Origin: an uncultured Acidobacteriota bacterium
GTDB taxonomy: Bacteria > Acidobacteriota > Thermoanaerobaculia > Multivoradales > UBA5704
Assembly (NCBI GenBank): GCA_963755825.1
Contig: CAVWLA010000003.1
Coordinates: 1,088,940 to 1,152,939, forward strand
Direction of reading: 5' to 3'
Length of the DNA: 64,000 nucleotides
Made by a program: the position numbers and the translations under genes. The notes under the pieces were generated by a model. The model was not told where the DNA came from. It saw only the letters and a program-made list of their open reading frames with translations, and made no database searches. Positions 1 to 64,000 of this stretch are shown in pieces (positions within the stretch are counted from its first letter, which is position 1; each line of letters starts with the position of its first letter).

Positions 1-597
1 GGCCGAGAGCCAGGTGAGGATGAGCGGCACCCGCTTGGTGAAGCGATAGTTGAGGAAGGTGCCGGCGCAGACGAGGATGAGCGGCAGCAGCCAGTCGCCG
101 GTGGGATGGAGGTTCTCGGTGAACATGTAGGGCATCGAGATGCCCACCCAGTGGAAGCAGAGAAGGGTGACCGCGATGCCGAAGTTCGAGGGGTTGAGGA
201 AGTGGCGATAGCGGCCGCCGACCTTGAGGCGGAAGACGTACTTCGAGGCGATGGCGACGGCGGCGCCGAAGGCGACCGGCAGGAAGCGTGCGTTGGTGTA
301 GAGGAGCATGCCGACGGCGAGCGCGGTGATGTGGGCGGGGAGGAGGAACTCGACGAAGCCCTTGAAGCCGCCGTCCAGGAAGCGCGGCCGGCGCCCCTCC
401 CGCCAGGCCTCCGCCGACTCGAGGGTCAGCTCGGTCAAATAGGCCGCGGCGAGGGCGACCAGCGGGTGCGCATAGGCCTGCTCGAAGCCGAAGAGGGTGT
501 GACCCAGCACGTTGAAGACCGTGATGGCGGTGGCGAAGCGCCACAGCGCGGCCAGGCGCATGTCCTTCCTGGGAACCTCTGTCTGGATACGCTCCAT
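1..597 (-). CDS. Integral membrane protein, 5' part only; the gene runs off the window start. Possibly UnbU-like, the membrane partner of DUF1702/UnbV proteins.
   Basis: Reverse-strand ORF starts at the ATG whose complement is at 595-597, immediately after the stop of the FG-GAP gene at 600. My translation (MERIQTEVPRKDMRLAALWRFATAITVFNVLGHTLFGFEQAYAHPLVALAAAYL...) is hydrophobic with multiple predicted TM segments. It is not in the ORF track because there is no stop inside the window. Confidence 0.5.
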   Translation of the reverse strand, partial: MERIQTEVPRKDMRLAALWRFATAITVFNVLGHTLFGFEQAYAHPLVALAAAYLTELTLESAEAWREGRRPRFLDGGFKGFVEFLLPAHITALAVGMLLYTNARFLPVAFGAAVAIASKYVFRLKVGGRYRHFLNPSNFGIAVTLLCFHWVGISMPYMFTENLHPTGDWLLPLILVCAGTFLNYRFTKRVPLILTWLSA

Positions 598-599
598 GA

Positions 600-2576
600 T
601 CAACCCTCTCTTCCTTCCTGACCGAGCACCAGCGTGTGCCAGCCGGGCGCGAGGTCGAGCGTCAGATGGTGTACGGCGCCCCGGTCGTCCCGCCAGTGCA
701 CCTCGACGGGGACCTTCGCGGCGCGCAGGTGGCCGAGGCCGAACTGGAGGTCCGGGCTGCGCTTGCCGGAGTGGCCGTTGCCGCCGTCCACCTCGCCGAC
801 CAGGCGGCGGCCGTCCGGCAGGCGGACGTAGGCGGTGGCGCCGATGGCCGGGCGGCTGGGCGGGTCGTTGGCCGGGGTTCCGGCGTGCTCCTCGGTGACG
901 GCGACCTCGCGGCCGCCGACCGGCAACCGCAGGTGGAGGCCGACGAACGCCCCGGTGTTGGGGCTCGTATTGTGGAAGAAGTAGGACGAGTCCCACTGAT
1001 TGGCGACGGCGAAGTCCAGACGGCCGTCGCCATCGACGTCGGCGGTGGCGATGCCGCGGCTGACATGCTTCTCGTCCAGCCCCGCGATGTCGCCGGCGAG
1101 GTCGAAGTACCGCCCGCTCGCCGAGCGCACGAAGAAGGGGCAGCGCACGTGGCCGCTCAGGTCGTCGCCGGGGCGGAAGCGCGGCCAGCTCTGCGGGTTG
1201 TGGAGCGCGCGGTCGTTGGCCATGGCGAGCTCCTGCAGCTCCGGCCAGCGATCGACCGTGCCGCGCACGAAGCCGGTCGCCTGCAGGGCCTCGAGCACGC
1301 CGTCGTTGTTGAAATCGGCCAGGCGCGCCTCCCAGGAGAAGGCGCTGCGCGACAGGCCGAGGTCCTCGCTCTCATCGACGTAGGGGGCGATCCCCTGGCG
1401 CATCTTGCCCTGCTCGCCGGTGCTCAGGTAGGCGAAGTGGCTCTCCTCGAGGGCGAACTCGTTGGCGATGTTGCTCACGTAGATGTCGAGGATGCCGTCG
1501 CCGTTCAGGTCGCCGAAGTCCACTCCCATGCCCTTGAAGGAGTCGTGCCCCACCACCTTGGAGGTCGGGCTGGTGAGGGTCTTCCGCCCCTCGAGACGGG
1601 CGAACTCCAGATGGCCGGGGCGCGAGCGGTTGTGGAGCAGGCGGTCGGGGCCGAAGTCGTTGGCGATGTAGAGCTCGGGGAGCAGGTCGCCGTCGAGGTC
1701 GGCGGCGCCGATCGCCAGGCTCCAGCCGCGCGCCACCTCGCTGTCGAACACCCCCTTCGCCTCGTCGTAGCGCACCGTCGGCTCCCAGCCGGAGGTGCCG
1801 CCGTGGCCGAGGAAGATGTGCTTGAGGCCGCCGTTGTAGGCGCGCGACATGGAGTCCTGCATCTGCTCGGGATGGCGGCTGTCGGCGTCGATGACGCGGG
1901 CGCCGTCCTGGAAGTAGTTGCCGAAGACGAGATCGACGTGGCCGTCGCCGTCGAAGTCGGCCTGGGTGCCGACCGAGGTGTTCCAGAGATCCGGCCGCGG
2001 CAGCAGCTCGACGGCGCGGAACTGGTCCGCCGCCGGGGGTCCCTGCAGCCGGCCGCCGGGGAGAGTGCGGCGCAAGAAGAGGACCGGCGAGCGCCCCCAG
2101 TAGTAGACGAGGAGATCCTCGGCGCCGTCCTCGTTGAAGTCGCCGGCCATGCAGCCGGTGGGGGCCATGGTCTTGACGTCGTAGGGCAGCGGCGCGGCGT
2201 CGAGGACGAAGGGGGCATAGCGGTTGCCGGTGCCGGGAACCGGCGCCACCAGGACCTTGTCGACGCGCGGATCGACGATGCAGGCGTCGTTCGGCAGACC
2301 GTCGCCGTCGACGTCGCTGAGCGAGACCGCGGCGCCGATGGCCGACACCCACGAGGCGAGCTGGTAGAAGCTGGGATTGACCGCGCGGACGTTGCGCCCC
2401 TGTCCGCCGGGCAGCTCGGGCAGCATGGCGCGCTCGAAGCGGAAGCCCGCGGCGAGCGTCTCCCGCTCGGCCGTCGGCAGCGACGGCAGGCGCGCGAAAC
2501 CATAGAGCACGGTGACGATCACGATCGCCAGGAGCAGGGTGAGATTCTTCGCCAGGAAGCCCTCGATCGCCTTCAT
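600..2576 (-). CDS. FG-GAP / ASPIC-UnbV family repeat protein (CRTAC1-like beta-propeller with a C-terminal UnbV_ASPIC-like domain), N-terminal membrane anchor
   Basis: ORF 600..2984 trimmed to the internal Met (MKAIEGFLAKNLTLLLAIVIVTVLYGF = signal/TM). It carries repeated FG-GAP-like DxDGDG motifs (SDVDGDGLPN, ADFDGDGHVDLV, ADLDGDLLPELYIAND, GDLNGDGILDIYV, ADVDGDGRLDFAVAN). The 136 aa upstream of that Met in the ORF are Arg/Gly-rich junk. Confidence 0.8.
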   Translation of the reverse strand: MKAIEGFLAKNLTLLLAIVIVTVLYGFARLPSLPTAERETLAAGFRFERAMLPELPGGQGRNVRAVNPSFYQLASWVSAIGAAVSLSDVDGDGLPNDACIVDPRVDKVLVAPVPGTGNRYAPFVLDAAPLPYDVKTMAPTGCMAGDFNEDGAEDLLVYYWGRSPVLFLRRTLPGGRLQGPPAADQFRAVELLPRPDLWNTSVGTQADFDGDGHVDLVFGNYFQDGARVIDADSRHPEQMQDSMSRAYNGGLKHIFLGHGGTSGWEPTVRYDEAKGVFDSEVARGWSLAIGAADLDGDLLPELYIANDFGPDRLLHNRSRPGHLEFARLEGRKTLTSPTSKVVGHDSFKGMGVDFGDLNGDGILDIYVSNIANEFALEESHFAYLSTGEQGKMRQGIAPYVDESEDLGLSRSAFSWEARLADFNNDGVLEALQATGFVRGTVDRWPELQELAMANDRALHNPQSWPRFRPGDDLSGHVRCPFFVRSASGRYFDLAGDIAGLDEKHVSRGIATADVDGDGRLDFAVANQWDSSYFFHNTSPNTGAFVGLHLRLPVGGREVAVTEEHAGTPANDPPSRPAIGATAYVRLPDGRRLVGEVDGGNGHSGKRSPDLQFGLGHLRAAKVPVEVHWRDDRGAVHHLTLDLAPGWHTLVLGQEGREG

Positions 2577-3535
2577 ACGCTCACCTCGGTGGGGACGAAT
2601 GCCGACTGGATTCGGCGCCGCCAGATCTCGTAGACCGGCACGCCAGGTTGCTGCGGTTCGGAAGGCAGGTCGCGGCCCGCGGCGCGGGCGATCTCGGCGC
2701 AGGCGGCGGCCGATCGCCCGGTGAGGGCGGCGCAGACCATCTCGGTCTCCGGCGTCGGAATGCCGGCGAGGACCCTCGCCTCGGCGGCGAAGGCGACGCC
2801 CTGCGCCAGGTTTGCCGGGAAGGGCGCCGCCTCGCGGGCGAGCGCCTCGATCACCGGGCGGTCGACACCGGCGGCGTAGCAGGAGGCGAGGCCGACGCCG
2901 CTCCACAGGTCGGCGCGGCGCTCCGCCGGGAAGGTCGCGACCGTCCGCGCGATGCGCTCGGGCTCCGCCCCCTCGACGAACCACAGGCAGCGGCCGAGGC
3001 CTTGGTCGAAGGCGCTGCGCTCGTAGCCCTGGAAACGCCGCGGCACGTTCCTTCCGTCGACCGCATCGGCGGGATGGAAGAAGCCTTGGTGGAAGCCATA
3101 GCCGTCGATGGCGAGCATCCAGAGGACCGGCGCCAGCGCCTGGTCGTAGGGATCGAGGAAGCTGGCGGGCAGCCTCGCCATCGCCCAGCCGAGGCCGACG
3201 AGAGACATGTAGATGTGATTCGCCGCGGGGCCGGCGATGAACCGGCGCAGCCGATCGCGGCGCAGCAGGCTGAGACCGTCGAGGAGGGCGAGCGCCATGG
3301 CCGCGCCCTCGTAGGCGAAACCGCGAAAGTCGGGAGAGAGCTGATCGAGCTGCGCGCCGAGGCTGGCGAGATCGGCGGGGTCGTCGAGCGCGGCGTGATA
3401 GCCCTCGAGGAGCGAAGAGCCGATCCGCTCCACCCGCGCCCGGAAGGCGGGGCTGCCGCCGCGAAAGCCGCGCCTCGTGTAGGAGACTTCCTGGGGCGGG
3501 ACCCTGAGAGCGATCTTGAGCAGCTGCCGTTTCAC
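2573..3535 (-). CDS. DUF1702-like protein (enediyne-cluster 'UnbL'-type conserved protein of unknown function)
   Basis: 320-aa ORF with a 4-nt overlap (ATGA) onto the FG-GAP start, so the two are translationally coupled. It is soluble and Ala/Leu-rich. The family assignment is from memory of DUF1702 sequences, not a search. Confidence 0.5.
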   Translation of the reverse strand: MKRQLLKIALRVPPQEVSYTRRGFRGGSPAFRARVERIGSSLLEGYHAALDDPADLASLGAQLDQLSPDFRGFAYEGAAMALALLDGLSLLRRDRLRRFIAGPAANHIYMSLVGLGWAMARLPASFLDPYDQALAPVLWMLAIDGYGFHQGFFHPADAVDGRNVPRRFQGYERSAFDQGLGRCLWFVEGAEPERIARTVATFPAERRADLWSGVGLASCYAAGVDRPVIEALAREAAPFPANLAQGVAFAAEARVLAGIPTPETEMVCAALTGRSAAACAEIARAAGRDLPSEPQQPGVPVYEIWRRRIQSAFVPTEVSV

Positions 3536-3577
3536 CGGAGAGCCCGTCCTCGGCTGCCGCGTCGCAGCTGGGAAGAA

Positions 3578-3617
3578 CCCCCGCTTCCCACCACCGAGGC
3601 GGTGGGAAGCGGGGGGG
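3578..3617 (-). terminator. GC-rich hairpin (13-bp stem CCCGCTTCCCACC / GGTGGGAAGCGGG) about 40 nt downstream of the stop of the 3658..4575 gene; candidate intrinsic terminator
   Basis: The inverted repeat is read directly from the sequence. There is no clear U-tract, which is common in high-GC genomes. Confidence 0.3.
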
Positions 3618-3657
3618 AGGGTGAACGAAAGATCAGAGAGCTTACGACAGAGCCAGC

Positions 3658-4575
3658 TTAGTGATTGGCGGCCACTCTGTAGGAGTTGTCGGACAGCGGG
3701 ACGTGGCGAACCACCTCGCGGAAGTCGACAACACCGTTCTGCAGGACCGCGACCGCGCGGCCATTCGACATCAGGCGCACCGCTTCGGCCGTGATCGAGG
3801 CACGGTGACCGACCGGCGGGATGGTGTCGACGAGCGAGTACCAGAACACCTTGTGCTCGGTCTTCATGTTGAGGTTGAGGTTCGGCATATTGACCGCGAC
3901 GTTGACCGGCGTGGAGCAGTTCTGCATCACCGCGTCGGGGTCAGCCTGGTCGATCGGCTTGGCAGGCGCCTTGGTCTTCGTGGACGACTCGTCCTTGGAG
4001 ACGGGCGACTTCACGTTGTCCTGCTTGCGCGAGCCGATCTTGCCCGGGGCCGCGTCGTTCTTCTCCAGCTTCGCCATCAGCGCGCCGGTGACGAGCTCCG
4101 GGATCTGAATGCGACCGACCTGCCCGTAGGAAGGACGGTCCTTGTCGAGAGCCACGGTGACCGGGCCGAACAGCTTGCTGTCACCACGGAGATCCATGGC
4201 GACGAACTCGGTGTCCAGAACCGCCGTGCCCCACTTGAGCTCCTTCTCGCCCTCGGCCAGATACGGCTGGCCGTGACGAACCGCGATCCAGCCCGAGAGC
4301 TCGACCGTGTCGGTGCCGATACCGTCCACCGAGTAGGTCTCATGGAGCTTCGCCCGCATCACGTCGACACCCGCATTGGGCAGCTCGTACGGACGGATCG
4401 CCACCGGCTGCATCTCGGCGAGGCCCCGCATGCCCATGTGGTTCATGTCGTTGATCACCGAGGCGACCTTCTGCTGATCGGCCGCCGAGTGATCGGCGGA
4501 CGCCGCCGCCAAAGAAACCCAAGCCGCTACACAACCTACGACCACCAACAACGACAACAGCACACGCTTACTCAT
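3658..4575 (-). CDS. Secreted hypothetical protein (signal peptide MSKRVLLSLLVVVGCVAAWVSLAAASA); noticeably lower GC than its neighbours
   Basis: 305-aa ORF with a clean N-terminal signal peptide and no motif I recognise. Codon usage is AT-richer (e.g. atgagtaagcgtgtgctgttgtcgttgttg). It is followed by the hairpin at 3578-3617. Confidence 0.6.
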   Translation of the reverse strand: MSKRVLLSLLVVVGCVAAWVSLAAASADHSAADQQKVASVINDMNHMGMRGLAEMQPVAIRPYELPNAGVDVMRAKLHETYSVDGIGTDTVELSGWIAVRHGQPYLAEGEKELKWGTAVLDTEFVAMDLRGDSKLFGPVTVALDKDRPSYGQVGRIQIPELVTGALMAKLEKNDAAPGKIGSRKQDNVKSPVSKDESSTKTKAPAKPIDQADPDAVMQNCSTPVNVAVNMPNLNLNMKTEHKVFWYSLVDTIPPVGHRASITAEAVRLMSNGRAVAVLQNGVVDFREVVRHVPLSDNSYRVAANH

Positions 4576-5016
4576 AGGATCTCCCTTCCTTCGGGGAAGA
4601 GGTTACCGTGAGACATTTGCCGGGGCCACAGGCGACGGAAATGCCTCACGACACGGATGGAAACAGACACACTTCTGGAAGGCGAAGCTCCGACTGCTCT
4701 CTCACTCTCGTCACCCTCCCAACACGGTCAGGCGTCTTGGTTTCTTGCGACGGAGTATAGCACGCAGAGGGGCCCGTCAAGGGGGCGTCAAATTCATGGA
4801 AGTCACTTTAAGGGTTGAAGATGCGGTCAAGTGACGGTGTGCTCCGACGCTTGACCCGAAGGGTCGCCGGACGTATCATCACGGCCGATTTTCCAGGCTC
4901 CGGAACGGCTCGCAAAGCTGGCGCTCGAGAGGGGGCGAGGCACCTCTCGACGCGCGGCGAAAGGACTCGGGACCGCTGGGCTCGAATCCGCACGACGACG
5001 CCGGTCGAAGCCGCTG
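4576..5016. promoter_or_regulatory. About 440-bp AT-richer divergent intergenic region between the secreted-protein gene (minus) and the ACP/KS operon (plus); likely holds promoters for both
   Basis: No ORF with coding character is present. GC is clearly lower than in flanking coding DNA. I could not identify a convincing -35/-10 pair. Confidence 0.3.
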
Positions 5017-5286
5017 ATGTCGCTAGGATCGGGGCAGGAGAGGAGTGGTGTGGAAAAGAACGGGCTGGCGGGAAAATTGCGCGAAAGGTTGGCTCTGCTT
5101 CTGGAGATCGATCCCTCGGCCATCGCCGACGAGCATCCCTTCGCCGACCTCGGCGTCGACTCGATGATGCGCCTCGAGCTGGTGGCCCTGGTCGAGCAGC
5201 ACGTGGGAGAGGAGATCCCGGAGCGGGACCTGCCCACGATGCAGACGATCGGCGAGGTGATGCGCTACGTCGAGCTCCGTGGCTGA
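5017..5286 (+). CDS. Acyl carrier protein (phosphopantetheine attachment site DLGVDSM). The true start may be GTG 5050, preceded by GGAGAGGAG.
   Basis: The DLGVDSMMRLEL motif equals the ACP Dxx(D)SL helix-II serine motif. Size is 78-89 aa. It is immediately followed by the KS gene. Confidence 0.8.
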   Translation: MSLGSGQERSGVEKNGLAGKLRERLALLLEIDPSAIADEHPFADLGVDSMMRLELVALVEQHVGEEIPERDLPTMQTIGEVMRYVELRG

Positions 5287-6469
5287 GCCGGCGGCCGTCG
5301 CCGTCACCGGCTTCGGAGTCGTCTCCTCGATCGGGGTTGGAGCGGAGAGCTTCTGGGAGGCGGTGCAGGAGGGGCGGACCTCGGCGCGGCCGGTCAGCTC
5401 CTTCGCCACCGCCGGGCTGCGCAATCATTACGGCTGTGAGATCGACGAGTCGCTGCTCGCCGGCGCCGCCCATGCGGCACCGGCCGAGCTGCCGCGCGCC
5501 AGCCGGCTGGCGGCGACCGCGGCGTTGGAGGCGCTCGGCTCGGCCGGCCTCGAGCCCGCCGACGTCGACGGGCTCTACGTCGGCACCACCATGGGCGACC
5601 TCGCCGCCGTCGAGAGCTATCTCGGCCGCGAGGGCACCGCCGCCGGCCGCGAGGCGATCGCCGCGACGCTGGGGGTGCACTTCGGCGAGCGCATCGCGCG
5701 CGCCGTCGGCGTCCAAGGATCCACCCTCACCATCGCCACCTCCTGCTCCGCCGGCAACATCGCCATCTGCCGCGCCGCCGACCTGATCGCCGGCGGCGCC
5801 AAGACGCGGCTCCTCGCCGGCGGCGCCGACGCCTTCTCGTTCCTCGCCTTCATCGGCTTCTCGCGCATGCGCGCCATGGCGCCCGAGCGCTGCACGCCCT
5901 TCGCCGCCGAGCGGCGGGGGATGCTGCTCGGCGAGGGGGCGGCCTTCGTCGTCCTCGAGTCGCTCGCCGCGGCGCGCCGGCGCGGCGCCGCGGTGCATGC
6001 CGTCGTCCTCGGCTACGGCCTCTCCTGCGACGCCCACCACATCGCGACGCCGGAGACCAGCGGCCGCGGCGCCGCGGCCGCCATGACCCGCGCCCTCGAG
6101 CGCTCCGGCCTCGCCCCCGCCGACGTCGACTACGTGAGCGCGCACGGCACCGGCACGCCGGCCAACGATCTCGCCGAGTCGCGCGCCTGCCACGCCGTCT
6201 TCGGCGACCGGCTGCCCTACATCAGCTCGCTCAAGGCCCTCGTCGGCCACTCCCTCGGCGCCGCCAGCGCGCTCGAGGCGGTGGCCTCGGTGATGAGCCT
6301 CCGCGACCAGCGGCTGATCCCCGCCTGGCACCTCGATGCGGTGGACCCCGCCTGCGACGTGCCGCTGCCGCTGCCGGGGAGCGCCGACCTCGGCCGGCCG
6401 ATCGAGGTGATCCTCTCCAACGCCTTCGCCTTCGGGGGAAACAACTCGTGCCTGGCCCTGCGGCGCTGA
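5279..6469 (+). CDS. Beta-ketoacyl-ACP synthase (KS-alpha-like, condensing enzyme)
   Basis: The Cys-His-His triad is present: active-site Cys in IATSCSAGNIAI, His in SAHGTGTP, His in LVGHSLGAAS. It starts at GTG and overlaps the ACP stop. Confidence 0.9.
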   Translation: MAEPAAVAVTGFGVVSSIGVGAESFWEAVQEGRTSARPVSSFATAGLRNHYGCEIDESLLAGAAHAAPAELPRASRLAATAALEALGSAGLEPADVDGLYVGTTMGDLAAVESYLGREGTAAGREAIAATLGVHFGERIARAVGVQGSTLTIATSCSAGNIAICRAADLIAGGAKTRLLAGGADAFSFLAFIGFSRMRAMAPERCTPFAAERRGMLLGEGAAFVVLESLAAARRRGAAVHAVVLGYGLSCDAHHIATPETSGRGAAAAMTRALERSGLAPADVDYVSAHGTGTPANDLAESRACHAVFGDRLPYISSLKALVGHSLGAASALEAVASVMSLRDQRLIPAWHLDAVDPACDVPLPLPGSADLGRPIEVILSNAFAFGGNNSCLALRR

Positions 6470-7446
6470 CGACGTCGCCGCCCGCCGGCCGCTCGTCCAC
6501 CCAGGCGTGGCCGTCGCACGTCGTGGTGACCGGCTTCGGCGCCGCCCTGGAAGGCGAGCTGCCGGTGCCGCCGGCGCTGGCGGACCTGGTGACCCGGCTG
6601 CCGGTCGCCGGCATGGACCGCTCGATCGTCGACCGCTCGCCGGCCGCCGCGGCGCTCATCGCCGCCATCGCCCGTGCCATCGCCCACCCGCGCGCCGGCC
6701 GCCTGCCGCCGCCCGAGGAGCGGGCGATCGTCGTCGGCACCGGCGCGGCGGCGCTCAACGAGGTCATCTGCTTCCTGAACGAGACCCTGGAGGTCGGCCC
6801 CAACCTGGTCAACCCCGGCCTCTTCCCGTTCACCGTCATCAACGCCGCGGCCGGCATCGCCGCCATCGAGCACTGCTTTCGGGGACCCAACCTGACGCTC
6901 AGCAACGGCGGCACCTCGGCGCTCGAAGCGATCGCCTACGCGGCCGATCTGGTCGCCTCCGGGCAGGCCACGGTGGCGCTCGCCGGCGGTTTCGAGGGCT
7001 TGAGCGCGCGCGTCGGCGAGGCCCTCGCCCGCACCGGCCCGCCGGTCTCCATCGCCGCGGTGTGGATGGTGACCACCCGCGAGCACGCCGCGGCGATGGG
7101 CGGCCTCCCCGCGGCGCGCATCCTCGCCTTCGGCGCCGGCGAATGGCCGGAGCTCGAGCCGGCCGCGGCGGCGGCGGAGATGGCGCGGACGGTGGTGGCA
7201 GCGGCCTCGGCGCTCGCCGGCGGCGCCGGCGCGGCGCCGCTCCTCGCCGCGGCCAGCCCCGAGCTCGGCCTCCTCGCCCTCATCGGCGCCGTCGAGCGGC
7301 TGGCGAGCGGCGAGCTGTCGGCAGAGCAGTCCGGAGCGCGGTCCGAAGATCAGCCGGCCCACCTCCTGCCGGTGGTCGCCGCCGGAGAGTCCCGCGGCAG
7401 CGCGGCGGCCCTGGCGCTGGCGCCGGCCGGAAGCGGGCGGCCGTGA
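6448..7446 (+). CDS. KS-like protein lacking the active-site Cys (chain-length-factor / KS-beta-like partner)
   Basis: It has a thiolase-fold N-terminus (HVVVTGFGAAL). At the position of the KS Cys it reads LSNGGTSALEAI, so Cys is replaced by Gly. It overlaps the KS gene by 22 nt and the DH gene by 4 nt. Confidence 0.75.
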   Translation: MPGPAALTTSPPAGRSSTQAWPSHVVVTGFGAALEGELPVPPALADLVTRLPVAGMDRSIVDRSPAAAALIAAIARAIAHPRAGRLPPPEERAIVVGTGAAALNEVICFLNETLEVGPNLVNPGLFPFTVINAAAGIAAIEHCFRGPNLTLSNGGTSALEAIAYAADLVASGQATVALAGGFEGLSARVGEALARTGPPVSIAAVWMVTTREHAAAMGGLPAARILAFGAGEWPELEPAAAAAEMARTVVAAASALAGGAGAAPLLAAASPELGLLALIGAVERLASGELSAEQSGARSEDQPAHLLPVVAAGESRGSAAALALAPAGSGRP

Positions 7447-7895
7447 CCGGCCGCGAGCTCATCGCGCTCCTGCCGCATCGGCCGCCCATGCTGCTGCTCG
7501 AGGATGCCGAGACGGAGGGCGACCGCGCTCTCGTCGCCCACCAGACGATCGCCGCCGAGAGCCCCTTCCTGGCCGGCCACTTCCCGGATTTCCCGGTCTG
7601 GCCCGGCGCCCTCCTCCTCGAGGCGATGGCGCAGACCACGGCGATCTACCTCCTCAGCACCCGCGACGGCCTCCGCGAGGGCGAGGTCCCGGTGCTCGGC
7701 GCCGTCGACTGCCGCTTTCTCCACCCGGTCTTCCCCGGCGACCGCATCGAATATCGCTCCGAGCTGGTGCGCCGCATCGGCGACCTCGGGCTCTTCCAGG
7801 TGACCGCGAGCCGCGGCGGCGAGGTGGTGGCGCGCGGGCGATTTTCGGCCGGACTCACCCAGCGCTCCGGTCTGACCGCTAAGATCTCGCCGTAG
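7443..7895 (+). CDS. 3-hydroxyacyl-ACP dehydratase, FabZ/FabA-like hotdog fold
   Basis: LPHRPPMLLLED...AGHFPDFPVWPGALLLEAMAQT matches the FabZ catalytic-His motif. GTG start overlaps the CLF stop (GTGA). Confidence 0.85.
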   Translation: MTGRELIALLPHRPPMLLLEDAETEGDRALVAHQTIAAESPFLAGHFPDFPVWPGALLLEAMAQTTAIYLLSTRDGLREGEVPVLGAVDCRFLHPVFPGDRIEYRSELVRRIGDLGLFQVTASRGGEVVARGRFSAGLTQRSGLTAKISP

Positions 7896-8642
7896 ATGCT
7901 CTTCAGCGGACAGCGGGCCCTGGTGGTCGGCGCCAGCGGCGCCATCGGTCGCGCCGTCGCCGAGGATCTCCTCGCCCAGGGCTGCGACGTCGCCCTCACC
8001 TTCCACCGCCACAGCGACCTCTCGGCGCAGCTCGTCGCCCAGGCCGAGACGCTCGGCCGGCGCTGTTTCGCCTACGCCCTCGACGTGCGCGATCCCGCCG
8101 CCGTCGCCGCGATCTGCCAGCGCGCCGCCGACGACCTCGGCGCGCCGCCCTCGCTCCTCGTCAACACCGCCGGCATCCTCCGCGACCGGCCGCTCGGCCA
8201 GCTCGAGCCGGACGACTGGCGCGACGTCCTGGAGACCAACCTCTTCGGCGCCTTCTACCTGATCCGCCAGGTGGCGCCCTTCATGATGCATCACGGCGGC
8301 GGCCGGATCGTCAGCGTCGCCTCGGTCTCCGGGCTCTTCGGCCAGCCGGGGCAGGCGAACTACGCGGCGTCCAAGGGCGGCGTCATCGCCATGACCCGCG
8401 CCCTGGCGCGCGAGCTGGGGCCGCTCGGCATCACCGTCAACGCGGTGGCGCCGGGCCTCGTCGACACCGAGATGACCTCGTCGCTCTCGGCGGTCGTCAA
8501 GCGCCAGTTCCTGCAGCGCATCCCGCTGCGCCGCTTCGCCACCCCGGCGGACATCGTGCCGGTGGTGCGCCTGCTGCTCTCCGCCGAGGCGAGCTACATC
8601 ACCGGCCAGGTGCTGGTGGTCGACGGCGGCCTGACCTGCTGA
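7896..8642 (+). CDS. 3-oxoacyl-ACP reductase (FabG-like SDR)
   Basis: Rossmann motif GASGAIGRAV, NAG motif, catalytic YAASKGG (YxxxK). 248 aa. Confidence 0.9.
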   Translation: MLFSGQRALVVGASGAIGRAVAEDLLAQGCDVALTFHRHSDLSAQLVAQAETLGRRCFAYALDVRDPAAVAAICQRAADDLGAPPSLLVNTAGILRDRPLGQLEPDDWRDVLETNLFGAFYLIRQVAPFMMHHGGGRIVSVASVSGLFGQPGQANYAASKGGVIAMTRALARELGPLGITVNAVAPGLVDTEMTSSLSAVVKRQFLQRIPLRRFATPADIVPVVRLLLSAEASYITGQVLVVDGGLTC

Positions 8643-8656
8643 CGGCGCCGGCGGCC

Positions 8657-9958
8657 ATGGAACGACGCGTCGCCATCACCGGCATCGGCATGCTGAACGC
8701 CGCCGGCGCCGGCATCGATGCCATCTGGGAGCGGCTGCGCAGCGATCCGCCGCGGCCGGTGGAGTTCGCCGGAGCGCCGCCCACCGAGGGCATCCGCTTC
8801 CCCGTCTACCGGGCGGTCGACTACCGCCTCGCCGAGCTGCCGGTGCCGGCGCGCTGCCGGCGCTGGCTGGCCGAGGAGGGGCTCGAGCACCTCGTCGACC
8901 TCCGCCACCTGATCGGCGCCACGGCTCTCGCCCTCGACGACGCCGGCCTCGCCCCCCACCACGGCGGGGAGGAGCCGCCGGTCGCCGTCGTCGTCGCCGA
9001 CGAGAGCCCGGGATTCGACGCCCTCAGCCAGGCCCTCTTCGAGCTCGGACTCGAGGCGCCGGTGCCTGCCGAGCCGGCGGCGCGCTACGCTCATCTCGCG
9101 GGCCACTTCTTCCAGCTCAACAGCTTCCTCCTCCCCCACTACCTCGCCCGCGCCTTCGGTTTCGAGGGGCTGTCGCTGTTCGTCAACTCCGCCTGCACCT
9201 CGGGCTTGAACGCCCTCGAGATCGCGGCGCAGGAGATCCGCTCCGGCCGCTCGCTCGTCGCCCTCGCCGCCGCCGCCGACGATCCGCTCTCCGCCGCCAA
9301 GTTCCTCTGGTTCCACTCGCTCGGGCTCTACTCGACGGCGGGGACCCTGCGCCCGTTCGACGCCGAGCCGGCCGGCACGGTGTTCGGCGACGGCGGCGCC
9401 GCTCTCGTCCTCGAGGACCTGGAGAGCGCCCGCCGCCGCGGCGCGCGGATCTACGGCGAGCTCCTCGGCTGCGGCTTCGCGCAGGACGGCTGGAAGATCA
9501 CCGTGCCGCAGCCGACGCGCGCCCTCGCCGCCAAGGCGATCGAGCGGGCGCTCGCCGCCGGCCGGGTCGAGGCGGCGGCGGTCGATCTGGTCGTTCCCCA
9601 CGGCGTCGGCACCGCCGCCTCGGACGGCTACGAGGCGCTCGTCCTCCACCAGATCTTCGCGCCGCTGCCGCGCTGGCCGGCGGTGACCGCCTTCAAGCCG
9701 ATGATCGGTCACAACCTGGGCGGCGCCGCGCTGATGGAGATCGGCCTTCTGCTGGCGGCGATGTGGCACGGCTCCATCCCGCCGACCCTCGGTCACCGGC
9801 TGCCGCCGAAACGCCACCCGCTGCCGCTCGTCACCCGCTGGACGGAGCGGAGCGTCGAGCTGGCGGTCAAGCTCACCTGCGGCTTCGCCGGCTACTTCGG
9901 CGCCGCGGTCTTCCGGCGCCACGGCGGCGGCGCCGGCCAGGGAGCGGAATCGCCATGA
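8657..9958 (+). CDS. Beta-ketoacyl-ACP synthase (second KS)
   Basis: VAITGIGMLNAAG start, active-site Cys in NSACTSGLNALE, His in VPHGVGTAASD, His in MIGHNLGGAALME. Confidence 0.9.
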   Translation: MERRVAITGIGMLNAAGAGIDAIWERLRSDPPRPVEFAGAPPTEGIRFPVYRAVDYRLAELPVPARCRRWLAEEGLEHLVDLRHLIGATALALDDAGLAPHHGGEEPPVAVVVADESPGFDALSQALFELGLEAPVPAEPAARYAHLAGHFFQLNSFLLPHYLARAFGFEGLSLFVNSACTSGLNALEIAAQEIRSGRSLVALAAAADDPLSAAKFLWFHSLGLYSTAGTLRPFDAEPAGTVFGDGGAALVLEDLESARRRGARIYGELLGCGFAQDGWKITVPQPTRALAAKAIERALAAGRVEAAAVDLVVPHGVGTAASDGYEALVLHQIFAPLPRWPAVTAFKPMIGHNLGGAALMEIGLLLAAMWHGSIPPTLGHRLPPKRHPLPLVTRWTERSVELAVKLTCGFAGYFGAAVFRRHGGGAGQGAESP

Positions 9959-11103
9959 GAGACGCTGACAATCCGGTCGACCGGCTGATCGACGCGAGCT
10001 ACCTCGAGACCTCGCGGCGGGCGACGGACTACGTCGCCGCGCTGAGCGTCGGCATCCTCCGCGAGCTGGGGCTCTGGAACGCCGCGGACCTCGAGCAGCC
10101 GCGCACGGCGGGCGAGTGGATGACCGCGCTCGCCGTCGTCGAGGAGCTCGGCATCGCCTTCGCCTGGCTGCTCGAGGAGGGTCGGCGCCTCGGCGCCCTG
10201 GGCGTCGCGCCCGGCGGCGGCTCGCAGGCGCCGGCCGGGCCGCTCTACGCGCCCGCCGCGCCGGCGGTCGCCGAGGAGATCGTCGGCGGCCTGGCGGCGC
10301 TCCGCGACCGGGCGATCGGCTCGGGCTCGTCGCTCGAGATGTTCGACTACGTCGCCTCGCGCTACGTCGACTTCCTGCGCGGCCAGCGCTCGGGAAACGC
10401 CATCCTCTACAAGGGTGCGGCCCTCGAGGTGACCTGCCGCTACTACTCGGCGGCCAACCCGCTCTACGACGTCCACAACCAGCTCGGCTGGCTGGGCGTC
10501 GAGGCGGCCCTCGCCCGGCTCGGGCGCCCGGCGCGCCTGCTCGAGGTGGGCGCCGGCACCGGCGGCGCCACCGAGGCGGTGCTGCGCGGCCTGGCGGCGG
10601 GCGCGCCCGCCGCGGGCGGCAGCCTCGTCGTCACCGACATCTCTCCCTCGTTCGCGCTCGGCACCGTCGAGCGCCTGGCGAGCGGCGGCGCGCTGCCGAT
10701 CCCCCTCGAGCACCGCAAGCTCGACTTCACCCGCCCGCCGCTCGAGCAGGGCGTGGCGCCCGGCAGCGTCGACGTGATCCTGGCGGTCAACGCCCTCCAC
10801 AACGCCGGCGATCCCGTCGCCGCGCTCGCCAACCTGCGCTCCTACCTGGCGCCCGACGGCTCTCTGGTCGTCTCCGAGTCGATCTGCGACCCCGGCGCCC
10901 ACGTGCACCAGGAGTTCGTCTTCAACCTGCTGCCGTACGCCCCGCGCGGCCGCTTCCGCGCCGAGCCGCCGACCTCGCGCTTCCTCTCCGCCGCGGCGTG
11001 GGGAGAGATCCTCGGCGAGGCAGGGTACGGCGGCGAGGTGCGGCGCAACGGCGAGGGGCCGCAGCTGGCGCTCCTCGCCATCGCGCGGCCCGGCGGCCTC
11101 TGA
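9955..11103 (+). CDS. Class I SAM-dependent methyltransferase
   Basis: Motif I LLEVGAGTGGATEAV and motif II VDVILAVNALH. ATG at 9955 overlaps the KS2 stop (ATGA). The ORF-track start at 9763 would overlap KS2 extensively, so I trimmed it. Confidence 0.8.
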   Translation: MRDADNPVDRLIDASYLETSRRATDYVAALSVGILRELGLWNAADLEQPRTAGEWMTALAVVEELGIAFAWLLEEGRRLGALGVAPGGGSQAPAGPLYAPAAPAVAEEIVGGLAALRDRAIGSGSSLEMFDYVASRYVDFLRGQRSGNAILYKGAALEVTCRYYSAANPLYDVHNQLGWLGVEAALARLGRPARLLEVGAGTGGATEAVLRGLAAGAPAAGGSLVVTDISPSFALGTVERLASGGALPIPLEHRKLDFTRPPLEQGVAPGSVDVILAVNALHNAGDPVAALANLRSYLAPDGSLVVSESICDPGAHVHQEFVFNLLPYAPRGRFRAEPPTSRFLSAAAWGEILGEAGYGGEVRRNGEGPQLALLAIARPGGL

Positions 11104-11106
11104 CCG

Positions 11107-11127
11107 CGGATCGAGCGGCCGCCGCTC
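11107..11127. terminator. Palindrome GAGCGGCCGCCGCTC in the 22-bp gap between the convergent methyltransferase and LolA-like genes; candidate bidirectional terminator
   Basis: Inverted repeat read from the sequence. It overlaps the LolA-like stop codon. Confidence 0.25.
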
Positions 11128-12019
11128 AGGGGCCGCTGCGCACCAGGAGACCGCTCGCGACCCACGCGGTCCAGCGGTCGGCGACCGTCGGCAGCATGGC
11201 GGGCTCGAAGAGCTGTGGCCCGATGGCGGCGGGCAGCGCGCCGATGTCCCTCAAGGTGAGCACCGAGGAGCGGCCGCCGGCGAGGAGCATGGTCATCCTG
11301 AGCGGCGTCCACGACGTCCCCACCTGCCTGAACGCATCGATGCGGAGCTGCTTCTCGGGCGCTCCCGCCGCCTGGCGGAAGAAGTCGGCGCCGAGGATGA
11401 GCTGGCGGTCGGCGCTGAGGTAATAGCGAACGCGGGACCAGGCGGTGCTCTCGGCGACCGCCGGCGTCGCCGGCACGGCGTCGACCATCCACACCTCGCG
11501 GCCGCGCAGCAGGGTCTTCCCCGCCAGCGTCAGGCGGCGGCCGGCGGCCAGGCGCCAGCGCAGGTCGGTGTAGCTGAAGTCGGACCCCAGGAGCCCCTCC
11601 TCGAAGCGGCCCGGGGTGATCGTCAGCACCTGCCGGAGGCCGACCGGGAGGCGCATGTAGAGGGTCATGCCGGTCGGCACTTTCGGGTCCTCGTCGAGCA
11701 GATAGCTGGTGCCGCGCAGGCCGGCGGGCTGCTCGAGCACCACCAGGGAGCGCAGCTGATCGCCGATCGGGCGCCAGAAGTGGAGCACCGTGAAGGTGCG
11801 GGTGACCGTCGCGCCCGACTTGAGCTCGAGGTAGACCCGCCGCCAGCCGGGGCTGCCGAAGTCGCGGGCGTTGTAGGCGCGGACGAGCCCCGCGGCGTCC
11901 GCGGCGGCTGCCGGGGGAACGGCGGCGGTGGCGGCACGGGCTGCGGCGGCCGTCACCTCGGAACGGGTTCCGGCGACCGCCGCCAGCGCCAGCAGGGCGG
12001 CGAGGCATCTGGCTCTCAT
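11126..12019 (-). CDS. LolA-like outer-membrane lipoprotein carrier/sorting protein (signal peptide)
   Basis: 297 aa with N-terminal signal MRARCLAALLALAAVAG and a predicted beta-rich mature protein. It sits directly downstream of, and overlaps, the MMPL exporter gene, which is the LolA+MMPL pairing typical of aryl-polyene type clusters. The fold assignment comes from that context and my recollection of the family. Confidence 0.55.
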   Translation of the reverse strand: MRARCLAALLALAAVAGTRSEVTAAAARAATAAVPPAAAADAAGLVRAYNARDFGSPGWRRVYLELKSGATVTRTFTVLHFWRPIGDQLRSLVVLEQPAGLRGTSYLLDEDPKVPTGMTLYMRLPVGLRQVLTITPGRFEEGLLGSDFSYTDLRWRLAAGRRLTLAGKTLLRGREVWMVDAVPATPAVAESTAWSRVRYYLSADRQLILGADFFRQAAGAPEKQLRIDAFRQVGTSWTPLRMTMLLAGGRSSVLTLRDIGALPAAIGPQLFEPAMLPTVADRWTAWVASGLLVRSGP

Positions 12020-14328
12020 GGGTTCTCCCGGCGCAGGAAGGCGCAGCTCGGCACGACGAGGAGGGTGAGCGCCGCGCAGAGCGCCATGGCGAAGCAGACC
12101 AGGATGCCGAGCTCGCGGTTGGGCGGCACCACCGAGAAGCAGAGGACGGAGAAGCCGCTGACGATGGCGATCGTGCTGGCGAGGATCGCCGGCCCGGTCA
12201 TCACGTAGGCCTCGAGCATCGCCTCCCCGTCGCTCTTCGCCCGGCGGCGGACCTGGTATTGGGCCACCAGGTGGATGGCATAGTCGATGCCGATGCCGAG
12301 CGCGATGCTGGCGAACATCGAGTTCGCCGTGCCCAGCGGCACGCCGAGCGCCGCCAGGGTCCCCAGCACCAGCAGCACGCTCACCGCCACCGGCAGCACC
12401 GACATCAGCGCCGCGCGCAGCGAGCGGAAGAGGGCGAGCGTCAGCAGCAGGTCGAAGGCGAGGGCGAAGCCGATCGAGCGCGCCTGCCCGACCACCAGCG
12501 AGCGCACCGCCAGGTAGCCGATCCAGCCGTCGCCGAACGGCACCACGTGGGCGCCCTCGCCGAGCACCTGCTGCGCCGAGCGCTCGGCGAGCTCGAGCAC
12601 CTCGCGGATGCGCGAGTAGTTGGCGCCGCGGACGAAGACCAGCAGGTGGGCGTAGCGCGCCTCGCCGTCGAGCCGGCGGGCGCTGGAGAGCCGCATCGCC
12701 GAGCTGATGAGCACCACCGCCTGCTCGATCTCCTGCTGCGACAGCGAGCGCGTCCCCTGCTTGAGCTCGCGCCGGTAGGTCCGATAGTCGACGCGGGAGA
12801 GCGCCGCGGCGACGCGCACGACGTCGCCATACGGGCTCATCGTGGCGCCCACCCAGGGGCTGGCGGCCAGCCGGTCCTCGATCTCGCCGATCCCCCGGAG
12901 CGCTCCCGGCGCCAGGAAGCCGTCGCGGCCGCCGCTGTCGATCATCAGGTCGAGGGTGTTGGTGCCGGCGAGCAGCCGGTTGATGGCGCGATCCCCCCGC
13001 ACCGTCTCGCTCGCGGCGGGGAGGTTCCCCACCCAGTTGTCCTCGATCTTCAGGCGGGTGACGGCGAGGGCGAGCGCCGGGAGGGCGAAGAGGGCGACGG
13101 CGGCGAGCGCTCTCCCCGCCCCGCCGCCCGCCAGCCGCCGCGCGAACGACTCGAGGCCGCGCTCGGCGACGCGGGTGAACGGGCTGTCGCCGGGCTTCAG
13201 CTGGGGATCGATGAGCACCAGGAGGGCGGGGAGGAGGGTGAAGGTGAAGACCACCGAGAAGAAGACCGAGAGCGCGCCGTAGGTGCCGAAGATGCGCTGC
13301 GGCTCGAGCTTCACCACCGCCAGCGAGAGCAGCCCGGCGAGGGTCGCCGCCGCGGTGACGCGGATGGCCGGGATGACGAAGGAGAAGGCGACCAGGGCGG
13401 TCTCCGCCACCGGCCTCTGCGGTTGGCGGCGCGACTCGACGCAGAAGCGGTTGAGCGCGTAGACGTCGTCGGTGACGCCGATGACGATGAGGATGACCGG
13501 CAGAGTCAGAGTGGTGATGAAGACCGACTCGCCGCGGAGCCCCATCAGACCGAGCGTCCAGAGCAGGCTGACGCCGACCTCGATGAGCGAGGCGAGCGGC
13601 GGGATGGGATGCGCGAGGACGAGGCTCATCACCACGATGAGGACGACGATGACGATGGGGACCAGCCAGGCGAGGTCGTGCGCCGAGGTCACCCCGAGGG
13701 CCGCCTGCGCCATCACCGTGCCGCTCGAATAGAGGGGGAGGCCGCGGCGGCGATAGCGCGCCACCAGGCGGTCGATGCGAAGCCCGAGCTCGGCGCGGTC
13801 GGCCGCCGGCTCGACCTCGGCGTAGATGGCCGCCGCCCGCCCGTCGCGGGTCACCAGGATGCCGTCGTCGAGGCCGGTTTCGGCGGTCTCCCGCCGCAGC
13901 TGCCGCGCCATCCGCTCGTCGGCGGCGGCGCCGCGGGCGAGGAGCGCGCGCAGGTCGAGGTTGTCGCCCTCGAGCGAGAAGTGAGGCACGGTGGCGAGGC
14001 TGCTCACCGACTCCGGCAGGATCCCCTCGGTGGCGGCGAGGTCGCGGCTCAGCTCCTGCACCAGCCGCAGGGCGTCCGGCGTGAAGATCCCGCGGCCGCC
14101 GCCGGCTCCCCCGCCGTCGATACCGAGGACGACGACGTCGTTGAGGCCGAAGCGGCGCGCGGCGGAGTCGCTGGCGCGCATCTCGGGGGCGCCCTGCGGG
14201 ATGAGCGCGCGGGCGTCGAGCCGCAGGCGGACGCGGGGGATCGCGCAGCAGGCGAGGACCGTCAACAGCGCGGCGATGGCGACGATCAGCCGCGGATGGC
14301 GGACCGAGAAACGGAGGAGAAAGTGCAT
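12016..14328 (-). CDS. MMPL-family RND exporter (lipid/pigment exporter, ApeM/HpnN-like)
   Basis: Trimmed from the 1402-aa ORF to Met MHFLLRFSVRHPRLIVAIAALLTVL. It has two 6-TM bundles separated by periplasmic loops and ends ...VVPSCAFLRRENP. About 770 aa. Confidence 0.85.
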   Translation of the reverse strand: MHFLLRFSVRHPRLIVAIAALLTVLACCAIPRVRLRLDARALIPQGAPEMRASDSAARRFGLNDVVVLGIDGGGAGGGRGIFTPDALRLVQELSRDLAATEGILPESVSSLATVPHFSLEGDNLDLRALLARGAAADERMARQLRRETAETGLDDGILVTRDGRAAAIYAEVEPAADRAELGLRIDRLVARYRRRGLPLYSSGTVMAQAALGVTSAHDLAWLVPIVIVVLIVVMSLVLAHPIPPLASLIEVGVSLLWTLGLMGLRGESVFITTLTLPVILIVIGVTDDVYALNRFCVESRRQPQRPVAETALVAFSFVIPAIRVTAAATLAGLLSLAVVKLEPQRIFGTYGALSVFFSVVFTFTLLPALLVLIDPQLKPGDSPFTRVAERGLESFARRLAGGGAGRALAAVALFALPALALAVTRLKIEDNWVGNLPAASETVRGDRAINRLLAGTNTLDLMIDSGGRDGFLAPGALRGIGEIEDRLAASPWVGATMSPYGDVVRVAAALSRVDYRTYRRELKQGTRSLSQQEIEQAVVLISSAMRLSSARRLDGEARYAHLLVFVRGANYSRIREVLELAERSAQQVLGEGAHVVPFGDGWIGYLAVRSLVVGQARSIGFALAFDLLLTLALFRSLRAALMSVLPVAVSVLLVLGTLAALGVPLGTANSMFASIALGIGIDYAIHLVAQYQVRRRAKSDGEAMLEAYVMTGPAILASTIAIVSGFSVLCFSVVPPNRELGILVCFAMALCAALTLLVVPSCAFLRRENP

Positions 14329-14372
14329 CGAGAGGAGGGCCTCAGGCGGCGGGCGCTCCGGGAGGACAGCCG

Positions 14373-16256
14373 CTAACGCCGCTTGCCGCCGTGGGCGTCG
14401 GCCGCGGCTGGTGCCGCCGGTGCCGGCGGTATCGGCGCGGCCGGCGGAACCGCCAGCGCGCGCTGGGCCTTGGCGACGGCGTCCTCGGCGTAGGCCTCGC
14501 GGACGTTGAGCAGCTCGAAGGAGAGGTAGCGGTCTCCCTCGGCGCTCGCCGTCCAGCCGCGGTAGACCGGCGGCACCCGGAACATGAACTCCGGCCAGAA
14601 GCGCTCGGGCCCGACCTCGCGCCCGGCGACCTTGAAGTTGGGATCGATCTTGCCGTCGCCGTCGAGATCGGTGGGCAGCGTGTCGGGCTGGTAGAGGATC
14701 AGCGAGCGCAGGAACGCCTGCACGTCCTCGCGATCGGCCGCCGACGCCGCGGCGTACCGCTGCTGGGATTGCGCGGCCTCGCCGCCGTGGCGGCGGATGA
14801 CGTCGTCGAGGGAGGGGCTCTGGCCGTCGTGCCCGTAGGGGGCGCTGGAGCCGGCGCCCCACAGCGCCAGGGTGCGGAAGCGCTTGGTGACGAAGAGCTT
14901 GCCGTCGCGGTAGTCGTACTCCCAGAAGCGCTCGCCGAGGTCGTGATGGCGCAGGTCGGTGAAGACGTTGTCGACGGTGAAGCCGCCGCGCTTCGGCACC
15001 ACCAGCGTGCGGCCGTCCGCTCCCGGCACCTCGCGGGTGAGCGAGCGCATCGTCCCCTCGAGACGGCGGGCGGAATCGTTCCACGCCACGTGGAGGTCGA
15101 AGAAGCGGCGGTCGCCGGGCATGCCGGAGCGCTCGTCGGCGGGCAGGATGTCCCAGCGCGCGGTATGGCAGGAGGTGCAGGCCATGGCGTCCATCAGCCG
15201 GCGGCCGTGCTGGGTGCCGGCGGTCTGCGGCCCCACCGCCGGCGCCGGGTGGTTCATCAGGTACCACTCGAGGAGGTCGAGCTCGCCCTCGCCGATCTTG
15301 CCCCGCTGGTCCTTGTCCTTCAGCGCGGCGGGGTCGCCGGTGAGGAAGATCTCGGACTGCAGCGACCCGGCGTTGCTCCTCTTGCCCCAGTCGAGCAGCC
15401 AGAAGCCGGCGGGCGTGTGGGCGACGGGGACGTCGATGAGGATGCCGTTGATGGTGTTGAAGACGCCGATCGAGAACGAGCGCATAGAGGGGAACTGGTG
15501 GTCGCCCGCCGAGGTCGCGAAGGCGCCGATCTCCAAGTCGTAGCCGACGATGCCGGGCGTCGTCAGGCGGGCCACCTTGCCGTCCGGGGCCCGCTTCACC
15601 CGCTCGCCGTGGGCGCCCACCATCCGCACGATGAAGATGGGGTTCAAGTCGGGAAGGCCGTCGCCGTTGAGGTCGTCGAGCGGGCCGAAGTCGACCGTCA
15701 CGCCGGGCGACGACTCGATCACCGCGCGGCGCCCCTTGGTCTCGGCGGGGTAATCGAGGAAGCCGTTGTGGTTGGTGTCGTAGGCGTCGAGGATCTGCTG
15801 CCGGATCTGCAGACCGATGGTCTCGATCAGGCCGTCGCCGAAGAGGTGGGGGGCGTTGCGCCCCGGGCCCACCGGGATGGCGACGTCGCCGCCGGCTCCG
15901 GGGCTGGCGAAGGGGAGGTTGTGGCACATGCCGCAGGAGGTCGACGAGGTCGCCTCGGGCCGCTTGGGCAGCGAGCGCATGGCGCCGTCCTCGGCCCCCC
16001 ACTCGCGGAAGAAGTACCAGCGGCCGAGCTGATAGGTGAGCCAGGGGTCGTGCTGCTGGAGGTCCATCGAAGTGCCCGGCGCGCCCGGCGTCGACGAGTG
16101 CAGGACGCGCATCCGCGGCGTGCGGAGCGAGATGCCGCTGGGATCGTCGGGGCGGACGGAGAGCTGGGCGCCGGCGCGCACCGAGAGCGCCACCAGGGGG
16201 ACCAGCAGCAGCAGCAGGCTCCAACGCAAGGGCCGGTTATTGAGCGCTCGGCGCAT
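14373..16256 (-). CDS. Di-heme c-type cytochrome, DUF1111 / 'di-haem oxidoreductase, putative peroxidase'-like, secreted, with EF-hand-like Ca-binding loops
   Basis: Signal peptide. Two CxxCH motifs (CGMCHNL and CTSCHTARW). DxNxNG / DxDGDG loops (DTNHNGFLDYPAE, DDLNGDGLPDLN, DLDGDGKIDPN). 627 aa. Confidence 0.6.
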   Translation of the reverse strand: MRRALNNRPLRWSLLLLLVPLVALSVRAGAQLSVRPDDPSGISLRTPRMRVLHSSTPGAPGTSMDLQQHDPWLTYQLGRWYFFREWGAEDGAMRSLPKRPEATSSTSCGMCHNLPFASPGAGGDVAIPVGPGRNAPHLFGDGLIETIGLQIRQQILDAYDTNHNGFLDYPAETKGRRAVIESSPGVTVDFGPLDDLNGDGLPDLNPIFIVRMVGAHGERVKRAPDGKVARLTTPGIVGYDLEIGAFATSAGDHQFPSMRSFSIGVFNTINGILIDVPVAHTPAGFWLLDWGKRSNAGSLQSEIFLTGDPAALKDKDQRGKIGEGELDLLEWYLMNHPAPAVGPQTAGTQHGRRLMDAMACTSCHTARWDILPADERSGMPGDRRFFDLHVAWNDSARRLEGTMRSLTREVPGADGRTLVVPKRGGFTVDNVFTDLRHHDLGERFWEYDYRDGKLFVTKRFRTLALWGAGSSAPYGHDGQSPSLDDVIRRHGGEAAQSQQRYAAASAADREDVQAFLRSLILYQPDTLPTDLDGDGKIDPNFKVAGREVGPERFWPEFMFRVPPVYRGWTASAEGDRYLSFELLNVREAYAEDAVAKAQRALAVPPAAPIPPAPAAPAAADAHGGKRR

Positions 16257-18195
16257 GGCTCGCCACCGTCTCCTTCTTGGGCAGCCCGCCGAGCACGTCG
16301 GGAAAGCCGTCGTGATCGGCGTCCGCTCGATAGGGCAGGTTGAGGCCGAAGGCCTCGGGGATGTTGGTGATCACCTGCAGCAGCCTGGCGTGGCCGCGCG
16401 GATCGGTGACCGTCGCCAGATAGCGGTAGACCGGCGGATGCTTGAACAGGAAGTGGGCGTCGAAGCGCTCGTAGCCGACGCTCTGGCCGGCGACCTTGAA
16501 GTCGTCGGCGATCTTGCCGTCGCCGTCGATGTCGGCGGGGATCTCGGTCGTCGGATAGAGCACCAGCGAGCGCAGGTACTCGAGCAGCAGCTCGCGCTTC
16601 GCCTCCGGCAGGGCGCGATAGGCGGCGGCCTCCGCCTCGGCGCTGCCGCCGTGCGCCCAGATCGCGGTGTCCAAGGTGGCGAAGTTGCCGCCGTGACCGT
16701 ACGGCCCCGTGCTGCCGGCGCCCCACAGCGGCGCCGTGCGGTGCTCGCGCTGCAGGGTGCCGTCGAAGCGGCGCTCGAAGAAGGCCGGCCCGATGTCCCA
16801 GTGCTTGAAGTCGCTGTAGACCCGCGGCACGGCGGCGGCGGCGCCGCTCGGCGACAGATCGCCCTTGGCGGAGCGCTTCCACAGCCGCTCGAGCGAGCCG
16901 ACGATCTCGGTCGAGCCGTCCGCGGCGACCCGGCTGTGGGTCGCCAGGTGGAAGAGGCGGCGGTCGCCGCTGAAGCCGAGCTTGTCGTCGCGCGCCTCGA
17001 CGCGCCAGCTCTCGACGTGGCAGCGGGTGCAGCCGATCTCGGTCAGCACGGCGCGGCCCTCTTCGCTGTGCGCCGTCGGCCGCACCGTCGGCGGCGGGGT
17101 GTGCAGGATGTAGAACTCGATGGCGTCGAGATCGCCCTCGGTGAGCTCGCTGACGACGCCGTCGTGGTCGGGATCGTCGAGCGAGATGCCGCCCGCCGTG
17201 CGCCGCAGGCCGGGATCGACCGAGCCGCCGAAGTCGTACTGCTGGGCGCCGTTCAGCGACACCCGGGCGCGGCCGCCGTAGCCGCTCGGCCCGCCGTTGG
17301 CGTTCTGCTGCGTCGGATCGTGGGCCTGGAGGCCCATGTGGACGTCGGCGGCGGTGGCGTAGAACTCGCGCACCGTCGCCGCCTCGCCGCCCTGCGAGAT
17401 GCGGCGCTCGCCGACCCGCCGGTAGCCGCGGCCCCAGCCGAAGGGCTCCATGGCGAAATCGAACGCCGCCACCCGCGGATCGTCGAGGCCGACGGCGTCC
17501 TTGATCACCTTGCCGGCGCTGTCGACGTACCAGAGGCGGAAGACGGTGTTGAGGCGCGGCACGCCGTCGGCGCCGGGCGCCAGATCGCCGTAGTCGATCG
17601 CCGGGGCGTCCGGGCGCGGCCGGATGAGCGCCGGCATCGCCGCCTTCACCTCGGCGCGGTCGATGACGCCGTTGTGGTTGGTGTCGTATTGATTCATCAG
17701 CATCGTGCGCACCTGCGCGCCGAGCATCTCGACCAGGCCGGCGCCGTAGAAGTGCGTCGTGTTGCGCCCGAAGCCGCTGGTCGAGGCGATGGTCTGGCCG
17801 GAGGAGGGCTCGCTGTAGACGCTCGAGTGGCACATGCCGCAGCTGGCGGCGTGGTTGCGCGCGAAGCGCGCCCCGCCGTGCACCAGCCCCTGCGTCGGCT
17901 CGGCGTAGAGCGGCACGTCGAGGGCGCCGATGCGGCCGTAGACGCCGTGCTTGAGCTCGAACTGGCGGTTCACCAGGTCGCGGCCGGTCTGGTACAGCAG
18001 GAAGGGGTCGTGCGCCCGCAGATCCGCCGTGGCGCCGCGCTTGGCGGTGTCGGTGGAGGAGACGAGATGGATCAGCGGATAGGGGATCGCCGTGCCGGTC
18101 GGATCGCTCGCGTTCTCCGCGACCTGAGCCCACACCGCGGCGACAGATCCGAGGAGCAGAACCGCGAAGAGACCTTTGCCGACCTCGCCTGCCAT
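16237..18195 (-). CDS. Di-heme c-type cytochrome, paralog of the previous gene (DUF1111-like)
   Basis: CGMCHSS and CTRCHVESW heme-binding motifs, DTNHNGVIDRAE and DIDGDGKIADD loops, signal peptide MAGEVGKGLFAVLLLGSVAAVWAQV. Its stop overlaps the start of the downstream paralog by about 20 nt. Confidence 0.6.
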   Translation of the reverse strand: MAGEVGKGLFAVLLLGSVAAVWAQVAENASDPTGTAIPYPLIHLVSSTDTAKRGATADLRAHDPFLLYQTGRDLVNRQFELKHGVYGRIGALDVPLYAEPTQGLVHGGARFARNHAASCGMCHSSVYSEPSSGQTIASTSGFGRNTTHFYGAGLVEMLGAQVRTMLMNQYDTNHNGVIDRAEVKAAMPALIRPRPDAPAIDYGDLAPGADGVPRLNTVFRLWYVDSAGKVIKDAVGLDDPRVAAFDFAMEPFGWGRGYRRVGERRISQGGEAATVREFYATAADVHMGLQAHDPTQQNANGGPSGYGGRARVSLNGAQQYDFGGSVDPGLRRTAGGISLDDPDHDGVVSELTEGDLDAIEFYILHTPPPTVRPTAHSEEGRAVLTEIGCTRCHVESWRVEARDDKLGFSGDRRLFHLATHSRVAADGSTEIVGSLERLWKRSAKGDLSPSGAAAAVPRVYSDFKHWDIGPAFFERRFDGTLQREHRTAPLWGAGSTGPYGHGGNFATLDTAIWAHGGSAEAEAAAYRALPEAKRELLLEYLRSLVLYPTTEIPADIDGDGKIADDFKVAGQSVGYERFDAHFLFKHPPVYRYLATVTDPRGHARLLQVITNIPEAFGLNLPYRADADHDGFPDVLGGLPKKETVASHAPSAQ

Positions 18196-18495
18196 TCCGG
18201 TTGTCCAGCCCACCGCTCGCCGAACGTGATGCCGCGAAAAAGGGTTAGCTTTGGCCGCGAAGTATTCCACGCTGGTGGGTGACCGTCAACCGCGCCGGCG
18301 CCTCGCTCGACGCTTGAGGCTCGTCGCAAATGTGGGTCCGGTGCGCCGCCCGCACCATTGCGCATGGACGTAGCGTGTGCGCAAGCTGCGGCGGCCCGCC
18401 GGAGCCTTCTCCAGGGCCCCGCCGCCGCGGCCGCGGCGTGCTACCATTGAGCGCAACTGGCGACCAGCAAGAACTTCCGGAGATTTAGAATCGTC

Positions 18496-20757
18496 ATGTC
18501 TCCTCGCCCTGCCGTGCCCGCTCCGACCTCACCCTCCCGAGGCGCTCTCGGAATCGCCCTCGCCCTCGTCGTCGGCGCCGCCGGCGCCGGCCTGGCGCGC
18601 GCCGACTGGCCGTCCTGGCGCGGGCCGCGGCAGGACGGCGTCGCCGCCGATCAGAACCTGATCTCGAGCTGGTCGCCGGCGGGCAAGAACCTGGCGTGGC
18701 GGGCCGACCTCGTCGGCCGCTCGACGCCGGTAGTCTTCGCCGGCCGGGTGTGCGCCACCGGCCGCGCCGGCAGCGGCCTCGACCGCCAGGAGACGGTCGC
18801 CTGCTTCGACGCCGCGAGCGGCAAGAAGCTGTGGGAGCGCCGGCTCGACATCTATCTCACCGCGGTGCCGTTCAGCCGCGTCGGCTGGGGGAACCTGGCG
18901 GCCGATCCGGAGAGCGGCGACATCTACGACCTGGGCGTCGGCGGCCTCCTCGTCTGCTTCAGCCGCGACGGCGACATCCGCTGGTGGCGGTCGTTGACCG
19001 AGGAGTTCGGCCTGATCTCCGGCGTCGGCGGCCGCACCCACTCGCCGCTGGTCGACGAGAACCGCCTCATCGTCAGCTTCGTCAGCATCGGCTGGGGCGA
19101 CCAGGGGCCGCCGCGCCACCGCACCTACGCCTTCGACAAGAAGAGCGGCGAGCTGCTGTGGGTCGCGGCGCCCGGCGAGCTGCCGCAGGACTTCAACACC
19201 CAGACGACACCGGTGGCGGCGGTCATCGGCGGCCAGCGCCTGCTCATCGAGGGCGAAGCCGACGGCTGGGTGCACGCCATCCAGGCGCGCACCGGCGAGC
19301 GGGTCTGGCGCTACCACCTGAGCAAGGGAGCCCTCAACAACACCGTCACCGTGCACGGCGACGAGATCTTCGCCAGCCACGGCGAGGAGAACTTCGACAG
19401 CGGCGCGCAGGGGCGCGTGGTGGCGATCGACGGCCGCGGCAGCGGCGACGTCACCAAGACGCACGAAACCTGGCGCAACGACGACGTGGTGGCGAGCTTC
19501 TCGACCCCGCTCTACCACGACGGCCTGCTCTACCTGGTCGACAACTCCTCGAGCCTCGCCTGCCTCGACGCGGCGAGCGGCAAGATCCTGTGGCGGAAGA
19601 AGATCGGCCGCATCGGCAAGGCCTCGCCGGTGTGGGGCGACGGCAAGCTCTACGTGCCGGAGGCGACCGGCACCTTCACCATCCTCAAGCCCAGCCGCAG
19701 CGGCGCCGAGGTGCTCGACCGCGAGGAGATCCGCCTCGCCGACGGCAGCCGCCCGGCCGAGATCTACTTCTCGCCGGCGATCGCCTACGGCCGCATCTTC
19801 CTGTCGACCGAGGGCGGCCTGTTCAGCCTCGGCGACCGCGCGGCCGGCCTGCGCCCCGACGCCGAGCCGTCGGCCGGCTACCCCGCCGAGAGCGCCGAGA
19901 CGCCGGCGAGCGCCGGCCCCCCGGCCGTCCTCCACGTCGAGCCGGCGGAGGTGATGATCCACCCCGGCGACTCGGTGCGCTTCCGGCTCGCCGCCTTTGA
20001 CGCTCACGGCCGCGCCCTGCCGGCGCCGGCGAGCGCCGCCTGGACCCTCCGCGGCCTCGCCGGCACGGTCGCCGCCGACGGCACCTTCGCCGCCACCCCC
20101 GGCCGCGCCTTCTCGACCGGAGCGGTCGCCGCCGCGGCGGGCGGCCTGCAGGCGGTCGCCCGCGTCCGCGTCGTCCCCGACCTCCCCTGGCAGGAGGACT
20201 TCGAGTCGATCGCGCCCGGCCAGGCGCCCGCCGGCTGGGTCGGCGCGCCCGGCAAGTTCGCCGTCCAGGCGACCGCCGACGGCAAGGTGCTGGTCAAGCC
20301 GCCGGCGCAGCGCGGCCTCGATCGCTCGAACCTCTACATCGGGCAGCCGACGCTGCACGACTACACCGTCGCCGCCGATCTCCTCGGCACCCAGGCGCCC
20401 GAGAAGGCCGTGCCGCGGCCGGACATGGGCCTCATCGCGAGCGGCTACGTCCTCGACCTGCAGGGCATCCACCAGCGCCTGCAGGTGCGCGCCTGGGACA
20501 CCGAGCTGCGGCTGATGGAGCAGACCGATTTTCCCTGGGACGCCAACACCTGGTACACCATGAAGCTCGCGGTCGACACCCGCGGCAAGGAGGGGCTCAT
20601 CCGCGCCAAGGTCTGGCGCCGCGGCGAGCCCGAGCCCGCCGCCTGGACGCTCACCGCCCACGATCCGCACCCGGTGCGCCAGGGCAGCCCCGGGCTCTAC
20701 GGCTACTCGCCGGCCGAGATCCGCTTCGACAACCTGAAAGTGACGGCCAACCCGTGA
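18496..20757 (+). CDS. Secreted PQQ-like beta-propeller repeat protein (BamB-like) with a roughly 300-aa C-terminal non-propeller domain
   Basis: Signal peptide, N-terminal ADWPSWRGPRQDG, repeated 'tgk.lW' blades (ASGKKLWERRL, KSGELLWVAA, RTGERVWRYH, ASGKILWRKK). The C-terminal ~300 aa are Ala-rich and non-repetitive. Confidence 0.8.
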   Translation: MSPRPAVPAPTSPSRGALGIALALVVGAAGAGLARADWPSWRGPRQDGVAADQNLISSWSPAGKNLAWRADLVGRSTPVVFAGRVCATGRAGSGLDRQETVACFDAASGKKLWERRLDIYLTAVPFSRVGWGNLAADPESGDIYDLGVGGLLVCFSRDGDIRWWRSLTEEFGLISGVGGRTHSPLVDENRLIVSFVSIGWGDQGPPRHRTYAFDKKSGELLWVAAPGELPQDFNTQTTPVAAVIGGQRLLIEGEADGWVHAIQARTGERVWRYHLSKGALNNTVTVHGDEIFASHGEENFDSGAQGRVVAIDGRGSGDVTKTHETWRNDDVVASFSTPLYHDGLLYLVDNSSSLACLDAASGKILWRKKIGRIGKASPVWGDGKLYVPEATGTFTILKPSRSGAEVLDREEIRLADGSRPAEIYFSPAIAYGRIFLSTEGGLFSLGDRAAGLRPDAEPSAGYPAESAETPASAGPPAVLHVEPAEVMIHPGDSVRFRLAAFDAHGRALPAPASAAWTLRGLAGTVAADGTFAATPGRAFSTGAVAAAAGGLQAVARVRVVPDLPWQEDFESIAPGQAPAGWVGAPGKFAVQATADGKVLVKPPAQRGLDRSNLYIGQPTLHDYTVAADLLGTQAPEKAVPRPDMGLIASGYVLDLQGIHQRLQVRAWDTELRLMEQTDFPWDANTWYTMKLAVDTRGKEGLIRAKVWRRGEPEPAAWTLTAHDPHPVRQGSPGLYGYSPAEIRFDNLKVTANP

Positions 20758-22226
20758 CGACGAGGCCGCGAGCCGCGCTCCTCCTCTCCCTCCTGCTGGC
20801 GGCGGCGAGCGCCGCCGCCGGCGATCCGCCCGCCGACCACGGAATGTTCGGCGGCACCCCATCCCGCAACATGGCGTCGGACGAGAAGGGGCTCCCCACC
20901 CGCTTCGACCCGGCGACGGGCTTGAACATCAAGTGGGCGGTGGACCTCGGCTCGCAGAGCTACGGCGGCCCGGTGGTCGCCGGCGGCAAGGTCTTCGTGG
21001 GCACCAACAACGAGGGGCACAAGAACCCCAAGATCGTCGGCGATCGCGGCGTCATCATGGCCTTCGACGCCGCCGACGGCCGCTTCCTCTGGCAGGCCAC
21101 CCACGACAAGCTGAGCGCCGGCAAGGTCAACGACTGGCCGCTGCAGGGCATCTGCTCGACGCCGGCGATCGAGGGCGACCGCCTCTACTACGTCTCCAAC
21201 CGCGACGAGCTGATCTGCGCCGACACCGAGGGCTTCCGCGACGGCAAGAACGACGGTCCCTTCACCGCCGAGACCGACGCCGGCGAGACCGGCGCCGACT
21301 TCATCTGGAAGCTCGACCTCATCAGCACCTTCCACGTCTATCCCCACAACCAGTCGGCGAGCAGCCCGCTGGTGATCGGCGACCTCGTCTACATCGTCAC
21401 CGGCAACGGCGTCGACGAGGGGCACATCAACGTCCCGTCGCCCCAGGCGCCGAGCTTCATCGCCGTCGACAAGGCGACCGGCAAGGTGGCATGGACGAGC
21501 GCGCTGCCCGGCGAGCACATCCTCCACGGCCAGTGGTCGAGCCCGTCGTACGGCGTCCTCGACGGCCGGCCGCAGGTGCTCTTCGGCGGCGGCGACGGCT
21601 GGCTCTACGCCCTCGAGCCGAAGACCGGCAAGCTGCTCTGGAAGTTCAACTGCAATCCCAAGGACGCCGTCTACACGATCGGTCCCGGCTCGACCAAAAA
21701 CAACATCATGGCGATGCCGGTCATCCTGGGCGACATGGTCTACATCGCGGTCGGCGAGGACCCCGAGCACGGCGAGGGGATCGGCCACCTCTGGGCGCTG
21801 CGCCCGCGCGGCCTCGGCGACCTCACCGACAAGGCGGTGGTCTGGCATCGCGACGGCGAGGCGTTCCATCGCAGCCTGTCGACGGTCGCCGTCGCCGACG
21901 GCCTGCTCTTCACCGCCGACTTCTCCGGCTATGTCTACTGCCTCGACGCCGCCACCGGCCAGCTCTATTGGATCTACAACTCCTTCGGCGCCATCTGGGG
22001 CTCGCCGATGGTCGCCGACGGCAAGGTCTACATCGGCAACGAGGACGGCGACGTCGCCGTGCTGCGCGCGGCGCGCAAGCTCGAGGTGCTCCACAAAGTC
22101 AACATGGGGAGCGCCGTCTACAGCACCGTGGTGGCGAAGAAGGGCGTCCTCTACATCACCGCGCGGTCGAAGCTCTTCGCCATCGCCGAGGGGATCCCGG
22201 CGCACCCCGCGGCTCCGCCGCACTAG
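20754..22226 (+). CDS. Secreted PQQ-like beta-propeller repeat protein (BamB-like); paralog of the gene at 49929
   Basis: Signal peptide, GGKVFVGTNNEG, repeated blades (ADGRFLWQA, ATGKVAWTS, KTGKLLWKF, ATGQLYWIY). ATGA overlap with the upstream gene. Confidence 0.8.
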   Translation: MTTRPRAALLLSLLLAAASAAAGDPPADHGMFGGTPSRNMASDEKGLPTRFDPATGLNIKWAVDLGSQSYGGPVVAGGKVFVGTNNEGHKNPKIVGDRGVIMAFDAADGRFLWQATHDKLSAGKVNDWPLQGICSTPAIEGDRLYYVSNRDELICADTEGFRDGKNDGPFTAETDAGETGADFIWKLDLISTFHVYPHNQSASSPLVIGDLVYIVTGNGVDEGHINVPSPQAPSFIAVDKATGKVAWTSALPGEHILHGQWSSPSYGVLDGRPQVLFGGGDGWLYALEPKTGKLLWKFNCNPKDAVYTIGPGSTKNNIMAMPVILGDMVYIAVGEDPEHGEGIGHLWALRPRGLGDLTDKAVVWHRDGEAFHRSLSTVAVADGLLFTADFSGYVYCLDAATGQLYWIYNSFGAIWGSPMVADGKVYIGNEDGDVAVLRAARKLEVLHKVNMGSAVYSTVVAKKGVLYITARSKLFAIAEGIPAHPAAPPH

Positions 22227-22257
22227 CGGCCTGCACCGGATCGATCCGCGGAGCACC

Positions 22258-23406
22258 TTGGCCGACGCGCGCTTTGAGCCCGAGGGCAGCTGGCGGTCGG
22301 AGCTCGGCGGCATCGAGATCGTCTTCGGCGCCGGCGCCGTCGATCGCCTCGGCGCTCTGGCGCGAGAGGTCGGCGGCCGTCGCGTCCTCCTGGTGACCGA
22401 TCCCGGCCTCCGCGCCGCCGGCCATGCCGACCGCGCCGCCGCGGCGATCGCCGCCCACGATTTCGAGGTTTCGATCTTCGACCGGGTGGGCGAGAACCCG
22501 ACCACCGACGAGGTCGACGATGGGCGCGCCGCCGCCGCCGCGCTGCGGCCCGATCTCCTCGTCGCGCTCGGCGGCGGCAGCGCCATGGACTGCGCCAAGG
22601 GGATCAATCTCCTGCTCACCAACGGCGGCCGCATGGCGGACTACCGCGGCCTCGGCCGCGCGGCGAAGCCGCTGCTGCCGGCGATCGGCGTGCCGACCAC
22701 CGCCGGCACCGGCAGCGAGGCGCAGTCGTTCGCCCTCATCTCCGACGCCACGACGCACGAGAAGATGGCCTGCGGCGACCGCCAGGCACGCTTTCGGCTG
22801 GTCGTCCTCGACCCCGAGCTGGCGGCCTCCGCGCCGCCTCGCGTGCGCGCCGCCGCCGGGCTCGACGCGCTCTCGCACGCCGTCGAGAGCCACGTCTGCC
22901 GGCGCGCCAATCCGATCTCCCGCCTGCTCTCGCGCCACGCCTGGCGGCTCCTCGCCGACAACCTGGAGGCGACCTGGCGCGACCCTGCCGCGGCCGATCT
23001 CGAAGCGCTCGGCGCCGCGCTCCTCGGCGCCCACCTCGCCGGTGCCGCGGTCGAGCTCTCGATGCTCGGCGCCGCGCACGCCGGCGCCAACCCGCTCACC
23101 GCGCGTTACGGCATCGCGCACGGCATCGCGGTAGCCCTGCTCTTGCCTCATGTGGTACGTTTCAACGGCTCTTTTCACGAGGCGCTCTACATGGATCTCG
23201 CGGGTCAGTCAGCACCGGACATCGCACACCGGATCGAGCAGCTTCGAGCCTCGGCAGGCCTCCCCGAACGACTCCGCGACGTCGCTGTAGCAAGCGCTGC
23301 GCTGGCTGAAATGGCCGGCGACGCGGCGCGCCAGTGGACCGCATCCTTCAATCCGCGGCCGGTCTCGCCGGCCGATCTGTTACAGATTTATGAGCAAGCT
23401 TTTTAG
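22258..23406 (+). CDS. Iron-containing (group III) alcohol dehydrogenase family protein
   Basis: Fe-ADH GGGSxxD motif LVALGGGSAMDCAKG and His-rich metal site (LDALSHAVESH ... HGIAHGIAVALL). TTG start inferred (382 aa); there is no in-frame ATG upstream of the motif. Confidence 0.75.
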   Translation: MADARFEPEGSWRSELGGIEIVFGAGAVDRLGALAREVGGRRVLLVTDPGLRAAGHADRAAAAIAAHDFEVSIFDRVGENPTTDEVDDGRAAAAALRPDLLVALGGGSAMDCAKGINLLLTNGGRMADYRGLGRAAKPLLPAIGVPTTAGTGSEAQSFALISDATTHEKMACGDRQARFRLVVLDPELAASAPPRVRAAAGLDALSHAVESHVCRRANPISRLLSRHAWRLLADNLEATWRDPAAADLEALGAALLGAHLAGAAVELSMLGAAHAGANPLTARYGIAHGIAVALLLPHVVRFNGSFHEALYMDLAGQSAPDIAHRIEQLRASAGLPERLRDVAVASAALAEMAGDAARQWTASFNPRPVSPADLLQIYEQAF

Positions 23407-23507
23407 ACGCTCATGCGCCGGGATCCCTTGCCGTGTATCGCTTTCGCCGAGGCCGGCGGCTGGCCCGCCGCCAGTCGACGCCGGCGCTCCGAGAACGGAG
23501 TGGATGT

Positions 23508-24846
23508 ATGACTGAGCCGTCCCTCCAGCCCGCCAACCTGCCGCCGCCGATCGAGCCCGCCACCGTCGGCAGCCTGTTCGTCGCCAACTATCCGCCCTTC
23601 TCGTTCTGGGATTCGGCGGCGCTGCCGGAGATCCATGCGGCGCTCGCCAGCGCCGCCCGCCCGGATGTGCCTCTGGGCCTATACCTTCATATTCCATTCT
23701 GTCGCAAGCGCTGCAAGTTCTGCTACTTCCGGGTCTTCACCGAGATGGACGCGGCGCGCATCGAACCGTTATCTCGACGCCGTCGTGCGCGAGGTCGAGG
23801 CCTACGCCGCGCTGCCGGCGACCGGCGCGCGGCCGCTCCGCTTCGTCTACTTCGGCGGCGGCACGCCGTCGCTGCTCTCCGTCCACCAGCTCAACGGCCT
23901 CTTCAACCGCCTGCGCCGGGTGATGCCGTGGGACGGCGCCGAGGAGATCACCTTCGAGTGCGAGCCCGGCACCCTGACCGAGCCGAAGGTCAAGGCGATC
24001 CGCGCCATGGGCATCACCAGGCTCTCGCTCGGGGTGGAGAACTTCAACGACGCCATCCTCAAGGAGAACGGCCGCGCCCATCTCTCGGCCGAGATCTACC
24101 GCGTCATGCCATGGATCCAGGCGGCCGGCTTCGACCAGCTCAACATCGACCTCATCGCGGGGATGGTCGGCGAGACCTGGGAGACCTGGAAGGAGAGCGT
24201 GCAGCGGGCGATCGACCTGGGGCCGGACAGCGTCACCATCTACCAGCTCGAGCTCCCCTACAACACGGTCTTCTCGCAGAGCCTGCTCAAGGACGCCGCG
24301 GCGCTGCCGGTCGCCGACTGGGAGACCAAGCGCGCCTGGCACCAGCACGCCTTCGAGCAGCTCGCCGGCGCCGGCTACGCGATGTCGAGCGCCTACACCA
24401 TGGTGCGCAAGGACAGGCCCTGCCGCTTCGTCTACCGCGACTCGGTCTGGCACGGCTGCGACCTGCTGGGCGTCGGGCTGTCGTCGTTCTCGCACGTCAA
24501 CGGCACCCACTTCCAGAACGTCGCGTCGTGGAACGGCTACCTCGACGAGGTGGAGGCCGGGCGGCTGCCGCTCGACCGCGGCTGCCTGCCGAGCGTCTAC
24601 GAGCGGATGACGCGGGAGATGATCCTGCAGCTCAAGATGGGCCGCCTCGACGCCGCCTACTTCCGCTCCAAGTTCGGCGTCGACGTGCTCGCCGACTTCG
24701 CGCCCGCCTGGGAGCGCCTCGAGCGCGAGGGGATGCTGGAGATGCGCGGCGCCGGCGCCGAGCTCACCCGCACCGGGCTGCTGCGCGTCGACATGCTTCT
24801 CCCCGAGTTCTACGACGAGCGCTATCGCAACGCGCGCTACACCTGA
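23508..24846 (+). pseudogene. HemN/HemW-like radical SAM enzyme (oxygen-independent coproporphyrinogen-III oxidase family) interrupted by a 1-nt frameshift near 23764
   Basis: The N-terminus sits in one frame: LYLHIPFCRKRCKFCYF (CX3CX2C) ...EMDAARIE up to about 23765. The rest sits in a second frame: NRYLDAVVREVE..., FVYFGGGTPSLLS. Both halves are HemN-like, and the switch lies within 23763-23766. Confidence 0.7.
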
Positions 24847-24868
24847 TCGCCGGCCGGGAACCGAAGCG

Positions 24869-26167
24869 GTGTCGCCTGCGTCCAGTCTCCGATCCCCGGC
24901 GCCGCGGCGTTCGCCGAGGTGGTACCGGAGCGCCCTCGCGACGCTCCTCGCCGCCGGGACGCTCTCCGCGGCGCTCGCCCGCGCCGCCGACTGGCCGCAG
25001 TTCCGCGGCCCGCGGCGCGATGGCATCTCGAGCGAGACGCCGCTCCTCAAGAGCTGGCCGGAGAGCGGACCGCGGGTGCTCTGGAAGGTGCCGCTCGGCG
25101 AGGGCTTCTCCCACCTGACCGTCGTCGGCGACCGCCTCTACACCCTCTACGGGAGCGGCGGCGACGAGCTGCTCGCCGGCTTCGACGCCGCCACCGGCCG
25201 CCGCCTGTGGGCGACGCGGCTCGACGCCAAGCTCGACAACGATCAGGGCAACGGTCCGCGCGCCACCCCCACCTACGACGGCGGCCTGCTCTTCGCGCTC
25301 GGCGCCAAGGGCCGCCTGCTGGCGGCCGACGCCGCCACCGGCAGGACGGTCTGGCAGCACGACCTGGCGCGCGAGTTCGAGGCGCAGAGCCCGACCTGGG
25401 GCATCTCCAGCTCGCCGCTCGTCGAGGAGAAGCTGCTGCTCGTCGCCGTCGGCGGCACTCACGGCCGCTCGCTGATGGCCTTCGACAAGCGGGACGGCCG
25501 CGTCGCCTGGGCGGCGCAGGACGACCCGGCGGGCTACGCCGCCCCCATCGCCTTCACCGCCGCCAACCACCGGCAGGCCGTCTTCCTCACCGCCAAGTCG
25601 CTCCTCGCGGTGGCGCCCGGCGACGGCCGGCTGCTCTGGCGGACCCCCTGGGAAACCTCGCTCGACGCCAACGCCGCGACGCCGATCTTCCTCGCCCCCG
25701 ACCGCGTCTTCGTCTCCTCGGGATTCGACACCGGCGCCGCGGTCTTCCGGCTGCGCAGCGATGCCGCGGGCGGCGTCGCCCTCGAGACGGTGTGGAAGAG
25801 CCGCGTGCTGAAGAACCAGTTCAGCTCGTCGGTCCTCGACGGCGACTTCCTCTACGGCTTCGACAACGGCACCCTGAAGTGCGTCGACGCCCGCACCGGC
25901 GCCGAGAGGTGGAAGCAGCGCGGGCTGGGGATCGGCTCGCTGATCCTCGCCGACGGCGTCCTGGTGATCCTCTCCGACAGCGGCCGCCTGGTGCTCGCCG
26001 ACGTCACCCCCGAGAGCTACGTCGAGCGCGCCAGCTTCCAGGCGATGAGCGGGCGCTGCTGGACGGCGCCGAGCCTCGCCGACGGCGTCCTCTACCTGCG
26101 CAACGAGAGCATCATGCTGGCGCTCTCGCTGCGCCCTTCTCCCAAGGGAGATCCCAAGGGTGCTTGA
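24869..26167 (+). CDS. Secreted PQQ-like beta-propeller repeat protein (BamB-like); paralog of the gene at 47244
   Basis: ADWPQFRGPRRDG N-terminus and blades (ATGRRLWATR, ATGRTVWQHD, RDGRVAWAAQ, GDGRLLWRTPW, RTGAERWKQR). Confidence 0.8.
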   Translation: MSPASSLRSPAPRRSPRWYRSALATLLAAGTLSAALARAADWPQFRGPRRDGISSETPLLKSWPESGPRVLWKVPLGEGFSHLTVVGDRLYTLYGSGGDELLAGFDAATGRRLWATRLDAKLDNDQGNGPRATPTYDGGLLFALGAKGRLLAADAATGRTVWQHDLAREFEAQSPTWGISSSPLVEEKLLLVAVGGTHGRSLMAFDKRDGRVAWAAQDDPAGYAAPIAFTAANHRQAVFLTAKSLLAVAPGDGRLLWRTPWETSLDANAATPIFLAPDRVFVSSGFDTGAAVFRLRSDAAGGVALETVWKSRVLKNQFSSSVLDGDFLYGFDNGTLKCVDARTGAERWKQRGLGIGSLILADGVLVILSDSGRLVLADVTPESYVERASFQAMSGRCWTAPSLADGVLYLRNESIMLALSLRPSPKGDPKGA

Positions 26168-28316
26168 ACGCCGTGTCATCGCCGCCGTCGCCGTGCTTCT
26201 GCTCTGCCTGGGCCTGCCGGCAGCCGCCCAGACGCCGCCTGCCGCGGCGCCGGCACCGCCCGCCGACGAGAAGCCTCCGCTGACGCGCACCCACGAGACC
26301 CTCGACGTCGAAGGCGCGCCGCTCTTCGTTCCCGAGGTCAACACCGTGGCGACCAAGCTGCCGCTCTCGACCCTGAAGACGCCGGCGAGCGTCAGCGTCG
26401 TCACCGCGCCGCTCATCGAGCGGCAGGACGACCGCGTGCTTGGCGATGCTCTCGCGAACGTCAGCGGCGTCAACCCGCAGACCGAGAGCGGCGTCGCCGA
26501 CTACTTCATCCTCCGCGGCTTCGACTCCGAGTCGAGCGGTCTCGTCCTCACCGACGGCGCCCCCGAGCCCGAGGTCACCTTCTACCAGCTCTACAATGTC
26601 GACCGCGTCGAGGTGCTGCGCGGACCGGCGAGCTTCCTCTACGGCGGCAACCCGCTCGCCGGCGCCGTCGACCTGGTGAGCAAGCAGCCCCTCCCCTACG
26701 ATTCGGTGGGGGCGAGCGTCTCGGCCGGCAGCTTCGGGACGAACGAGGGCAAGGCGGACGTCAACTGGAGCAGCCCGAACGACACCGTCGGCCTGCGCGT
26801 GAACGCGCTCTGGGAGACGACGGACGGCTATCGCGACGGCCGCGGCGGCAAGGTGCACGGCGCCAACCCCACACTGGTCTGGCGCCCCGACGGCGAGGAC
26901 ACGGTGACGGTCAGCGCCGAGCGTCTCGACAGCCACTTCAAACCGGATGCCGGCCTGCCCATCCTGCTCGACGGCCAGGTGGCGCCGGTGCCGCTCACCC
27001 GCTCGTACCAGTCGCCCTTCGACACCTCCGACCAGGCGATCGACCGGGCGACCGTCGACTGGCAGCGCAGGTCCGGCGACCTCACCCTCGAGAACAAGCT
27101 CTACTACCGCGGCCTCGACTGGCGCTCGGACGGCACTCTCCTCACCGGCGCCTTCCCCGACCAGACCGGTACCGTCCAGGTGTCGCGCGCGCTGACCCTT
27201 CTCGACGACCGCCAGAAGTTCTGGGGCGACCGCTTCGAGGCGATCTCCGAGCTCGCGACCGGCAGCGTCCACCACCGCCTGCAGACCGGCCTCGAGATCG
27301 CCGGCCGCGACGACGTCTTCACCCTCGACGTCGGCGCGCTGCCGTCGATCAGCCTGCTGGCGCCGGTCGAGACCGCCCAGCAGCCGGTCTTCCTCATCCC
27401 CGGGCAGTCCTCGGCCGGCGACTCGCGGACGCGGATCGTCGCCCCCTACGCGCTCGACCACCTCACCCTTTCGCCGCGCTTCGAGCTCCTCCTCGGCGCC
27501 CGCTTCGACCACTCCGACTACCGAGACCGCGTCTCCGACACCTCGCGCAGCGACTCCCAGCTGTCGCCGTTCGTCGGCGCCGTCTACTCGCTCGGGAAGA
27601 ACGTGTCGCTCTACGCCAACGCCGGCCGCGGCTTCGCCCCGCCGTCGACCCGCGTCGTCGGACCGCAGCGCGCCGAGACCGGCAGCCAGGCCGAGGTGGG
27701 CGCCAAGGGCGAATTCCTCGGCGGCCGCCTGCGCGCCCAGCTGGCGCTCTACGACCTCGACCGGCGCAACATCGCCATCCCCGACGCGAACGGCATCACG
27801 GCGCAGGTCGGCAGCCAGCGCTCGCGCGGCGTCGAGCTCGAGGTCACCGCCGAGCCCCTGCCCGGCCTCTTCGCCCTCCTCATTTACGCCTACGACGACG
27901 CCGTCCTCACCCGCTTCGACGAGAGCGTCCTCGTCGGCTTCTTCCCGCCGACCTTCGCCACCGTCGACCGCACGGGCAACGCGCCCCCGCTCGCCCCCGC
28001 CCACCTCGGCACCCTCTGGCTCAGCCACCCCTTGCCGCGCGGCTTCGAGATCGGCCTCGGCGCCCACTACGCCTCGCGCCAGTTCATCGCCGCCGACAAC
28101 GCCTTCGCCATCCCCAGCGCGCTGACGGCGGAGGCGGCCCTCTCCTACACGGCGCGGCGCTTCAAGCTGCACGTCAACGCCAAGAACCTGACCGACGTCC
28201 GTACCTACACCCGCGGCTTCGGCTCCAGCTCGGTCATCCCGGCGAGCGGCTTCGCCATCTACTCCGGGATCGACTTCCGCTGGGACGCCCCCGCTTCTCG
28301 CAGCGCTGGAAGGTAG
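26160..28316 (+). CDS. TonB-dependent outer-membrane receptor
   Basis: Signal peptide, then a plug domain (VSVVTAPLIERQDDRVLGDALANVSGV, VEVLRGPASFLYGGN), followed by a long beta-barrel with alternating hydrophobic pattern. 718 aa. Confidence 0.8.
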   Translation: MLERRVIAAVAVLLLCLGLPAAAQTPPAAAPAPPADEKPPLTRTHETLDVEGAPLFVPEVNTVATKLPLSTLKTPASVSVVTAPLIERQDDRVLGDALANVSGVNPQTESGVADYFILRGFDSESSGLVLTDGAPEPEVTFYQLYNVDRVEVLRGPASFLYGGNPLAGAVDLVSKQPLPYDSVGASVSAGSFGTNEGKADVNWSSPNDTVGLRVNALWETTDGYRDGRGGKVHGANPTLVWRPDGEDTVTVSAERLDSHFKPDAGLPILLDGQVAPVPLTRSYQSPFDTSDQAIDRATVDWQRRSGDLTLENKLYYRGLDWRSDGTLLTGAFPDQTGTVQVSRALTLLDDRQKFWGDRFEAISELATGSVHHRLQTGLEIAGRDDVFTLDVGALPSISLLAPVETAQQPVFLIPGQSSAGDSRTRIVAPYALDHLTLSPRFELLLGARFDHSDYRDRVSDTSRSDSQLSPFVGAVYSLGKNVSLYANAGRGFAPPSTRVVGPQRAETGSQAEVGAKGEFLGGRLRAQLALYDLDRRNIAIPDANGITAQVGSQRSRGVELEVTAEPLPGLFALLIYAYDDAVLTRFDESVLVGFFPPTFATVDRTGNAPPLAPAHLGTLWLSHPLPRGFEIGLGAHYASRQFIAADNAFAIPSALTAEAALSYTARRFKLHVNAKNLTDVRTYTRGFGSSSVIPASGFAIYSGIDFRWDAPASRSAGR

Positions 28317-28320
28317 AGCC

Positions 28321-29592
28321 ATGCAGACAGAGGACTACGACGTCATCGTCATGGGCGGCGGCCCGGCCGGAGCCACCGCCGCCACCCTGGTCGCCGCCGG
28401 CGGCGCCCGTGTCGCGTTGATCGAGCGGCTGCCGGAGACCGGCTTCAAGATTGGCGAGTCGCTGATGCCGGAGAGCTACGAGACGTTCCGGCGCCTCGGC
28501 GTGCTCGACCGCCTCGGCGCCAGCTCCTTCCCGCGCAAGCACAGCGTGCAGTTCTTCTCCCCCGGCGGCCGCGCCTCGGCGCCGTTCTACTTCCGCGAGA
28601 CCGACGACAGCGAGGCCGCCGTCACCTGGCAGGTCACACGGCAGGAGTTCGACCGCCTGCTGCTCGACAACGCCCGCGATCACGGCGTCGACGTGCGCCA
28701 GGGCGCCATGGTGCGCGACGTGCTGTTCGAGGGCGACCGCGCCGTCGGCCTGCTGGCCGAGCTGCCCGGGGAGGGGGTGCGCGAGCTGCGCTGCCGCGTC
28801 GTCGTCGACGCCACCGGCCAGCGGGCGATCATCGGCCGCCGCCTGGGCCTCCTGCGCGGCGATCCGCAGCTGCGCAAGGCGGCGATCTTCACCCACTTCA
28901 AGGGCGCCCTCCGCGACCCGGGGATCGACGAGGGGGCCACCCTGGTGATCCACACCGACCACCAGGACTCGTGGTTCTGGTACATCCCCCTCGCCAACGA
29001 CATCGTGAGCGTCGGCGTGGTGGGGGCGATCGACTACCTGGTCCAGGGCCGCGCGGCCAATCCGCAGCAGGTCTTCGAGGAGGAGGTGGCGCGCTGCACC
29101 GCCCTGCAGCCGCGGCTGGCGGGGGCGACGCAGGCGATGGAGTTCCGCGCTCTGCGCGACTTCTCCTATCGCGCCGCGCAGGCGGCCGGCGACGGCTGGG
29201 TGCTGGTCGGCGACGCCTACCAGTTCCTCGACCCGATCTACTCGTCGGGCGTGCTGATCGCCCTCAACTCGGGCGAGGCGGCGGCCGACTCGATCCTCGC
29301 GGCGCTCGCCGCCGGCGACTGCTCCGCCGCCCGGCTGCGCACCTTCGAGCCGCGTCTGGTGGCCGGGATCGACGCCATCCGCCGGCTGGTCTACGCCTTC
29401 TACGACCCCAGCTTCCGCTTTTCGAAGTTCCTCCGCCGCTTCCCGCAGTACCGGCTCGACGTCATCAGCATCCTCCGCGGCAGCGTCTTCGGCAAGGACT
29501 TCCGCGGCCTGCTGGCCGCTCTCGACGAGGCCGCCCCGGCGCCGGAGGACGTCTTCGCGGCGGATCGATTCGGCGGGGAAATGCCGGCTTGA
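28321..29592 (+). CDS. Flavin-dependent halogenase-like protein (FAD-binding GxGxxG plus WxWxIP motif)
   Basis: N-terminal DVIVMGGGPAGATAA FAD-binding motif. KIGESLMP contains a Lys candidate for the catalytic residue. DSWFWYIPL is the WxWxIP motif diagnostic of flavin-dependent halogenases versus monooxygenases. Confidence 0.7.
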   Translation: MQTEDYDVIVMGGGPAGATAATLVAAGGARVALIERLPETGFKIGESLMPESYETFRRLGVLDRLGASSFPRKHSVQFFSPGGRASAPFYFRETDDSEAAVTWQVTRQEFDRLLLDNARDHGVDVRQGAMVRDVLFEGDRAVGLLAELPGEGVRELRCRVVVDATGQRAIIGRRLGLLRGDPQLRKAAIFTHFKGALRDPGIDEGATLVIHTDHQDSWFWYIPLANDIVSVGVVGAIDYLVQGRAANPQQVFEEEVARCTALQPRLAGATQAMEFRALRDFSYRAAQAAGDGWVLVGDAYQFLDPIYSSGVLIALNSGEAAADSILAALAAGDCSAARLRTFEPRLVAGIDAIRRLVYAFYDPSFRFSKFLRRFPQYRLDVISILRGSVFGKDFRGLLAALDEAAPAPEDVFAADRFGGEMPA

Positions 29593-30899
29593 GGATCGCA
29601 TTCGTCTCGGCCGGCGCCGCCAACATGTACTGCGGCAGCTGTCTGAACGACAACACCCTGGTCGCCGCGCTGCAGCGCCTCGGCCACGACGCGGTGCTGC
29701 TGCCGACCTACACCCGCCTGCGCACCGACGAGCCCGACGTCTCCGAGAAGCGCGTCTTCTTCGGCGCCCTGAACGTCTACCTGAAACAGGTGGCGCCCTT
29801 CCTCCGCCGCGGCCCCGCCCTCCTCGAGTGGCTGCTCGACCGCCCGGCGCTGCTGGCGCTCGTCGCCCGCCTCGGCTCCTCGACCGACCCCGCGCAGCTC
29901 GGCGCCCTCACCCTCTCCGTCCTGCGCGGCGAGGAGGGGCACCAGGAGCGCGAGATCGAGAAGCTGGTCGCCTGGCTCCGCGACGCCTTCCGGCCCGACA
30001 TCGTGCACCTGACCAATTCCATGTTCGCCGGCTTCGCCCGCCGCCTGAAGCAGGCGCTCGGCGTCCCCGTCGTCTGCTCGCTGCAGGGCGAGGAGCTCTT
30101 CCTCGAGAGCCTGCCGGCGCCGGTGCGCGCCGAGACCCTCGCCGTCCTCGCCGAGCGGGTGCAGGACATCGACCTCTTCTTCGCCCCCAGCCGCGCCTAT
30201 GCCGACTTCATGGCCGCCTACCTCGGCGTCGAGCGGCGGCGGATCGCGGTCGTCCCCCTCGGCCTCCACCTCGACGGCTACGGCGAGCGGCGGACGGCGG
30301 ACGCCGCCGGAGAACCTCTCGTCATCGGCTACCTCGCCCGCATCGCGCCGGAGAAGGGTCTCCACCTCCTCGTCGAGGCCTTCGCCGCGGTGGCGAAGGC
30401 GCTCGGGCCCGGCGGCGTGCGGCTCGACATCGCGGGCTACCTGCCGCCGCTCCATCGCCGCTACCTGGCAGGGGTCCAACAGCGGATCGCGGAGCTGGGC
30501 TTGAGCGGCAGCGTCCGCTACCTCGGCGAGGTCAGCCGCGAGGAGAAGATCCGCTTCCTCGGCTCGCTCGACGTGCTCTCGGTGCCCACCGCCTTCCGCG
30601 AGCCGAAGGGGCGCTACGTGCTCGAGGCGCTGGCGGCCGGAACACCGGTGGTGGTGCCTCGGCACGGCTCGCTTCCCGAGCTGATCGAGGAGACCGGCGG
30701 CGGCCTGCTCTTCGAGCCGGGCTCGACCGACGACCTCGCGAGGACGCTCCTCGCGCTGCTCGGCAACCCACTGCTGCGGGAGCAGCTGCGGCGCGCCGGC
30801 CGCGAGGCGGTGGCGAGGAAATACAGCGATCGAGCCGCCGCGCTCGCCACCCTCGCCGGCTACGAAGCCTGCCTCGGGCGGGCGCGCCACGTGGCATGA
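29589..30899 (+). CDS. Glycosyltransferase family 4 (GT-B, retaining)
   Basis: EX7E region FREPKGRYVLEALAAGTPVV. TTG start overlaps the halogenase stop. 436 aa. Confidence 0.8.
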   Translation: MRIAFVSAGAANMYCGSCLNDNTLVAALQRLGHDAVLLPTYTRLRTDEPDVSEKRVFFGALNVYLKQVAPFLRRGPALLEWLLDRPALLALVARLGSSTDPAQLGALTLSVLRGEEGHQEREIEKLVAWLRDAFRPDIVHLTNSMFAGFARRLKQALGVPVVCSLQGEELFLESLPAPVRAETLAVLAERVQDIDLFFAPSRAYADFMAAYLGVERRRIAVVPLGLHLDGYGERRTADAAGEPLVIGYLARIAPEKGLHLLVEAFAAVAKALGPGGVRLDIAGYLPPLHRRYLAGVQQRIAELGLSGSVRYLGEVSREEKIRFLGSLDVLSVPTAFREPKGRYVLEALAAGTPVVVPRHGSLPELIEETGGGLLFEPGSTDDLARTLLALLGNPLLREQLRRAGREAVARKYSDRAAALATLAGYEACLGRARHVA

Positions 30900-31615
30900 G
30901 CGAGCCCGGCGACACCGAGCCCTCGCGCGGGGCGGCCGCCGCGAGCGGCCTCGTGGCGCGGGAGGTCACCAAGAGCTTCGCCTTCGGCGATCGGGAGATC
31001 GCGGTCCTCCGCGGCATTTCCCTGGCACTCGCGCCGGCCGAGTCGCTCGCCATCCTCGGTCCCTCCGGCTCGGGCAAGAGCACCCTCCTCCACATCCTGG
31101 GGACGCTCGAGCGCCCCACCTCCGGGCGGGTGTCGCTCGCCGGGCAGGACCTCGGCTCGCTGCGCGAGCCGGAGCTCGCCCGCTTCCGCAACCAGCGGAT
31201 CGGCCTCGTCTTCCAGGACCACCACCTGCTCCCCCAGCACTCGGTGCTCGAGAACGTGCTGCTGCCGACGCTCGCCTTCCATCGCGGCTGGCGCGAGGCT
31301 CGGCCGCGCGCCGTCGAGCTCCTCCAGCGGGTCGGCCTCGGCGATCGGCTGCATCACCGGCCGGCCGAGCTCTCGGGAGGCGAGCGGCAGCGGGCGGCGA
31401 TCGCCCGCGCCCTCCTCCACCGCCCCGCTCTCCTCCTCTGCGACGAGCCGACGGGCAGCCTCGACCACGCCGCCGCCGAGGCGGTGATCGACCTCCTGCA
31501 CGAGCTTCGCCGCGAGGAGGGCGCCATCCTCGTCGCCGCCACCCACAGCCTCGAGCTCGCCGCCCGCTTCGGGCGCCGTGCGACCCTGCGTGACGGGCTG
31601 TGCTTCGCAGCCTGA
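30896..31615 (+). CDS. ABC transporter ATP-binding protein (LolD/MacB-type)
   Basis: Walker A GPSGSGKST, signature LSGGERQR, Walker B LLLCDEPTGSLD, H-loop ATHS. ATGA overlap with the GT4 gene. Confidence 0.9.
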   Translation: MSEPGDTEPSRGAAAASGLVAREVTKSFAFGDREIAVLRGISLALAPAESLAILGPSGSGKSTLLHILGTLERPTSGRVSLAGQDLGSLREPELARFRNQRIGLVFQDHHLLPQHSVLENVLLPTLAFHRGWREARPRAVELLQRVGLGDRLHHRPAELSGGERQRAAIARALLHRPALLLCDEPTGSLDHAAAEAVIDLLHELRREEGAILVAATHSLELAARFGRRATLRDGLCFAA

Positions 31616-34600
31616 GGCATTTCTGGGCGCTCCATCTCGCCGTCGTCCTGGCGGCTGCCGTCGCTGGCACCGTCGTCACCGGCTCGCTGGTGGTCGGCGA
31701 CTCGGTGCACGGCAGCCTGCGCGCCCTCTTCCTCGACCGCCTCGGCGCCACCGAGTCGGCCGTGGTGGCGGCGCGTCCCTTCCGCGCCGCCCTCGCCGCG
31801 GAGGTGGCGCGCCACCTGCCGAAGAGCGCCACCGTCGCGCCGATCCTCCTGCTGCCGGGGAGCGCCGCGCGTGCCGCCGCCGGCCCGCCCGATGCCGCCC
31901 CGCCGGTGCGGGCGACGGTCGTCGGCTACGACGAGCGCTTCGCGGCCCTCTATCCAGCAGAGGCGCTCGGGAAGCGAGCCGCGGGCGATCGCGGTCCTGA
32001 ACCCGGACCCGCTGGCAAGCCGGAGATTCGCTTCCCGCCGGTCCTCATCAACCGGACGCTCGCCGGCGCCGTCGGCGCGGCGACCGGCGACGACCTCCTG
32101 CTCACTTTCGAGCAGCCGTCGACCATCCCGCGCGACGCCCTCCTCGGCCACAAAGACAGCGAGAGCGTCGTCGCCAGCGGCCGCTTCACCGTCGCCGCCA
32201 TCCTCCCCGACCGCGGCGCCGGCGGCTTTGGGCTGGCGATCGGCCAGGCGATCCCGGCCAACGTCTTCGTGCCTCTTGGCACCCTGCAGCGGCGGACCGG
32301 CCTCGCCGGCCAGGCCAACGTCCTCCTCGTCGCGGCGGGCGCCGGCCGGGGCGCCGTGCGGCAGGCCATCCGCCGGAGCGTCGACCTCGCCGATCTCGGC
32401 CTCGCCCTGCGGCCGGCGCCCGAGCCCGGCGCCGCCGCGCTCGTCCTCGACAGCCGCGACTTCTTCCTGCCGGCGGCGGCGGAGAGCGCCGCGGCGGCGG
32501 CCGCGGCGGCGCTCCACGCCCGCGCCGAGCGGGTCTTCACCTATCTGGCGACCGCGCTCCGGGCGCACGGGCGCCTGGCGCCGTACTCGATGGTCGCCGC
32601 GATCGACCCGCTGCCGCCGCTGCCCCCGCTGCCCATGCTGCCGACGCTGCCAGCCGCCGGCGGGCTGCGCACGGCCGCGGGCGCGCCTCTGCCTCCCCTC
32701 GCCGGCGGCGAGATCGTCCTCGACGCCTGGGCCGCCGAGGCGCTCCAAGCCGTCCCCGGCGACGCGGTCGAGATGCGCTGGCTCCTCGCCGAGCCGGCTT
32801 CCGCCGGCCAGCCGTCGGCGTCGGCCGGCGCGAGCTTCCGCCTGCGCGGCATCGCGGCGATGGACGGCCTCGCCGCCGACCGCACCCTGACCCCGGCCCT
32901 CCCCGGCATCGACGCGGCGCCCGACATCGCCTCCTGGTCGGCCCCCTTCCCCATCGACCTCCACCTCGTCGGCCCGCGGGACGAGGCCTACTGGCACCGC
33001 TACGGCGCCACCCCCAAGGCGTTCGTGCCGCTGTCGACCGGGCGCCGGCTGTGGAGCAGCCGCTTCGGCGACCTCACCTCGGTGCGCATCGCCTTCCCCT
33101 CGCCGGCGGCGGCGAGCGCTCTCGCCGAGCCGCTCCGCCGCGATCTCCTCGCCCGCCTGCCGCTCGCCCCCTTCGGCTTCGAGCCGCGGGAGATCCGCGC
33201 CGAGGGGCTCAGCGCCGCCGACGCGGGGACCGACTTCACCTCGCTCTTCCTCGGCTTCAGCTCGTTCCTCATCGCCGCCGCGGTCCTCTTGACCGGCCTG
33301 GTCTTCTCCCTCGGCCTCGAGCGGCGGCGGCGGGAGATCGGCCTCCTCCTCGCGCTCGGCTTCCCGCTCGCCCGCGTCCGCCGCCGCTTCCTCGCCGAGG
33401 GCGCGGCGCTCGCCGCGCTCGGCGCCCTCGCCGGCCTCGCCGGCGCCTGCGGCTTCGCGGCCCTCCAGATGCGCGGCCTCGGCCTCTGGTGGCGGCCGGC
33501 GGTGGGCACCCCCTACCTCCGCCTCGTCGTCCAGCCGGCGACCCTCGCCGCCGGCTTCCTCGCCAGCGTCGGGGTGGTGCTCGTCGCCATCGTCGCCGGC
33601 GTGCGGCGGGCCGGCAGGCTCCCGGCGACGGCGCTCCTCGCCGGTGCCACGGGCCGCGGCGGCCCGCTCGCCGGAGCCGGCCGCGGCAGCCGCGGTCGCC
33701 CCGGCCGCGGCCTCCTCCTCGCCTTCTGGGGCAGCGCCGCCACCGGCCTCGCCCTCGCCGGCTGGCTCGCCGCGATCCGCTCGACCGGCCGGCCGCAGCC
33801 GGGGCTCGCCTTCGGCCTCGGCGCCTGCCTCCTCGCCGCCGGCGCCAGCGGCTTCGCCGTAGCCTGCCGGCGGGCGGGCAACCGGGAGTCGGAGCGCGGC
33901 GGCCTCGCCGCTCTCGCCCTCCGCGACACCGCCGCCGCGCCGGGCCGCGGGGTGCTCTCGATCGGCCTCGTCGCCTGCGCCTGCTTCGCCCTGGTGATGG
34001 TCGCCGCCAACCGGCGCGAAGAGCGCCAGCGGCCGGACTGGGCCGGCTTCACTCTCCTCGCCGAGTCGCAGGTGCCGCTCTATCAGGACCTCGGCAGCCC
34101 CGCCGGCCGCGAGGCGCTGGGGATCCCGCCGCAGGCCGAGGCCCTGCTCGCGGCGAGCTCGATCGTCGGCCTGCGCGAGGTGGCGGGGGACGACGCCAGC
34201 TGCCTCAATCTCTACCTGCCGCGCCGGCCGCGCCTGCTGGGGCTGCCGCCGGCCCTCCTCGCCCGGCGGGACGTCGCCTTCGCCGGCGCGCTGGGACCGC
34301 CGCCCGGCTCCCTGACGCTACTTCTTGGCGATGAGCGTGACGGGGCGCTGCCGGCGGTCGGCGACGAGCAGTCGGTGCGCTGGATCCTCCACCACGGCCT
34401 CGGCGACGAGATCCCCCTGGACGGCGCCGCGGGGCGGCGCCTGCGCCTCGTCGGGCTCCTCGCCGGCAGCCCGCTCCAGGGGGCGCTGCTGGTCTCCGAG
34501 CGCAACCTCCTGCGCGCCTTCCCCGCCCTCGGCGGGCGCCGGGTGTTCCTCCTCCGCCCGCCGCGCGGGCGCGAGCGGGAGGTCTCCCGCATCCTCACCG

Positions 34601-35055
34601 CGGCGCTCGGCGACCTCGGCTTCGCGGTGACGCCGATCGCCGAGCGATTGGCGCTCTTCCACGACGTCGAGAGCACCTACCTCGCCATCTTCCAGGCGCT
34701 GGGGAGCCTCGGCCTCCTCCTCGGCACGCTCGGCCTCGGCATCGAGCTGGTGCGCAGCGCTGTCGCGCGGCGCGGCGAGCTCGCCATCCTCCGCGCCTTC
34801 GGCTTCGGCCGCCGGCGCCTGGCGGCGCTCCTGCTGCTCGAGAACGGCCTCCTGCTGGCGGCCGGATTGGCGCTCGGCACCGGCGCCGGCCTCCTCGCCG
34901 CGGCGCTCGGCGGCGGCGAGCCCGGACCGTTCCCCTGGGGGCCGCTCGCCGCCACCCTCGGCGGCATCTTCGCCTGCGGCCTGGCGGCCTGCGCCGCCGC
35001 CGTCTGGACCGCCGTCGGCGGCCCGCTCGCCGCCCTCCTCAAGGCCGAGGCGTGA
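31600..35055 (+). CDS. ABC transporter permease with two FtsX-like domains (fused LolC/E- or MacB-like), 1151 aa
   Basis: N-terminal TM plus a large extracytoplasmic region, then a 3-4 TM FtsX bundle, twice. Arg-rich cytoplasmic loops. 16-nt overlap with the ATPase gene. Confidence 0.75.
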   Translation: MLRSLRHFWALHLAVVLAAAVAGTVVTGSLVVGDSVHGSLRALFLDRLGATESAVVAARPFRAALAAEVARHLPKSATVAPILLLPGSAARAAAGPPDAAPPVRATVVGYDERFAALYPAEALGKRAAGDRGPEPGPAGKPEIRFPPVLINRTLAGAVGAATGDDLLLTFEQPSTIPRDALLGHKDSESVVASGRFTVAAILPDRGAGGFGLAIGQAIPANVFVPLGTLQRRTGLAGQANVLLVAAGAGRGAVRQAIRRSVDLADLGLALRPAPEPGAAALVLDSRDFFLPAAAESAAAAAAAALHARAERVFTYLATALRAHGRLAPYSMVAAIDPLPPLPPLPMLPTLPAAGGLRTAAGAPLPPLAGGEIVLDAWAAEALQAVPGDAVEMRWLLAEPASAGQPSASAGASFRLRGIAAMDGLAADRTLTPALPGIDAAPDIASWSAPFPIDLHLVGPRDEAYWHRYGATPKAFVPLSTGRRLWSSRFGDLTSVRIAFPSPAAASALAEPLRRDLLARLPLAPFGFEPREIRAEGLSAADAGTDFTSLFLGFSSFLIAAAVLLTGLVFSLGLERRRREIGLLLALGFPLARVRRRFLAEGAALAALGALAGLAGACGFAALQMRGLGLWWRPAVGTPYLRLVVQPATLAAGFLASVGVVLVAIVAGVRRAGRLPATALLAGATGRGGPLAGAGRGSRGRPGRGLLLAFWGSAATGLALAGWLAAIRSTGRPQPGLAFGLGACLLAAGASGFAVACRRAGNRESERGGLAALALRDTAAAPGRGVLSIGLVACACFALVMVAANRREERQRPDWAGFTLLAESQVPLYQDLGSPAGREALGIPPQAEALLAASSIVGLREVAGDDASCLNLYLPRRPRLLGLPPALLARRDVAFAGALGPPPGSLTLLLGDERDGALPAVGDEQSVRWILHHGLGDEIPLDGAAGRRLRLVGLLAGSPLQGALLVSERNLLRAFPALGGRRVFLLRPPRGREREVSRILTAALGDLGFAVTPIAERLALFHDVESTYLAIFQALGSLGLLLGTLGLGIELVRSAVARRGELAILRAFGFGRRRLAALLLLENGLLLAAGLALGTGAGLLAAALGGGEPGPFPWGPLAATLGGIFACGLAACAAAVWTAVGGPLAALLKAEA

Positions 35056-35198
35056 GGCGAAAATTGACATACAATCGCAACGTTCACCGTGCTCTGTAGG
35101 GTCCGATGCGCGAACCTCGGGAGGCAGGAATCTCCGCCGCGGGGAGACCGCTGTCTCGCGCATCCAACAGCTTTCCGACGAGCGAAAGGGGATTGGCC

Positions 35199-35747
35199 AT
35201 GAAGCGGATCTTGATCGGATCTCTGCTGTCGGCAGTCGCGTTGTTCCTGTGGGGGTTCGTGTACTGGAACGTGCTGCCGTTCCGCAACTCCATCTACCAG
35301 TCGGTGCCGACCGAGGCGAGCGTCCTGCCGCAGCTCTCGGCCGCCATCCCGCACAGCGGCGTCTACCTGCTCCCCAACGTGGCGAACACCCCCAACGAGG
35401 CGGAGCTCAACAAGCTCTACAGCGCCGGGCCGATCGCCGAGATCATCTTCCTCAAGCACGGCGCGGAGCCCTTCAGCCCGTACATGTTCGTCCACGGCTT
35501 CCTCCACATGTTCATCGCCGCGTTCCTCATGGGGATCCTCCTCTCGCTCGCCCTCCCCGCCCTCGCCACCTACATGGACCGCGTCAAGGCGGTGGTCATC
35601 GCCGGGCTCGCCGGCAGCTTCTTCGCGCACCTGGGCGACCCCATCTGGTTCCACCACCCGTGGAACATGCACATCCTCCATTTCGTCTACGACCTCACCT
35701 GCTGGATCCTGGTCGGCCTCATCCTCTCGAGGTTCGTACGGAACTGA
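35199..35747 (+). CDS. Small integral membrane protein, unknown function
   Basis: 182 aa with 4 predicted TM segments and RBS AAAGGGGATTGG upstream of the ATG. GC is lower than neighbours. Confidence 0.5.
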
Positions 35748-37168
35748 CGCACCCAACGGAGCCAGGCCCTGCCCGGGCGTTCGTCTCGGCGCTCGCGGCG
35801 CTCCTCCTCGTCGCCGGCGCCGCGGCCGCCGGCGGCGACAACTGGCCGTCATTCCGCGGCGCCGACGCCTCGGGCGTCGGCCAGGGTCCGGCGCCCACCA
35901 CCTGGAAGGTCGACAGCTCGCTCCACGTCAAATGGAAGGCGACGATCCCCGGGCTCGGCCATTCGAGCCCGGTGGTCTGGGGCGACCGCGTCTTCGTCAC
36001 CACCGCGATCACCAGCGCGAAGGAGGTCGAGTTCCTCCATGGCCTGACCGGCGAGCTGCATTCCGCCGACGACGTCTCGCCGCAGTCGTGGCGCGTCGAG
36101 TGCCTCGACAAGCGGACCGGCAAGGTGCTCTGGGAGAGAGTGCTCCATGAAGGGGTGCCGCGCAGCAAGCGCCACAAGCGCAACAGCTACGCGACGCCGA
36201 CGCCGGCGACCGACGGCCGACACCTCGTCGTCTCGCTGGGCTCCGAGGGGCTCTACGGGCTCGACCTCGACGGCAAGGTGCTGTGGACGCAGGACATCGG
36301 GACGATGAACGTCGGCTTCTACGCCGACACCAGCCTGCAGTGGGGGGTGGGGAGCTCGCCGATCCTCTACCGCAACCTGGTGATCGTGCAGGCCGACCTC
36401 GACCGCGGCTCGTTCCTCGCCGCCTACGACGTCGAGACCGGCAGGCAGGTGTGGAAGGTCGCCCGCGACGAGCACCAGTCGTGGAGCACGCCGACGGTCT
36501 ACGAGGGCGCGCCGCGCGACGAGCTGATCACCCTCGCGCCGCTCCACGCCCGCGGCTACGACCCCAGGACCGGCAGGGAGCTCTGGAGCCTGGGCTGGAA
36601 CATGGACATCATCCAGTCGACGCCGGTGGTCGCCGGCGGCCTCATCTACTTCACCAGCGGCAAGGGCCCGCGGCAGCCGATCGTCGCGCTGAAGCCGGGG
36701 GCGAGCGACGACATCACCCAGCAGCCCGACAAGCCCGCCGACCCGCACATCGTGTGGAGCAAGGACCGCTGGGGGCCGATCACCACCAGCCCGATCGTCT
36801 ACGGCGACTACCTCTACGCCCTCACCGACCAGGGCGTGCTGCGCTGCTTCGACGCCAAGACCGGCGAGCTGCTCTACACCCAGCGCATCCCCGACGAGTT
36901 CCTCGCCTCGCCGGTGGCGGCGGACGGCAAGCTCTTCCTGACCTCGGAGAACGGCGACGTCTACGTCGTCCGTGCCGGTCCCAAGTACGAGCAGCTGGCG
37001 ATGAACCCGATGGGCGAGACCTGCCTGCCGACGCCGGCCATCTCGGACGGCATCCTCATCATCCGCACCCAGCACTTCCTCTACGGCATCGAAGAGCCCC
37101 CCGCGGCTCCGGTACCGCCGGCGGCTTCGGCAGCCGCCGCAGCTCCCGTCCAGCCGTCCAGCCGATAG
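35660..37168 (+). CDS. Secreted PQQ-like beta-propeller repeat protein (BamB-like). Start is uncertain (GTG 35660 or CTG 35744); there is no ATG/GTG/TTG near the signal peptide.
   Basis: Signal-like [28 protein letters not shown], blades ([49 protein letters not shown]). Either start overlaps the upstream membrane-protein gene. Confidence 0.65.
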
Positions 37169-37195
37169 CCGCGCCGAGCCCCGGCGCCGGCGCCG

Positions 37196-38953
37196 TCAGG
37201 GCTTCGCCGGCGGCAGGCGATAGATGGCGAGGCGCGGGCCCGGGCGCTCGAGGCGAGAGAGGAACGTCGCCGGCCCGTAGGTGTGGTCGAAGATGCGCGG
37301 CAGGACGAATCCCGGCGGCCCCGGCGAGATGGCGAAGACCCGCGTCGCGTCGCGGTCGAGCGAGCGGTAGAAGTCGGTCTTGGCGCGATCCTCGGCGGGA
37401 TCGAGCAGGCGCGAATCCGCGGTGAGGCTGTTGGTGACGATGTACTCGACCCCCTGATCGGCGTAGTCCTGCACCGTCGGCGTGCCGGCCGAGGGTCCGA
37501 AGCTCTGCGCCTTCTCGCTCAGCCCGTAGGGGCCGATCAGGCGGACCTTGTAGGTGCGCCGCGAGAAGGGCACCGGCGCCGCGGCGGTGGCGAGCTGGGG
37601 GCTGAACCACCACGACTCGAGGAGGACTGTCGAGCCGTCCGGCACGTTCTCCTCGATCCACCGCTTGGCGACGGTGCGGGTGTCCTCGCGCTCGAGGAGG
37701 CGGTCGTGGAGGATCAGGCTGTAGGCGGGCTGCGCCACGGCGGCGATGGCCGCCAGCGACAGCGCCGCCGCGAGCGGCCGGCCGCGGAGCCCGAGGCGGG
37801 AGAAGACGGCCCACAGGAGCGCCGCCGCCGCCAGCAGCAGGAACGGCACGGTGCCGAGGATGTAGCGCGCGAAGTACATGTTGCCCGGCTTCAGGAGGAA
37901 GCCGACGTAGAGCACCGGAAAGCAGATCATGAGGCAGACCGGGCGCGCCCGGCGCTCGACGAAGACGAGCACCACCCCGGCGAGCGCCAGCGCGGTCAGC
38001 AGCCATCCCAGCCCCCAGCCGAGCGACACCAGGTAGAAGCGCCAGGGCGGCCCGTCGTCCAGGCGCAGGCGGTCCATGCCGCCGCGGGCGCCGAGCTCCG
38101 CGGCATACTTCCAGAAGGCGAAGGTCGCCTTGGTGTGCAGCACCACCTGCGGCGAGGTGACGAGGAAGACGACCGTGGCGAGGGCGTAGGCGGCGATGAG
38201 CTTGGGATCGAAGAGGGCGCGGAGCCAGCCGCGCCGCGCCGGCGGGCGCTCCCCGTCACCGATCACGCCGCCGTCTCCCCGATCGTCGACCTCGGGGAAG
38301 AGGTGGAAGAGGAGGAGGAGGACGAAGATCGGCCAGGAGAGCTGCTTGGTGGGGAGGGCGAGGCCGGCGAAGAGGCCGGCCCACAGATACGGCTTCACGC
38401 TGCCGCTCGGCGACAGGCGGCTGCAGAAGTATGCCGCCATGACGATGAGGAAATCCGACATCGCGTCCGGCACGCCGTAGTGCGAGCTCCGCGCGTGGAG
38501 GAAGCAGAAGGCGAGGAGGAAGGCCGCCGTCAGGCCGACGGTCTGGTTCCACAGGCGCCGGCCGAGCAGGAAGAGGGGGACGACCGTCGCCGCGCCGAGG
38601 AGAGCGCTGGCGGTGCGCCCGAGGACCTGGAAGCTCATCGCCGAGCCGAGCGCCGCCGCGACGGCCGGCGACAGCGGCAGCGCGTCGACCAGGGGAGCCG
38701 CGAGGTGGAGCAGCTTCTGCAGCGCCAGAACGAGGATCTGGAAGGGGCCGAAGTGGGGATGGATCTTCGCCCAGGTGAAGCTCGCGGTGGCGCGGTAGAG
38801 CGCCTCGTCGACGTGGTAGTTGTAAGGGAGGCCGAAGGTGATCCCCCACAGCCGCACCCAGAGCGCGGCCGCGGCGATCAGCGCCAGCAAGATCCAGGCG
38901 CGGCGGGCCGATGCGGCCGCGGAGCGCTCGTCCAAGTTCCTCTCGACGTTCAT
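37196..38953 (-). CDS. GT-C fold membrane glycosyltransferase (family 39, ArnT/PMT-like)
   Basis: About 11 TM segments. Early periplasmic loop YNYHVDEALY (DE-type motif). Soluble C-terminal domain. 585 aa. Confidence 0.65.
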   Translation of the reverse strand: MNVERNLDERSAAASARRAWILLALIAAAALWVRLWGITFGLPYNYHVDEALYRATASFTWAKIHPHFGPFQILVLALQKLLHLAAPLVDALPLSPAVAAALGSAMSFQVLGRTASALLGAATVVPLFLLGRRLWNQTVGLTAAFLLAFCFLHARSSHYGVPDAMSDFLIVMAAYFCSRLSPSGSVKPYLWAGLFAGLALPTKQLSWPIFVLLLLFHLFPEVDDRGDGGVIGDGERPPARRGWLRALFDPKLIAAYALATVVFLVTSPQVVLHTKATFAFWKYAAELGARGGMDRLRLDDGPPWRFYLVSLGWGLGWLLTALALAGVVLVFVERRARPVCLMICFPVLYVGFLLKPGNMYFARYILGTVPFLLLAAAALLWAVFSRLGLRGRPLAAALSLAAIAAVAQPAYSLILHDRLLEREDTRTVAKRWIEENVPDGSTVLLESWWFSPQLATAAAPVPFSRRTYKVRLIGPYGLSEKAQSFGPSAGTPTVQDYADQGVEYIVTNSLTADSRLLDPAEDRAKTDFYRSLDRDATRVFAISPGPPGFVLPRIFDHTYGPATFLSRLERPGPRLAIYRLPPAKP

Positions 38954-39038
38954 CGATTCATCGCGGTGAGCACTCCGCCCCCCGAGCTCCTCCCCGGAAT
39001 CCCGATCGAGATCGCCGGCCGGCGGCCCGAGTCGGGCC

Positions 39039-40436
39039 TCAAGCGCCGGCGTAGCCGAGAGCCCGGAGCTTATCGCGGAGGTCGGGCGAGAGCGGCCGGC
39101 CGGCGCGGCCCTCGACGTGGCCTGCCAGCCAGCGGTCGAGCACCTGCCGCAGGCCGCTCGCGACCTGCCGCTCGCGCTCGGCGACGTTCCTCGTCTCTCC
39201 TGGATCGGCGGCCAGATCGTACAGCTCCAGGTAGTCCTTGGCGAGGCCCGGGTAGACGATGAGCTTCCAGCGCCGCGAGCGCACGGAGTGGACGAGACGT
39301 TTCTCGTTCAAGCGATAGCCGCGATCGAGGGTCGCCGCGTTCTCGGCGCGGGCGCTGGCGAAGACGAAGGTGTGGAGCGGCTCCGTGCCGCCGGCGAGGG
39401 CGGGGACGAGCGAGCGCCCCTGCGGCCGCAGAGCGGCCGGCTTCGGCACCCGCAGGACCTCGAAGAACGTCGGCAGGAGGTCGACCGTCTCGACCGCCTG
39501 GCGCACCCGGCGCGGCGGCGCCTGGGGGATCGAGAGCAGGAGCGGAATGCGCAGCTGCTCGTCGAAGAGCTCGGCGCCGTGATCGAGCACGCGGTAGCGC
39601 TCGCCGAGCGTCTCGCCGTGATCGGCGAGGACGGCGACGACGGTGGTGTCGAGGTCGATCTGGCGCAGCAGCCGGGCGACCATGGTGTCCTCGTAGCGGA
39701 TCAGCGAGTCGTAGAGCGCCACGTAGTCGTTGAGATGCGTCAGCGGCTGCCCGGCGCGCGCGATCTTCTGGTAGCCGGGGATGTTGGTCAGCTCGCGGCC
39801 CGGCGTCGGCTCGTCGAAGAGGTGCTTGTAGGGCCGCGGCGAGACGTAGGGCCCGTGCGCGTCATAGAGGTGGACGAAGAGGAAGAAGCGGTCGCCCGGG
39901 GAGAGCGCGGCGAGCCAGCGGACCGCCTTGCCGGTCGCCACCGTACCCCGGTTGCGCATCCCCTCGACCTTGTCGTCGTAGATCTCGAAGCCGCGCCGCA
40001 GGCCGCAGAGCTCGTTCTCCAGCGTCACGCCGCTGACGAAGGCGGCGGTCTTGAAGCCCCGCCGCCGCAGCACCTCGGCGAGCGTCGGCTTGTCGGCGGG
40101 GAGGAGGTCGCCGTTCTGCTGCACGCCATGGAAGGGCGGATAGAGGCCGGTCAGCATCGAGGCGTGCGACGGGCCGGTGTTGGTCTGCTGCGCGAAGGCG
40201 TTGGTGAAGACGACCGAGCGGCCGGCGAGCTCGTCGAGCGTCGGCGAGGTCGCCTTCGCATAGCGGCCGAAGCCCAGGTGATCGCGGCGGACGGTGTCGA
40301 GGGTGATGAGCACCAGCCCGCGCGGCGCCGGCCGCTCGCAGGCGAGGAGGGCGACGGCGAGGGCGGCGAGAGCGGTCAGAGCCGCGAGGGCGATCAGCCT
40401 CGACGGCCGCGCGGGGCCGCGAGGGAGCTGGCTCAT
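39039..40436 (-). CDS. Sulfatase-fold (alkaline-phosphatase superfamily) enzyme with a Thr at the nucleophile position, so a phospho-transferase/hydrolase rather than a formylglycine sulfatase
   Basis: Metal-binding N-terminus LITLDTVRRDHLG. Nucleophile region QTNTGPSHASMLTGLYP aligns to the sulfatase C-x-P-S-R-x-x-x-LTG motif with Cys replaced by Thr and Arg by His. Signal/anchor at the N-terminus. Confidence 0.75.
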   Translation of the reverse strand: MSQLPRGPARPSRLIALAALTALAALAVALLACERPAPRGLVLITLDTVRRDHLGFGRYAKATSPTLDELAGRSVVFTNAFAQQTNTGPSHASMLTGLYPPFHGVQQNGDLLPADKPTLAEVLRRRGFKTAAFVSGVTLENELCGLRRGFEIYDDKVEGMRNRGTVATGKAVRWLAALSPGDRFFLFVHLYDAHGPYVSPRPYKHLFDEPTPGRELTNIPGYQKIARAGQPLTHLNDYVALYDSLIRYEDTMVARLLRQIDLDTTVVAVLADHGETLGERYRVLDHGAELFDEQLRIPLLLSIPQAPPRRVRQAVETVDLLPTFFEVLRVPKPAALRPQGRSLVPALAGGTEPLHTFVFASARAENAATLDRGYRLNEKRLVHSVRSRRWKLIVYPGLAKDYLELYDLAADPGETRNVAERERQVASGLRQVLDRWLAGHVEGRAGRPLSPDLRDKLRALGYAGA

Positions 40437-42094
40437 GGCCGCTCGCGGGTGTAGAGGACGGTGGGCCGCAGCTGGTAGCCGACGAGGGGGAGGAAGACGT
40501 CGTCGGCAGCGTCGTAGCGGGGCTGGTCCTCCCCCAGGCGGACGCCCCAGCGCGAGCCGCGGTCGAGGAAGCTGCGCTTCCCCGCCGGCGGCCGCGGCGA
40601 CCGGTAGTCGAGCCGGCTCGGCGTGTAGTCCTTGAGGTCGTCGCCGAACCAGGCGGGATCGGCCCAGTCCTCCTGCGCGAAGATGATGGCGGCGAAGCGG
40701 TCGGCGCGGACGGCCGCCTTCATCTCGCCGAGCAGCGCCCGCCCGAGCTTCTTGTCCTTGCCGCGCATGACGTCGTAGGTGGCGACCGAGTGAGCGTAGA
40801 TTTCCTTGCCGGCGAAGCCGGCGAGGTAGCCGAATTCGGGAAGCAGGACAGCGCCCTGAGTTGCCTTGATCCTTCGCACGAGCCGGTCGCCGGCCTCCCG
40901 ATCCGCTGATGATGGAATCTGTAAGCGCGGATCATAGAAAAGAAGTGCCGACTGCGCAATACAGACGAGGTAGAGCACCACCTCCAGCCCTCTCCTCCAG
41001 CCCGCCCCGCCGCCGTCCTCGCGCGCCGCGCGGAGGCGGCGCGTCCACTCGCCGACCGCGAGGCCGAAGAGGATCGCGAAGTAGGCGAACGAGGGGAGGA
41101 GGGCGTTCAAGAAACCGCCGATCTTCCGCCGGCCGAGATAGGCCGCGCCCACCATGCCGAGCCCGAGGAGCGCATAGAAGAGAAGATCGCGGCGCCGCGT
41201 GCGGCGGAGCAGAGCGAGGAGATAGACGACGCCGATCGGCACCGCGATCCACAGCGGCTTGAGCACGTCGGCCGAGAGGAAGCGGAGCGGCGAGAGGCGC
41301 GAGAACGGCAGCTCGGCCGGGAGGTCGAAGACGTAGTAGTGGAACCAGCCGTGGTGCAGCCGGTCGAGGAGCAGCGTGGCGAGGGCGGCCGCGGAGAGGA
41401 GGGCGCCGGTAAAGCGGAGCGACCAGGCAGGCCGCTCGACGGCGCTGGCGATGGCGAGCGGCGCCATCATGCCGAGAGCCGTCTGCTTGGTGAGGTACGA
41501 GAGGGTGAGGAGGAGGGCCGCCGCCACCGCGGCGCGGTTGCCGCGGCCGAAGCGGACGAGGTAGATGGCGGCGAGGAGGAGGAGGAGGAAGAGCGAGTCG
41601 ATGCGGGCGAGGTCGAGCCACGAGCCGCTGGCGCGGAAGGTGGCGGCGAAGAGCGCCGCGGCGAGGAACCCCGCCTCGGCGCTCTCCGTCTCCCGCTTGA
41701 CGAAGAGAAAGAGCAACGCGAAGCAGCCGAGCGAGCTGGCGAACGACACCAGGCGGAGCGGCAGGAAGCCGTCGCCCAGGAGCCAGGCGGCGGCGGCGCT
41801 GACGTAGAAGTAGAGCGGCGGATAGGTGTAGGGGGTGAAGATGTACGACGGCCGCGCGTAGAGGAGGTGGCCGCCGAGGATCCAGCGGACGTGATGGAGC
41901 GAGCCGCCCTCCATCCACTCGAGGTGATACGGGTAGCCCAAACGGAGGAGGGCGACCGCCAGGTAGAGCCCGATCGATACGGCGCCGGCCACCAGCGCGA
42001 GAGTGCGCAGGAGCCTCGCCAGGCCGCCGGCGAGCTTGCCGCCGGCCGCCTCCTCCATCGCAACCGCGGTCGGGCGACTCGACACCTCGGCCAT
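40433..42094 (-). CDS. GT-C-like polytopic membrane glycosyltransferase (ArnT/PMT-like), second copy
   Basis: About 11 TM segments, first-loop motif HLEWMEGGSL, soluble C-terminal domain. ATGA overlap with the sulfatase-like gene. Confidence 0.6.
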   Translation of the reverse strand: MAEVSSRPTAVAMEEAAGGKLAGGLARLLRTLALVAGAVSIGLYLAVALLRLGYPYHLEWMEGGSLHHVRWILGGHLLYARPSYIFTPYTYPPLYFYVSAAAAWLLGDGFLPLRLVSFASSLGCFALLFLFVKRETESAEAGFLAAALFAATFRASGSWLDLARIDSLFLLLLLAAIYLVRFGRGNRAAVAAALLLTLSYLTKQTALGMMAPLAIASAVERPAWSLRFTGALLSAAALATLLLDRLHHGWFHYYVFDLPAELPFSRLSPLRFLSADVLKPLWIAVPIGVVYLLALLRRTRRRDLLFYALLGLGMVGAAYLGRRKIGGFLNALLPSFAYFAILFGLAVGEWTRRLRAAREDGGGAGWRRGLEVVLYLVCIAQSALLFYDPRLQIPSSADREAGDRLVRRIKATQGAVLLPEFGYLAGFAGKEIYAHSVATYDVMRGKDKKLGRALLGEMKAAVRADRFAAIIFAQEDWADPAWFGDDLKDYTPSRLDYRSPRPPAGKRSFLDRGSRWGVRLGEDQPRYDAADDVFLPLVGYQLRPTVLYTRERP

Positions 42095-42106
42095 CTCCGG
42101 CGCGCC

Positions 42107-44548
42107 CTAGCGGATCGCCTCGACCGGGTCGACCCGCGTTGCCCGGCGGGCGGGCAGATAGCCGGCCACCAGGGTGACGGCGATCAGCCCCGCCGAGACC
42201 GCCACGAAGGTCGCCACGTCGAGCCGGCTGACGCCGAAGAGGAGGCTGTTCAAGAAACGCGTCAGGGCGAGCGCGGCGGCGAGCCCGACGACGACCCCGG
42301 TCAGCACGAGGAGGAGGATGGTCTTGAGAACCATCCACAGCACGTCGCCGCCCTGCGCCCCGAGCGCCATGCGGATGCCGATCTCCGCCGTCCGCTGGTT
42401 GACCGAGTAGGAGATGACGCCGTAGACGCCGACCCCGGCGAGGATGAGCGCGATGACCGCGAAGGCGGTGAGCAGCCAGGTGCTCAGGCGCCGCTGCACC
42501 ACGGTGTCCTGCATGATCTCGTTGAGCGTCCGCACCTTGCCGAGAGCGAGGTTGGGGTCGAGCTCGCGCACCTGGCGGCGGACCGCGGCCGAGAGGCTGG
42601 CTGGATGGTCGGCGCGGAGGACCACCGAGGCCCAGCGCCAGGTCGCCTGGTAGTTGGCGAAGTAGAGCTCGGGCGGGGCGTCGACGTCGAGCCCCGAGTG
42701 CCGCACGTCGCCGACCACGCCGACGATCTCGCGGGTGCCGGTGGCGAGCTGGCCGGCCGGGCCGAAGTCGATGTCGAAGGTGAGCCGCTGGCCGAGCGGG
42801 TTCTGGCCCGGGAAGAAATGGCGCGCCAGGGCGTCGTTGACGAGCACCACGCCGGGCGCCTTGGCGTCGTCGCGCACGGTGAAGGCGCGGCCGCGGAGGA
42901 CGGGGATGCCCATGGTCGCGAAGTAGCCCGGCGTCACCGCCTGCACGGAGACCTCCTCGGGCGGCACGCCGGCCTTGGCGGGCGGCCGGCCGACGACGGT
43001 GAACGAGGTCGTGCCGTCGTAGCTGGTGAGCGGCAGGAACCAGGTCGAGCCCACCGACCGCACGCCGGGGAGCGCCGCGTACCGCGCCTCGAGATCCTTC
43101 ATGAAGGCGACCGTCTTCACCGGGTTCTCGTAGGCCGCCTGGGGCATCATCTGGACGTCGACGGTGAGCACCTCCTCGGGCTTGCGGAACCCGGGGTCGA
43201 CATCGAGGAGGCCGTGGAGGCTGCGGATGAGGAGGCCGGCGCCGATGAAGAGCGCGAGAGCGACCGCCACCTGGGCGACGACCGTCGCCTGCTGCAGCGC
43301 GTGGCTCGCCCGCGTCGTCCGCCGGCCGCCGCTGCGCATCGCGTCGGTGAGCTCGGCCCGCGAGCCGCGGAGGGCGGGGATGAGGCCGAAGAGCACGGCC
43401 GTCAGCAGGCAGATGAGGAGGGTGAAGCCGACGACGCCGCCGTCGAGGCTGACCTTGGCGAGCTGCGGCAGGTTGCCCTCGAGGAGCGGGGTGAGCGCGT
43501 GGACGCCCCAGTAGGCGAGCACCAGGCCGCAGGCGCCGGAGATGAGCGACAGCACCAGGCTCTCGATCAGCAGCTGGCGGATGAGGTGGCCGCGCTCGGC
43601 GCCCAGGGCGAGGCGGAGGGCGACCTCGCCGCGCCGCTCGACCGAGCGGGACAGCAGCAGGTTCGAGATGTTGGCGCAGGCGATGAGGAGGACCAGGCCG
43701 ACGGCGGCCCAGAGCACGAGGAGGGCGAGGCGGAACTTGCCGACCAGCGAGTCCTGCAGCTTGACGACCCAGGTGCCGCGGCCCTTGCTGGTGTCGGGAT
43801 AGAGCTCCTCGAAGCGGTGGGTGATGCTGTTCAGGTTCTGCTGGGCGACCTCGACCGAGACGCCGGGCTTCAGGCGGGCGATCGAGCGCAGCAGGCTGAA
43901 GTTCCGCTGCCAGTCCTTGGCCACCATGCCGAGCGGCTTCCAGAGCGCCGTCTGGTCCGGATAGTCGAAGCCCGGCGGCATGACGCCGATGATGACGTAC
44001 TGCTTGCCGTCGAGCCGCAGGGTCTTGCCGAGGATCCTGGGGTCCTTGCCGTAGCGCTCCTGCCAGAGCCCGTAGCCGAGGATCGCCACCTTGTCGTGGT
44101 CCGGGTTGTCCTCCTCGTGCAGGAAGTCGCGGCCGAGCATCGGCTTGACCCCCAGCATCTTGAAGAGCTCCGCCGAGACGCCGGAGGCGCGGACGCGGAT
44201 CGGCTCGGGGTCGCCCTCGAGCGTCGGCTTGTACGGTCCGAGGCCGGCGAGGGCCTCGAAGACCCGGTTCTGTGCCCGCAGATCCATCAGGTTGGGCACC
44301 GACACCTGCATCAGGCCCGGCGGCGCCGAGCCGCCCTGCGGCGACGGGGTGGTGCTCGTCAGGTCGCGCTCCCAGACCATCACCAGGCGGTCGGGGTCCT
44401 TGAACGGCGGCGGCCGCAGCAGGGTGCCGTGGATGAAGCTGTAGACGGCGCTGTTGGCGCCGATGGCGAGCGTCAGGCTGAGGATGGCGACCGCGCTCGA
44501 GCCGGGCGACGCCAGGAGCCTGCGGAGAGCGTAGCGAACGTCATGCAT
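42107..44548 (-). CDS. ADOP-family ABC permease (duplicated FtsX domains, MacB-like)
   Basis: The N-terminus MHDVRYALRRLLASPGSSAVAILSLTLAIGANSAVYSFIHGTLLRPPPFKDPDRLVMVW matches the characteristic ADOP signature. Two FtsX 4-TM bundles. 813 aa. No adjacent ATPase. Confidence 0.8.
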   Translation of the reverse strand: MHDVRYALRRLLASPGSSAVAILSLTLAIGANSAVYSFIHGTLLRPPPFKDPDRLVMVWERDLTSTTPSPQGGSAPPGLMQVSVPNLMDLRAQNRVFEALAGLGPYKPTLEGDPEPIRVRASGVSAELFKMLGVKPMLGRDFLHEEDNPDHDKVAILGYGLWQERYGKDPRILGKTLRLDGKQYVIIGVMPPGFDYPDQTALWKPLGMVAKDWQRNFSLLRSIARLKPGVSVEVAQQNLNSITHRFEELYPDTSKGRGTWVVKLQDSLVGKFRLALLVLWAAVGLVLLIACANISNLLLSRSVERRGEVALRLALGAERGHLIRQLLIESLVLSLISGACGLVLAYWGVHALTPLLEGNLPQLAKVSLDGGVVGFTLLICLLTAVLFGLIPALRGSRAELTDAMRSGGRRTTRASHALQQATVVAQVAVALALFIGAGLLIRSLHGLLDVDPGFRKPEEVLTVDVQMMPQAAYENPVKTVAFMKDLEARYAALPGVRSVGSTWFLPLTSYDGTTSFTVVGRPPAKAGVPPEEVSVQAVTPGYFATMGIPVLRGRAFTVRDDAKAPGVVLVNDALARHFFPGQNPLGQRLTFDIDFGPAGQLATGTREIVGVVGDVRHSGLDVDAPPELYFANYQATWRWASVVLRADHPASLSAAVRRQVRELDPNLALGKVRTLNEIMQDTVVQRRLSTWLLTAFAVIALILAGVGVYGVISYSVNQRTAEIGIRMALGAQGGDVLWMVLKTILLLVLTGVVVGLAAALALTRFLNSLLFGVSRLDVATFVAVSAGLIAVTLVAGYLPARRATRVDPVEAIR

Positions 44549-44589
44549 CGACTGCCTCGATTCTTAGGGTGCGCCGCGTCGTTTCGATC

Positions 44590-46311
44590 TCAGCCGCCGT
44601 TGGCCGGCGCCTGCCGCCGGCGGTAGACGGCGGCCTGGTACCCCCGCTGGCCCAGCTCGGGTGTCCAGCTCGAGGTCTCGAGCACCCAGGGTCCCGGCTG
44701 CTCGCTCGCCTTGACCAGGGCGACCATCTCGTAGGCCGCCTCGATGGCGCCGCCGTACTGCTTCCACTGGGCGAGCGTCGGCCGGCCGCGGGGATCGAGG
44801 AGGACGAAGACCAGATAGTCCGGACGGCGGCCGAGGACGTAGCCCATGTCGAACTTCTCGTGGCCCGCCATCCCCTTGCCGAGCGGCATCGCGAGGTGCG
44901 CGATGTGGGCGTCGGTCAGCCCCAGCATGTCGATCGTCGGCCGCTGTGAATAGAACGGAATGCGCCCCACCGCGCCGACCGCGACGACCGCCTCGGGCGG
45001 GCTCTCGGCACGGAGCCAGCGGCCGAGCTCGGTCCAGCTCTCGTTGATGAGCGAGACGTACTTGAGATCGTCCGCCTTCCGCGGCCAGGAGAAGACGAGC
45101 GCCAGGGCGACGAGGACGGCGAGCCCGGCGCCCGCGATCGCCCGCCGCGAGCTCGGCGGCGAAAGGGCGGCGAGCGCGCGCACGCCCTCCGCGGCGAGCA
45201 GCAGGACGAAGGGGAGCGCCGGCAACAGGAAGCGCGGCCCGAAGAAGAAGCCGAAGTCGCCGCCGACGCCGACGATGTAGACGCCGAGAGCGATCACCAG
45301 CGCGACCGGCAGCAGCCAGCGGCGGTCGCGGCGGATGCCGGCGATGGCGCCGATCAGGGCGAGGACGAGCGGCGCGCCGAGCGCGGTGTCGTGGACGCTG
45401 GCGCGCAGGTAGGTCCAGCCGCGCAGGAGGAGCGCGCGGTTGAAGCCGCCGCCGCCGGCCTTGGCGTAGAAGGTGTTGGGGAGGAGATCGCCGTAGTACG
45501 CGAACCGCCAGATGAAGTACGGCGCGGCGACGGCGAGGAAGCCGGCGGCGAGCCAGCCCGCCGTCGCCAGCCGCCCGCGCACATGGCGGGAGCCGCCGCC
45601 CTCCTCCCCGCTCGCCTGGCTCTTCTGGCTCTGGCGGCCGGCGCCGCCGACCGCGAGCTCGCAGAGGACGACGAGGCCGAAGAAGATGGCCCCCTCCGGC
45701 CGCGTCAGGCTGGCGAGGGCGAGGACCAGGCCGGCGACCAGCGGCGGCCGGGCCTCGAGATAGAGGTAGACCCCCAGCGTGGCGAGGAAGACGAAGAGCG
45801 GCGTCTCCATGCCGGAGACGACGTAGCGCGCCTGGGCGCCGATGGCGGCGAAGAGGAGAGGGGCGATCGCCACCAGGACGCCCTCGCCGGCGGTGCTGGC
45901 GGCTTCGGCAGCATCGGCGAACAGCCGGCGGCCGAGGAGGACGAGGAGGACCAGGGTGCCGGCGGTGGCCAGGAAGGCGAGGACGGTCGACGCCGCCGGC
46001 ATTCCCACCCCCAGCCGTTGCGCGGCGGCGAGGAGGACCGTCCACAGGAAGTTGGTGTAGCCCTCCACCCGCTCGCCGGCGTTGAAGACGAGGCCGAGGC
46101 CGCGGGCGAGATTGGCCGCGTAGCGGAAGGAGATGAAGGCGTCGTCGATGAGCAGCCAGGGGCCGAGCTGCACGGCGAGGAGGAGGACGCGGACGGTGAG
46201 CAGGACGGTCGACAGAGCGAGGCAGAGGCCGTCCGTCCGCGACCAGCCGGCGAGGCCCGGAGCGCCGGCCGGCCGGCGTTCCACCTCCGTCATCGGCAGA
46301 GATTCCTGCAC
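44590..46311 (-). CDS. Polytopic membrane protein, putative GT-C-like glycosyltransferase (third copy in this operon)
   Basis: More than 10 TM segments, early motif [15 protein letters not shown], soluble C-terminal domain. 573 aa. Confidence 0.45.
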
Positions 46312-46527
46312 CGCGGCCGGTCCTCCATTATTCTCCTAAACGCCTGCAAGGCTTCATTTTTGAGCCCGCGGATCATAGCATCCGCACCCTCCCGATTTGA
46401 CTTCCTGACTCTTCGCAATTACGCTCTACCTACCGCGAATTGACTTGGATTCGGAGATCGCGCCCGGCCGGGGCGATCTCGTTCACGACAGCCCGCCGGA
46501 TCGGTCCGGCACACAAGGAGATCTGTC

Positions 46528-47091
46528 ATGCGGAAGAGTGCTCTGTTGCAGGGAGTGATCGTGTTGTCGGCAGTCCTCGCGCTGGCGTCGCCGGCGTTCT
46601 CGGCGCAGAAGGCGTCGGGGGGCGGCAAGAGCCGGGCGGCGGTGCGGGCCTTCGCCCAGACCACGTTCGACACCCTCAAGTCGCTCGAGGGGGATTGGCA
46701 GGGGAAGGCGTACGGCGACGACAAACCGCCGGTCATCCTGCGCTACAAGGTGACCCAGCAGGGGACGGTGGTGATGGAGACCTTCGCCCCCGGCACCAAG
46801 GCCGAGATGATCACCATGTACCACATGAACGACGACAAGCTGGTGCTGACGCACTACTGCGCCGCGGGCAACCAGCCGAACATGACGATGAGCCCGGCGC
46901 GCTCGAAGGCGGGGAACATCTCCTTCGCCTACGCCGGCGCCTCCAACCTGCTGCCCTCGACCGATACCTACATGCACAACGGCAGCATTCACGTCATCGA
47001 CGCCGACCACCTGGAGACCAACTGGACGACCTACAAGGCGGGCAAGCTCCTCGACTCCCAGAAGGTCGCCTTCGAGCGCGTCAAGCAGTAG
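46528..47091 (+). CDS. Small secreted hypothetical protein (signal peptide; lower GC)
   Basis: MRKSALLQGVIVLSAVLALASPAFSA signal peptide and a 160-aa beta-rich mature region. No motif recognised. Confidence 0.55.
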   Translation: MRKSALLQGVIVLSAVLALASPAFSAQKASGGGKSRAAVRAFAQTTFDTLKSLEGDWQGKAYGDDKPPVILRYKVTQQGTVVMETFAPGTKAEMITMYHMNDDKLVLTHYCAAGNQPNMTMSPARSKAGNISFAYAGASNLLPSTDTYMHNGSIHVIDADHLETNWTTYKAGKLLDSQKVAFERVKQ

Positions 47092-47140
47092 GAGAGTTGG
47101 CGGCGGATTCGCCCCACGAGACGGGGCGATCGCCTGGCGA

Positions 47141-47193
47141 GATCATCCTGAGCGCAGCTTCCGGTCGAGATCCTTCGCTGCGCTCAGGATGAC
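47141..47193. repeat. Short palindromic element CATCCTGAGCGCAGC...GCTGCGCTCAGGATG, same family as the 117-bp palindrome at 61488
   Basis: The inverted repeat is read from the sequence and shares the core GATCCTTCGCTGCGCTCAGGATGAC with the 61.5-kb element. Confidence 0.6.
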
Positions 47194-47243
47194 CATTCCC
47201 TCGGCCTCGCGGGACGGAACCGCCGTGGGCAGCCCTCTCAGTC

Positions 47244-48548
47244 TCAGTGCGGGCGAGGAGTCGCCGCCGGCGCGCGCAGATCGAGGGCGACCATGGCGTC
47301 CTCGTTGCGCAGATAGAGGCGGCCGCCGGAGAGGGTCGGCGCCGTCCAGGACTTGCCCGTCAGCACCTGCGCCCGCGCCTGCTCGCGGTAGGCCGCGGGG
47401 GTCGGCTCGACGAGCAGCAGGGCGCCGGCGTCGGAGAGGACGATGAGGTGTCCGTCGGCGAGGATCAGCGAGCCCTGGCCGAGGCCGCGCTGCTTCCACT
47501 TCTCCTCGCCGGTGTTGACGTCGACGCACTTGAAGGTGGCGTTGTCGAAGCCGTAGAGGTAGCCGCCGGCGAGCAGCGACGAGCTGAACTGGTTCTTCAT
47601 CACCCGGCTCCGCCACACCTCCTCGGTCTCCAGGCGCGGGCCGCGGGCCCTGATCCGGTAGACCGCGGCGCCGGTGTCGTAGCCCGAGGAGACGTAGACC
47701 CGGTCGGGCGGCACGAAGATCGGCGTCGAGGCGTTGACGTCGAAGGTGGTCTGCCAGGGCACCCGCCAGAGCAGCCGGCCATCGGACGGCGCCACCGCCG
47801 CCAGCGAGGAGGCGGTGAGGAAGACCACCTGGCGCACGCCGGCCGCGGTGAGCGCGATCGGCGCCGCGTAGCTGGGGCGGTCGTCGAGCGAGGTCCAGGC
47901 CAGCCGCCCGCTCTTCTTGTCGAAGGCGGCGATCGTCCGGTTGCCGTTGCCGCCGGCCTCGACGAGGAGGAGCTCGCCCTCGACCAGGGGCGAGGTGGCG
48001 ATCCCCCAGTTCGGCGACTCCGCACCGATCTCCTGGCGCAGGTCGTGGCGCCACACCTCGCGGCCGCTCTTGGCGTCGAGCGCGTAGAGCTTGCCCTGCG
48101 AGCTCCAGGCGTAGACCATGCCGCCGTCGACGGTCGGCGTCGAGCGCGGCCCGTTCCCCATGTCGTTCATCAGCATGTCGCCGGCGCGGAAGTGCCAGAG
48201 CGTCCTGCCGGTGACGGCGTCCAGGCAGAGCAGGATCTCGTCCCGCCCCCGGCCCACCAGGGTGTAGAGGCGCCCGTCGGCGACGGCGATGTGGGAGTAG
48301 CCCTCGCCGGCGGGGACGCGCCAGACGACCGGCGGTCCGGCGGCCGGCCAGCTCTTGAGCAGCCCGGTCTCGGCCGAGACGCCGTCCCGATGGAGGCCGC
48401 GGAACTGCGGCCAGTCGGCCGCCCAGACGGCACCGAGCGCGCCCGCGCCGAGCGTACAGAGGACGACGAGAGCCGAGAACGCACCGGCGGCGGGACGCGG
48501 CCGGCGAGGTGATGCGGACCGTACGCTCCGTCGCGCCATGGCACTCAT
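47244..48548 (-). CDS. Secreted PQQ-like beta-propeller repeat protein (BamB-like); paralog of the gene at 24869
   Basis: Trimmed from the 853-aa ORF to MSAMARRSVRS... The signal peptide is followed by ADWPQFRGLHRDG, and the protein is roughly 55-60% identical by eye to the 24869 gene. Confidence 0.8.
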   Translation of the reverse strand: MSAMARRSVRSASPRRPRPAAGAFSALVVLCTLGAGALGAVWAADWPQFRGLHRDGVSAETGLLKSWPAAGPPVVWRVPAGEGYSHIAVADGRLYTLVGRGRDEILLCLDAVTGRTLWHFRAGDMLMNDMGNGPRSTPTVDGGMVYAWSSQGKLYALDAKSGREVWRHDLRQEIGAESPNWGIATSPLVEGELLLVEAGGNGNRTIAAFDKKSGRLAWTSLDDRPSYAAPIALTAAGVRQVVFLTASSLAAVAPSDGRLLWRVPWQTTFDVNASTPIFVPPDRVYVSSGYDTGAAVYRIRARGPRLETEEVWRSRVMKNQFSSSLLAGGYLYGFDNATFKCVDVNTGEEKWKQRGLGQGSLILADGHLIVLSDAGALLLVEPTPAAYREQARAQVLTGKSWTAPTLSGGRLYLRNEDAMVALDLRAPAATPRPH

Positions 48549-48571
48549 TCCTCTCTCCTCGCGACCGCCGC

Positions 48572-49750
48572 CTAGGGGCGCGGCGCGGCGAAACAGTAGA
48601 GCAGGCCGTCGGTGGTGCCGAGGACGAGCTTGCCGTCCGCATAGGCGGGAGAGGCCTCGATCGGCGTCCCCGTCGAGAACTGCCAGACGGGGTTGCCGGT
48701 GGCGCTGTCGAGCGCCAGGACCTCGCCGCCCTTGGTCGCCACCAGCACCCGCTCGCCGACCAGGACCGGTGAGGAATCTACCACCGTGCGCGAGGCGAAG
48801 CTCCAGCGGCTGGCGCCGGTGCGCGGGTCGAGCCCGTGCACTTCCTTGTCGCGGCCGCCGACGACGAGGATCTTGGCATCGACCGCGGCCGAGGAGTAGA
48901 ACGGCAGCTTGCGGGCCGGGTTCTCGTAGCGCCAGAGGACCTTGCCGGTCGCCAGGTCGATCGCCAGCTCCTGGTTCTCGAAGGTGCCGAGGTAGATCCT
49001 GCCGTCGGCGACCGCCGGGCTCGCCCCTATGTAGCCGCCGAGCTGGACCTTCCACACCGGCGCGCCGCCGCGCGCCTTGAAGCGCCGCAGGTAGCCGTCG
49101 CAGCCGGCGACGATCACCGCGTCGCCGGCGACCGCCGGGCTGGCGTGCACGTAGCCCTCGGTCGTCGCCTTCCAGCGCGGCTGCCCGGTCTCCGGCGACA
49201 GGCAGTAGAGGGTCTGGTCGTAGGAGCCGAAGAGCACACAGCCGGGGGCGAAATTGGCCGACGAGGTGATGCCGGCGCCGGCATGGAAGGTCCAGCGGCG
49301 CTTGCCGCTCGCCGCCTCGACGGCATGGAAGACGCCGGTCTCGTCGCCGAAGTAGACGACGCCGCCGGCGACCGCCGGCGACGACTTGATCTCGCCCTCC
49401 GCCTTGTACTTCCAGCGCAGGGCGCCGCTCGCCAGGTCGACGGCGTAGAGCTCGCCGTCGAGCCCGCCGACGTAGACCGTGCCGGCGGCGATGGCGGCGG
49501 TCGAGGCGATGCCCTCGCCGACGCGGAAGGTCCACAGCGGCTGGAGATTCGCCGGCAGCTCGCCGGCGGCGCGGCCGGTGAGAGCGGCGTCGCCGCGGAA
49601 GCTCGCCCAGCCGCCTGCCGCCGCCGGGCGCGCCGCCGGCGCCGCCGCTCCCAGCGCCGCCGAGATCCCGACGACGAGAGCGGCGAGAGCGGCGAGGAGG
49701 CCGCGACCTCTCCGCCTGGTGGCGAGCCGTTCGCTTGAAAGGTGGCGCAT
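48572..49750 (-). CDS. Secreted PQQ-repeat beta-propeller protein
   Basis: Trimmed to MRHLSSERL... Signal peptide, then classic PQQ repeats (LYAVDLASGALRWKY, FHAVEAASGKRRWTF, LYCLSPETGQPRWKA, LAIDLATGKVLWRY, LALDSATGNPVWQF). 23-nt gap to the downstream paralog. Confidence 0.8.
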   Translation of the reverse strand: MRHLSSERLATRRRGRGLLAALAALVVGISAALGAAAPAARPAAAGGWASFRGDAALTGRAAGELPANLQPLWTFRVGEGIASTAAIAAGTVYVGGLDGELYAVDLASGALRWKYKAEGEIKSSPAVAGGVVYFGDETGVFHAVEAASGKRRWTFHAGAGITSSANFAPGCVLFGSYDQTLYCLSPETGQPRWKATTEGYVHASPAVAGDAVIVAGCDGYLRRFKARGGAPVWKVQLGGYIGASPAVADGRIYLGTFENQELAIDLATGKVLWRYENPARKLPFYSSAAVDAKILVVGGRDKEVHGLDPRTGASRWSFASRTVVDSSPVLVGERVLVATKGGEVLALDSATGNPVWQFSTGTPIEASPAYADGKLVLGTTDGLLYCFAAPRP

Positions 49751-49928
49751 GCGCTGTGGCGAGCTCCTCGGCGGCGAGATCGCACGCCTCGGAGCCCGTA
49801 CGCAACTATACCCATGCAGGGGCCACTCATGGCGCGCGGCGTGCCATCCGGCCGCCGCGCGGGCATCGAGCCAAGGGGCCGGATGGTATGCTCCGCGCGC
49901 CATTTCTCGACCAACTCGTGGTGCCGGC

Positions 49929-51335
49929 ATGAACCCGTTCCTGCGCTCGATCTCCGTCGCGCTGCTGGCGCTCCTCGCCGCCCCTGCCTCGCCGCAGGGC
50001 GCCGACTGGCCGATGTGGGGCGGCACGCCGCGGCGCAACATGGTCTCCGCGGCGACCGGCCTGCCGACCGCCTGGAACGTGGAGACGAATCAGGGCATCC
50101 GCTGGCGCGCCGCGCTCGGCTCGGAGACCAACGGCTCGCCGGTCGTCGCCGGCGGCAAGGTCTTCGTCGGCACCAACAACAACCATCCGCGCAATGCCGC
50201 GATCGCCGGCGACCGCTCGGTCCTCATGGCCTTCCGCGCCGCCGACGGCGGGTTCCTCTGGCAGGCGGTCTCCGACAAGCTGACCGCCAATCGCGACTGG
50301 CCGCTCTCCGGCATCTGCTCGTCGCCGCTGGTCGAGGGCAATCGCCTCTACTACATGACCAACCGCGCCGAGCTCGTCGCCCTCGACACCGAGGGCTTCC
50401 TCGACCACACGAACGACGGCCCCTTCACCGCCGAGAGCCGCACCGGGCCGACCGACGCCGACGTCGTCTGGAAGCTCGACATGGCGGCCGAGCTCGGCGT
50501 CGTGCCGCACTACCAGGCGGCGAGCTCGCCCGCCGTGTGGGGCGACCTGCTCTTCGTCAACACCTCGAACGGCATCGGCGAGAAGGGTGCGGTCGCCAAC
50601 CCCCGCGCGCCGAGCTTCGTGGCGGTCAACAAGAAGACCGGCAGGGTGGTGTGGTCCGACGCCTCCCCCGCCGCGGCGATCCAGGACGGCCAGTGGTCGT
50701 CGCCGGCGGTGAGCGTCGTCGGCGGCGTCGCCCAGGCCCTCTTCGCCGGCGGCGACGGCTGGCTCTACAGCTTCGAGGCGGCGACCGGCAAGCCGCTGTG
50801 GAAGCTCGACGCCAACGCCGGCGCCGCGCCCGACGCCCGCGGCTTCTTCGTCTCGACGCCGGTCTTCGACGGCGACCGCGTCTACGTCGGCCTCGGCCAG
50901 GACCCGCAGGAGGGTCCCAAGCCGGGCCGCTTCTTCGCCATCGATGCCCGCCAGCGCGGCGACATCACGAAGACCGGCGTCCTCTGGCGCTACGACAAGC
51001 TGAGCCGCACGATCTCGACCGCCGCCGCCGCCGACGGCCTGGTCTACATCGCCGACTTCCGCGGCATCCTCCACTGCCTGGCGGCCGACACCGGCCTGCC
51101 GCTGTGGACCTACGACACCTACGCCGCGGTCTGGGGCTCGCCCCTCCTCGCCGACGGCAAGGTCTACGTGGCGAACGAGGACGGCGACGTCACCATCCTC
51201 GCCGCCGGGCGGACGCTCAGGAAGATCGCCCAGATCCAGATGGGGCACGCCGTCTACACCACCCCGGTGCCGGCCGGCGGCACCCTCTACATCGCCACCA
51301 AGCAGGAGCTGGTGGCGGTCGGCGCCGGCAAATGA
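49929..51335 (+). CDS. Secreted PQQ-like beta-propeller repeat protein (BamB-like); paralog of the gene at 20754
   Basis: Trimmed to MNPFLRSISVALLALLAAPASPQGADWPMWGG. GGKVFVGTNNNHPRN and blades (ADGGFLWQA, KTGRVVWSD, ATGKPLWKL, DTGLPLWTY). Confidence 0.8.
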   Translation: MNPFLRSISVALLALLAAPASPQGADWPMWGGTPRRNMVSAATGLPTAWNVETNQGIRWRAALGSETNGSPVVAGGKVFVGTNNNHPRNAAIAGDRSVLMAFRAADGGFLWQAVSDKLTANRDWPLSGICSSPLVEGNRLYYMTNRAELVALDTEGFLDHTNDGPFTAESRTGPTDADVVWKLDMAAELGVVPHYQAASSPAVWGDLLFVNTSNGIGEKGAVANPRAPSFVAVNKKTGRVVWSDASPAAAIQDGQWSSPAVSVVGGVAQALFAGGDGWLYSFEAATGKPLWKLDANAGAAPDARGFFVSTPVFDGDRVYVGLGQDPQEGPKPGRFFAIDARQRGDITKTGVLWRYDKLSRTISTAAAADGLVYIADFRGILHCLAADTGLPLWTYDTYAAVWGSPLLADGKVYVANEDGDVTILAAGRTLRKIAQIQMGHAVYTTPVPAGGTLYIATKQELVAVGAGK

Positions 51336-52078
51336 GCGTGGAGACTCCCGCTTCGAAGCTGCCCTCGATCCTCGTCCCCTGCCTCAACGAGGCGGAGTGC
51401 ATCGAGAGCGTGCTGCGCGCCGTGCCCGCCGAGTACGCCGCCGGCGTGCTGGTGATCGACGGCGGCTCGACCGACGGCACGGTCGAGAAGGTCCGCGGCC
51501 TCGGCTTCCGCGTCATCCGCCAGCCCGGCCGCGGCCTCGGCCGGGCGGTGGTGGCGGGGATCGAGGGCACCGCCGGCCCGGTCATCGTCACCATCGACGC
51601 CGACGGCTCGCACGACGCCGCCGACATCCCGCGCCTGCTCGCCAAGATCGACGAGGGCTACGACCTGGTGATCGCCTCGCGCTACTCCGACGGCCCCGAG
51701 GACGCCGGCATGTTCAGCCCGCGCCGGCGCTCGACCTCGGCCGACGACACGCCGATCCGCGAGTTCGGCAACCGCGCCTTCACCTGGCTCTGCCGGGTGC
51801 TCTTCGGCGTCCCGGCGCACGACACTCTCAACGGCTTCAAGGCCTTCCGGCGGCCGCTCTTCGACACCGTCAAGATCGAGCAGCCCGGCCAGGAGTACGA
51901 CATCGAGGTCCTCCTCAAGGCCCACCTCGCCGGCTTCCGCATCGGCGAAGTGCCGATCGTCGAGCACCTGCGTCTGGCGGGAGACTCCAAGCTGAGCGTC
52001 CCCTACCACGGCGCCCGCATCCTCTGGGTGATCCTCCGCGAGCGGATGACGAGCCTCGGCCGGCGTCGGCCGAGGTAG
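51332..52078 (+). CDS. GT2 polyprenyl-phosphate sugar transferase (DPM1/ArnC-like)
   Basis: GT-A fold: ILVPCLNEAECIE, VIDGGSTDGT, DADGSHD (DxD). ATGA overlap with the preceding beta-propeller gene. 248 aa. Confidence 0.8.
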   Translation: MSVETPASKLPSILVPCLNEAECIESVLRAVPAEYAAGVLVIDGGSTDGTVEKVRGLGFRVIRQPGRGLGRAVVAGIEGTAGPVIVTIDADGSHDAADIPRLLAKIDEGYDLVIASRYSDGPEDAGMFSPRRRSTSADDTPIREFGNRAFTWLCRVLFGVPAHDTLNGFKAFRRPLFDTVKIEQPGQEYDIEVLLKAHLAGFRIGEVPIVEHLRLAGDSKLSVPYHGARILWVILRERMTSLGRRRPR

Positions 52079-52113
52079 GCCGTTCGGCCAGGCGCGCGAA
52101 AGCTTGCCGGCCC

Positions 52114-52890
52114 TCAGCCCGGCCGCGCGGCGAAGTCGAGCTCGGACTTGTCGGCGGGGACCTCGAAGCGATAGCTGACCACCGTCTTCGGCGAGCAGGC
52201 TTCGGTCGATGCCGTCGGCACCTCGAAACGCTCCGGGATCGCCACCGGCACGCCGAAGTGGGTTCCCTGGATTCCCCACAGCAGGTCGTACTTGAGGATG
52301 TCGAGGTCGAGCTGGCGGCCGGCGAAGCGGCTGGCGAGGGGGCGGAGCGCTCGCGCCGTGGCCTCCACCAGCGGCAGGTAGAGGCCCCACGGCAGGCGGT
52401 TGGCGACGGCGGTGGCGAGGCGGGCGCACCAGCCCTGCTCGCGGAGGAAGAGGACGAGGACGCTGCCGCCCGGCCGGGTGACGCGGACGAGCTCGGCGAG
52501 CGCCGCGCGCACCTGGCCGGCGTCGAGGTACATCATGGTGCCCAGGCAGAGCGCGACGTCGAAGGACGAGTCGGCGAAGGCCGAGAGGTCGGCGATGTCC
52601 CCCTGGCGGAAGGCGAGCCCGGCATCGCCGCCGGCGCGCTCGCGCGCCCGCTCGACGCAGGCGCCGCTCAGGTCGACGCCGACCACCCGCCGCGCTCCCC
52701 GCCGGCGGAGCGCCAGCGAGTAGTCGCCCACCCGGCAGCCGGCGTCGAGGATCTCCCGGCCGGCGAGCTCGCCGCCGGGGACGCCGGGAAAATAATGCTC
52801 CAGCAGACGGTCGGTGGCGGCGTCGGGGAGCGAGTGGCCGCGGGTGTGATCGAAGACGCGGCCGATGTCCTTGGGCACGGGCGGAGCCAC
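52114..52890 (-). CDS. Class I SAM-dependent methyltransferase
   Basis: Motif I ILDAGCRVGDYSLAL, acidic loop VVGVDLS, motif II FDVALCLGTMMYL. Confidence 0.75.
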   Translation of the reverse strand: MAPPVPKDIGRVFDHTRGHSLPDAATDRLLEHYFPGVPGGELAGREILDAGCRVGDYSLALRRRGARRVVGVDLSGACVERARERAGGDAGLAFRQGDIADLSAFADSSFDVALCLGTMMYLDAGQVRAALAELVRVTRPGGSVLVLFLREQGWCARLATAVANRLPWGLYLPLVEATARALRPLASRFAGRQLDLDILKYDLLWGIQGTHFGVPVAIPERFEVPTASTEACSPKTVVSYRFEVPADKSELDFAARPG

Positions 52891-53029
52891 CTCGAACGGA
52901 CGGGCGATGGAAGCTGGTTCGGGACCGGCCGGAAGGATAGCATTGCGCTCCGTCCGCCGCCGATGATAGCCTCCAAGATCTTGAAAGCAAGTTAGTTATC
53001 TACTTCTGCGCGATCTCCCCGAAGCGCTC

Positions 53030-54031
53030 ATGCCCGCCAAGATCCTGGTCACCGGTGCCGACGGGTTCATCGGCTCTCACCTCACCGAGGAGCTGGTGCG
53101 GCGCGGCCACGACGTGCGCGCCTTCGTGCTCTACAACTCGTTCGGCTCGTGGGGCTGGCTGGACGCGTCGCCGCCGGAGATCCGCGGGCAGCTGGAGGTC
53201 GTCGCCGGCGACATCCGCGACCCCCACGGCGTCCGCCGCGCCATGCACGGCTGCAGCCGCGTGCTCCACCTCGCGGCGCTCATCGCCATCCCCTTCTCCT
53301 ACCATTCGCCGGATAGTTACGTCGACACCAACGTCAAGGGGACTCTCAACGTCGTGCAGGCGGCGCGCGACCTCGGCGTCGAGCGCGTCGTCCAGACCTC
53401 GACCAGCGAGGTCTACGGCACGGCGCGCTTCGTGCCGATCAGCGAGGAGCACCCGCTCCACGGCCAGTCGCCCTACGCGGCGACGAAGATCGGCGCCGAT
53501 CAGCTCGCCATGTCGTTCCACGCCTCCTTCGAGCTGCCGGTCGTCGTCGTCCGCCCGTTCAACACCTACGGCCCCCGCCAGTCGGCGCGCGCCGTCATCC
53601 CGACGATCATCACCCAGGTGGCGAGCGGCCGCCGGCGCATCCGCTTGGGCGCCCTGGCGCCGACGCGCGACTTCACCTACGTCAGCGACCTCGCGAGCGG
53701 CTTCATCGCCGCCCTCGACGCCCCCGGCGCCGTCGGCGAGGTGATCAACCTGGGCAGCGGCTTCGAGATCTCGATCGGCGACACCGCCGAGCTGATCGGC
53801 CGGGCGATGGGCGTCGATATCGAGGTGGAGACCGACGGCGAGCGCCTGCGCCCCGACCGCTCCGAGGTGCAGCGCCTGTGGGCGGACACCTGCAAAGCCC
53901 GCCGGCTGCTCGGCTGGGAGCCCGCCCACGGCGGCCGCGAGGGCTTCGAGCGCGGCCTGCGGGAGACCGCGGCCTGGTTCGTCCGCCCGGAGAACCTCGC
54001 CCGCTACAAGGCCGATCTCTACAATGTCTGA
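53030..54031 (+). CDS. NAD-dependent nucleotide-sugar epimerase/dehydratase (extended SDR; 4,6-dehydratase or decarboxylase type)
   Basis: ILVTGADGFIGSHL Rossmann motif, catalytic S..YAATK, and an RPFNTYGPRQ-type motif. Confidence 0.85.
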   Translation: MPAKILVTGADGFIGSHLTEELVRRGHDVRAFVLYNSFGSWGWLDASPPEIRGQLEVVAGDIRDPHGVRRAMHGCSRVLHLAALIAIPFSYHSPDSYVDTNVKGTLNVVQAARDLGVERVVQTSTSEVYGTARFVPISEEHPLHGQSPYAATKIGADQLAMSFHASFELPVVVVRPFNTYGPRQSARAVIPTIITQVASGRRRIRLGALAPTRDFTYVSDLASGFIAALDAPGAVGEVINLGSGFEISIGDTAELIGRAMGVDIEVETDGERLRPDRSEVQRLWADTCKARRLLGWEPAHGGREGFERGLRETAAWFVRPENLARYKADLYNV

Positions 54032-54055
54032 GGCGCCGATGTCCGCGGTCCGACC

Positions 54056-55288
54056 ATGAGCGGCGGGCTCGACATCGACCTCGTCGTCGGCACCATCCTG
54101 GCGGTGATCGGGAAGCCCGCCGGCGGCGACAGCGCCGAGCGCGTGCCGCTGCACGAGCCGCTCCTCGCCGGCAACGAGTGGCGCTACCTGCGCGAGTGCC
54201 TCGACACCAACTGGGTCTCCTCCGAAGGCCCCTTCGTCGACCGCTTCGAGCGCGATCTCGAGCGCTTCACCGGCGCTCCCCACGCCGTCGCCGCCGTCAA
54301 CGGCACCGCCGCGCTCCACCTCGCCCTCCTCCTCGCCGGCGTCGCGCCGGGCGACGAGGTGCTGATCCCCGCCCTCACCTTCGTCGCCACCGCCAACGCG
54401 GTCTCCTACTGCGGCGCCGTGCCGCACCTGGTCGACAGCGAGGAGACGACGCTGGGGCTCGATCCGGCGAAGCTGGCTGCATACCTCGAAGAGATCGCCG
54501 GCGTCGAGACCACCGCCGAGGGCACGGTCGCCGTCAACCGCGCGACCGGCCGGCGCCTGCGCGCCGTGGTGCCGATGCACACCTTCGGCTTCGCCATGGA
54601 TCTCGACCCCCTGGCCGAGGTCTGCGCGCGCTACGGCATCGTCCTCGTCGAGGATGCCGCCGAGTCGCTCGGCACCTGGTACAAGGGCCGCCACACGGGG
54701 ACGATCGGCCGCGTCGCGGCGCTCAGCTTCAACGGCAACAAGATCGTCACCACGGGCGGCGGCGGCGCCGTGCTCACCGCCGACCCCGAGCTCGCCCGGC
54801 TCGGCAAGCACCTCTCGACGACCGCCAAGCTGCCGCACCGCTGGGCCTACGTCCACGACCGCATCGGCTACAACTACCGGATGCCCAACCTCAACGCCGC
54901 CCTCGGCTGCGCCCAGCTCGAGCGCCTGCCGGAGATGCTGGCGCAGAAGCGCGCCCTGGCGGCGCGATACCAGTCGGCCTTCGAAGCCGTCCCCGGCGTC
55001 CGCTTCGCCACCGAGCCGGCCTTCTCGCACAGCAACTACTGGCTCTGCGCCCTCCTTCTCGACGAGGACGGCGACGACGCCGACATCGGCGGCGTCGCCG
55101 CCCGCCGCGACGCCCTCCTCGCCGCCGCCGACGCCGCCGGCATCGGCGCCCGGCCGCCCTGGACGCCGATGCACAAGCTCGCCATGTTCGCCGGATGTCC
55201 GCGCATGGACCTCGCCGTCGCCGAGAGCCTGGCGGCGCGGACGATCAACCTGCCGAGCAGCGCCCGGCTCGGGTCGGCCAAGGGCTGA
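54056..55288 (+). CDS. DegT/DnrJ/EryC1/StrS-family PLP-dependent nucleotide-sugar aminotransferase
   Basis: Lys-containing motif ALSFNGNKIVTTGGGGAV and typical fold-type-I features. 410 aa. Confidence 0.9.
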   Translation: MSGGLDIDLVVGTILAVIGKPAGGDSAERVPLHEPLLAGNEWRYLRECLDTNWVSSEGPFVDRFERDLERFTGAPHAVAAVNGTAALHLALLLAGVAPGDEVLIPALTFVATANAVSYCGAVPHLVDSEETTLGLDPAKLAAYLEEIAGVETTAEGTVAVNRATGRRLRAVVPMHTFGFAMDLDPLAEVCARYGIVLVEDAAESLGTWYKGRHTGTIGRVAALSFNGNKIVTTGGGGAVLTADPELARLGKHLSTTAKLPHRWAYVHDRIGYNYRMPNLNAALGCAQLERLPEMLAQKRALAARYQSAFEAVPGVRFATEPAFSHSNYWLCALLLDEDGDDADIGGVAARRDALLAAADAAGIGARPPWTPMHKLAMFAGCPRMDLAVAESLAARTINLPSSARLGSAKG

Positions 55289-55298
55289 GGCGGCCGCC

Positions 55299-56513
55299 AT
55301 GTCGACGACACCCGGCCTCGAGGCCGAGCGGCCGGGCGCGGCGCGGAGTCGGCGGCGGATCTGCGTCGCGACCGGCAGCCGAGCCGACTACGGGCTCCTC
55401 CGCTATCTGCTGGAGGACATCCGCGACGACCCGCGCCTCGAGCTGCAGGTCGTCGCCACCGGCACCCACCTGTCCCCCGAGTTCGGCCTCACCTACCGGG
55501 CGATCGAGGAGGACGGCTTCGCGATCGACGCCAAGGTCGAGATGCTCTTGTCGAGCGACACGCCGGTCGGCATCGCCAAGTCGATCGGCCTCGCGACGAT
55601 CGGCTTCGCCGACGCCCTCGACCGCCTGCGGCCGGACGTCCTGGTCGTCCTCGGCGACCGCTTCGAGACGCTCGCCGCCGCGCAGGCGGCGATGGTGGCC
55701 GGCATTCCGATCGCGCACATCCAGGGCGGCGAGCTGACCGAGGGGCTGATCGACGAGGCCATCCGCCACGCCGTCACCAAGATGGCCCACCTCCACTTCG
55801 TCTCCGCCGAGCCCTATCGCGAGCGGGTGATCCAGCTCGGCGAAGCGCCCGAGCGGGTGCTGACCGTCGGCGCCACCAACCTCGATGCCCGCGGACGCTT
55901 TCCGCTCCTCGACCGGCCGGCCCTGGAGCGCGAGCTCGGCCTCGCGCTCGGCGAGCCCACCTTTCTCATCACCTACCACTCGGTCACCCTCGGCGGCCGC
56001 CGGCCGGAGCGGGCGGTCGAGAGCCTCCTCGCCGCCCTCGACCGTTTCCCCGCGGCGACGCTCGTCTTCACCGGCCACAACGCCGATGCCGGCGGCCGCG
56101 CCATCGGCGGCGCCGTCGCCGAATACTGCCGGCGGCACGCCGGGAGAGCGCGCTTCTTCGTCTCGCTCGGCCAGCGCCGCTACTGGAGCGTCCTCGCCCA
56201 GGCCGACGTCGTCATCGGCAACTCGTCGAGCGGCCTCATCGAGGCGCCCGCCGTGGGCAAGCCGACGGTCAACCTCGGCGACCGCCAGCGCGGCCGGCTG
56301 CGCGGCGCCTCGGTGATCGACTGCGAGGAGTCGGCGGCGGCGATCGAGGCGGCGATCCGCCGGGCGCTGTCGCCGGCCTTCCACGCATCGCTCGCCGGGC
56401 AGGCGTCGCCCTACGGCGAGGGCGGTGCCGCGCCGCGCATCAAGGAGGCGCTCGCCACCGCCGATCTCGACGGCATCCTCCTCAAGCGGTTCCACGACCT
56501 GCCGAGAGCCTGA
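55299..56513 (+). CDS. UDP-N-acetylglucosamine 2-epimerase (hydrolysing), NeuC/LegG-like
   Basis: ICVATGSRADYGLL...VLGDRFETLAAAQAAMVAGIPIAHIQGGELTEGLIDEAIRHAVTKMAHLHF is the characteristic non-hydrolysing/hydrolysing 2-epimerase core. Confidence 0.8.
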   Translation: MSTTPGLEAERPGAARSRRRICVATGSRADYGLLRYLLEDIRDDPRLELQVVATGTHLSPEFGLTYRAIEEDGFAIDAKVEMLLSSDTPVGIAKSIGLATIGFADALDRLRPDVLVVLGDRFETLAAAQAAMVAGIPIAHIQGGELTEGLIDEAIRHAVTKMAHLHFVSAEPYRERVIQLGEAPERVLTVGATNLDARGRFPLLDRPALERELGLALGEPTFLITYHSVTLGGRRPERAVESLLAALDRFPAATLVFTGHNADAGGRAIGGAVAEYCRRHAGRARFFVSLGQRRYWSVLAQADVVIGNSSSGLIEAPAVGKPTVNLGDRQRGRLRGASVIDCEESAAAIEAAIRRALSPAFHASLAGQASPYGEGGAAPRIKEALATADLDGILLKRFHDLPRA

Positions 56514-57412
56514 TGCGCATCGCCTTCATCGGCTGCGTCGACTTCAGCCACGCCGCGCTCTCCCGCCTCCTCGAGCTGCCCGCCGCCGAGGTGGTGGGGA
56601 TCGCCACCCGCGAGCGCTCGCCGTTCAACGCCGACTTCCGCTCGCTGGCGCCGATCGCCGCGGCGGCGGGCGTCCCCTGCCTGCTGGTGCGCGGCAACGA
56701 CCAGGCTCCGCTGGCGCGCTGGCTGCGCGAGATCCGCGCCGAGGTCGTCTACTGCTTCGGCTGGTCGTACCTCCTCCACCCCGAGGTGCTCGCCGTGCCG
56801 CCGCTCGGCGGCGTCGGCTGGCACCCGGCGGCGCTGCCGCGCAACCGCGGCCGCCATCCGGTCATCTGGGCCCTCGCCCTCGGCCTCCAGGAGACGGCAT
56901 CGACCTTCTTCTTCCTCGACGCGGGGGCCGACTCGGGCGACATCCTGAGCCAGGTGCGGGTGCCGATCCGCGAGGAGGACGACGCCGCGAGCCTGCTCGC
57001 CCGGCTGACCGCGATCGCCCTCGGCCAGATCGAGAGCTTCACGCCGCAGCTCGCCGCCGGCAGCTTCCCACGCGCGCCGCAGGATGCCGCCGGCGCCACC
57101 TCCTGGCGCAGGCGCGGCGCCGCCGACGGCGCCATCGATTGGCGGATGTCGGCGCGCTCGATCCACAACCTGGTGCGCGCCCTCACCCGGCCCTACGTCG
57201 GGGCGCACTGCCTGCTGGCCGGACACCCGGCCAAGGTCTGGAGGACCGCCATCGTGGAATCCCTGCAGGGCAACCCCGTGCCGATCGACGCCGAGCCCGG
57301 CAAGGTCCTCGCCATCCTCGACGGCCGGCCGGTCGTCCGCTGCGGCGAGGGCGCCATCGCCATCGTCGACCACGAGCTCGCGGCGCTGCCCGAGCCGGGG
57401 AGCTACCTGTGA
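56513..57412 (+). CDS. Formyltransferase-family protein (sugar N-formyltransferase / ArnA-N-like)
   Basis: Fmt/PurN-fold motifs: GVGWHPAALPRNRGRHP (the HxSLLPxxRG equivalent) and a conserved Asp downstream. 1-nt overlap with the upstream stop. Confidence 0.8.
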   Translation: MRIAFIGCVDFSHAALSRLLELPAAEVVGIATRERSPFNADFRSLAPIAAAAGVPCLLVRGNDQAPLARWLREIRAEVVYCFGWSYLLHPEVLAVPPLGGVGWHPAALPRNRGRHPVIWALALGLQETASTFFFLDAGADSGDILSQVRVPIREEDDAASLLARLTAIALGQIESFTPQLAAGSFPRAPQDAAGATSWRRRGAADGAIDWRMSARSIHNLVRALTRPYVGAHCLLAGHPAKVWRTAIVESLQGNPVPIDAEPGKVLAILDGRPVVRCGEGAIAIVDHELAALPEPGSYL

Positions 57413-58074
57413 CCGCGGTGCTGGTTGTCGCCCCGCACGCCGACGACGAGACGCTCGGCTGCGGCGGCACGCTGTTGCGCCACGTCGCCCAAGGCGACGC
57501 CGTCCACTGGCTGGTGCTGACCGCGCCGGCGCCGGTGCTGGAACCTGAAGCCGCCGCGGGCCGCGCCGCCGTGGACCTCGACGCGGTGGCCGCCGCCTAC
57601 GGCTTCGCCGAGGTCGCCTGCCTGCACCTGCCGGACGCCGGGCTCGACACCGTGCCGCGCGCCGAGCTGGTCGCGAGGGTGGGCGAGATGGTGCGGCGGA
57701 TCGAGCCGGAGGTCGTCTACCTCCCCTACCGCAGCGACGCCCACAGCGACCACCGCTTCGCCTTCGACGCCGTGGCCGCCTGTGGCAAGTGGTTCCGCTA
57801 CCGCTCCGTCCGCCGGCTGCTGGTCTACGAGACGCCCTCCGAGACCGATTTCGGGCTCGACCCCGACCGCCTGGGGTTCCGCCCCAACGTCTTCGTCGAC
57901 ATCACCCCCCACCTCGAGCGCAAGCTCGCGATCCTCCGCTTCTACTCGAGCGAGATGGGGATTCATCCGTTCCCGCGCAGCGAGGCCGCCATCCGCGCCC
58001 TCGCCGTGCTGCGCGGCGCCGCCGCCGGCTGCGACGCCGCGGAGTCCTTCCTGCTCCTCAAGGAGATCCGCTGA
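57409..58074 (+). CDS. PIG-L / LmbE-family N-deacetylase
   Basis: VVAPHADDETLGCGGTL Zn-binding signature and the downstream His motif DAHSDHR. GTG start with GTGA overlap. Confidence 0.8.
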   Translation: MTAVLVVAPHADDETLGCGGTLLRHVAQGDAVHWLVLTAPAPVLEPEAAAGRAAVDLDAVAAAYGFAEVACLHLPDAGLDTVPRAELVARVGEMVRRIEPEVVYLPYRSDAHSDHRFAFDAVAACGKWFRYRSVRRLLVYETPSETDFGLDPDRLGFRPNVFVDITPHLERKLAILRFYSSEMGIHPFPRSEAAIRALAVLRGAAAGCDAAESFLLLKEIR

Positions 58075-58132
58075 GGCGGCCGCGGTCTCTCGGCGGCCGG
58101 GGCGGCCGCGCGGCCGCCCCGGCGTCAGGACG

Positions 58133-58633
58133 TCAGTGTGCCGCCGGGGTGGCGGGATAGCTGACCAGGTAGAACTGGTTGCCGTAGAGATCCTTGAACA
58201 TCGCCTGGGTGCCGTAGAACTGCTTGCCGGGCATCTGAGTGAAGACGACGCCGCGCGCCTTGAGAGTCTGGTACGACCGCTCGCAGTCGTCGGTCGCGAA
58301 GACCCAGGCGGTGCTCTTGCCGACCATCCCCTCCTGGCCCTTCTCCGCCTTCTCGAGGACGATCTCGGGATCGCCCTTCCCCGGCGGCACCAGGGTCAGC
58401 CAGCGGAAGCCGCCGGAGGAGATGTCCACCTTCTTCTCGAGGCCGAGCTTCTCGGTGTACCACTTGAGCGCCTCGTCCTGATCCTTGACCAGGATCACGA
58501 CGGAGGAGATCCCGGTGATGGCGGGAGCCGCCGTGTCGGCGCCGACCGGCGCCGACAGCATCGGGAGCAGCGGGAGCAGCATGGCGCCGACGAGGAGCAG
58601 GCTCAGCGGGAAGCGCGAGGACGTGCGTCGCAT
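58133..58633 (-). CDS. Secreted VOC-family (glyoxalase/bleomycin-resistance fold) protein; lower GC
   Basis: Signal peptide. Paired beta-alpha-beta-beta-beta modules (ISSVVILVKDQDEALKWYTEKLGL ... STAWVFATDDCERSYQTLKARGV). Confidence 0.65.
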   Translation of the reverse strand: MRRTSSRFPLSLLLVGAMLLPLLPMLSAPVGADTAAPAITGISSVVILVKDQDEALKWYTEKLGLEKKVDISSGGFRWLTLVPPGKGDPEIVLEKAEKGQEGMVGKSTAWVFATDDCERSYQTLKARGVVFTQMPGKQFYGTQAMFKDLYGNQFYLVSYPATPAAH

Positions 58634-58789
58634 GGAGTTCTCCTAAAAGTCGAGAAGGCCGTCAAAGGAATCAACGGGACGATTCCGGGTACAAGTACAG
58701 GAGCGCGTGGGGACCTGTCAAGGGATGTCGAGCCAGGCCAGGATACGGCACAATGAAGTGGGTCAGCGGATACAGAAAGCTCACTCCAG

Positions 58790-60658
58790 GTGAGCGGGAG
58801 ACGACCGATGGTGAAGGGATCGCGCAGGGGTTGGATCATGCTGTCGCTGCTGCTCTTGGCGCTCGGCCGGCCGCCGGCGCCGGCCGCGGCCGATGAGAGA
58901 TCGGCGGAGGGATCGGAGGCCGCCGCGGCCAAGCCGGCCGCGATCGACCTCGTCTGGGGCTTGAAGATCCCGCTGCGCGACGGCGTCGTCCTCAACGGCA
59001 CGGTGTACAAGCCGGCGGGGCAGACCGAGCCGCTCCCCGTCGTCTTCACCCTCACCCCCTACATCGCCGACAACTACCACGAGCGCGGCCTCTACTTCGC
59101 CCGCCACGGCTACGTTTTCGTGCTCGTCGACGCGCGCGGCCGCGGCAGCTCGGGCGGGCGCTTCAACCCCTTCGCCCAGGAGTCCCAGGACGGCTACGAC
59201 GTCGTCGAGTTCCTCGCCCGCCAGCCGTGGGCGAACGGCAAGGTCGCCATGTGGGGCGGCTCGTACGCGGGCTACGACCAGTGGGCGACGCTCAAGGCGG
59301 CACCGCCCCACCTCGCGACCATCGTGCCGACCGCGTCGGTGCACCCCGGGCTCGACTTCCCCGACTTCGGCGGCATCCCGGTGAGCTACACCATCCAGTG
59401 GCTCACCTTCACCTCCGGCGCGACCGACAACCGCAACCTCTTCGGCGAGTCCTCCTTCTGGACGCAGAAGTTTCTCGACCTCTACCGCCGCCAGGCCCGC
59501 TTCGACGGGCTCGACCGCCTGGTCGGCAATCCCAGCCCGATCTTCCAGGAGTGGCTCGCCCACCCCGCCTACGACGCCTACTGGCAGGCGATGGCGCCGA
59601 CCGTGGAGGAGTACCGGCGGGTGACGGCGCCCATCCTCACCATCACCGGCCACTACGATGCCGACCAGGCCGGGGCGCTCTCCTTCTACCGCGAGCACAT
59701 GCGCTACGGCGACCCCGCCGTGCGCGACCGGCACTTCCTCGTCATCGGGCCGTGGGATCACGCCGGCACCCGCACGCCGACCAAGTCGGTGGGCGGCGTC
59801 GAGTTCGGCGCCGCGAGCGTCATCGACATGAACCGGCTGCACCGCGAGTGGTACGACTGGACGCTCAAGGGCGGCGCACGGCCGGAGCTGCTGAAGAAGC
59901 GCGTCGCCTACTACGTCACCGGCGCCGGGGCGGAGAGGTGGAAGTACGCCGACGACCTCGCCGCGGTGGCCGCCGAGCGCCGCCTCCTCTACCTATCCGC
60001 TCCGCCGGGAGCGGCGACGCCGGCGAGCGCCGCCGCCGCGAGCCAGGGGAGCGACGTCTTCCGCTCGGGGGCGCTCGCCGCGGAGCGCCGGCCGTCGCCG
60101 CCGGAGCGCTGGGTCTACGATCCGCGCGACGTCCGCCCCGGCGAGCTCGACGAGCGGGACAATCCCGACTTCCTGACCGACCAGACGGCGGCGCTCCACC
60201 TCTACGGCGCCGGCGTCGTCTACCACTCGGAGCCCTTCGCCGAGGCGACCGAGATCGCCGGCGGCGTCAAGCTCTCCGCCTGGCTGGCGCTCGACGTGCC
60301 GGACACCGACCTCGCGGCGAGCCTCTACGAGATCCTCCCCGACGGCTCGAGCGTGCAGCTCGCGGCCGACCAGCTCCGCGCCCGCTTCCGCGCCTCACGC
60401 GAGCGCGAGACGCCGGTCCGTGCGGGGGCGATCGAGCGCTACGACTTCGACCATTTCACCTGGTTCGCCCGCCGCATCGCCAAGGGCAGCCGCCTGCGCC
60501 TGGTCCTGCAGTCGCTCAACACCAGCCAGGTCGAGAAGAACTACGGCAGCGGCAAGGCGGTGGCGAGCGAGTCCGGCGCCGACGCCCACCCCGCCCACAT
60601 CACCCTCTACCACGACGCCGAGCATCCGAGCGCCCTGGAGCTGCCGATCGGGCGGTGA
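58790..60658 (+). CDS. CocE/NonD-family alpha/beta hydrolase (S15 X-Pro dipeptidyl-peptidase-like), secreted
   Basis: Signal peptide, nucleophile elbow MWGGSYAGY (GxSxG), and a C-terminal galactose-binding-like domain. 622 aa. Confidence 0.8.
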   Translation: MSGRRPMVKGSRRGWIMLSLLLLALGRPPAPAAADERSAEGSEAAAAKPAAIDLVWGLKIPLRDGVVLNGTVYKPAGQTEPLPVVFTLTPYIADNYHERGLYFARHGYVFVLVDARGRGSSGGRFNPFAQESQDGYDVVEFLARQPWANGKVAMWGGSYAGYDQWATLKAAPPHLATIVPTASVHPGLDFPDFGGIPVSYTIQWLTFTSGATDNRNLFGESSFWTQKFLDLYRRQARFDGLDRLVGNPSPIFQEWLAHPAYDAYWQAMAPTVEEYRRVTAPILTITGHYDADQAGALSFYREHMRYGDPAVRDRHFLVIGPWDHAGTRTPTKSVGGVEFGAASVIDMNRLHREWYDWTLKGGARPELLKKRVAYYVTGAGAERWKYADDLAAVAAERRLLYLSAPPGAATPASAAAASQGSDVFRSGALAAERRPSPPERWVYDPRDVRPGELDERDNPDFLTDQTAALHLYGAGVVYHSEPFAEATEIAGGVKLSAWLALDVPDTDLAASLYEILPDGSSVQLAADQLRARFRASRERETPVRAGAIERYDFDHFTWFARRIAKGSRLRLVLQSLNTSQVEKNYGSGKAVASESGADAHPAHITLYHDAEHPSALELPIGR

Positions 60659-60686
60659 GGTCTCCCGGCGGCCGTTCTCCAGGCGG

Positions 60687-61418
60687 CTAGCGAGAATCCG
60701 GCACCGCGGCCTGCTGCGGGTAGTGGATCGGCTCCTCGGGGTCGCGGTGCCAGTCGTACTCGGCGCCGATGGCTGCCGTTTCGGCGATGGCGCGGCCGGC
60801 GAGGCGCTTGACGAGATAGAACGCCATGTCGGTGCCGGCGGAGACGCCGGCGGAGGTGACATAGCGGCCGGCGTCGACCCAGCGCGCGACGTTGTCCCAC
60901 TGAACCCGCGGACCGAAGCTGGTGACCCACGCGAAGGCCTCGTGATTCGTCGCCGCCGGCCTGCCGTCGAGGAGCCCGGCGGCCGCGAGGACGGCGGCGC
61001 CGGTGCAGACGGAGGTCATCACCGCCACCCGCTCGTCCATCGCCCGCACCCACTCGAGAAGCGCCTTTCGCCCCTGCGCGGGCTCGTCGGCGAGGAGCGC
61101 GCGGGTGCCGATCCCCCCCGGGATCATCAACAGGTCGATCGTCTGCTCGAGCGCCTCGTCGCGCCAACAGTCCGGCGCCACCCGCGGACCGTTGGCGCTC
61201 TCGACCGGCGCCGGCGTCGATTCCCCCGCCTCCGCCCTCCGTTGGTTGGAGATGAGCGCCACCTCGAACGGGTACGGCGGAGCGCTCGCGTAGCTCGTGC
61301 CGATGAAGCGAGAGATGCTGAACGCCTCGACGAACCCCCATACGTCGAGCGGCTCGAAGCCGTCGAAGACGAGGATGCCGATGCGCAGCGTGCGGGGGAA
61401 ACGATCCGTGTCACTCAT
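60687..61418 (-). CDS. DJ-1/PfpI-family protein (class I glutamine-amidotransferase-like fold)
   Basis: Nucleophile elbow MTSVCTGAAVLA and IPGGIG motif. 243 aa. Confidence 0.8.
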   Translation of the reverse strand: MSDTDRFPRTLRIGILVFDGFEPLDVWGFVEAFSISRFIGTSYASAPPYPFEVALISNQRRAEAGESTPAPVESANGPRVAPDCWRDEALEQTIDLLMIPGGIGTRALLADEPAQGRKALLEWVRAMDERVAVMTSVCTGAAVLAAAGLLDGRPAATNHEAFAWVTSFGPRVQWDNVARWVDAGRYVTSAGVSAGTDMAFYLVKRLAGRAIAETAAIGAEYDWHRDPEEPIHYPQQAAVPDSR

Positions 61419-61487
61419 GGGCTACCTCCGGGTTGTCGGGTACGGCGGGTACGGCGGGCGCCGCTTGGCGTATCGATGCTCGTTCGA

Positions 61488-61604
61488 GCTGTCATCCTGA
61501 GCGAAGCGAAGGATCCGGGGGGAGGGAATGCTCCAAATAGCTGGCCTTATTGCGTTTAGATCCTTCCCCCCGCCCGGATCCTTCGCTGCGCTCAGGATGA
61601 CAGC
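61488..61604. repeat. 117-bp near-perfect palindromic (MITE-like) element: two ~40-bp arms around a ~35-bp loop
   Basis: Left arm GCTGTCATCCTGAGCGAAGCGAAGGATCCGGGGGGAGGGAA. Right arm TTCCCCCCGCCCGGATCCTTCGCTGCGCTCAGGATGACAGC. A truncated relative is at 47141-47193. Confidence 0.65.
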
Positions 61605-61658
61605 CTGGAACACTTCGCGAGAGAGCACCGCCACCGCCGATCCAGCCGTACAGCCCGC

Positions 61659-61910
61659 CTAAACTCCTCGCCGCATGCCGCGGCAGCCAGTTTAGGGCGC
61701 GGAAACTCCTCGCCGCGCGACGCGGCAGCCAGTTTCCATCACCTAAACTCCCCGCCGCGCGGCGCGGCAGCCAGTTTCCGTCGCCTAAACTCCTCGCCGC
61801 GTGCCGCGGCAGCCAGTTTTCATCACCGAAACTACCCGCCGCGCGACGCGGCAGAGAGTTTCCGTCGCCGAAACTCCTCGCCGCGCACCCGGGCGGCCAG
61901 TTTCCATCGC
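61659..61910. repeat. Tandem array of six ~42-bp units, each carrying a GCCGCG-N3-CGCGGC palindrome flanked by AAACT...AGTTT
   Basis: Units start at about 61659, 61703, 61743, 61785, 61827 and 61869. Consensus CTAAACTCCTCGCCGCGNGNCGCGGCAGCCAGTTTCCRTCRC. The units are contiguous with no unique spacers. Confidence 0.7.
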
Positions 61911-62036
61911 CGCCCCAGCTCCGCAGATTGCCCGCTCAGGCCGACAAGTCGCCGCGCCTCTCGGCCTTTCACCCGGCGCGCTCGCCCGGCGGCACGGCGT
62001 CGCCGCCGGGCGATGGTGAAGGCCCCCGCGCGCGGC

Positions 62037-63092
62037 CTAGAGACCGAGCTCGGCGGCGGCGAGGGCGGTGCCCTCGACGCGGGCGCGGATCTTCGCGAAG
62101 GCGACGTCCCGCGAGGTCGAGGTGTCGTCCGCGAAGGGGGAGAAGCCGCAGTCATCGGTCGTGCCGAGGCGGTCGAGCGGGATGAACTCCGCCGCCTCGA
62201 GGACGCGGTCGCGCACCTCCTCCGCCGTCTCGACGCGCGGCGAGAGGGGATCGATCACCCCCACGAACACCCGCTGGCCCGGCCGCGCGCAGTCGCGGAT
62301 CACCCCCAGGGACCGGCGGCGGTCCGCCTCGCTCGCCAGCTGGATGTAGAAGTTGCCCGCCTCGAGGCTGAAGAGCGCCGGGAGGAGCTCGGCGTAGTCA
62401 ACGTCGGCGCTGTGGGTCGAGTCGTGGTCGCCGCCGGGGCAGGTGTGGACGCCCAGCCGCCCGCGCTCCTCCGCCGAGAAGCGGGCGAGCACCTGGTTGT
62501 TGAGGTCGACCATGCTGCGGAGCAGCCCGCCGCTGGGGTCGAGCTTGTAGGTGAGCCGCCCCTCGGTGAAGTCGATCTGCACCGCGTGGGCGCCGCGGTC
62601 GAGGCAGGAGCGGATGTCCGCCGCCGCCTCGTCGATCAGGTCGGCGATGAACTCCTCGCGCGGGTAGCCGTCGATCCCGTCCTGCGGATAGAGGAGCGAG
62701 AGGGCCGAGGCCGAGATGACCGCCTGCTTGAGCGGCCGGTCGGTCAGCCGCCGCGCCGCGTCGAGGTACGAGCCGGCGCGCGTCACGTAGCGGAACGGCC
62801 CCGCCGTCAGGCGCGGCAGCTGGCGGGTGTGGCCGTCGGCGAAGGGGATCACGGCGCCGTCGGGCGCCAGGTTCGCGGCGCCATGGACGGGATAGGTCGC
62901 GAAGCTCGGCTTGGTCTGCTCGCCGTCGCTCAAAACCGGTGAGCCGGTCGCCGCAAAGCGCTCGAGGGTGTCGCGGAGCGCCGCCTCATAGAGCGCGGCG
63001 AGCGCCTCCGGGGCGAGCGTCGAGTCGCCCATCGCGGCGATCAGGCTCGCCGGCCGCGGGATGCTGCCGACGGGTTCGGTGGGAATGGGCAT
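62037..63092 (-). CDS. Cobalamin-independent methionine-synthase (MetE) C-terminal-domain-like / UroD-fold protein
   Basis: Trimmed to MPIPTEPVGSIPRP with RBS GAGGAG. Zn-binding-type residues in HTCPGGDHDS and DDCGFSPF resemble the MetE C-terminal His/Cys/Glu/Cys site. 351 aa. Confidence 0.65.
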   Translation of the reverse strand: MPIPTEPVGSIPRPASLIAAMGDSTLAPEALAALYEAALRDTLERFAATGSPVLSDGEQTKPSFATYPVHGAANLAPDGAVIPFADGHTRQLPRLTAGPFRYVTRAGSYLDAARRLTDRPLKQAVISASALSLLYPQDGIDGYPREEFIADLIDEAAADIRSCLDRGAHAVQIDFTEGRLTYKLDPSGGLLRSMVDLNNQVLARFSAEERGRLGVHTCPGGDHDSTHSADVDYAELLPALFSLEAGNFYIQLASEADRRRSLGVIRDCARPGQRVFVGVIDPLSPRVETAEEVRDRVLEAAEFIPLDRLGTTDDCGFSPFADDTSTSRDVAFAKIRARVEGTALAAAELGL

Positions 63093-63240
63093 GGGGATCT
63101 GCTCCTCGGTCGCTGGGTTCGCCAGAATCTTATCCCCGACGCAGCCGATCCGGGAGCGACTCCGGGCGCTCTTGGCCCCGGAATTGCTCTCACAGGTCGT
63201 GTTGGTCGACACGGACCCCTTGAGAGTGAGAGGAGGCGCG

Positions 63241-63639
63241 ATGAGCCATGCGGCGAAGGGAGCGTTCGAGGTCAAGGGTTGGGACGAGAAGCCCTACGAG
63301 GAGATCGAAGGCGGGGCCAAGCTCACCCGCGCCGCGGTGACCCAGACCTTCCACGGCGACATCGACGGCGAGGGGAAGGTCGAGTATCTGATGGCGCACC
63401 GCGCCGACAAGACGGCCGACTTCGTCGGCCTGCTGCGTGTCGTCGGCAGCCTCGGCGGCCGCGCCGGGAGCTTCGTCCTGCAGATCACCGGCACCTTCGA
63501 CGGCAAGACGGCCAAGGGCTCCTGGTGGGCGGTGAACGGCGCGGGGACCGGAGACCTTCAGGGCCTCCGTGGGAAGGGCGATTTCGCCGCGCCGCACGGG
63601 CCGAACGGCACCTATACGCTCGACTACGAGGTCGGCTGA
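63241..63639 (+). CDS. Small hypothetical protein (DUF3224-like beta-barrel)
   Basis: 132 aa, RBS GAGAGGAGG upstream of the ATG, no signal peptide. The family guess is by recollection only. Confidence 0.45.
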   Translation: MSHAAKGAFEVKGWDEKPYEEIEGGAKLTRAAVTQTFHGDIDGEGKVEYLMAHRADKTADFVGLLRVVGSLGGRAGSFVLQITGTFDGKTAKGSWWAVNGAGTGDLQGLRGKGDFAAPHGPNGTYTLDYEVG

Positions 63640-63675
63640 ACGCGGGCGACGCGCCGCGGCCCGACGGTCGTTCGG

Positions 63676-63957
63676 TCAGTTGGACCGGCGGCGTGACGGC
63701 GACGGGAGCGGCGCGGGCTCCCAGGTGACGTCGAACTCGCCGTCCTTCCCGAAGAGATTGCGGCCGTGGATCTCGAGGACGCCGTCGGCGCGCAGCTCGC
63801 CCTCGTGGCTGCCCCAGACTCGCAGCCAGCTGGCGTCTCCCCAGTCCTCCTTGAGCACGCCGGCGGTGTATTTGTAGACGCCGAGATAGTGCCCCTCGTG
63901 GAGCAGGCCGACGCCCTGCCAGTACGGGGTCTCGACCAGCAGGACGCCGTCTTTCAA
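63676..63957 (-). CDS. Hypothetical protein, 3' part; probably the C-terminus of a longer minus-strand gene starting beyond the window end
   Basis: ORF with coding-like composition ending at 63676. There are only 43 nt to the window edge upstream, so the true start is unresolved. Confidence 0.3.
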   Translation of the reverse strand: MKDGVLLVETPYWQGVGLLHEGHYLGVYKYTAGVLKEDWGDASWLRVWGSHEGELRADGVLEIHGRNLFGKDGEFDVTWEPAPLPSPSRRRSN

Positions 63958-64000
63958 TCGGGTAACGAGCAGGCGGAGGACGGCGACGCCGTTGATCCGG

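Follow-up and report, generated by a model that had tools for sequence, protein, structure and literature searches.

The window, by which we mean the whole stretch of 64,000 nucleotides analysed, carries a gene for a flavin-dependent halogenase (FDH) within a run of 12 co-directional genes (18514-37168). The gene order is identical in an independent assembly. A type-II KS unit directly abuts this run, the start of its second DHOR gene (18135) and that of PQQa (18514) being divergent. No riboswitch or tRNA was found across the 64 kb. The features are as follows.

5017-18135: KS unit, consisting of ACP, KS, CLF-like, FabA-type DH, KR, KS and methyltransferase genes (+ strand), then LolA-like, MMPL and two DHOR di-haem protein genes (- strand)
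18514-22226, + strand: PQQa (18514-20757) and PQQb (20754-22226), secreted PQQ_2 beta-propellers (domains, signal peptides), first in the operon
22228-23406, + strand: iron-containing (group III) alcohol dehydrogenase (Pfam Fe-ADH; the best NCBIfam match, ErcA, is below cutoff)
23508-24846, + strand: HemN-like (class C) radical SAM gene (rSAM), frameshifted
24869-26167, + strand: PQQc, periplasmic PQQ_2/BamB-like beta-propeller with signal peptide
26160-28316, + strand: TonB-dependent receptor (TBDR), siderophore-receptor subfamily (Pfam Plug and TonB_dep_Rec_b-barrel; signal peptide)
28321-29592, + strand: FDH, 423 aa, cytoplasmic (motifs, PF04820, PDB matches)
29589-30899, + strand: GT4 glycosyltransferase
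30896-31615, + strand: ABC ATPase of the LolD/YbbA/MacB/DevA type
31600-35055, + strand: giant permease, 1121-1151 aa, with two FtsX domains (Pfam FtsX x2)
35199/35241-35747, + strand: small membrane protein, without homology to the conserved 'small173'
35972-37168, + strand: fourth PQQ_2 propeller, last in the co-directional run
47244-48539, - strand: PQQe, a displaced PQQc paralogue
48572-49750, - strand: PQQf, the displaced orthologue of a propeller usually found between Fe-ADH and rSAM
49929-51335, + strand: PQQg, a displaced component

The central genes thus follow the order Fe-ADH, HemN-like radical SAM, PQQ-type propeller, TonB receptor, FDH, GT4, LolD-like ABC ATPase and giant FtsX permease, and the placement of the FDH between a TonB receptor and a GT4 with a Lol-like ABC gene, as described in the earlier note, is correct. 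Only 4 nt separate the end of the TBDR gene from the start of the FDH gene, the TTG start of the GT4 gene overlaps the FDH stop (TTGA), and the ATG of the ABC gene overlaps the GT4 stop (ATGA). By these overlaps and the short gap the FDH is translationally coupled to TBDR and GT4. All propellers and the TBDR possess signal peptides; FDH, GT4, Fe-ADH and rSAM do not. The TBDR scored 234.5 bits against the siderophore-receptor family TIGR01783 (cutoff 223.5), and the ABC ATPase scored 250.6 bits against the LolD family, which is under the cutoff of 307.75. The giant permease matched no NCBIfam family and only marginally a PDB entry; it is presumed to be the exporter partner of the ATPase. A 1-nt frameshift breaks the rSAM gene at about 23761-23770 and leaves the CxxxCxxC motif in the upstream frame. 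The rSAM scored equally on HemN, STM4012 and ChuW, each below cutoff, and an orthologue matched HemN (1olt, 2e-35) and NocN (8e-32) in the PDB. Anaerobic haem degradation of the ChuW/HutW plus TonB receptor type was considered for rSAM and TBDR and rejected, since the receptor is of the siderophore and not the haem type and an FDH needs O2.

The FDH reading frame is intact over exactly 28321-29592, from an ATG start to a TGA stop, with a GC3 of 0.96, as expected for real genes in the 72% GC DNA found here. A lysine at residue 73, within PRKHS, aligned with the Lys of the (R/K)K motif in FasV, PltA and Mpy16; we take this site to be the position of the catalytic PltA K73 and PrnA K79. The translation also shows the dinucleotide-binding GxGxxG motif as GGGPAG (aa 12-17), the WxWxIP motif as WFWYIP (aa 218-223) and the tunnel-lining Fx.Px.Sx.G motif as FLDPIYSSG (aa 302-310). 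Towards its C-terminus lies a PxYRxD..LxGxV segment that PltA and Mpy16 possess as well. The WxWxIP and Fx.Px.Sx.G motifs are those by which halogenases are recognised in a review (PMC8407142), where WxWxIP is thought to block monooxygenation. In 20 orthologues with 58-71% identity GGGPxG, K73, WFWxIP and FxDPIYSxG were invariant (W218, F219, W220, I222 and P223; F302, D304, P305, I306, Y307, S308 and G310), and the motifs were kept even in FDHs at 44-48% identity.

Family searches agreed with the motifs. The protein scored 94 bits against the Pfam family Trp_halogenase (PF04820; cutoff 21), and phmmer searches of the PDB returned FasV (8zop, 9e-64), PltA (3e-57) and Mpy16 (2e-54). Halogenases spanned 1e-43 to 1e-64, whereas a geranylgeranyl-type reductase (3oz2) reached just 6e-14. 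An AF2 model (pLDDT 87, pTM 0.88) gave the same picture: the top 30 Foldseek matches in the PDB were halogenases throughout (TM 0.79-0.87) and 3oz2 ranked 45th. Two findings would have spoken against the halogenase proposed in the earlier note, the absence of the catalytic Lys and clustering with geranylgeranyl reductases or UbiH-type monooxygenases. Neither was observed; Lys73 is aligned and invariant, the FDH groups with halogenases, and a reductase or UbiH-type identity is rejected on its far weaker scores. The family assignment is far above chance as judged from sequence, and by all sequence and fold criteria applied the protein is a genuine flavin-dependent halogenase. Family, motifs and fold are established.

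The best sequence and structure matches were FasV, PltA, Mpy16, Bmp2, ChlB4 and CndH, all of them flavin-dependent halogenases. These nearest characterised enzymes are only 32-36% identical to the FDH, so that homology does not reveal its substrate class. The NCBIfam equivalogs matched remained below cutoff (CmlS 173 vs 900, QhpG 141 vs 240, GG-reductase family 135.5 vs 158.8). With 423 aa the FDH does not conform to the tryptophan-halogenase type (PrnA/RebH; PrnA E346, a C-terminal Trp-binding module and about 520-530 aa). No Trp halogenase was among its best PDB matches, and the alignment to the sole indole-alkaloid FDH matched (5wg* entries) covered only aa 279-325. The closest relatives are the variant B, carrier-protein-dependent FDHs, PltA, Mpy16, Bmp2, ChlB4 and CndH being among the top matches. 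A co-encoded carrier protein, which is a trait of variant B, was not found: there is no PP-binding domain in the operon or in orthologous loci, and no carrier protein in the 64 kb window beyond the ACP of the KS unit. This ACP (5017-5286) is the nearest to the FDH and belongs to the separate KS unit. A flavin reductase was found neither in the 64 kb window nor in the operon or its orthologues. The 'small173' protein of related loci was considered for this role and rejected, being a multi-pass membrane protein without a Pfam match that is absent from the window.

The GTDB species-representative genomes encode some 562 relatives of the FDH, and those found come mainly from soil and sediment MAGs. 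Synteny was counted in 55 FDH loci with flanks of ±10 kb. The operon order recurs in Acidobacteriota, Latescibacterota, KSB1, Gemmatimonadota, 'Multivoradales' and some Poribacteria, although in most Poribacteria the FDH orthologue is solitary; the FDH operon is conserved in at least five bacterial phyla. Its structure and its synteny across phyla are established. A PQQc-type propeller lay near the FDH in 40/55 loci, rSAM in 35 and Fe-ADH in 29 (56% identity), and a TBDR preceded it in 28. GT4 followed in 34 loci (median identity 54%), the LolD-like ABC ATPase was present in 32 (61%) and the double-FtsX permease in 30. Identities of the partners (rSAM, propeller, TBDR, GT4, ABC, FtsX) across loci were 42-61%, and the FDH is one of the best-conserved genes in a cluster of 10-15 genes. 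Propellers of the PQQa/PQQb type were also found ahead of the cluster in several loci (L015, L018, L031, L043, L066, L084, L085, L090-L097).

The most constant partner of the FDH is rSAM. In 23 of 29 rSAM-anchored metagenome loci an FDH was present; in many of them it sat right beside rSAM, and a PaaK-like ligase came next, sometimes together with a 4HBT thioesterase. The FDH was missing from the other 6, so the wider cluster family does not depend on halogenation. Fuller clusters add aryl-acid-activating enzymes, either PaaK-like (25 FDH-anchored and 30 rSAM-anchored loci) or EhpF/EhpG-like. The EhpF-like adenylase occurred in 22/53 loci with a median identity of 75% and was accompanied by Aldedh, DUF3311+SSF and small membrane protein genes. 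For the adenylase/Aldedh pair, a LuxE/LuxC fatty-acid reductase making the fatty alcohol of a glycolipid was considered. This is superseded by an EhpF/EhpG-like aryl-acid reduction, which is preferred because the adenylase matches EhpF (PDB 3l2k) at 3.5e-49. The SSF symporter, which lies next to the FDH in such loci, was rejected as a halide importer resembling the Na+/I- symporter (NIS), since in the PDB it matched only SGLT and multivitamin transporters, all distantly, and not NIS. Across lineages the conserved core of the clusters consists of the HemN-like radical SAM enzyme, the FDH and an enzyme that activates aryl acids, either a PaaK-like CoA ligase or an EhpF-like adenylase; the deepest core is radical SAM, FDH and aryl-CoA ligase.

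Taken at the level of sequence, the FDH is probably, though far from certainly, an active two-component, FADH2- and O2-dependent halogenase of the PltA/Mpy16/Bmp2/FasV clade that serves as a step in the pathway of its own operon, leading to a product derived from an activated aryl acid, glycosylated and exported. We infer halogenating activity, substrate class, order of steps and fate of the product as follows. Reduced flavin from an unlinked reductase, O2 and halide would give hypohalous acid in the FDH. The WFWYIP wall would hold the substrate off the flavin, and from Lys73 the halogen, as an electrophile, would reach an electron-rich carbon. The substrate may derive from an aromatic or heteroaromatic acid that a PaaK-like or EhpF-like enzyme has probably activated, either as a thioester or as an adenylate, and the radical SAM enzyme could modify this substrate by C-methylation or by HemN-type decarboxylation. 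In the fuller clusters the acid might be reduced to the aldehyde and then the alcohol by the EhpF/EhpG-like pair and Fe-ADH. Glycosylation by GT4 and export through the LolD-like ATPase and the double-FtsX permease would follow, and the secreted PQQ-type propellers and the siderophore-type TonB receptor might handle or recapture the product outside the cytoplasm.

Identities between phyla of 50-75% are unusual for secondary metabolism. It is conceivable, but on balance rather unlikely, that this vertically well-conserved, cross-phylum pathway leads to a halogenated glycosylated aryl compound with a physiological role at the cell envelope, for example a metallophore that is secreted and recaptured through the TonB receptor, or a small-molecule ligand or cofactor of the many secreted propellers encoded with it in members of uncultivated phyla. 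If so, it would represent a new class of halogenated metabolites that serve a housekeeping-like purpose and are not antibiotics.

In the window the operon occurs in a reduced form: the activating enzyme, Aldedh, the SSF symporter and the thioesterase are missing, and rSAM is frameshifted. No AMP-binding gene was found in the 64 kb window, and the aryl-acid-activating enzymes known from other loci are absent from it (tblastn E >= 0.29). As rSAM is frameshifted and a propeller has been displaced by 25 kb, the pathway of this genome could be altered or defective. It might even be thought that the operon is decaying in this genome, leaving an intact FDH in a broken pathway without a product. The 1-nt frameshift lies outside any homopolymer, the EhpF-like, Aldedh, PaaK-like, 4HBT and SSF genes are all absent, and PQQf has moved to the opposite strand. 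However, L015, from another MAG of Thermoanaerobaculia, the lineage to which its nearest relatives point for the window as well, contains the identical reduced gene set with an intact rSAM, which argues that the reduced architecture is a natural variant. Moreover, the remaining operon genes are all full length with GC3 values of 0.94-0.97, the frameshift could be an assembly error and the absent genes may sit elsewhere on the 3.08 Mb contig from which the window comes. We regard decay of the pathway as improbable.

The proximity of the KS unit invites another explanation. The earlier note drew attention to a type-II operon 17 kb upstream, and this is indeed present: its methyltransferase gene extends to 11103, which leaves 17.2 kb to the FDH. 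It was proposed that the FDH belongs with these polyene or lipid genes, as one pathway whose genes are dispersed and whose product is a halogenated polyene or glycolipid. The FDH would then act on an ACP-tethered aryl polyene or lipid of the KS unit. The two gene groups are immediate neighbours here, an ACP is available, the nearest characterised relatives of the FDH (PltA, Mpy16, Bmp2, ChlB4, CndH) use carrier-protein-tethered substrates, and the KS unit is aryl-polyene-like, or Ape-like (ApeP/ApeI-like DH, LolA-like, MMPL). The unit recurs in two loci of other genomes, L160 and L161, where the DH matches ApeP-like and ApeI-like proteins, and in L161 a halogenase is found nearby. This halogenase, however, is PltM-like, only 25% identical to the FDH and not its orthologue, and all genes of the FDH operon are absent from both loci. 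Conversely, none of the 55 FDH loci possessed a KS-unit gene within 10 kb, including L084, L085 and L090-L097, in which the upstream edge of the FDH operon is visible. As the 17 kb spacing exceeds the ±10 kb flanks, the link was also examined by contig matching and through the KS-anchored loci. Orthologues of KS2 are rare (about 40 at >=55% identity); they share no contig with FDH orthologues except that of the window, and the phyletic spreads of the two are disjoint. Nor, within these loci and contigs, does the FDH co-occur with KS, ACP, LolA or MMPL genes in the manner of an aryl-polyene-cluster halogenase (xanthomonadin/flexirubin-type), and it is translationally coupled to no KS-unit gene. 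The KS unit is an independent and much rarer conserved module that merely abuts the FDH operon here; what was taken for one dispersed pathway is a pair of separately conserved modules (5017-18135 and 18514-37168). Halogenation of a KS-unit product is accordingly very unlikely. The proposed product survives in part: a glycosylated, exported compound is plausible because GT4, ABC and FtsX genes follow the FDH in about 30/55 loci, across phyla, but the link to a polyene or lipid is not supported.

Least likely of all is that the FDH is a hydroxylase of small aromatics or a QhpG/LodB-like protein modifier, perhaps making a propeller cofactor, for although it has sub-threshold NCBIfam matches to QhpG and LodB/GoxB and the operon's radical SAM enzyme, propellers and ABC exporter loosely recall the maturation operons of quinohemoprotein amine dehydrogenase, Lys73 and both the Fx.Px.Sx.G motif and the supposedly monooxygenation-preventing WFWYIP are invariant across phyla, no QhpG or LodB structure appeared among the PDB matches at E<=1e-3, where halogenases score 1e-43 to 1e-64, and the propellers are secreted whereas the FDH is cytoplasmic.

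Neither Thermoanaerobaculia nor most of the phyla with the FDH operon are known to us as sources of a halogenated natural product. One product class may be widespread in soils, sediments and sponges, since the operon is common to five named phyla and the relatives are so numerous. The core of HemN-like radical SAM enzyme, FDH and aryl-CoA ligase is compact and defined enough to be tested by heterologous expression. When the locus is mined or engineered, the FDH should be kept apart from the polyene-type KS genes next to it.

Among known systems the pyrrolyl-S-carrier-protein halogenases PltA, Mpy16 and Bmp2 (PDB 5dbj, 5buk, 5bva) resemble the FDH in fold (TM 0.84-0.87), in the four motifs, in the aligned catalytic Lys and as two-component FADH2 enzymes of about 410-450 aa. 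Identity is only 32-33%, however, and the FDH operon lacks a carrier protein, a prolyl-adenylating enzyme and an acyl-CP dehydrogenase; the partners of the FDH are instead a HemN-like rSAM, an aryl-CoA ligase or EhpF-like adenylase, TBDR, GT4 and ABC/FtsX. FasV (8zop), the halogenase of the aromatic polyketide fasamycin, is the best match in both sequence (36% identity) and Foldseek (TM 0.83) and is likewise compact. It acts on a free phenolic polyketide. The alignment ends at residue 363, FasV having no PltA-like C-terminal segment, and FasV resides in an actinomycete type-II PKS cluster whereas the conserved context of the FDH is devoid of PKS genes. To the xanthomonadin and flexirubin halogenases there is a likeness in the adjoining Ape-like KS unit and in the comparable match to 3nix (1e-53) from the flexirubin producer Cytophaga hutchinsonii, but the FDH lies outside the KS unit and does not travel with it.

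The exporter recalls LolCDE, MacB and DevBCA, with an ATPase resembling LolD, YbbA, MacB and DevA and a permease with FtsX domains. It differs in that the permease is one polypeptide of about 1120-1275 aa outside any NCBIfam family, in the sub-cutoff LolD score and in the lack of a membrane-fusion protein or LolA/LolB in the operon. EhpF and EhpG of D-alanylgriseoluteic acid (phenazine) biosynthesis are proposed to convert an aryl carboxylate to the aldehyde. In the orthologous clusters a truncated adenylase is directly followed by an aldehyde-dehydrogenase-family protein, and sizes and order match ehpF-ehpG, which are adjacent in phenazine clusters (PMC11278526). The phenazine core genes are lacking, however, and the pair itself is absent from the window.

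A further parallel is provided by the 'Halo_AMP' clusters of sponge symbionts, defined by an FDH and a standalone AMP-binding enzyme and often containing rSAM, PQQ-like, TonB-dependent transporter, GT and thioesterase genes (bioRxiv 10.64898/2026.08.03.742642). Their A-domains resemble phenylacetate-CoA ligases and their FDHs Bmp2; Acidobacteriota, Latescibacterota and Poribacteria are among the taxa represented, and the clusters are uncharacterised (bioRxiv 10.64898/2026.08.03.742642). Literature searches on 8zop/FasV and on the combination of FDH, rSAM and phenylacetate-CoA ligase yielded nothing beyond a review mention and this preprint. Its focus cluster includes P450s, of which there are none here, and our relatives are mostly soil and sediment MAGs rather than sponge symbionts. 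Compared by described gene content, the consensus architecture of the orthologous FDH loci nevertheless matches that of Halo_AMP. The copy in the window would escape the Halo_AMP search rule because it has no AMP-binding gene; those orthologous loci that have an EhpF-like or PaaK-like enzyme beside the FDH would fall within it.

The G+C content of the window is about 72%, and real genes were told from the many spurious open reading frames by G+C content per codon position. By this measure the open reading frame at 28321-29592 (+), of 423 aa and with a GC3 of 0.96, is a real gene. Its translation contained the GxGxxG and WFWYIP motifs that the earlier note had read there, as GGGPAG (aa 12-17) and WFWYIP (218-223), and also Lys73 and FLDPIYSSG (302-310). 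GGGPAG-, Lys-, WxWxIP- and Fx.Px.Sx.G-type motifs are the halogenase criteria of a review (PMC8407142). The Pfam model Trp_halogenase matched with 94 bits (cutoff 21). When all PDB sequences were searched with phmmer, the top ranks were taken by flavin-dependent halogenases only (8zop, 9e-64; PltA, 3e-57; Mpy16, 2e-54; 3nix, 1e-53; next ChlB4, CndH, Bmp2 and CmlS).

The alternative of a geranylgeranyl reductase or UbiH-type monooxygenase fared poorly. The digeranylgeranyl-phospholipid reductase 3oz2 did match, at 6e-14, as did aromatic hydroxylases at 1e-7 or worse, and NCBIfam matches to CmlS, QhpG and the geranylgeranyl-reductase family all lay under their curated cutoffs. An AlphaFold2 model built on an alignment of 20 orthologues (pLDDT 87, pTM 0.88) retrieved halogenases from the PDB at Foldseek ranks 1-30, led by FasV (8zop; TM 0.83) and including PltA (TM 0.87); the first reductase stood at rank 45. 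In a four-way alignment all motifs coincided and K73 lined up with the catalytic lysine of FasV, PltA and Mpy16, with which the protein shared 36%, 32% and 33% identity. Because the lysine is present and the protein does not group with reductases or UbiH-like enzymes, the assignment made in the earlier note stands: by family, motifs and fold this is a flavin-dependent halogenase (FDH), which presumably halogenates. It adds a member to the PltA/Bmp2/FasV-type clade and, as a halogenase, is ordinary.

Relatives of the FDH at 58-74% identity were mostly annotated as Thermoanaerobaculia. Among GTDB species-representative genomes, 562 stretches encoded relatives; the best 80 of these were 51-73% identical and came from Thermoanaerobaculia, other Acidobacteriota (Holophagales, Polarisedimenticolia), Latescibacterota, KSB1, Gemmatimonadota, 'Multivoradales' and Poribacteria. 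The residues of GGGPxG, K73, WFWxIP and FxDPIYSxG were invariant across 20 orthologues. In most Poribacteria the orthologue (53-55% identical) stands without a cluster; in one poribacterial locus (L029, 6815-11278) it lies directly 3' of the gene for a 1037-aa secretin, with two PhyH-family dioxygenases near.

As previously noted from the sequence, the FDH gene lies between a TonB-dependent receptor gene upstream and, in this order downstream, genes for a GT4 glycosyltransferase, a LolD-like ABC ATPase and an FtsX permease. The junctions around it (TAG-4 nt-ATG, then TTGA, then ATGA) show translational coupling. The permease is a single polypeptide:

31600-35055: permease of 1121-1151 aa (orthologues up to 1275 aa) with two FtsX domains

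It matched no NCBIfam family and the PDB only marginally (E 0.0026), and is thus an undescribed exporter type.

A recurring gene order was first seen in gene calls around three FDH orthologues. Every window gene was then compared by tblastn with 55 FDH loci, each of at least 19 kb. Matches were found for a HemN-like radical SAM gene (35 loci), the propeller gene adjacent to it (40), Fe-ADH (29), the TonB receptor (28), GT4 (34), the ABC ATPase (32) and the giant FtsX permease (30), with strand and order nearly always kept and median identities of 42-61%. A radical SAM orthologue matched HemN (1olt, 2e-35) and the class C methyltransferase NocN (8e-32) in the PDB. Other loci additionally encode an adenylase (75% median identity) matching EhpF (PDB 3l2k, 3.5e-49), directly followed by an aldehyde-dehydrogenase-family gene, and a small multi-pass membrane protein. 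An ehpF-ehpG pair (AMP-binding plus aldehyde dehydrogenase) is documented for phenazine clusters (PMC11278526). A DUF3311 small protein and an SSF-family symporter, distantly SGLT-like, lie between FDH and GT4 in L001-L003 and about 25 further loci, though not in the window; this pair adjoins the FDH even in minimal loci.

Among radical SAM-anchored metagenome loci with enough downstream DNA, 23 of 29 contained the FDH. A divergent order of bog/peat type runs outer membrane barrel, radical SAM, FDH, PaaK-like aryl-CoA ligase, sometimes joined by a 4HBT thioesterase; a PQQ propeller lies near. In 25 genome loci the same PaaK-like gene is directly 5' of the FDH and a 4HBT thioesterase follows a few kb 3'. 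The more divergent FDHs of such loci kept every motif. The recurring core is therefore a HemN-like radical SAM enzyme, the FDH and an aryl-acid-activating enzyme.

Signal peptides were predicted for the TonB receptor and every PQQ-type propeller, and for none of FDH, GT4, Fe-ADH and radical SAM. The receptor cleared the NCBIfam siderophore-receptor subfamily cutoff (234.5 vs 223.5). Seven PQQ_2/BamB-like propellers, all with a signal peptide, are encoded in the 64-kb window (18514-22226, 24869-26167, 35972-37168, 47244-51335); several hold conserved positions in FDH clusters of other phyla, and the one at 48572-49750 scored 285 bits on an ACSF4-type propeller model.

The window holds a reduced, atypical copy of this widespread, uncharacterised halogenase-containing operon. 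No activating enzyme, aldehyde dehydrogenase, SSF symporter, thioesterase or conserved small membrane protein was found in it by tblastn (E at least 0.29), and the propeller usual between Fe-ADH and radical SAM is at 48572-49750 on the opposite strand, beside a paralogue of the gene at 24869-26167. The radical SAM gene (23508-24846) carries a single-base frameshift at about 23761-23770, outside a homopolymer (window 'atc g aac cgt tat ctc' vs ..I-N-R-Y-L.. in orthologues); its CxxxCxxC motif (HIPFCRKRCKFCYF) lies in the frame upstream of the shift. Either the gene has become a pseudogene or the assembly is wrong here; an independent Logan contig starts just 3' of the site. Another Thermoanaerobaculia MAG (L015) has the same gene set with an intact radical SAM gene, which makes it probable that the reduced architecture is a natural variant.

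The type-II lipid operon reported upstream is real:

5017-5286 (+): ACP, first gene of the unit
after the ACP, in this order (+): KS, CLF-like, FabA-type DH, KR, KS, methyltransferase
rest of the unit, to 18135 (-): LolA-like, MMPL, two DHOR di-haem proteins

The earlier note suggested that its genes and the FDH are dispersed parts of one pathway to a halogenated polyene or glycolipid. They are not dispersed: the unit ends at 18135, the FDH operon starts at 18514, and nothing unrelated lies between. Nor is a partnership supported. None of the 55 FDH loci, some with a visible upstream operon edge flanked by other genes, had a KS-unit gene within 10 kb of the FDH, and two loci with an orthologous unit including LolA-like and MMPL genes (L160, also with DHOR, and L161) contained no FDH-operon gene. 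The second KS has few orthologues (some 40 at 55% identity or more; 103 at E<=1e-30; FDH relatives, 4552 at E<=1e-20), and, matched by length, no contig except the window's own was common to both sets. In these contig matches, over 10 kb either side of the FDH and in the KS-unit loci, the two behave as independent modules. Because the DH of L160 and L161 matches ApeP-like/ApeI-like proteins, the unit is aryl-polyene-like. It is itself a rare conserved module, with distant relatives of its second KS (43-45%) in Micromonospora and Saccharopolyspora.

Beside the unit in L161 (17381-21284) are an asparagine-synthase-like gene, a weak radical SAM gene and a halogenase with WMYVLP where WxWxIP is expected. 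Being PltM/CtcP-like and only 25% identical, it is not an FDH orthologue; some relatives of the unit may have their own, different halogenase. Just 5' of the unit, 600-4512 (-) encodes FG-GAP/ASPIC(UnbV)-domain, DUF1702 (338 bits) and DUF6073 proteins. UnbV- and DUF1702-type proteins are otherwise tied to enediyne PKS cassettes, which makes them odd beside a type-II KS cluster. Two further regions concern envelope modification: 37196-44548 (two PMT_2/ArnT-like glycosyltransferases either side of a sulfatase; a MacB-type permease) and 51332-58074 (GT2, methyltransferase, sugar 4,6-dehydratase, DegT aminotransferase, UDP-GlcNAc 2-epimerase, ArnA-like formyltransferase, PIG-L deacetylase), the latter set resembling an Arn-like amino-sugar pathway.

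The firm part of the following model comprises the enzyme family, its motifs and fold, the coupling within the operon, the synteny across phyla and the predicted compartments. A PaaK-like ligase or EhpF-like adenylase would activate an electron-rich aryl or heteroaryl acid, whose derivative the FDH would halogenate. PltA and Mpy16 act on thioesters and share a C-terminal segment with the window's FDH; by analogy a CoA thioester would fit as substrate, no carrier protein being present. Since no flavin reductase is encoded in the window or the orthologous loci, FADH2 would come from an unlinked reductase. The radical SAM enzyme may add a further modification, EhpF/EhpG-like enzymes and Fe-ADH may reduce the carboxylate, and GT4 may glycosylate the product, with export by the LolD-like ATPase and double-FtsX permease. 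Outside the cytoplasm, the secreted propellers and siderophore-type receptor would act on it.

The cross-phylum conservation of the FDH operon makes it a good lead. The searchable literature held no characterised counterpart of the cluster, and only one paper in which FDH, radical SAM and phenylacetate-CoA ligase occur together, a 2026 bioRxiv preprint (10.64898/2026.08.03.742642) on 'Halo_AMP' clusters of sponge symbionts, whose products are left open there. By reported gene content, on which the comparison with the clusters described here rests, the 'Halo_AMP' clusters consist of an FDH and a standalone A domain, frequently with radical SAM, PQQ-like, TonB, GT and thioesterase genes, and their hosts are Acidobacteriota, Latescibacterota and Poribacteria.

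What the first reader, a model, noticed from the sequence alone, without database searches (positions are those of the whole stretch)
37196..46311. Envelope-glycosylation operon: three GT-C membrane glycosyltransferases, a Thr-nucleophile sulfatase-fold enzyme and an orphan ADOP permease
Five minus-strand genes with tight spacing (ATGA overlap, 12 nt, 41 nt) combine three ArnT/PMT-like polytopic glycosyltransferases with a sulfatase-fold protein and an ADOP permease that has no ATPase partner nearby. Together with the GT2 ArnC-like gene at 51332 and the aminotransferase/formyltransferase/dehydratase operon at 53030-58074, the window holds all enzyme classes of an L-Ara4N-type lipid-linked aminosugar modification pathway (ArnB, ArnA-N, ArnA-C-like, ArnC, ArnT), but rearranged and with a PIG-L deacetylase in place of ArnD. 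This is possibly a novel envelope glycan or lipid modification.
Basis: partly seen in the sequence, partly recalled or inferred. Interest (0 to 1): 0.6.

Follow-up and report, generated by a model that had tools for sequence, protein, structure and literature searches.

The report
Acidobacterial periplasmic glycosylation module with orphan permease
Five co-transcribed genes of an uncultured acidobacterium encode three different membrane glycosyltransferases, an ATPase-less MacB-type permease and a sulfatase-shaped enzyme that cannot be a normal sulfatase; relatives keep this gene set together with a lipid-sugar donor synthase and amino-sugar genes, so it probably decorates the cell envelope in an Arn-like but not Arn-orthologous way.

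Summary
At 37196-46311 (minus strand) lie five tightly spaced genes. G5 is an AftB-like GT-C. G4 is an ADOP duplicated FtsX/MacB permease with no ATPase domain. G3 is a GT-C with an ArnT-like fold. G2 is a lipoprotein with a sulfatase fold, carrying T-G-P-S-H where sulfatases have C/S-x-P-x-R. G1 is a PMT-like GT-C.

The module is conserved in Acidobacteriota (Thermoanaerobaculia-type) metagenome contigs. One relative has the order G5-ADOP-G3-G1, and G5 sits next to ADOP wherever both are seen.

The L-Ara4N reading is only partly right. The sugar genes score as LegB, LegC and NeuC (legionaminic-acid type), not ArnA or ArnB. The GT2 is AglJ/PpgS-like, not ArnC. No ArnT equivalog matched.

A 71%-identical GT2 sits directly upstream of G3-G1 in one relative. 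In another, LegB-like, LegC, PIG-L and formyltransferase orthologues flank G1-G3.

Best reading: a periplasmic glycosylation line fed by polyprenyl-phosphate sugars, probably a 4-amino/formamido-4,6-dideoxy-hexosamine. The acceptor and the ADOP role are unknown.

This is a new variant of a known kind, of moderate interest.

The parts
44590..46311 (-). G5: AftB-like (GT89-like) GT-C glycosyltransferase, 573 aa (start could be ATG 46293)
   Evidence: No Pfam hit. NCBIfam gives weak AftB and LA_3751/2 matches. The profile of 57 homologues hits AftB 9dlf at E 6e-21, aligned through the DD motif; D56 and D57 are invariant. The AF2 model has pLDDT 89.5. The top Foldseek hit is AftB (E 3.9e-9), followed by ALG9/12, STT3, ArnT and PglB.
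42107..44548 (-). G4: ADOP duplicated FtsX/MacB-type permease, 813 aa, no ATPase domain
   Evidence: TIGR03434 scores 936.5 bits against a cutoff of 622.3, with two MacB_PCD + FtsX units. Orthologues of 46-60% identity sit next to G5 in L001, L002, L004 and L017; a further one is at the contig edge next to G1 in L018.
40433..42094 (-). G3: GT-C glycosyltransferase (PMT_2) with an ArnT-like fold, 553 aa
   Evidence: PMT_2 scores 34.7 bits against 26.1. E59, W60, E62 and G63 are invariant in loop 1. The AF2 model has pLDDT 90.6. The top Foldseek hit is ArnT 5f15 at E 6e-8, TM 0.54. Orthologues lie next to G1 in L017, L020, L031, L052 and L053.
39039..40436 (-). G2: sulfatase-fold (alkaline-phosphatase superfamily) lipoprotein with a Thr nucleophile, 465 aa
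   Evidence: Sulfatase PF00884 at E 3e-40. A lipobox reading ..ALLAC is present. The motif is T87-G-P-S-H instead of C/S-x-P-x-R. 159 of 163 related domains have Thr at this position. Orthologues occur in L017 and L052. A 48%-identical homologue is fused to a GT-C-type membrane domain.
37196..38953 (-). G1: PMT-like (GT39-like) GT-C glycosyltransferase, 585 aa; narrow family that anchors the conserved neighbourhood
   Evidence: PMT_2 scores 44.6 bits against 26.1. The family profile hits Pmt1 6p25 (E 1.7e-5), Pmt4 and STT3B. D49 and E50 are invariant across the 13 closest orthologues and align to the PMT DE loop; E50 is invariant across all 25. Only about 24 orthologues were found among 5.8e9 proteins.
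46312..46527 (.). Divergent intergenic region, likely promoter region of the five-gene block
   Evidence: AT-richer 216 bp between the G5 start and the oppositely oriented gene at 46528. No sigma-70 consensus match was found.
51332..52078 (+). GT2, polyprenyl-phosphate sugar synthase type (AglJ / Dol-P-hexose transferase / PpgS-like), 248 aa: candidate donor maker
   Evidence: Pfam Glycos_transf_2. NCBIfam gives AglJ 110 bits, Dol-P-hexose transferase 97, PpgS 65 and ArnC only 33. A 71% orthologue lies directly upstream of G3-G1 in L053.
52114..52890 (-). SAM-dependent methyltransferase co-conserved with G1
   Evidence: Methyltransf_25/11. Orthologues adjoin G1 in L022 (59% identity) and L053 (55%).
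53030..58074 (+). Amino-sugar operon: LegB (53030-54031), LegC (54056-55288), NeuC-type 2-epimerase (~55290-56513), N-formyltransferase (56513-57412), PIG-L deacetylase (57409-58074)
   Evidence: NCBIfam scores LegB 510 (cutoff 475), LegC 505 (cutoff 420) and NeuC 450 (cutoff 236); the formyltransferase is ArnA-N/PRK06988-like but below cutoffs. Orthologues of four of the five genes (not NeuC) flank G1-G3 in L020.
35199..35747 (+). Small conserved membrane protein (182 aa; ORF could start at 35106), unknown family
   Evidence: No Pfam hit above threshold. Orthologues of 50-55% identity occur in L004, L018 and L020, in L020 between PIG-L and G1.
35972..37168 (+). PQQ_2/BamB-like beta-propeller, convergent with G1; co-conserved
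   Evidence: PQQ_2 at E 3e-31. Called as 398 aa. Orthologues of 50-64% identity occur in L004, L017, L018 and L020.
46528..47091 (+). Secreted 187-aa protein of unknown family, divergent from G5; co-conserved
   Evidence: Has a signal peptide and no family hit. Orthologues occur in L022 and L053.
50013..51335 (+). PQQ_2 beta-propeller co-conserved with the sulfatase-like gene
   Evidence: PQQ_2. Orthologues of about 57-63% identity sit next to the G2 orthologue in L017 and L052.
14373..18270 (-). Two tandem di-haem DHOR proteins, the most frequent neighbours of G1 in relatives
   Evidence: DHOR PF06537; one copy has an EF-hand. CxxCH motifs are visible. Orthologues of 59-64% identity sit next to G1 in L001, L002, L004, L018 and L053.
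3658..4575 (-). DUF6073 protein, co-conserved with the module
   Evidence: PF19550. Orthologues occur in L002, L003, L004, L018 and L020.
30896..35055 (+). LolD/MacB-type ABC ATPase (30896-31615) plus 1151-aa FtsX-type permease (31600-35055): the only type-VII ABC ATPase in the window
   Evidence: ABC_tran and FtsX. LolD TIGR02211 scores 250 bits, below the cutoff of 308. The pair recurs near GT2-G3-G1 in L053. There is no significant similarity to G4.

Best explanation
The five genes form one transcription unit. It encodes a periplasmic glycosylation line that is conserved in a Thermoanaerobaculia-type lineage of Acidobacteriota.

Shown:
- Three GT-C enzymes of three different subfamilies are present: G1 PMT-like, G3 ArnT-like in fold, G5 AftB-like. 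Each keeps the acidic motif in the first periplasmic loop.
- Between them sit an ADOP (MacB-type, ATPase-less) permease and a lipoprotein of the alkaline-phosphatase superfamily. That lipoprotein has a Thr nucleophile and cannot make formylglycine.
- G5-ADOP and G3-G1 are conserved gene pairs.

Inferred from what is established about GT-C enzymes and from synteny:
- A small GT2 (51332-52078) loads a sugar onto polyprenyl phosphate on the cytoplasmic side.
- The sugar is probably a 4-amino/4-formamido-4,6-dideoxy-hexosamine made by the LegB-like dehydratase, the LegC-family aminotransferase and the ArnA-N-like formyltransferase. The PIG-L enzyme probably removes an N-acyl group.
- After flipping, G1 and G3 transfer the sugar on the periplasmic face, and the AftB-like G5 adds to or extends a glycan.
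- My preferred acceptor is a lipid-anchored envelope glycan (a lipoglycan or glycolipid, possibly LPS).
- The ADOP permease would act as LolCDE or MacB do, handling the lipid-anchored product at the outer leaflet, or as FtsX does, activating a periplasmic partner. Its energy would come from an ATPase encoded elsewhere.
- G2 would carry out phosphoryl- or sulfuryl-ester chemistry on the glycan.
For: Operon structure:
- Same strand, with gaps of -4, 12, 41 and 85 nt.
- No terminator-like excess inside the block.

GT-C identity:
- Pfam PMT_2 for G1 and G3.
- G1 family profile hits Pmt1, Pmt4 and STT3B.
- G3 model has ArnT as top hit at E 6e-8.
- G5 profile and model both hit AftB.
- Invariant D49/E50, E59/E62 and D56/D57.

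Conservation:
- L017 has the order G5-ADOP-G3-G1 at 55-60% identity, with the G2 and PQQ orthologues adjacent.
- L002 and L004 have ADOP-G5-G3 next to G1.
- L001 has G5-ADOP 5 kb from G1.

Donor logic:
- L053 has GT2 (71% identity), then G3, then G1.
- L001 has a PgfS/ArnC-like GT2 abutting the G1 orthologue.
- GT2 genes also sit next to distant G1 homologues in L007, L008, L025, L041, L044 and L050.

Sugar link:
- L020 has LegB-like, DegT, LegC and PIG-L, then G1-G3-formyltransferase with a 4-nt overlap.
- L023 has DegT followed by G1.

G2 acts with GT-Cs and on glycans:
- Orthologues occur in L017 and L052.
- Homologues lie directly upstream of distant G1 homologues in L035-L038 and L046.
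- A 48%-identical homologue is fused to a PTPS_related/YfhO-type GT-C membrane domain, and others are fused to CBM9.
- Thr is conserved in 159 of 163 domains.

Lipid-anchored acceptor:
- G1 orthologues abut MMPL + LolA-like and aryl-polyene-type KS/KR/DH genes in L001 and L003.
- G3 has an ArnT-like fold.
- ADOP belongs to the LolC/E-MacB permease class.
Against: - No acceptor, donor or product has been observed; everything beyond fold and synteny is inference.
- The window's sugar operon carries a NeuC-type hydrolysing 2-epimerase scoring well above its cutoff. Such an enzyme would release the sugar from its nucleotide and point to a nonulosonic acid rather than a polyprenyl-phosphate sugar.
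- The sugar genes are within 10 kb of G1 in only 4 of 12 relatives' loci, and as a full set only in L020.
- The GT2 orthologue is adjacent in only one locus.
- G2 is present in only 2 of 12 loci.
- Several loci (L002, L004, L018) come from closely related organisms, so there are fewer independent lineages than loci.
- No flippase (GtrA, ArnE/F or Wzx type) was recognised.
- ADOP has no demonstrated energy source.
- G1 is PMT-like, and several neighbouring secreted proteins have Pro/Ala/Ser/Thr-rich tails. This fits protein O-glycosylation as well.
Confidence: 0.45

Rival explanations
1. Protein O-glycosylation system. G1, and perhaps G3, transfer sugar from polyprenyl phosphate onto Ser/Thr of secreted proteins encoded nearby (PQQ_2 propellers, DHOR haem proteins, DUF6073). 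This would resemble actinobacterial Pmt or the streptococcal Pgf system (GT2 PgfS plus GT-C PgfM1/M2).
For: - The G1 profile's best solved relatives are protein O-mannosyltransferases, and the DE motif is kept.
- The GT2 next to the G1 orthologue in L001 scores best as PgfS (250 bits).
- PQQ_2, DHOR and DUF6073 orthologues are the most constant neighbours of G1.
- Several of these proteins end in, or contain, Pro/Ala/Ser/Thr-rich low-complexity stretches in the window and in relatives.
Against: - The low-complexity tails are not conserved in all orthologues and are common in high-GC proteomes.
- This reading explains neither the AftB-like G5, nor the ADOP permease, nor the link to MMPL/LolA lipid-export genes.
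- The PgfS score is below its cutoff of 500.
Confidence: 0.2
2. Lipid A/LPS cationic amino-sugar modification in the strict Arn/Lgm/Flm sense. The GT2 makes a polyprenyl-P-N-acyl-amino-sugar, PIG-L de-acylates it, and the ArnT-like G3 puts the free-amine sugar on a lipid A phosphate.
For: - G3's closest solved fold is ArnT.
- The formyltransferase aligns to the ArnA N-domain at 142 bits.
- The GT2 + de-N-acylase + GT-C triad is the known pattern.
- In L020 the formyltransferase is translationally coupled to G3.
Against: - All Arn equivalog tests fail.
- Fold similarity is only 12-13% identity with TM about 0.54, and AftA, OST and PglB score nearly as well.
- Three GT-Cs, an ADOP permease and a phosphatase-like enzyme are more than a lipid A decoration needs.
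- No lipid A genes are nearby.
Confidence: 0.15
3. The amino-sugar operon is a separate legionaminic-acid-type (nonulosonic acid) pathway for a cytoplasmically built glycan, unrelated to the GT-C block. The GT-Cs would use an ordinary hexose or pentose donor.
For: - LegB, LegC and NeuC all pass their NCBIfam cutoffs.
- The operon lies 6.7 kb from the block, with four unrelated-looking genes in between.
- Most relatives lack the sugar genes within 10 kb of G1.
Against: - No NeuB/LegI, NeuA/LegF or LegH is in the window.
- In L020 the LegB-like, LegC, PIG-L and formyltransferase orthologues are interleaved with G1-G3, and NeuC is absent there.
- DegT directly precedes G1 in L023.
Confidence: 0.15

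Closest known systems
Arn pathway of Enterobacteria (ArnA/B/C/D/E/F/T; L-Ara4N on lipid A), and its relatives Lgm (Bordetella GlcN) and Flm/NaxD (Francisella GalN)
   Same: Both combine an NDP-sugar aminotransferase, an ArnA-N-like N-formyltransferase, a GT2 of the polyprenyl-phosphate glycosyl type, a de-N-acylase and a GT-C with an ArnT-like fold. The formylate-transfer-deacylate-flip-transfer logic fits.
   Different: - No gene reaches an Arn equivalog score.
- The dehydratase is a LegB-type 4,6-dehydratase, not a UDP-GlcA decarboxylase, so the sugar is a 6-deoxy-hexosamine and not a pentose.
- The deacylase is PIG-L/LmbE and not the ArnD type.
- No ArnE/F is present.
- There are three GT-Cs instead of one, plus an ADOP permease and a Thr-type sulfatase-fold enzyme.
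Mycobacterial periplasmic glycan assembly (AftB GT89, PimE, Emb proteins; PpgS + Rv3779 GalN addition to arabinogalactan; PMC7502851)
   Same: Several GT-C enzymes of different subfamilies act in series on a lipid-linked or wall glycan, using polyprenyl-phosphate donors. G5 is a sequence and fold homologue of AftB. The GT2 resembles PpgS. The amino-sugar side decoration implies a deacetylation step.
   Different: - The phylum differs (a diderm acidobacterium).
- No DPA pathway (UbiA, DprE1/2) was seen in the window.
- G5 shares only about 22% identity with AftB.
- No mycobacterial system includes a MacB-type permease in the operon.
GtrAB-GtrC / CsbB-GtcA-YfhO / PgfS-PgfM three-component glycosylation systems
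   Same: A GT2 makes polyprenyl-P-sugar and is paired in an operon with a GT-C that glycosylates an extracytoplasmic acceptor. The GT2 next to G1 in L001 is PgfS-like. A close G2 homologue is fused to a YfhO/PTPS_related-type domain.
   Different: No GtrA/GtcA flippase was recognised. There are three GT-Cs. The acceptor is unknown. ADOP and the sulfatase-fold enzyme have no counterpart.
ADOP family (TIGR03434), MacB / LolCDE / FtsEX type VII ABC systems
   Same: G4 passes the ADOP model. It has two MacB_PCD + FtsX units in one chain and no adjacent ATPase, which is the family's defining oddity.
   Different: Here the ADOP gene is embedded between GT-C genes in a conserved operon. To my knowledge, and from two literature searches, this functional context has not been described for the family. 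MacB, LolCDE and FtsEX always have a dedicated ATPase.
Formylglycine (S1) sulfatases, and Thr-nucleophile members of the same Pfam family (LtaS, EptA/MCR, OpgB)
   Same: G2 has the sulfatase (PF00884) fold, and the metal-site DHG motif (D272 H273) is visible in the sequence. A Thr nucleophile is also used by LtaS and the pEtN transferases.
   Different: - The C/S-x-P-x-R motif is replaced by T-x-P-S-H, so no formylglycine can form.
- Unlike LtaS and EptA, G2 has no N-terminal multi-helix membrane domain, only a lipoprotein signal.
- NCBIfam matches to pEtN transferases are weak (32 bits or less).

Membership tests
GT-C fold glycosyltransferases | Polytopic N-terminal membrane domain with the GT-C fold | tested here: met
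   G5 model (pLDDT 89.5): top hits AftB, ALG9/12, STT3, ArnT and PglB. G3 model (pLDDT 90.6): ArnT, AftA, OST and PglB. G1: PMT_2 above cutoff, and the profile hits Pmt1, Pmt4 and STT3B.
GT-C fold glycosyltransferases | Conserved acidic residue(s) in the first extracytoplasmic loop | tested here: met
   G1 D49-E50, G3 E59/E62 and G5 D56-D57 are invariant in the orthologue or homologue alignments, and each lies just after the first hydrophobic helix.
GT-C fold glycosyltransferases | Lipid-phosphate-linked sugar donor, extracytoplasmic catalysis | not testable with these tools
   Only indirect support: polyprenyl-P-sugar-synthase-type GT2 genes adjoin G1 or G3 in L053, L001 and several distant loci.
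Arn (L-Ara4N) pathway | ArnA C-terminal UDP-glucuronate oxidative decarboxylase | tested here: not met
   The SDR at 53030-54031 scores ArnA NF005998 34 bits (cutoff 777) and LegB TIGR04180 510 bits (cutoff 475).
Arn (L-Ara4N) pathway | ArnB UDP-Ara4N aminotransferase | tested here: not met
   NF008658 scores 170 bits (cutoff 631); the LegC family scores 505 bits (cutoff 420).
Arn (L-Ara4N) pathway | ArnA N-terminal formyltransferase | tested here: inconclusive
   The protein aligns to ArnA model positions 24-278 at 142 bits and to PRK06988 at 151 bits, both below whole-protein cutoffs. It scores above Fmt (101 bits). It is a sugar-type N-formyltransferase, but its specificity is unknown.
Arn (L-Ara4N) pathway | ArnC Und-P Ara4FN transferase | tested here: not met
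   PRK10714 scores 33 bits (cutoff 529). The best matches are AglJ, Dol-P-hexose transferase and PpgS, all below cutoff.
Arn (L-Ara4N) pathway | ArnT lipid A Ara4N transferase | tested here: inconclusive
   No NCBIfam ArnT hit for G1, G3 or G5 at E<=0.01. G3's top structural hit is ArnT, but at 12-13% identity and TM 0.54, with other GT-Cs close behind.
Arn (L-Ara4N) pathway | ArnD deformylase and ArnE/F flippase | tested here: not met
   No such family appears among the window genes scanned. A PIG-L deacetylase is present instead. No small SMR/GtrA-type flippase was recognised.
Legionaminic acid (nonulosonic acid) pathway | LegB, LegC, hydrolysing 2-epimerase LegG/NeuC | tested here: met
   All three score above the NCBIfam cutoffs.
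Legionaminic acid (nonulosonic acid) pathway | LegH acetyltransferase, LegI/NeuB synthase, LegF/NeuA CMP-transferase | tested here: not met
   None was found among the window's genes. The rest of the genome could not be searched.
ADOP family duplicated permease (TIGR03434) | Duplicated MacB_PCD + FtsX architecture scoring above the model cutoff | tested here: met
   936.5 bits against 622.3, with two MacB_PCD and two FtsX stretches.
ADOP family duplicated permease (TIGR03434) | No adjacent ABC ATPase ('orphan') | tested here: met
   No ABC_tran gene adjoins G4 in the window, nor within 10 kb of its orthologues in L001, L002, L004 and L017, apart from an unrelated FecCD-linked ATPase in L017. 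The nearest type-VII ATPase is 10.5 kb away and overlaps another permease gene.
Formylglycine (S1) sulfatases | C/S-x-P-x-R formylglycine motif | tested here: not met
   The motif is T87-G-P-S-H. 159 of 163 domains of the closest 150 representatives also have Thr, with H at the Arg position in 129 of them.
AftB / GT89 | Sequence homology to AftB transmembrane domain with the DD motif | tested here: met
   The profile scores E 6e-21 against 9dlf over profile positions 25-377, including DDAFISFRY aligned to DDGLIVLRT. The Foldseek top hit shows 22% identity.
AftB / GT89 | Decaprenyl-phospho-arabinofuranose donor and arabinan acceptor | not tested
   No UbiA- or DprE-type genes were noticed in the window. 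The rest of the genome is not available.

The most novel reading that the evidence does not exclude
The ADOP permease is an integral, dedicated component of a GT-C glycan assembly line. It would hold or extract a lipid-anchored glycoconjugate built in the periplasm by three GT-Cs, perhaps a glycosylated product of the neighbouring aryl-polyene/enediyne-accessory-type lipid cluster that is exported by the MMPL/LolA-like pair. This would give the first functional assignment to the large, so far function-less ADOP family. It would also define a new acidobacterial envelope glycolipid pathway that includes a Thr-nucleophile sulfatase-fold enzyme.
Probability: 0.25. Interest if true: 0.7.

Novelty: new variant of a known kind. 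Interest (0 to 1): 0.5.

Why it matters
Acidobacteriota are among the most abundant soil bacteria, yet their envelope chemistry is almost unknown.

ADOP permeases are a hallmark expansion of the phylum and have no assigned function. A conserved operon that places an ADOP between GT-C glycosyltransferases gives that family a concrete, testable context.

The block also points to a large clade of sulfatase-fold proteins with a T-x-P-S-H motif that cannot make formylglycine. These proteins are repeatedly linked, and sometimes fused, to GT-C enzymes or to carbohydrate-binding modules. This suggests an unrecognised phospho- or sulfo-ester step in periplasmic glycan processing.

Finally, it shows that the Arn-like logic (formylate, load on polyprenyl phosphate, de-acylate, transfer by GT-C) may be reused with a Leg/bacillosamine-type sugar.

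Tried and rejected
- Single-sequence phmmer of G1, G3 and G5 against PDB gave nothing useful. Profiles and structure models were needed.
- The G3 profile still found no PDB sequence match.
- The 25-sequence G1 alignment was too diverse for the search for related loci; a 13-sequence version worked.
- The metagenome scan returned mostly short contigs and distant homologues. It gave only three informative orthologue loci (L022, L023, L031), plus the recurrent sulfatase-GT-C pairs.
- In one search I picked the wrong reading frame for the L004 G5 orthologue, so that row is meaningless. The correct ORF is L004:5632-7263(-).
- The promoter/terminator scan was uninformative in this 72% GC DNA.
- Rfam and tRNA scans of the window found nothing.
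- Literature searches for ADOP, DUF6073, GT-C with MacB/FtsX, Thr-nucleophile sulfatase-fold enzymes, and acidobacterial aryl-polyene/MMPL/LolA clusters found nothing relevant.
- I considered that the ATPase at 30896 might be ADOP's partner. It overlaps the start of a different, unrelated FtsX protein and is absent near ADOP orthologues, so I treat it as unproven.
- I considered the small membrane protein at 35199 as a flippase. There is only a sub-threshold DUF1761 match, so I make no claim.
- I rejected the idea that G2 is an ordinary sulfatase (motif test) or a pEtN transferase (no membrane domain, weak scores).

Full report
OBSERVATION

The window is about 72% GC, so third-position GC separates real genes cleanly. 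At 37196-46311 there are five minus-strand ORFs with GC3 of 0.92-0.98:
- G5, 44590-46311
- G4, 42107-44548
- G3, 40433-42094
- G2, 39039-40436
- G1, 37196-38953

The junctions, read directly from the sequence, are as follows:
- G5 to G4: 41 nt
- G4 to G3: 12 nt
- G3 to G2: an ATGA overlap
- G2 to G1: 85 nt

Upstream of G5 is a 216-bp AT-richer divergent intergenic region. G1 is convergent with a PQQ_2 gene that ends 27 nt away. Nothing inside the block looks like a terminator beyond the shuffle expectation.

WHAT THE FIVE PROTEINS ARE

G1 and G3 pass Pfam PMT_2 (44.6 and 34.7 bits against a cutoff of 26.1).

G1:
- A profile of G1 orthologues finds yeast Pmt1 (E 1.7e-5), Pmt4 and STT3B among solved structures.
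- The G1 sequence 'YHVDE' aligns to the PMT loop-1 'DE' motif.
- D49 and E50 are invariant in the 13 closest orthologues.

G3:
- Its family has no PDB sequence match.
- It is related to G1 over the PMT_2 core (hhalign 94%).
- Its AlphaFold model (pLDDT 90.6) is most similar to ArnT (5f15, E 6e-8, TM 0.54), followed by AftA, OST and PglB.
- E59, W60, E62 and G63 just after the first helix are invariant.

G5:
- It has no Pfam domain.
- A 57-sequence profile matches mycobacterial AftB (9dlf) at E 6e-21, through an invariant DD motif.
- The model (pLDDT 89.5) has AftB as its top hit, then ALG9/12, STT3, ArnT and PglB.

All three are thus GT-C enzymes, but from three different subfamilies: PMT-like, ArnT-like in fold, and AftB-like.

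G4:
- It is an ADOP permease (TIGR03434, 936.5 bits against 622.3).
- It has two MacB_PCD + FtsX units and no ATPase domain.

G2:
- It has the sulfatase fold (PF00884, E 3e-40) and a lipoprotein signal (..ALLAC).
- It carries T87-G-P-S-H where formylglycine sulfatases have C/S-x-P-x-R.
- Among the 150 closest cluster representatives in a 1.8-billion-protein library, 159 of 163 domains have Thr at that position. The consensus is T-x-P-S-H-x-S-x-x-T-G.
- G2 therefore belongs to a large Thr-type clade that cannot be a canonical sulfatase.

IS THE BLOCK A FUNCTIONAL UNIT?

G1 has only about 24 orthologues in a 5.8-billion-protein collection. The named ones come from Acidobacteriota MAGs. Homologues of G5 and G3 are often labelled Thermoanaerobaculia.

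I gathered 12 non-window loci that carry a G1 orthologue of at least 41% identity: L001, L002, L003, L004, L017, L018, L020, L022, L023, L031, L052 and L053. I then mapped every window protein onto them by tblastn. The main patterns are these:
- L017 reproduces the order G5-ADOP-G3-G1 at 55-60% identity. The G2 orthologue (52%) and a PQQ_2 orthologue lie on the opposite strand next door.
- L002 and L004 have ADOP-G5-G3 divergent from G1.
- L001 has G5-ADOP 5 kb from G1.
- L020, L031, L052 and L053 have G3 followed by G1.
- G5 is adjacent to ADOP in every locus where both are seen.

The ADOP gene is therefore not a chance neighbour.

One caveat applies. L002, L004 and L018 are clearly close relatives of each other, and three loci are only 1.4-3.4 kb long. 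The number of independent observations is smaller than 12.

THE ARA4N INTERPRETATION

NCBIfam scoring of the sugar operon is unambiguous.

| Gene | Best match (bits / cutoff) | Arn match (bits / cutoff) |
|---|---|---|
| 53030-54031 | LegB 510 / 475 | ArnA 34 / 777 |
| 54056-55288 | LegC family 505 / 420 | ArnB 170 / 631 |
| Formyltransferase 56513-57412 | PRK06988 151 / 316 (below cutoff) | ArnA N-domain 142 / 777 (below cutoff) |
| PIG-L 57409-58074 | BshB1-like 65 / 182.5 (weak) | none |
| GT2 51332-52078 (248 aa) | AglJ, Dol-P-hexose transferase, PpgS (all below cutoff) | ArnC 33 / 529 |

No Arn orthologue is present. The chemistry implied is NDP-GlcNAc converted to a 4-keto-6-deoxy, then a 4-amino, then a 4-formamido sugar. 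That is a bacillosamine- or legionaminic-acid-precursor-type sugar, not a pentose.

The window has no NeuB, NeuA or LegH. The genes after 58074 (glyoxalase, S15 peptidase, DJ-1) are unrelated.

THE GUESSED LINK IS NEVERTHELESS SUPPORTED

- In L053, a 71%-identical GT2 lies directly upstream of G3 (60%) and G1 (60%). Orthologues of the methyltransferase at 52114 and of the secreted protein at 46528 follow. The LolD-type ATPase/FtsX pair and a DHOR gene lie upstream.
- In L020 the gene order is LegB-like SDR (68%; LegB 471 bits), an RfbH-like DegT, a LegC-family DegT (59%; 466 bits), PIG-L (59%), the small membrane protein (55%, opposite strand), G1 (51%), G3 (57%), and a formyltransferase (65%) whose start overlaps the G3 stop. 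A sugar-phosphate nucleotidyltransferase is next door, and there is no NeuC.
- In L023 a DegT orthologue ends 15 nt before G1.
- In L001 a PgfS/ArnC-like GT2 abuts the G1 orthologue.
- GT2 genes flank distant G1 homologues in Chloroflexota and other loci.

The pairing of a GT2 donor synthase with a GT-C, and a link to the formamido-amino-sugar genes, are real tendencies. This is the logic of Arn, Lgm/Flm and PpgS-Rv3779 (the last summarised in PMC7502851), even though none of the genes are orthologues.

The NeuC gene in the window remains unexplained. A hydrolysing epimerase would take the sugar off its nucleotide.

THE WIDER NEIGHBOURHOOD

The most constant neighbours of G1 in relatives are not the sugar genes. 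They are:
- the two di-haem DHOR proteins (window 14373-18270)
- DUF6073 (3658-4575)
- a PQQ_2 propeller (35972-37168)
- the small membrane protein (35199-35747)

In L001 and L003, the neighbours also include an MMPL/HAE3 transporter, a LolA-like protein and aryl-polyene-type KS/KR/DH/methyltransferase genes. All of these are also in the window. Much of the 64 kb therefore looks like one shuffled envelope-lipid/glycan supercluster.

G2 AND GLYCANS

- G2 orthologues accompany G3-G1 in L017 and L052.
- Homologues of 31-32% identity, also carrying Thr, sit directly upstream of distant G1 homologues in five soil contigs.
- A 48%-identical homologue (P0277) is fused to a PTPS_related/YfhO-type membrane domain. 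I recall these families as belonging to the GT-C clan; that point rests on my own knowledge.
- Two other homologues are fused to CBM9.

Together these argue that the clade acts on glycans in concert with GT-C enzymes. Because of the Thr nucleophile, the chemistry is probably phosphoryl-ester rather than classical sulfate-ester hydrolysis. This last point is inference.

MECHANISM I COMMIT TO (confidence about 0.45)

This is a periplasmic glycosylation line.
1. In the cytoplasm, the LegB-like, LegC-like and formyltransferase enzymes make an NDP-4-formamido-4,6-dideoxy-hexosamine.
2. The GT2 loads it, or another sugar, onto polyprenyl phosphate.
3. PIG-L removes an N-acyl group.
4. An unidentified flippase moves the lipid-linked sugar across the membrane.
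5. G1 and G3 transfer it, and the AftB-like G5 extends a glycan, on a lipid-anchored envelope acceptor.
6. G2 edits a phospho- or sulfo-ester on the glycan.
7. ADOP handles the lipid-anchored product in the manner of LolCDE or MacB, or regulates a periplasmic partner in the manner of FtsX. It would use an ATPase encoded elsewhere.

What is shown: the folds, the motifs, the operon structure and the synteny. What is inferred: the donor, the sugar identity, the acceptor, and the roles of ADOP and G2.

RIVALS

- Protein O-glycosylation of the co-conserved secreted proteins. G1 is PMT-like, one adjacent GT2 is PgfS-like, and Pro/Ala/Ser/Thr-rich tails are seen.
- Strict lipid A amino-sugar modification.
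- An unrelated legionaminic-acid pathway that merely lies nearby.

NOVELTY AND SCORE

The kind of system is known: GT2 plus de-N-acylase plus GT-C decoration of the envelope. Three features are new:
- three GT-C subfamilies combined with an embedded ADOP permease
- a Thr-type sulfatase-fold lipoprotein
- a Leg/bacillosamine-type sugar supply

Literature searches found no functional work on ADOP and no description of this combination. I rate it a new variant of a known kind, with interest 0.5.

The most novel reading not excluded is that ADOP is a dedicated component of a glycolipid or lipoglycan assembly and export line tied to the neighbouring polyene-type lipid cluster. I give that a probability of about 0.25.

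Noticed in passing
window 5017-14370: A type-II FAS/PKS cluster of the aryl-polyene kind. It holds an ACP-like ORF (5017-5286), KS (5279-6469), a CLF-like KS (6448-7446), a FabZ-like dehydratase (7443-7895), KR (7896-8642), a second KS (8657-9958) and a methyltransferase (~9955-11103). A LolA-like protein (11126-12019, minus strand) and an MMPL/HAE3 transporter (12016-14370, minus strand) follow. Orthologues abut G1 in L001 and L003.
   Followed up: partly
window 600-3535: An FG-GAP/UnbV_ASPIC protein (600-2984) and a DUF1702 protein (2981-3535) sit side by side. These families are known as accessory proteins of enediyne PKS cassettes (DUF1702 is labelled 'enediyne biosynthesis protein' in PMC7692728). 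Here they lie next to a type-II KS cluster with no enediyne PKS. Orthologues occur in L020 and L023.
   Followed up: partly
window 14373-18270: Two tandem di-haem DHOR (putative peroxidase) genes, one with an EF-hand. They are the most constant neighbours of the G1 glycosyltransferase in relatives. Their role in a glycosylation or lipid cluster is unexplained.
   Followed up: partly
window 18496-22226, 24869-26167, 35972-37168, 47244-51335: Seven PQQ_2/BamB-like beta-propeller genes lie in 64 kb. Two of them (35972-37168 and 50013-51335) have orthologues that travel with G1 and G2 in relatives. Several end in Pro/Ala/Ser/Thr-rich tails.
   Followed up: partly
window 26160-35055: A plus-strand run of a TonB-dependent receptor, an FAD-dependent halogenase-like enzyme (CmlS-like, 173 bits, below cutoff), a GT4 glycosyltransferase, a LolD-type ABC ATPase and an unusually long (1151 aa) FtsX-type permease. 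The permease's DNA reaches 79% GC at 32-34 kb. The ATPase/permease pair recurs in L053.
   Followed up: partly
window 55290-56513: A NeuC/NnaA-type UDP-GlcNAc 2-epimerase (450 bits, cutoff 236) sits inside the amino-sugar operon. No NeuB or NeuA is in the window, and the gene is absent from the syntenic sugar genes of L020. Its role here is unexplained.
   Followed up: partly
window 22231-24846: An iron-type alcohol dehydrogenase (22231-23406) and a HemN-like radical SAM protein (23635-24846) lie between PQQ_2 genes. B12-binding radical SAM plus methyltransferase pairs occur near G1 in L002 and L018.
   Followed up: no
window 48572-50041: The longest ORF (489 aa) has an Arg/Ala-rich N-terminal extension that is probably not translated. 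Coding signal starts near 49750. It would otherwise overlap the plus-strand PQQ_2 gene at 50013.
   Followed up: no
L019 (ENA ERZ25039533 contig_12334): A 44%-identical G5 homologue and a second, 27%-identical paralogue sit in a rhamnose-type polysaccharide cluster (rmlABCD, GT2s, a sulfotransferase, a PMT_2 protein) with no ADOP. The wider G5 family is thus polysaccharide-associated.
   Followed up: no

Follow-up and report, generated by a model that had tools for sequence, protein, structure and literature searches.

A tandem array of six 42-bp hairpin units upstream of a DJ-1/PfpI family gene in Thermoanaerobaculia (Acidobacteriota)

Introduction

In E. coli, REP/BIME elements form rows of 30–50-bp extragenic palindromic units with a conserved mismatch bulge. 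REPs are present in hundreds of dispersed copies in alternating Y/Z2 orientation, carry a GTAG (or CGTC) tag and are accompanied by RAYT transposases. One such row, REP325, comprises 12 palindromic units located between the tandem genes yjdM and yjdN (bioRxiv 10.64898/2026.03.23.713779). Deletion of REP325 raises the level of the downstream transcript about 10-fold and lowers that of the upstream transcript, pointing to a dual role as partial terminator and mRNA stabiliser (bioRxiv 10.64898/2026.03.23.713779). The array of six 42-bp units described here resembles REP325 in the form of its units, in lying between two same-strand genes and in lacking a U-tract, and the two may share a mode of action in which RNA hairpins stabilise the upstream mRNA and attenuate read-through. 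Unlike the REPs, however, the array is found at a single locus, with all its units head-to-tail, no consistent tag and no transposase seen in the window (the whole 64-kb stretch of DNA that was analysed).

The CGTC- and GTAG-tagged palindromic repeats offer a second point of comparison. These are likewise short stem-loops, some of them clustered, with stems that often start with A/T; the stems are continuous, at 8–9 bp for the CGTC and 5–13 bp for the GTAG type, the tag sits directly at one end, and most are arranged as head-to-head dimers (PMC3733652). In the array, by contrast, GTAG is limited to unit 5 (minus strand) and CGTC to the linkers of units 3 and 5, where 3 nt separate it from the stem.

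Direct tandem repeats of near-equal period (43 rather than 42 bp) are found in sopC of plasmid F, which consists of 12 × 43 bp with a 16-bp inverted repeat in each copy (PMC3177203). There the inverted repeat is a contiguous 16-bp SopB site and the locus lies on a plasmid beside sopAB, whereas the array is chromosomal, has no parA or parB nearby and contains a split palindrome with arms of 5 + 6 bp and an internal mismatch block.

Minisatellites and VNTRs of the MIRU type, finally, are made up of 40–100-bp head-to-tail units in the intergenic spacers of same-strand genes, as is the array. The mycobacterial MIRUs occur at dozens of loci and contain mini-ORFs that abut the flanking genes. They share with the array a unit length that is a multiple of three, decayed edge copies and a probable origin by slippage; the array differs in being seen at one locus, in its strong hairpin and in not being joined to the flanking reading frames. 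The sequence of the repeat is novel but its kind is familiar: an intergenic minisatellite of palindromic units.

The array and its setting

The features on which the analysis rests are as follows (coordinates are those of the window).

60687–61418, minus strand: downstream gene, DJ-1/PfpI family (Pfam), 243 aa, 100% identical to P0001
61488–61604, no strand assigned: 117-bp palindrome with 50-nt arms that are 88% complementary, between the array and the DJ-1 start
61656–61912, no strand assigned: whole array, 6.1 head-to-tail copies of consensus GAAACTCCTCGCCGCGCGCCGCGGCAGCCAGTTTCCATCGCC (Tandem Repeats Finder, repeat finding and units in register)
61660–61701, no strand assigned: unit 1, terminal and degenerate, 5+5 stem with a 5-nt loop and divergent linker AGGGCGCG
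61702–61743, no strand assigned: unit 2, perfect GCCGCG-CGA-CGCGGC core, linker CCATCACC
61744–61785, no strand assigned: unit 3, CGG loop in the core, linker CCGTCGCC, T-to-C change at position 9 that gives an extra pair beside the core
61786–61827, no strand assigned: unit 4, TGC loop in the core, linker TCATCACC
61828–61869, no strand assigned: unit 5, CGA loop, four internal-loop changes
61870–61911, no strand assigned: unit 6, terminal and degenerate, core decayed to GCCGCGCACCCGGGC
61982–62013, minus strand: perfect 12-bp inverted repeat with an 8-nt loop (repeat finding and sequence), negative in the terminator scan
62037–63092, minus strand: upstream gene, MetE-like (Pfam Meth_synt_2), 351 aa, 100% match to P0123 at the same length

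Tandem Repeats Finder reported the array at 61656–61912 with a period of 42, 6.1 copies, 81% matches and a score of 316 (periods of 84 and 126 also scored), and the units are in register across 61660–61911, bearing out the original prediction of six contiguous 42-bp units. A 33-nt core gave four matches in the window at three or fewer mismatches, as against none in 100 shuffles, and a six-unit profile recovered every unit with an E-value of 1e-11 to 1e-13 but nothing below about 1.7 in the rest of the 64 kb. The array is thus real and far beyond chance. Candidate further units in its flanks do not rise above chance similarity.

Each unit is an imperfect hairpin. The A/T-rich lower stem of 5 bp, AAACT/AGTTT, is kept in all six units, just as had been described; above it lie a conserved 4 × 4 internal loop (a mismatch block with CCTC opposite AGCC) and a GC upper stem of 6 bp, GCCGCG/CGCGGC, closed by a 3-nt loop. 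GCCGC is present in every unit, while the complete upper stem is perfect in four of the six, so that the 6+6 palindrome originally ascribed to each unit holds for units 2–5 and not for unit 1 (5+5, with a 5-nt loop) or the degenerate unit 6. A linker of 9 nt, mostly CCATCACC or CCGTCGCC plus one base, completes the unit. Because the internal loop and the linker are asymmetric, all six units can be seen to run head-to-tail. Pairs of interior units mostly show 4–6 differences in 42 positions (86–90% identity), in keeping with the 85–90% that had been quoted, but this figure does not extend to units 4 and 5 (10/42) or to pairs that include a terminal unit (71–86%). In place of unique spacers the linkers repeat a single motif in near-identical form (CCATCACC / CCGTCGCC), and the window contains no cas genes; a CRISPR array was therefore rejected, as it had been at the outset.

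The array lies within a 618-bp spacer (61419–62036) that separates two Pfam-supported minus-strand genes, and it is therefore extragenic. Upstream is a gene for a protein resembling cobalamin-independent methionine synthase II (MetE-like), downstream the DJ-1/PfpI gene. Reading along the minus strand, the order is MetE-like stop codon, 12-bp inverted repeat, array, 55 nt of unique sequence, 117-bp palindrome, 69 nt containing a GGAGG Shine–Dalgarno sequence (9 nt ahead of the ATG) and DJ-1 start. Between the MetE-like stop codon and the array there are 124 nt; on the other side, the array spans 241–490 bp from the DJ-1/PfpI start codon. The description of the array as sharing a 618-bp intergenic region with the 117-bp palindrome and as lying upstream of a DJ-1 gene is thus accurate, with the palindrome intervening between the array and the start codon 241 bp away.

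Two smaller features of the spacer may be mentioned. The 61982–62013 inverted repeat, which lies 24 nt past the MetE-like stop codon, between the stop and the array, and has no U-tract, could serve either as a U-less terminator or as a hairpin for processing. At 61437–61458, 19–40 bp upstream of the DJ-1 start codon and between the Shine–Dalgarno region and the large palindrome, there is a perfect 9-bp tandem repeat (CGGGTACGG × 2.4). Consensus scans of the spacer found neither sigma-70-like promoters nor canonical intrinsic terminators, and no sigma-54, ECF, attC or parS-like motif fitted in a by-eye check on which no claim rests.

The window has a G+C content of 72% and represents about 2% of the source genome. 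P0001 and P0123 are recorded on a multi-megabase (3.08-Mb) chromosome contig, and the nearest named relatives of the flanking proteins belong to Thermoanaerobaculia (Acidobacteriota). The candidate ORFs scanned with Pfam are ordinary chromosomal genes, among them genes for fatty-acid synthesis enzymes, PQQ-like beta-propellers, a TonB-dependent receptor, ABC/FtsX transporters, sugar-modifying enzymes, a glyoxalase and an S15 peptidase; none encodes ParA or ParB, an integrase, a transposase, a Cas protein, an HTH or ribbon-helix-helix protein or any other DNA-binding regulator. No tRNA and no Rfam family was detected in the 64 kb.

Searches for further copies

No second copy of the unit was found in the window, whether by a search allowing up to three mismatches or with the six-unit profile in nhmmer. 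An exact scan with a strict unit pattern drew no match from the genomes of 185,579 species (one genome per species). A looser pattern gave nine matches among metagenome contigs, all of them single perfect hairpins followed by T-runs, and these were discarded as relatives of the array, being ordinary terminators in unrelated, AT-richer DNA. Viral contigs yielded no matches for the unit and junction patterns and, in blastn searches of plasmids and phages, a chance match of 61 bp was the only hit. At the gathering threshold the array matched no Rfam family; the sub-threshold matches were to chance microRNA and snoRNA models, each about 45–90 bits under the gathering score of its family, and are typical of any long hairpin. 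Joined together, the six reading frames of the array, a query able to catch related arrays miscalled as ORFs, found no match at E-values of up to 10 in a protein search of 5.8 billion clusters. Nor did the six-unit profile find anything in fetched loci that add up to about 1 Mb, of which about 60 kb come from Thermoanaerobaculia genomes. In none of the collections searched (genomes, metagenomes, viruses, plasmids, phages, Rfam and protein) was there a match, supporting the original view that this is a new repeat family.

One rival reading takes the array to be a single cluster of a REP/BIME-type family that a RAYT transposase has mobilised and that has many dispersed copies in the rest of the source genome. 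The unit has REP-like properties, being a palindromic hairpin of about 20–50 bp with a conserved mismatch bulge and an exclusively extragenic location, and the imperfect palindromes lie between tandem genes as many BIMEs do. Against this, there is no second copy in 64 kb and none in the 185,579 species genomes, the metagenome matches are only unrelated single terminator hairpins, no consistent GTAG or CGTC end tag is present (compare PMC3733652) and the units are direct rather than alternating, with no transposase in the window. An abundant, generic REP element, which would have told against the original view, was not seen, there being no second copy in either the window, about 2% of the source genome, or public collections, and we consider a dispersed family highly improbable. 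Membership of the REP/BIME class, put forward earlier as one of three options for the array (alongside an operator array and a structured ncRNA), thus holds for hairpin and extragenic location but fails for end tag and alternating orientation. The features of a minisatellite or VNTR, head-to-tail units of 10–100 bp in an intergenic spacer, are present.

Relatives of the flanking genes

Homologues of the DJ-1 protein at 80–85% identity are found in three different neighbourhoods, none syntenic with the window. In two of the three the gene abuts the preceding gene and in the third it follows about 100 bp after it, so that these homologues have no long upstream spacer of the kind seen here. On the other side, a MetE-like protein with 97% identity is encoded on two soil-metagenome contigs (L135 and L136), where the DNA of window positions 62027–63153 is matched at 95.3% identity by L135 9879–11005 and L136 2080–3206. 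This identity extends only from 61 nt before the MetE-like start codon to 10 nt past the stop, and on both contigs the two flanks of the gene are unrelated to the window. Such a patch of near-identity, restricted to a single gene, suggests recent transfer or recombination of the MetE-like gene alone. The array is absent from L135 and L136 and from the contigs of relatives with an 88% identical MetE-like protein. Since it is missing beside the relatives of both flanking genes, the array appears to be lineage-specific and to lie at a synteny breakpoint.

Substitution pattern

Across the six units, differences from the consensus fall at 3 of 132 positions in self-complementary columns and at 25 of 120 other positions (Fisher p = 1.5e-6). 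All three stem changes are in the terminal units, which are the most diverged of the six; the 88 stem positions of the four interior units are free of changes, compared with 16 changes at 80 positions elsewhere. Decay of edge copies is usual in arrays that evolve by slippage or unequal exchange. The six units share common ancestry and so are not independent observations, and because the stems are invariant among the interior units, they provide no covariation for or against an RNA structure. The sparing of the stems could reflect selection for a hairpin or palindrome, protein binding or effects at the level of the DNA itself, such as more mutable loops or arm-to-arm correction.

This last possibility belongs to a rival account of the array, a neutral minisatellite without a function, in which replication stalled at a hairpin-prone sequence and slippage amplified it. 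The palindrome columns would then look conserved owing to the mutability of extruded loops and linkers or to correction between the arms, not to selection. Confinement to a single locus without a homologue in the collections searched, absence downstream of the 97% and 88% MetE-like relatives at what is a synteny breakpoint, and decayed edge units with mixed 42-, 84- and 126-bp periodicities (typical of unequal exchange) all agree with neutrality, as does the fact that transitions account for the differences in many variable columns. Two observations are harder to accommodate. Interior pairs differ at 10–24% of positions and yet none of the 88 stem positions has changed, which is difficult to explain without some constraint, and AAACT/AGTTT is kept in six of six units in a 72% GC genome otherwise nearly without this word (it occurs 13 times in the 64-kb window, both strands counted, and 12 of these are in the array). 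A wholly neutral array is somewhat unlikely. The notion that AAACT/AGTTT is an avoided word was discarded: it is rare, yet no outlier among AT-rich pentamers.

Sparing of the stems might also be the signature of a protein. Six palindromic dsDNA sites, one every 42 bp and on one face of the helix, could assemble a nucleoprotein complex, which would either repress or activate the DJ-1 gene or form a centromere-like site comparable to sopC of plasmid F. Head-to-tail repeats of about 42 bp with an inverted repeat in each do match the architecture of sopC (PMC3177203). Both half-sites are invariant in all units, the array is located upstream of a gene start and, by simple arithmetic, 42 bp corresponds to 4.0 turns at 10.5 bp per turn, although a unit length picked at random would come as close as 1 bp to whole turns in about 3 cases out of 10. 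The context offers little encouragement, however. None of the Pfam-scanned ORFs of the window encodes ParA, ParB, an HTH or ribbon-helix-helix protein or another DNA-binding protein, and the setting is a multi-megabase chromosome contig; of the features of a sopC-type (ParB) centromere, the tandem direct repeats with inverted repeats are present but an adjacent parA/parB (sopAB) pair is absent. As for gene regulation, the start codon is 241–490 bp away from the sites, on the far side of the 117-bp palindrome, there is no single copy of the site at other promoters in the window, and DJ-1 orthologues elsewhere lack a comparable upstream region. With no nearby regulator or partition gene in its support, the operator array suggested in the original prediction is unlikely. 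A more specialised version, in which the six phased palindromes form a dedicated platform (a chromosomal sopC-like site or an RNA that sequesters an RNA-binding protein), seems to us more unlikely still; its DNA-binding or partition-type partner would be an unrecognised protein encoded elsewhere, and the complete sparing of the interior stems would be that partner's footprint.

Folding, strand and coding potential

All six units are predicted to fold as hairpins, at -14.2 to -21.1 kcal/mol on the minus strand and -12.6 to -16.6 kcal/mol on the plus strand. The minus-strand hairpins are the more stable because a G.U pair extends the GC stem. Changes in units 3 and 5 add pairs that stack onto this extended stem on the minus strand; in unit 5, the four internal-loop changes yield U.G and C-G pairs (the two G.U pairs being possible on the minus strand only), leaving the hairpin nearly fully paired on that strand alone (-21.1 kcal/mol). 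The changes in unit 6 have the opposite strand preference, and the asymmetry as a whole derives from one shared G.U pair and changes in two units. It hints weakly that what matters is the sense transcript.

Folded whole, the array is far more stable than shuffled sequence on both strands (z = -7.2 and -6.75), although values of about -7 follow automatically from repeated palindromes. As an intrinsic terminator the array was rejected: the scan found no site, and the only U-run is UUU, 4 nt past the GC stem. The sense RNA is G-rich (plus-strand GC skew of about -0.23), unlike typical C-rich Rho entry sites.

Stable folding on both strands and conserved stems are also what would be expected of a stand-alone structured ncRNA, in which the six stem-loops titrate an RNA-binding protein in the manner of the CsrB/RsmZ sponges. 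On the minus strand, moreover, four units show GAGGAG in their internal loop, and the remaining two have a purine-rich sequence related to it. The GGA motifs are placed in the internal loop and lower stem, however, not in hairpin loops, and repeated palindromes are bound to fold well. The array is not bounded by promoter-like or terminator-like signals, no Rfam family matches it at any sensible threshold and, while conservation across a genus or more is usual for regulatory RNAs, no homologue was found in the genomes and metagenomes scanned. With neither an Rfam family nor covariation in its favour, the ncRNA put forward in the original prediction is very unlikely.

A coding role was also considered. 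The 42-bp period corresponds to 14 codons, and three reading frames run through the array without a stop, raising the idea of a repeat peptide or of small MIRU-like ORFs. Minus-strand units carry the Shine–Dalgarno-like GAGGAG 8–9 nt ahead of an AUG (e.g. METGCRVARRGV), and minus-strand ORFs of 12–40 codons begin just past these motifs. Open frames are to be expected by chance at 72% GC, however, and GC3 in the array is 57–64% by hand count, as against at least 89% in the genes of the window. The search of the 5.8-billion-cluster protein database found no match in any frame. Nor are these ORFs comparable to the mini-ORFs of MIRUs, which overlap or abut the flanking genes: they are 124 and 241 nt away from them, with GC3 that is not gene-like, and a MIRU identity was accordingly set aside. 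On the evidence of GC3 and the protein search, the array is not coding, and a repeat peptide or MIRU-like element is scarcely credible.

Origin and possible function

Taken as a whole, we tentatively regard the array as a lineage-specific, non-coding minisatellite that may act in the manner of an E. coli REP cluster. As to its origin, it very probably arose as a minisatellite through tandem amplification of a hairpin unit. A 42-bp unit would have been amplified head-to-tail to six copies by slippage or unequal exchange; the edge copies have decayed. That intergenic hairpins are prone to tandem expansion is suggested by the neighbouring palindrome family, the core of which has been tandemly amplified in other genomes (see below).

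Its effect is a separate matter. The array sits between two minus-strand genes and is thus probably transcribed on the minus strand, where it would form part of a 3'-UTR or an intercistronic RNA in which each unit folds into a stable stem-loop. By analogy with REP325, six stem-loops transcribed with the upstream gene could act as a REP/BIME does: the row of hairpins would block 3'-to-5' exonucleases, stabilising the upstream MetE-like message, and would attenuate read-through into the downstream DJ-1/PfpI gene. We consider this the most likely effect, although it is still somewhat less likely than not; transcription, strand of action and regulatory effect are all inferred. The 61982–62013 hairpin tells against a REP325-like role in that it might end the transcript ahead of the array.

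Were the REP-like reading correct, it would mean that control by rows of stem-loops can arise independently in a phylum that has been little studied, Acidobacteriota (Thermoanaerobaculia), through simple tandem amplification, with no need for the transposase-driven dispersal seen in Proteobacteria, and that the array would tune the ratio of two neighbouring transcripts. If the array is neutral, it merits an annotation note only. In practical terms, it could serve as a strain marker (VNTR), and short-read assemblies are likely to break at it.

The neighbouring 117-bp palindrome

The 117-bp palindrome is a member of a separate, very widespread hairpin family that is unrelated to the 42-bp unit. 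Its arms contain a 26-nt core, GTCATCCTGAGCG-N-AGCGAAGGATCC, which is also present at 47140–47197 in the window. An exact scan for this core identified at least 119 loci (L014–L132) in many phyla, the matches listed including Acidobacteriota, Chloroflexota, Verrucomicrobiota, Gemmatimonadota, Bacillota, Patescibacteria, Bacteroidota isolates, Alpha- and Gammaproteobacteria and Myxococcales. Among these listed matches, the family has conserved arms around a locus-specific centre (median 32 nt), and 44 of 129 arms are matched by a second arm no more than 230 nt away. The core sequence was not found in the literature searched. When the 119 loci were scanned for the 42-bp unit, none was found near any of them, and the idea that array and palindrome form one composite element was discarded. 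With a 26-nt core that is identical across many phyla, the palindrome may outrank the array in interest.

In other genomes the core is itself tandemly repeated, at L019 55–120, L041 2919–2986, L046 7297–7376 and L116 1470–1630, with periods of 22–46 bp and 3–3.6 copies.

Other observations in the window

Five ORFs for PQQ_2/BamB-like beta-propellers (18496–20757, 20754–22226, 24869–26167, 47244–49805 and 49479–51335) form an unusually dense set of paralogues for 64 kb, several of them adjoining genes for a TonB-dependent receptor, a radical-SAM enzyme and an Fe-alcohol dehydrogenase. A glyoxalase-family gene (58133–58642) lies about 2 kb from the DJ-1/PfpI gene (60687–61418). DJ-1 proteins can work as glyoxalase III, and the two genes may thus both serve in the detoxification of methylglyoxal.
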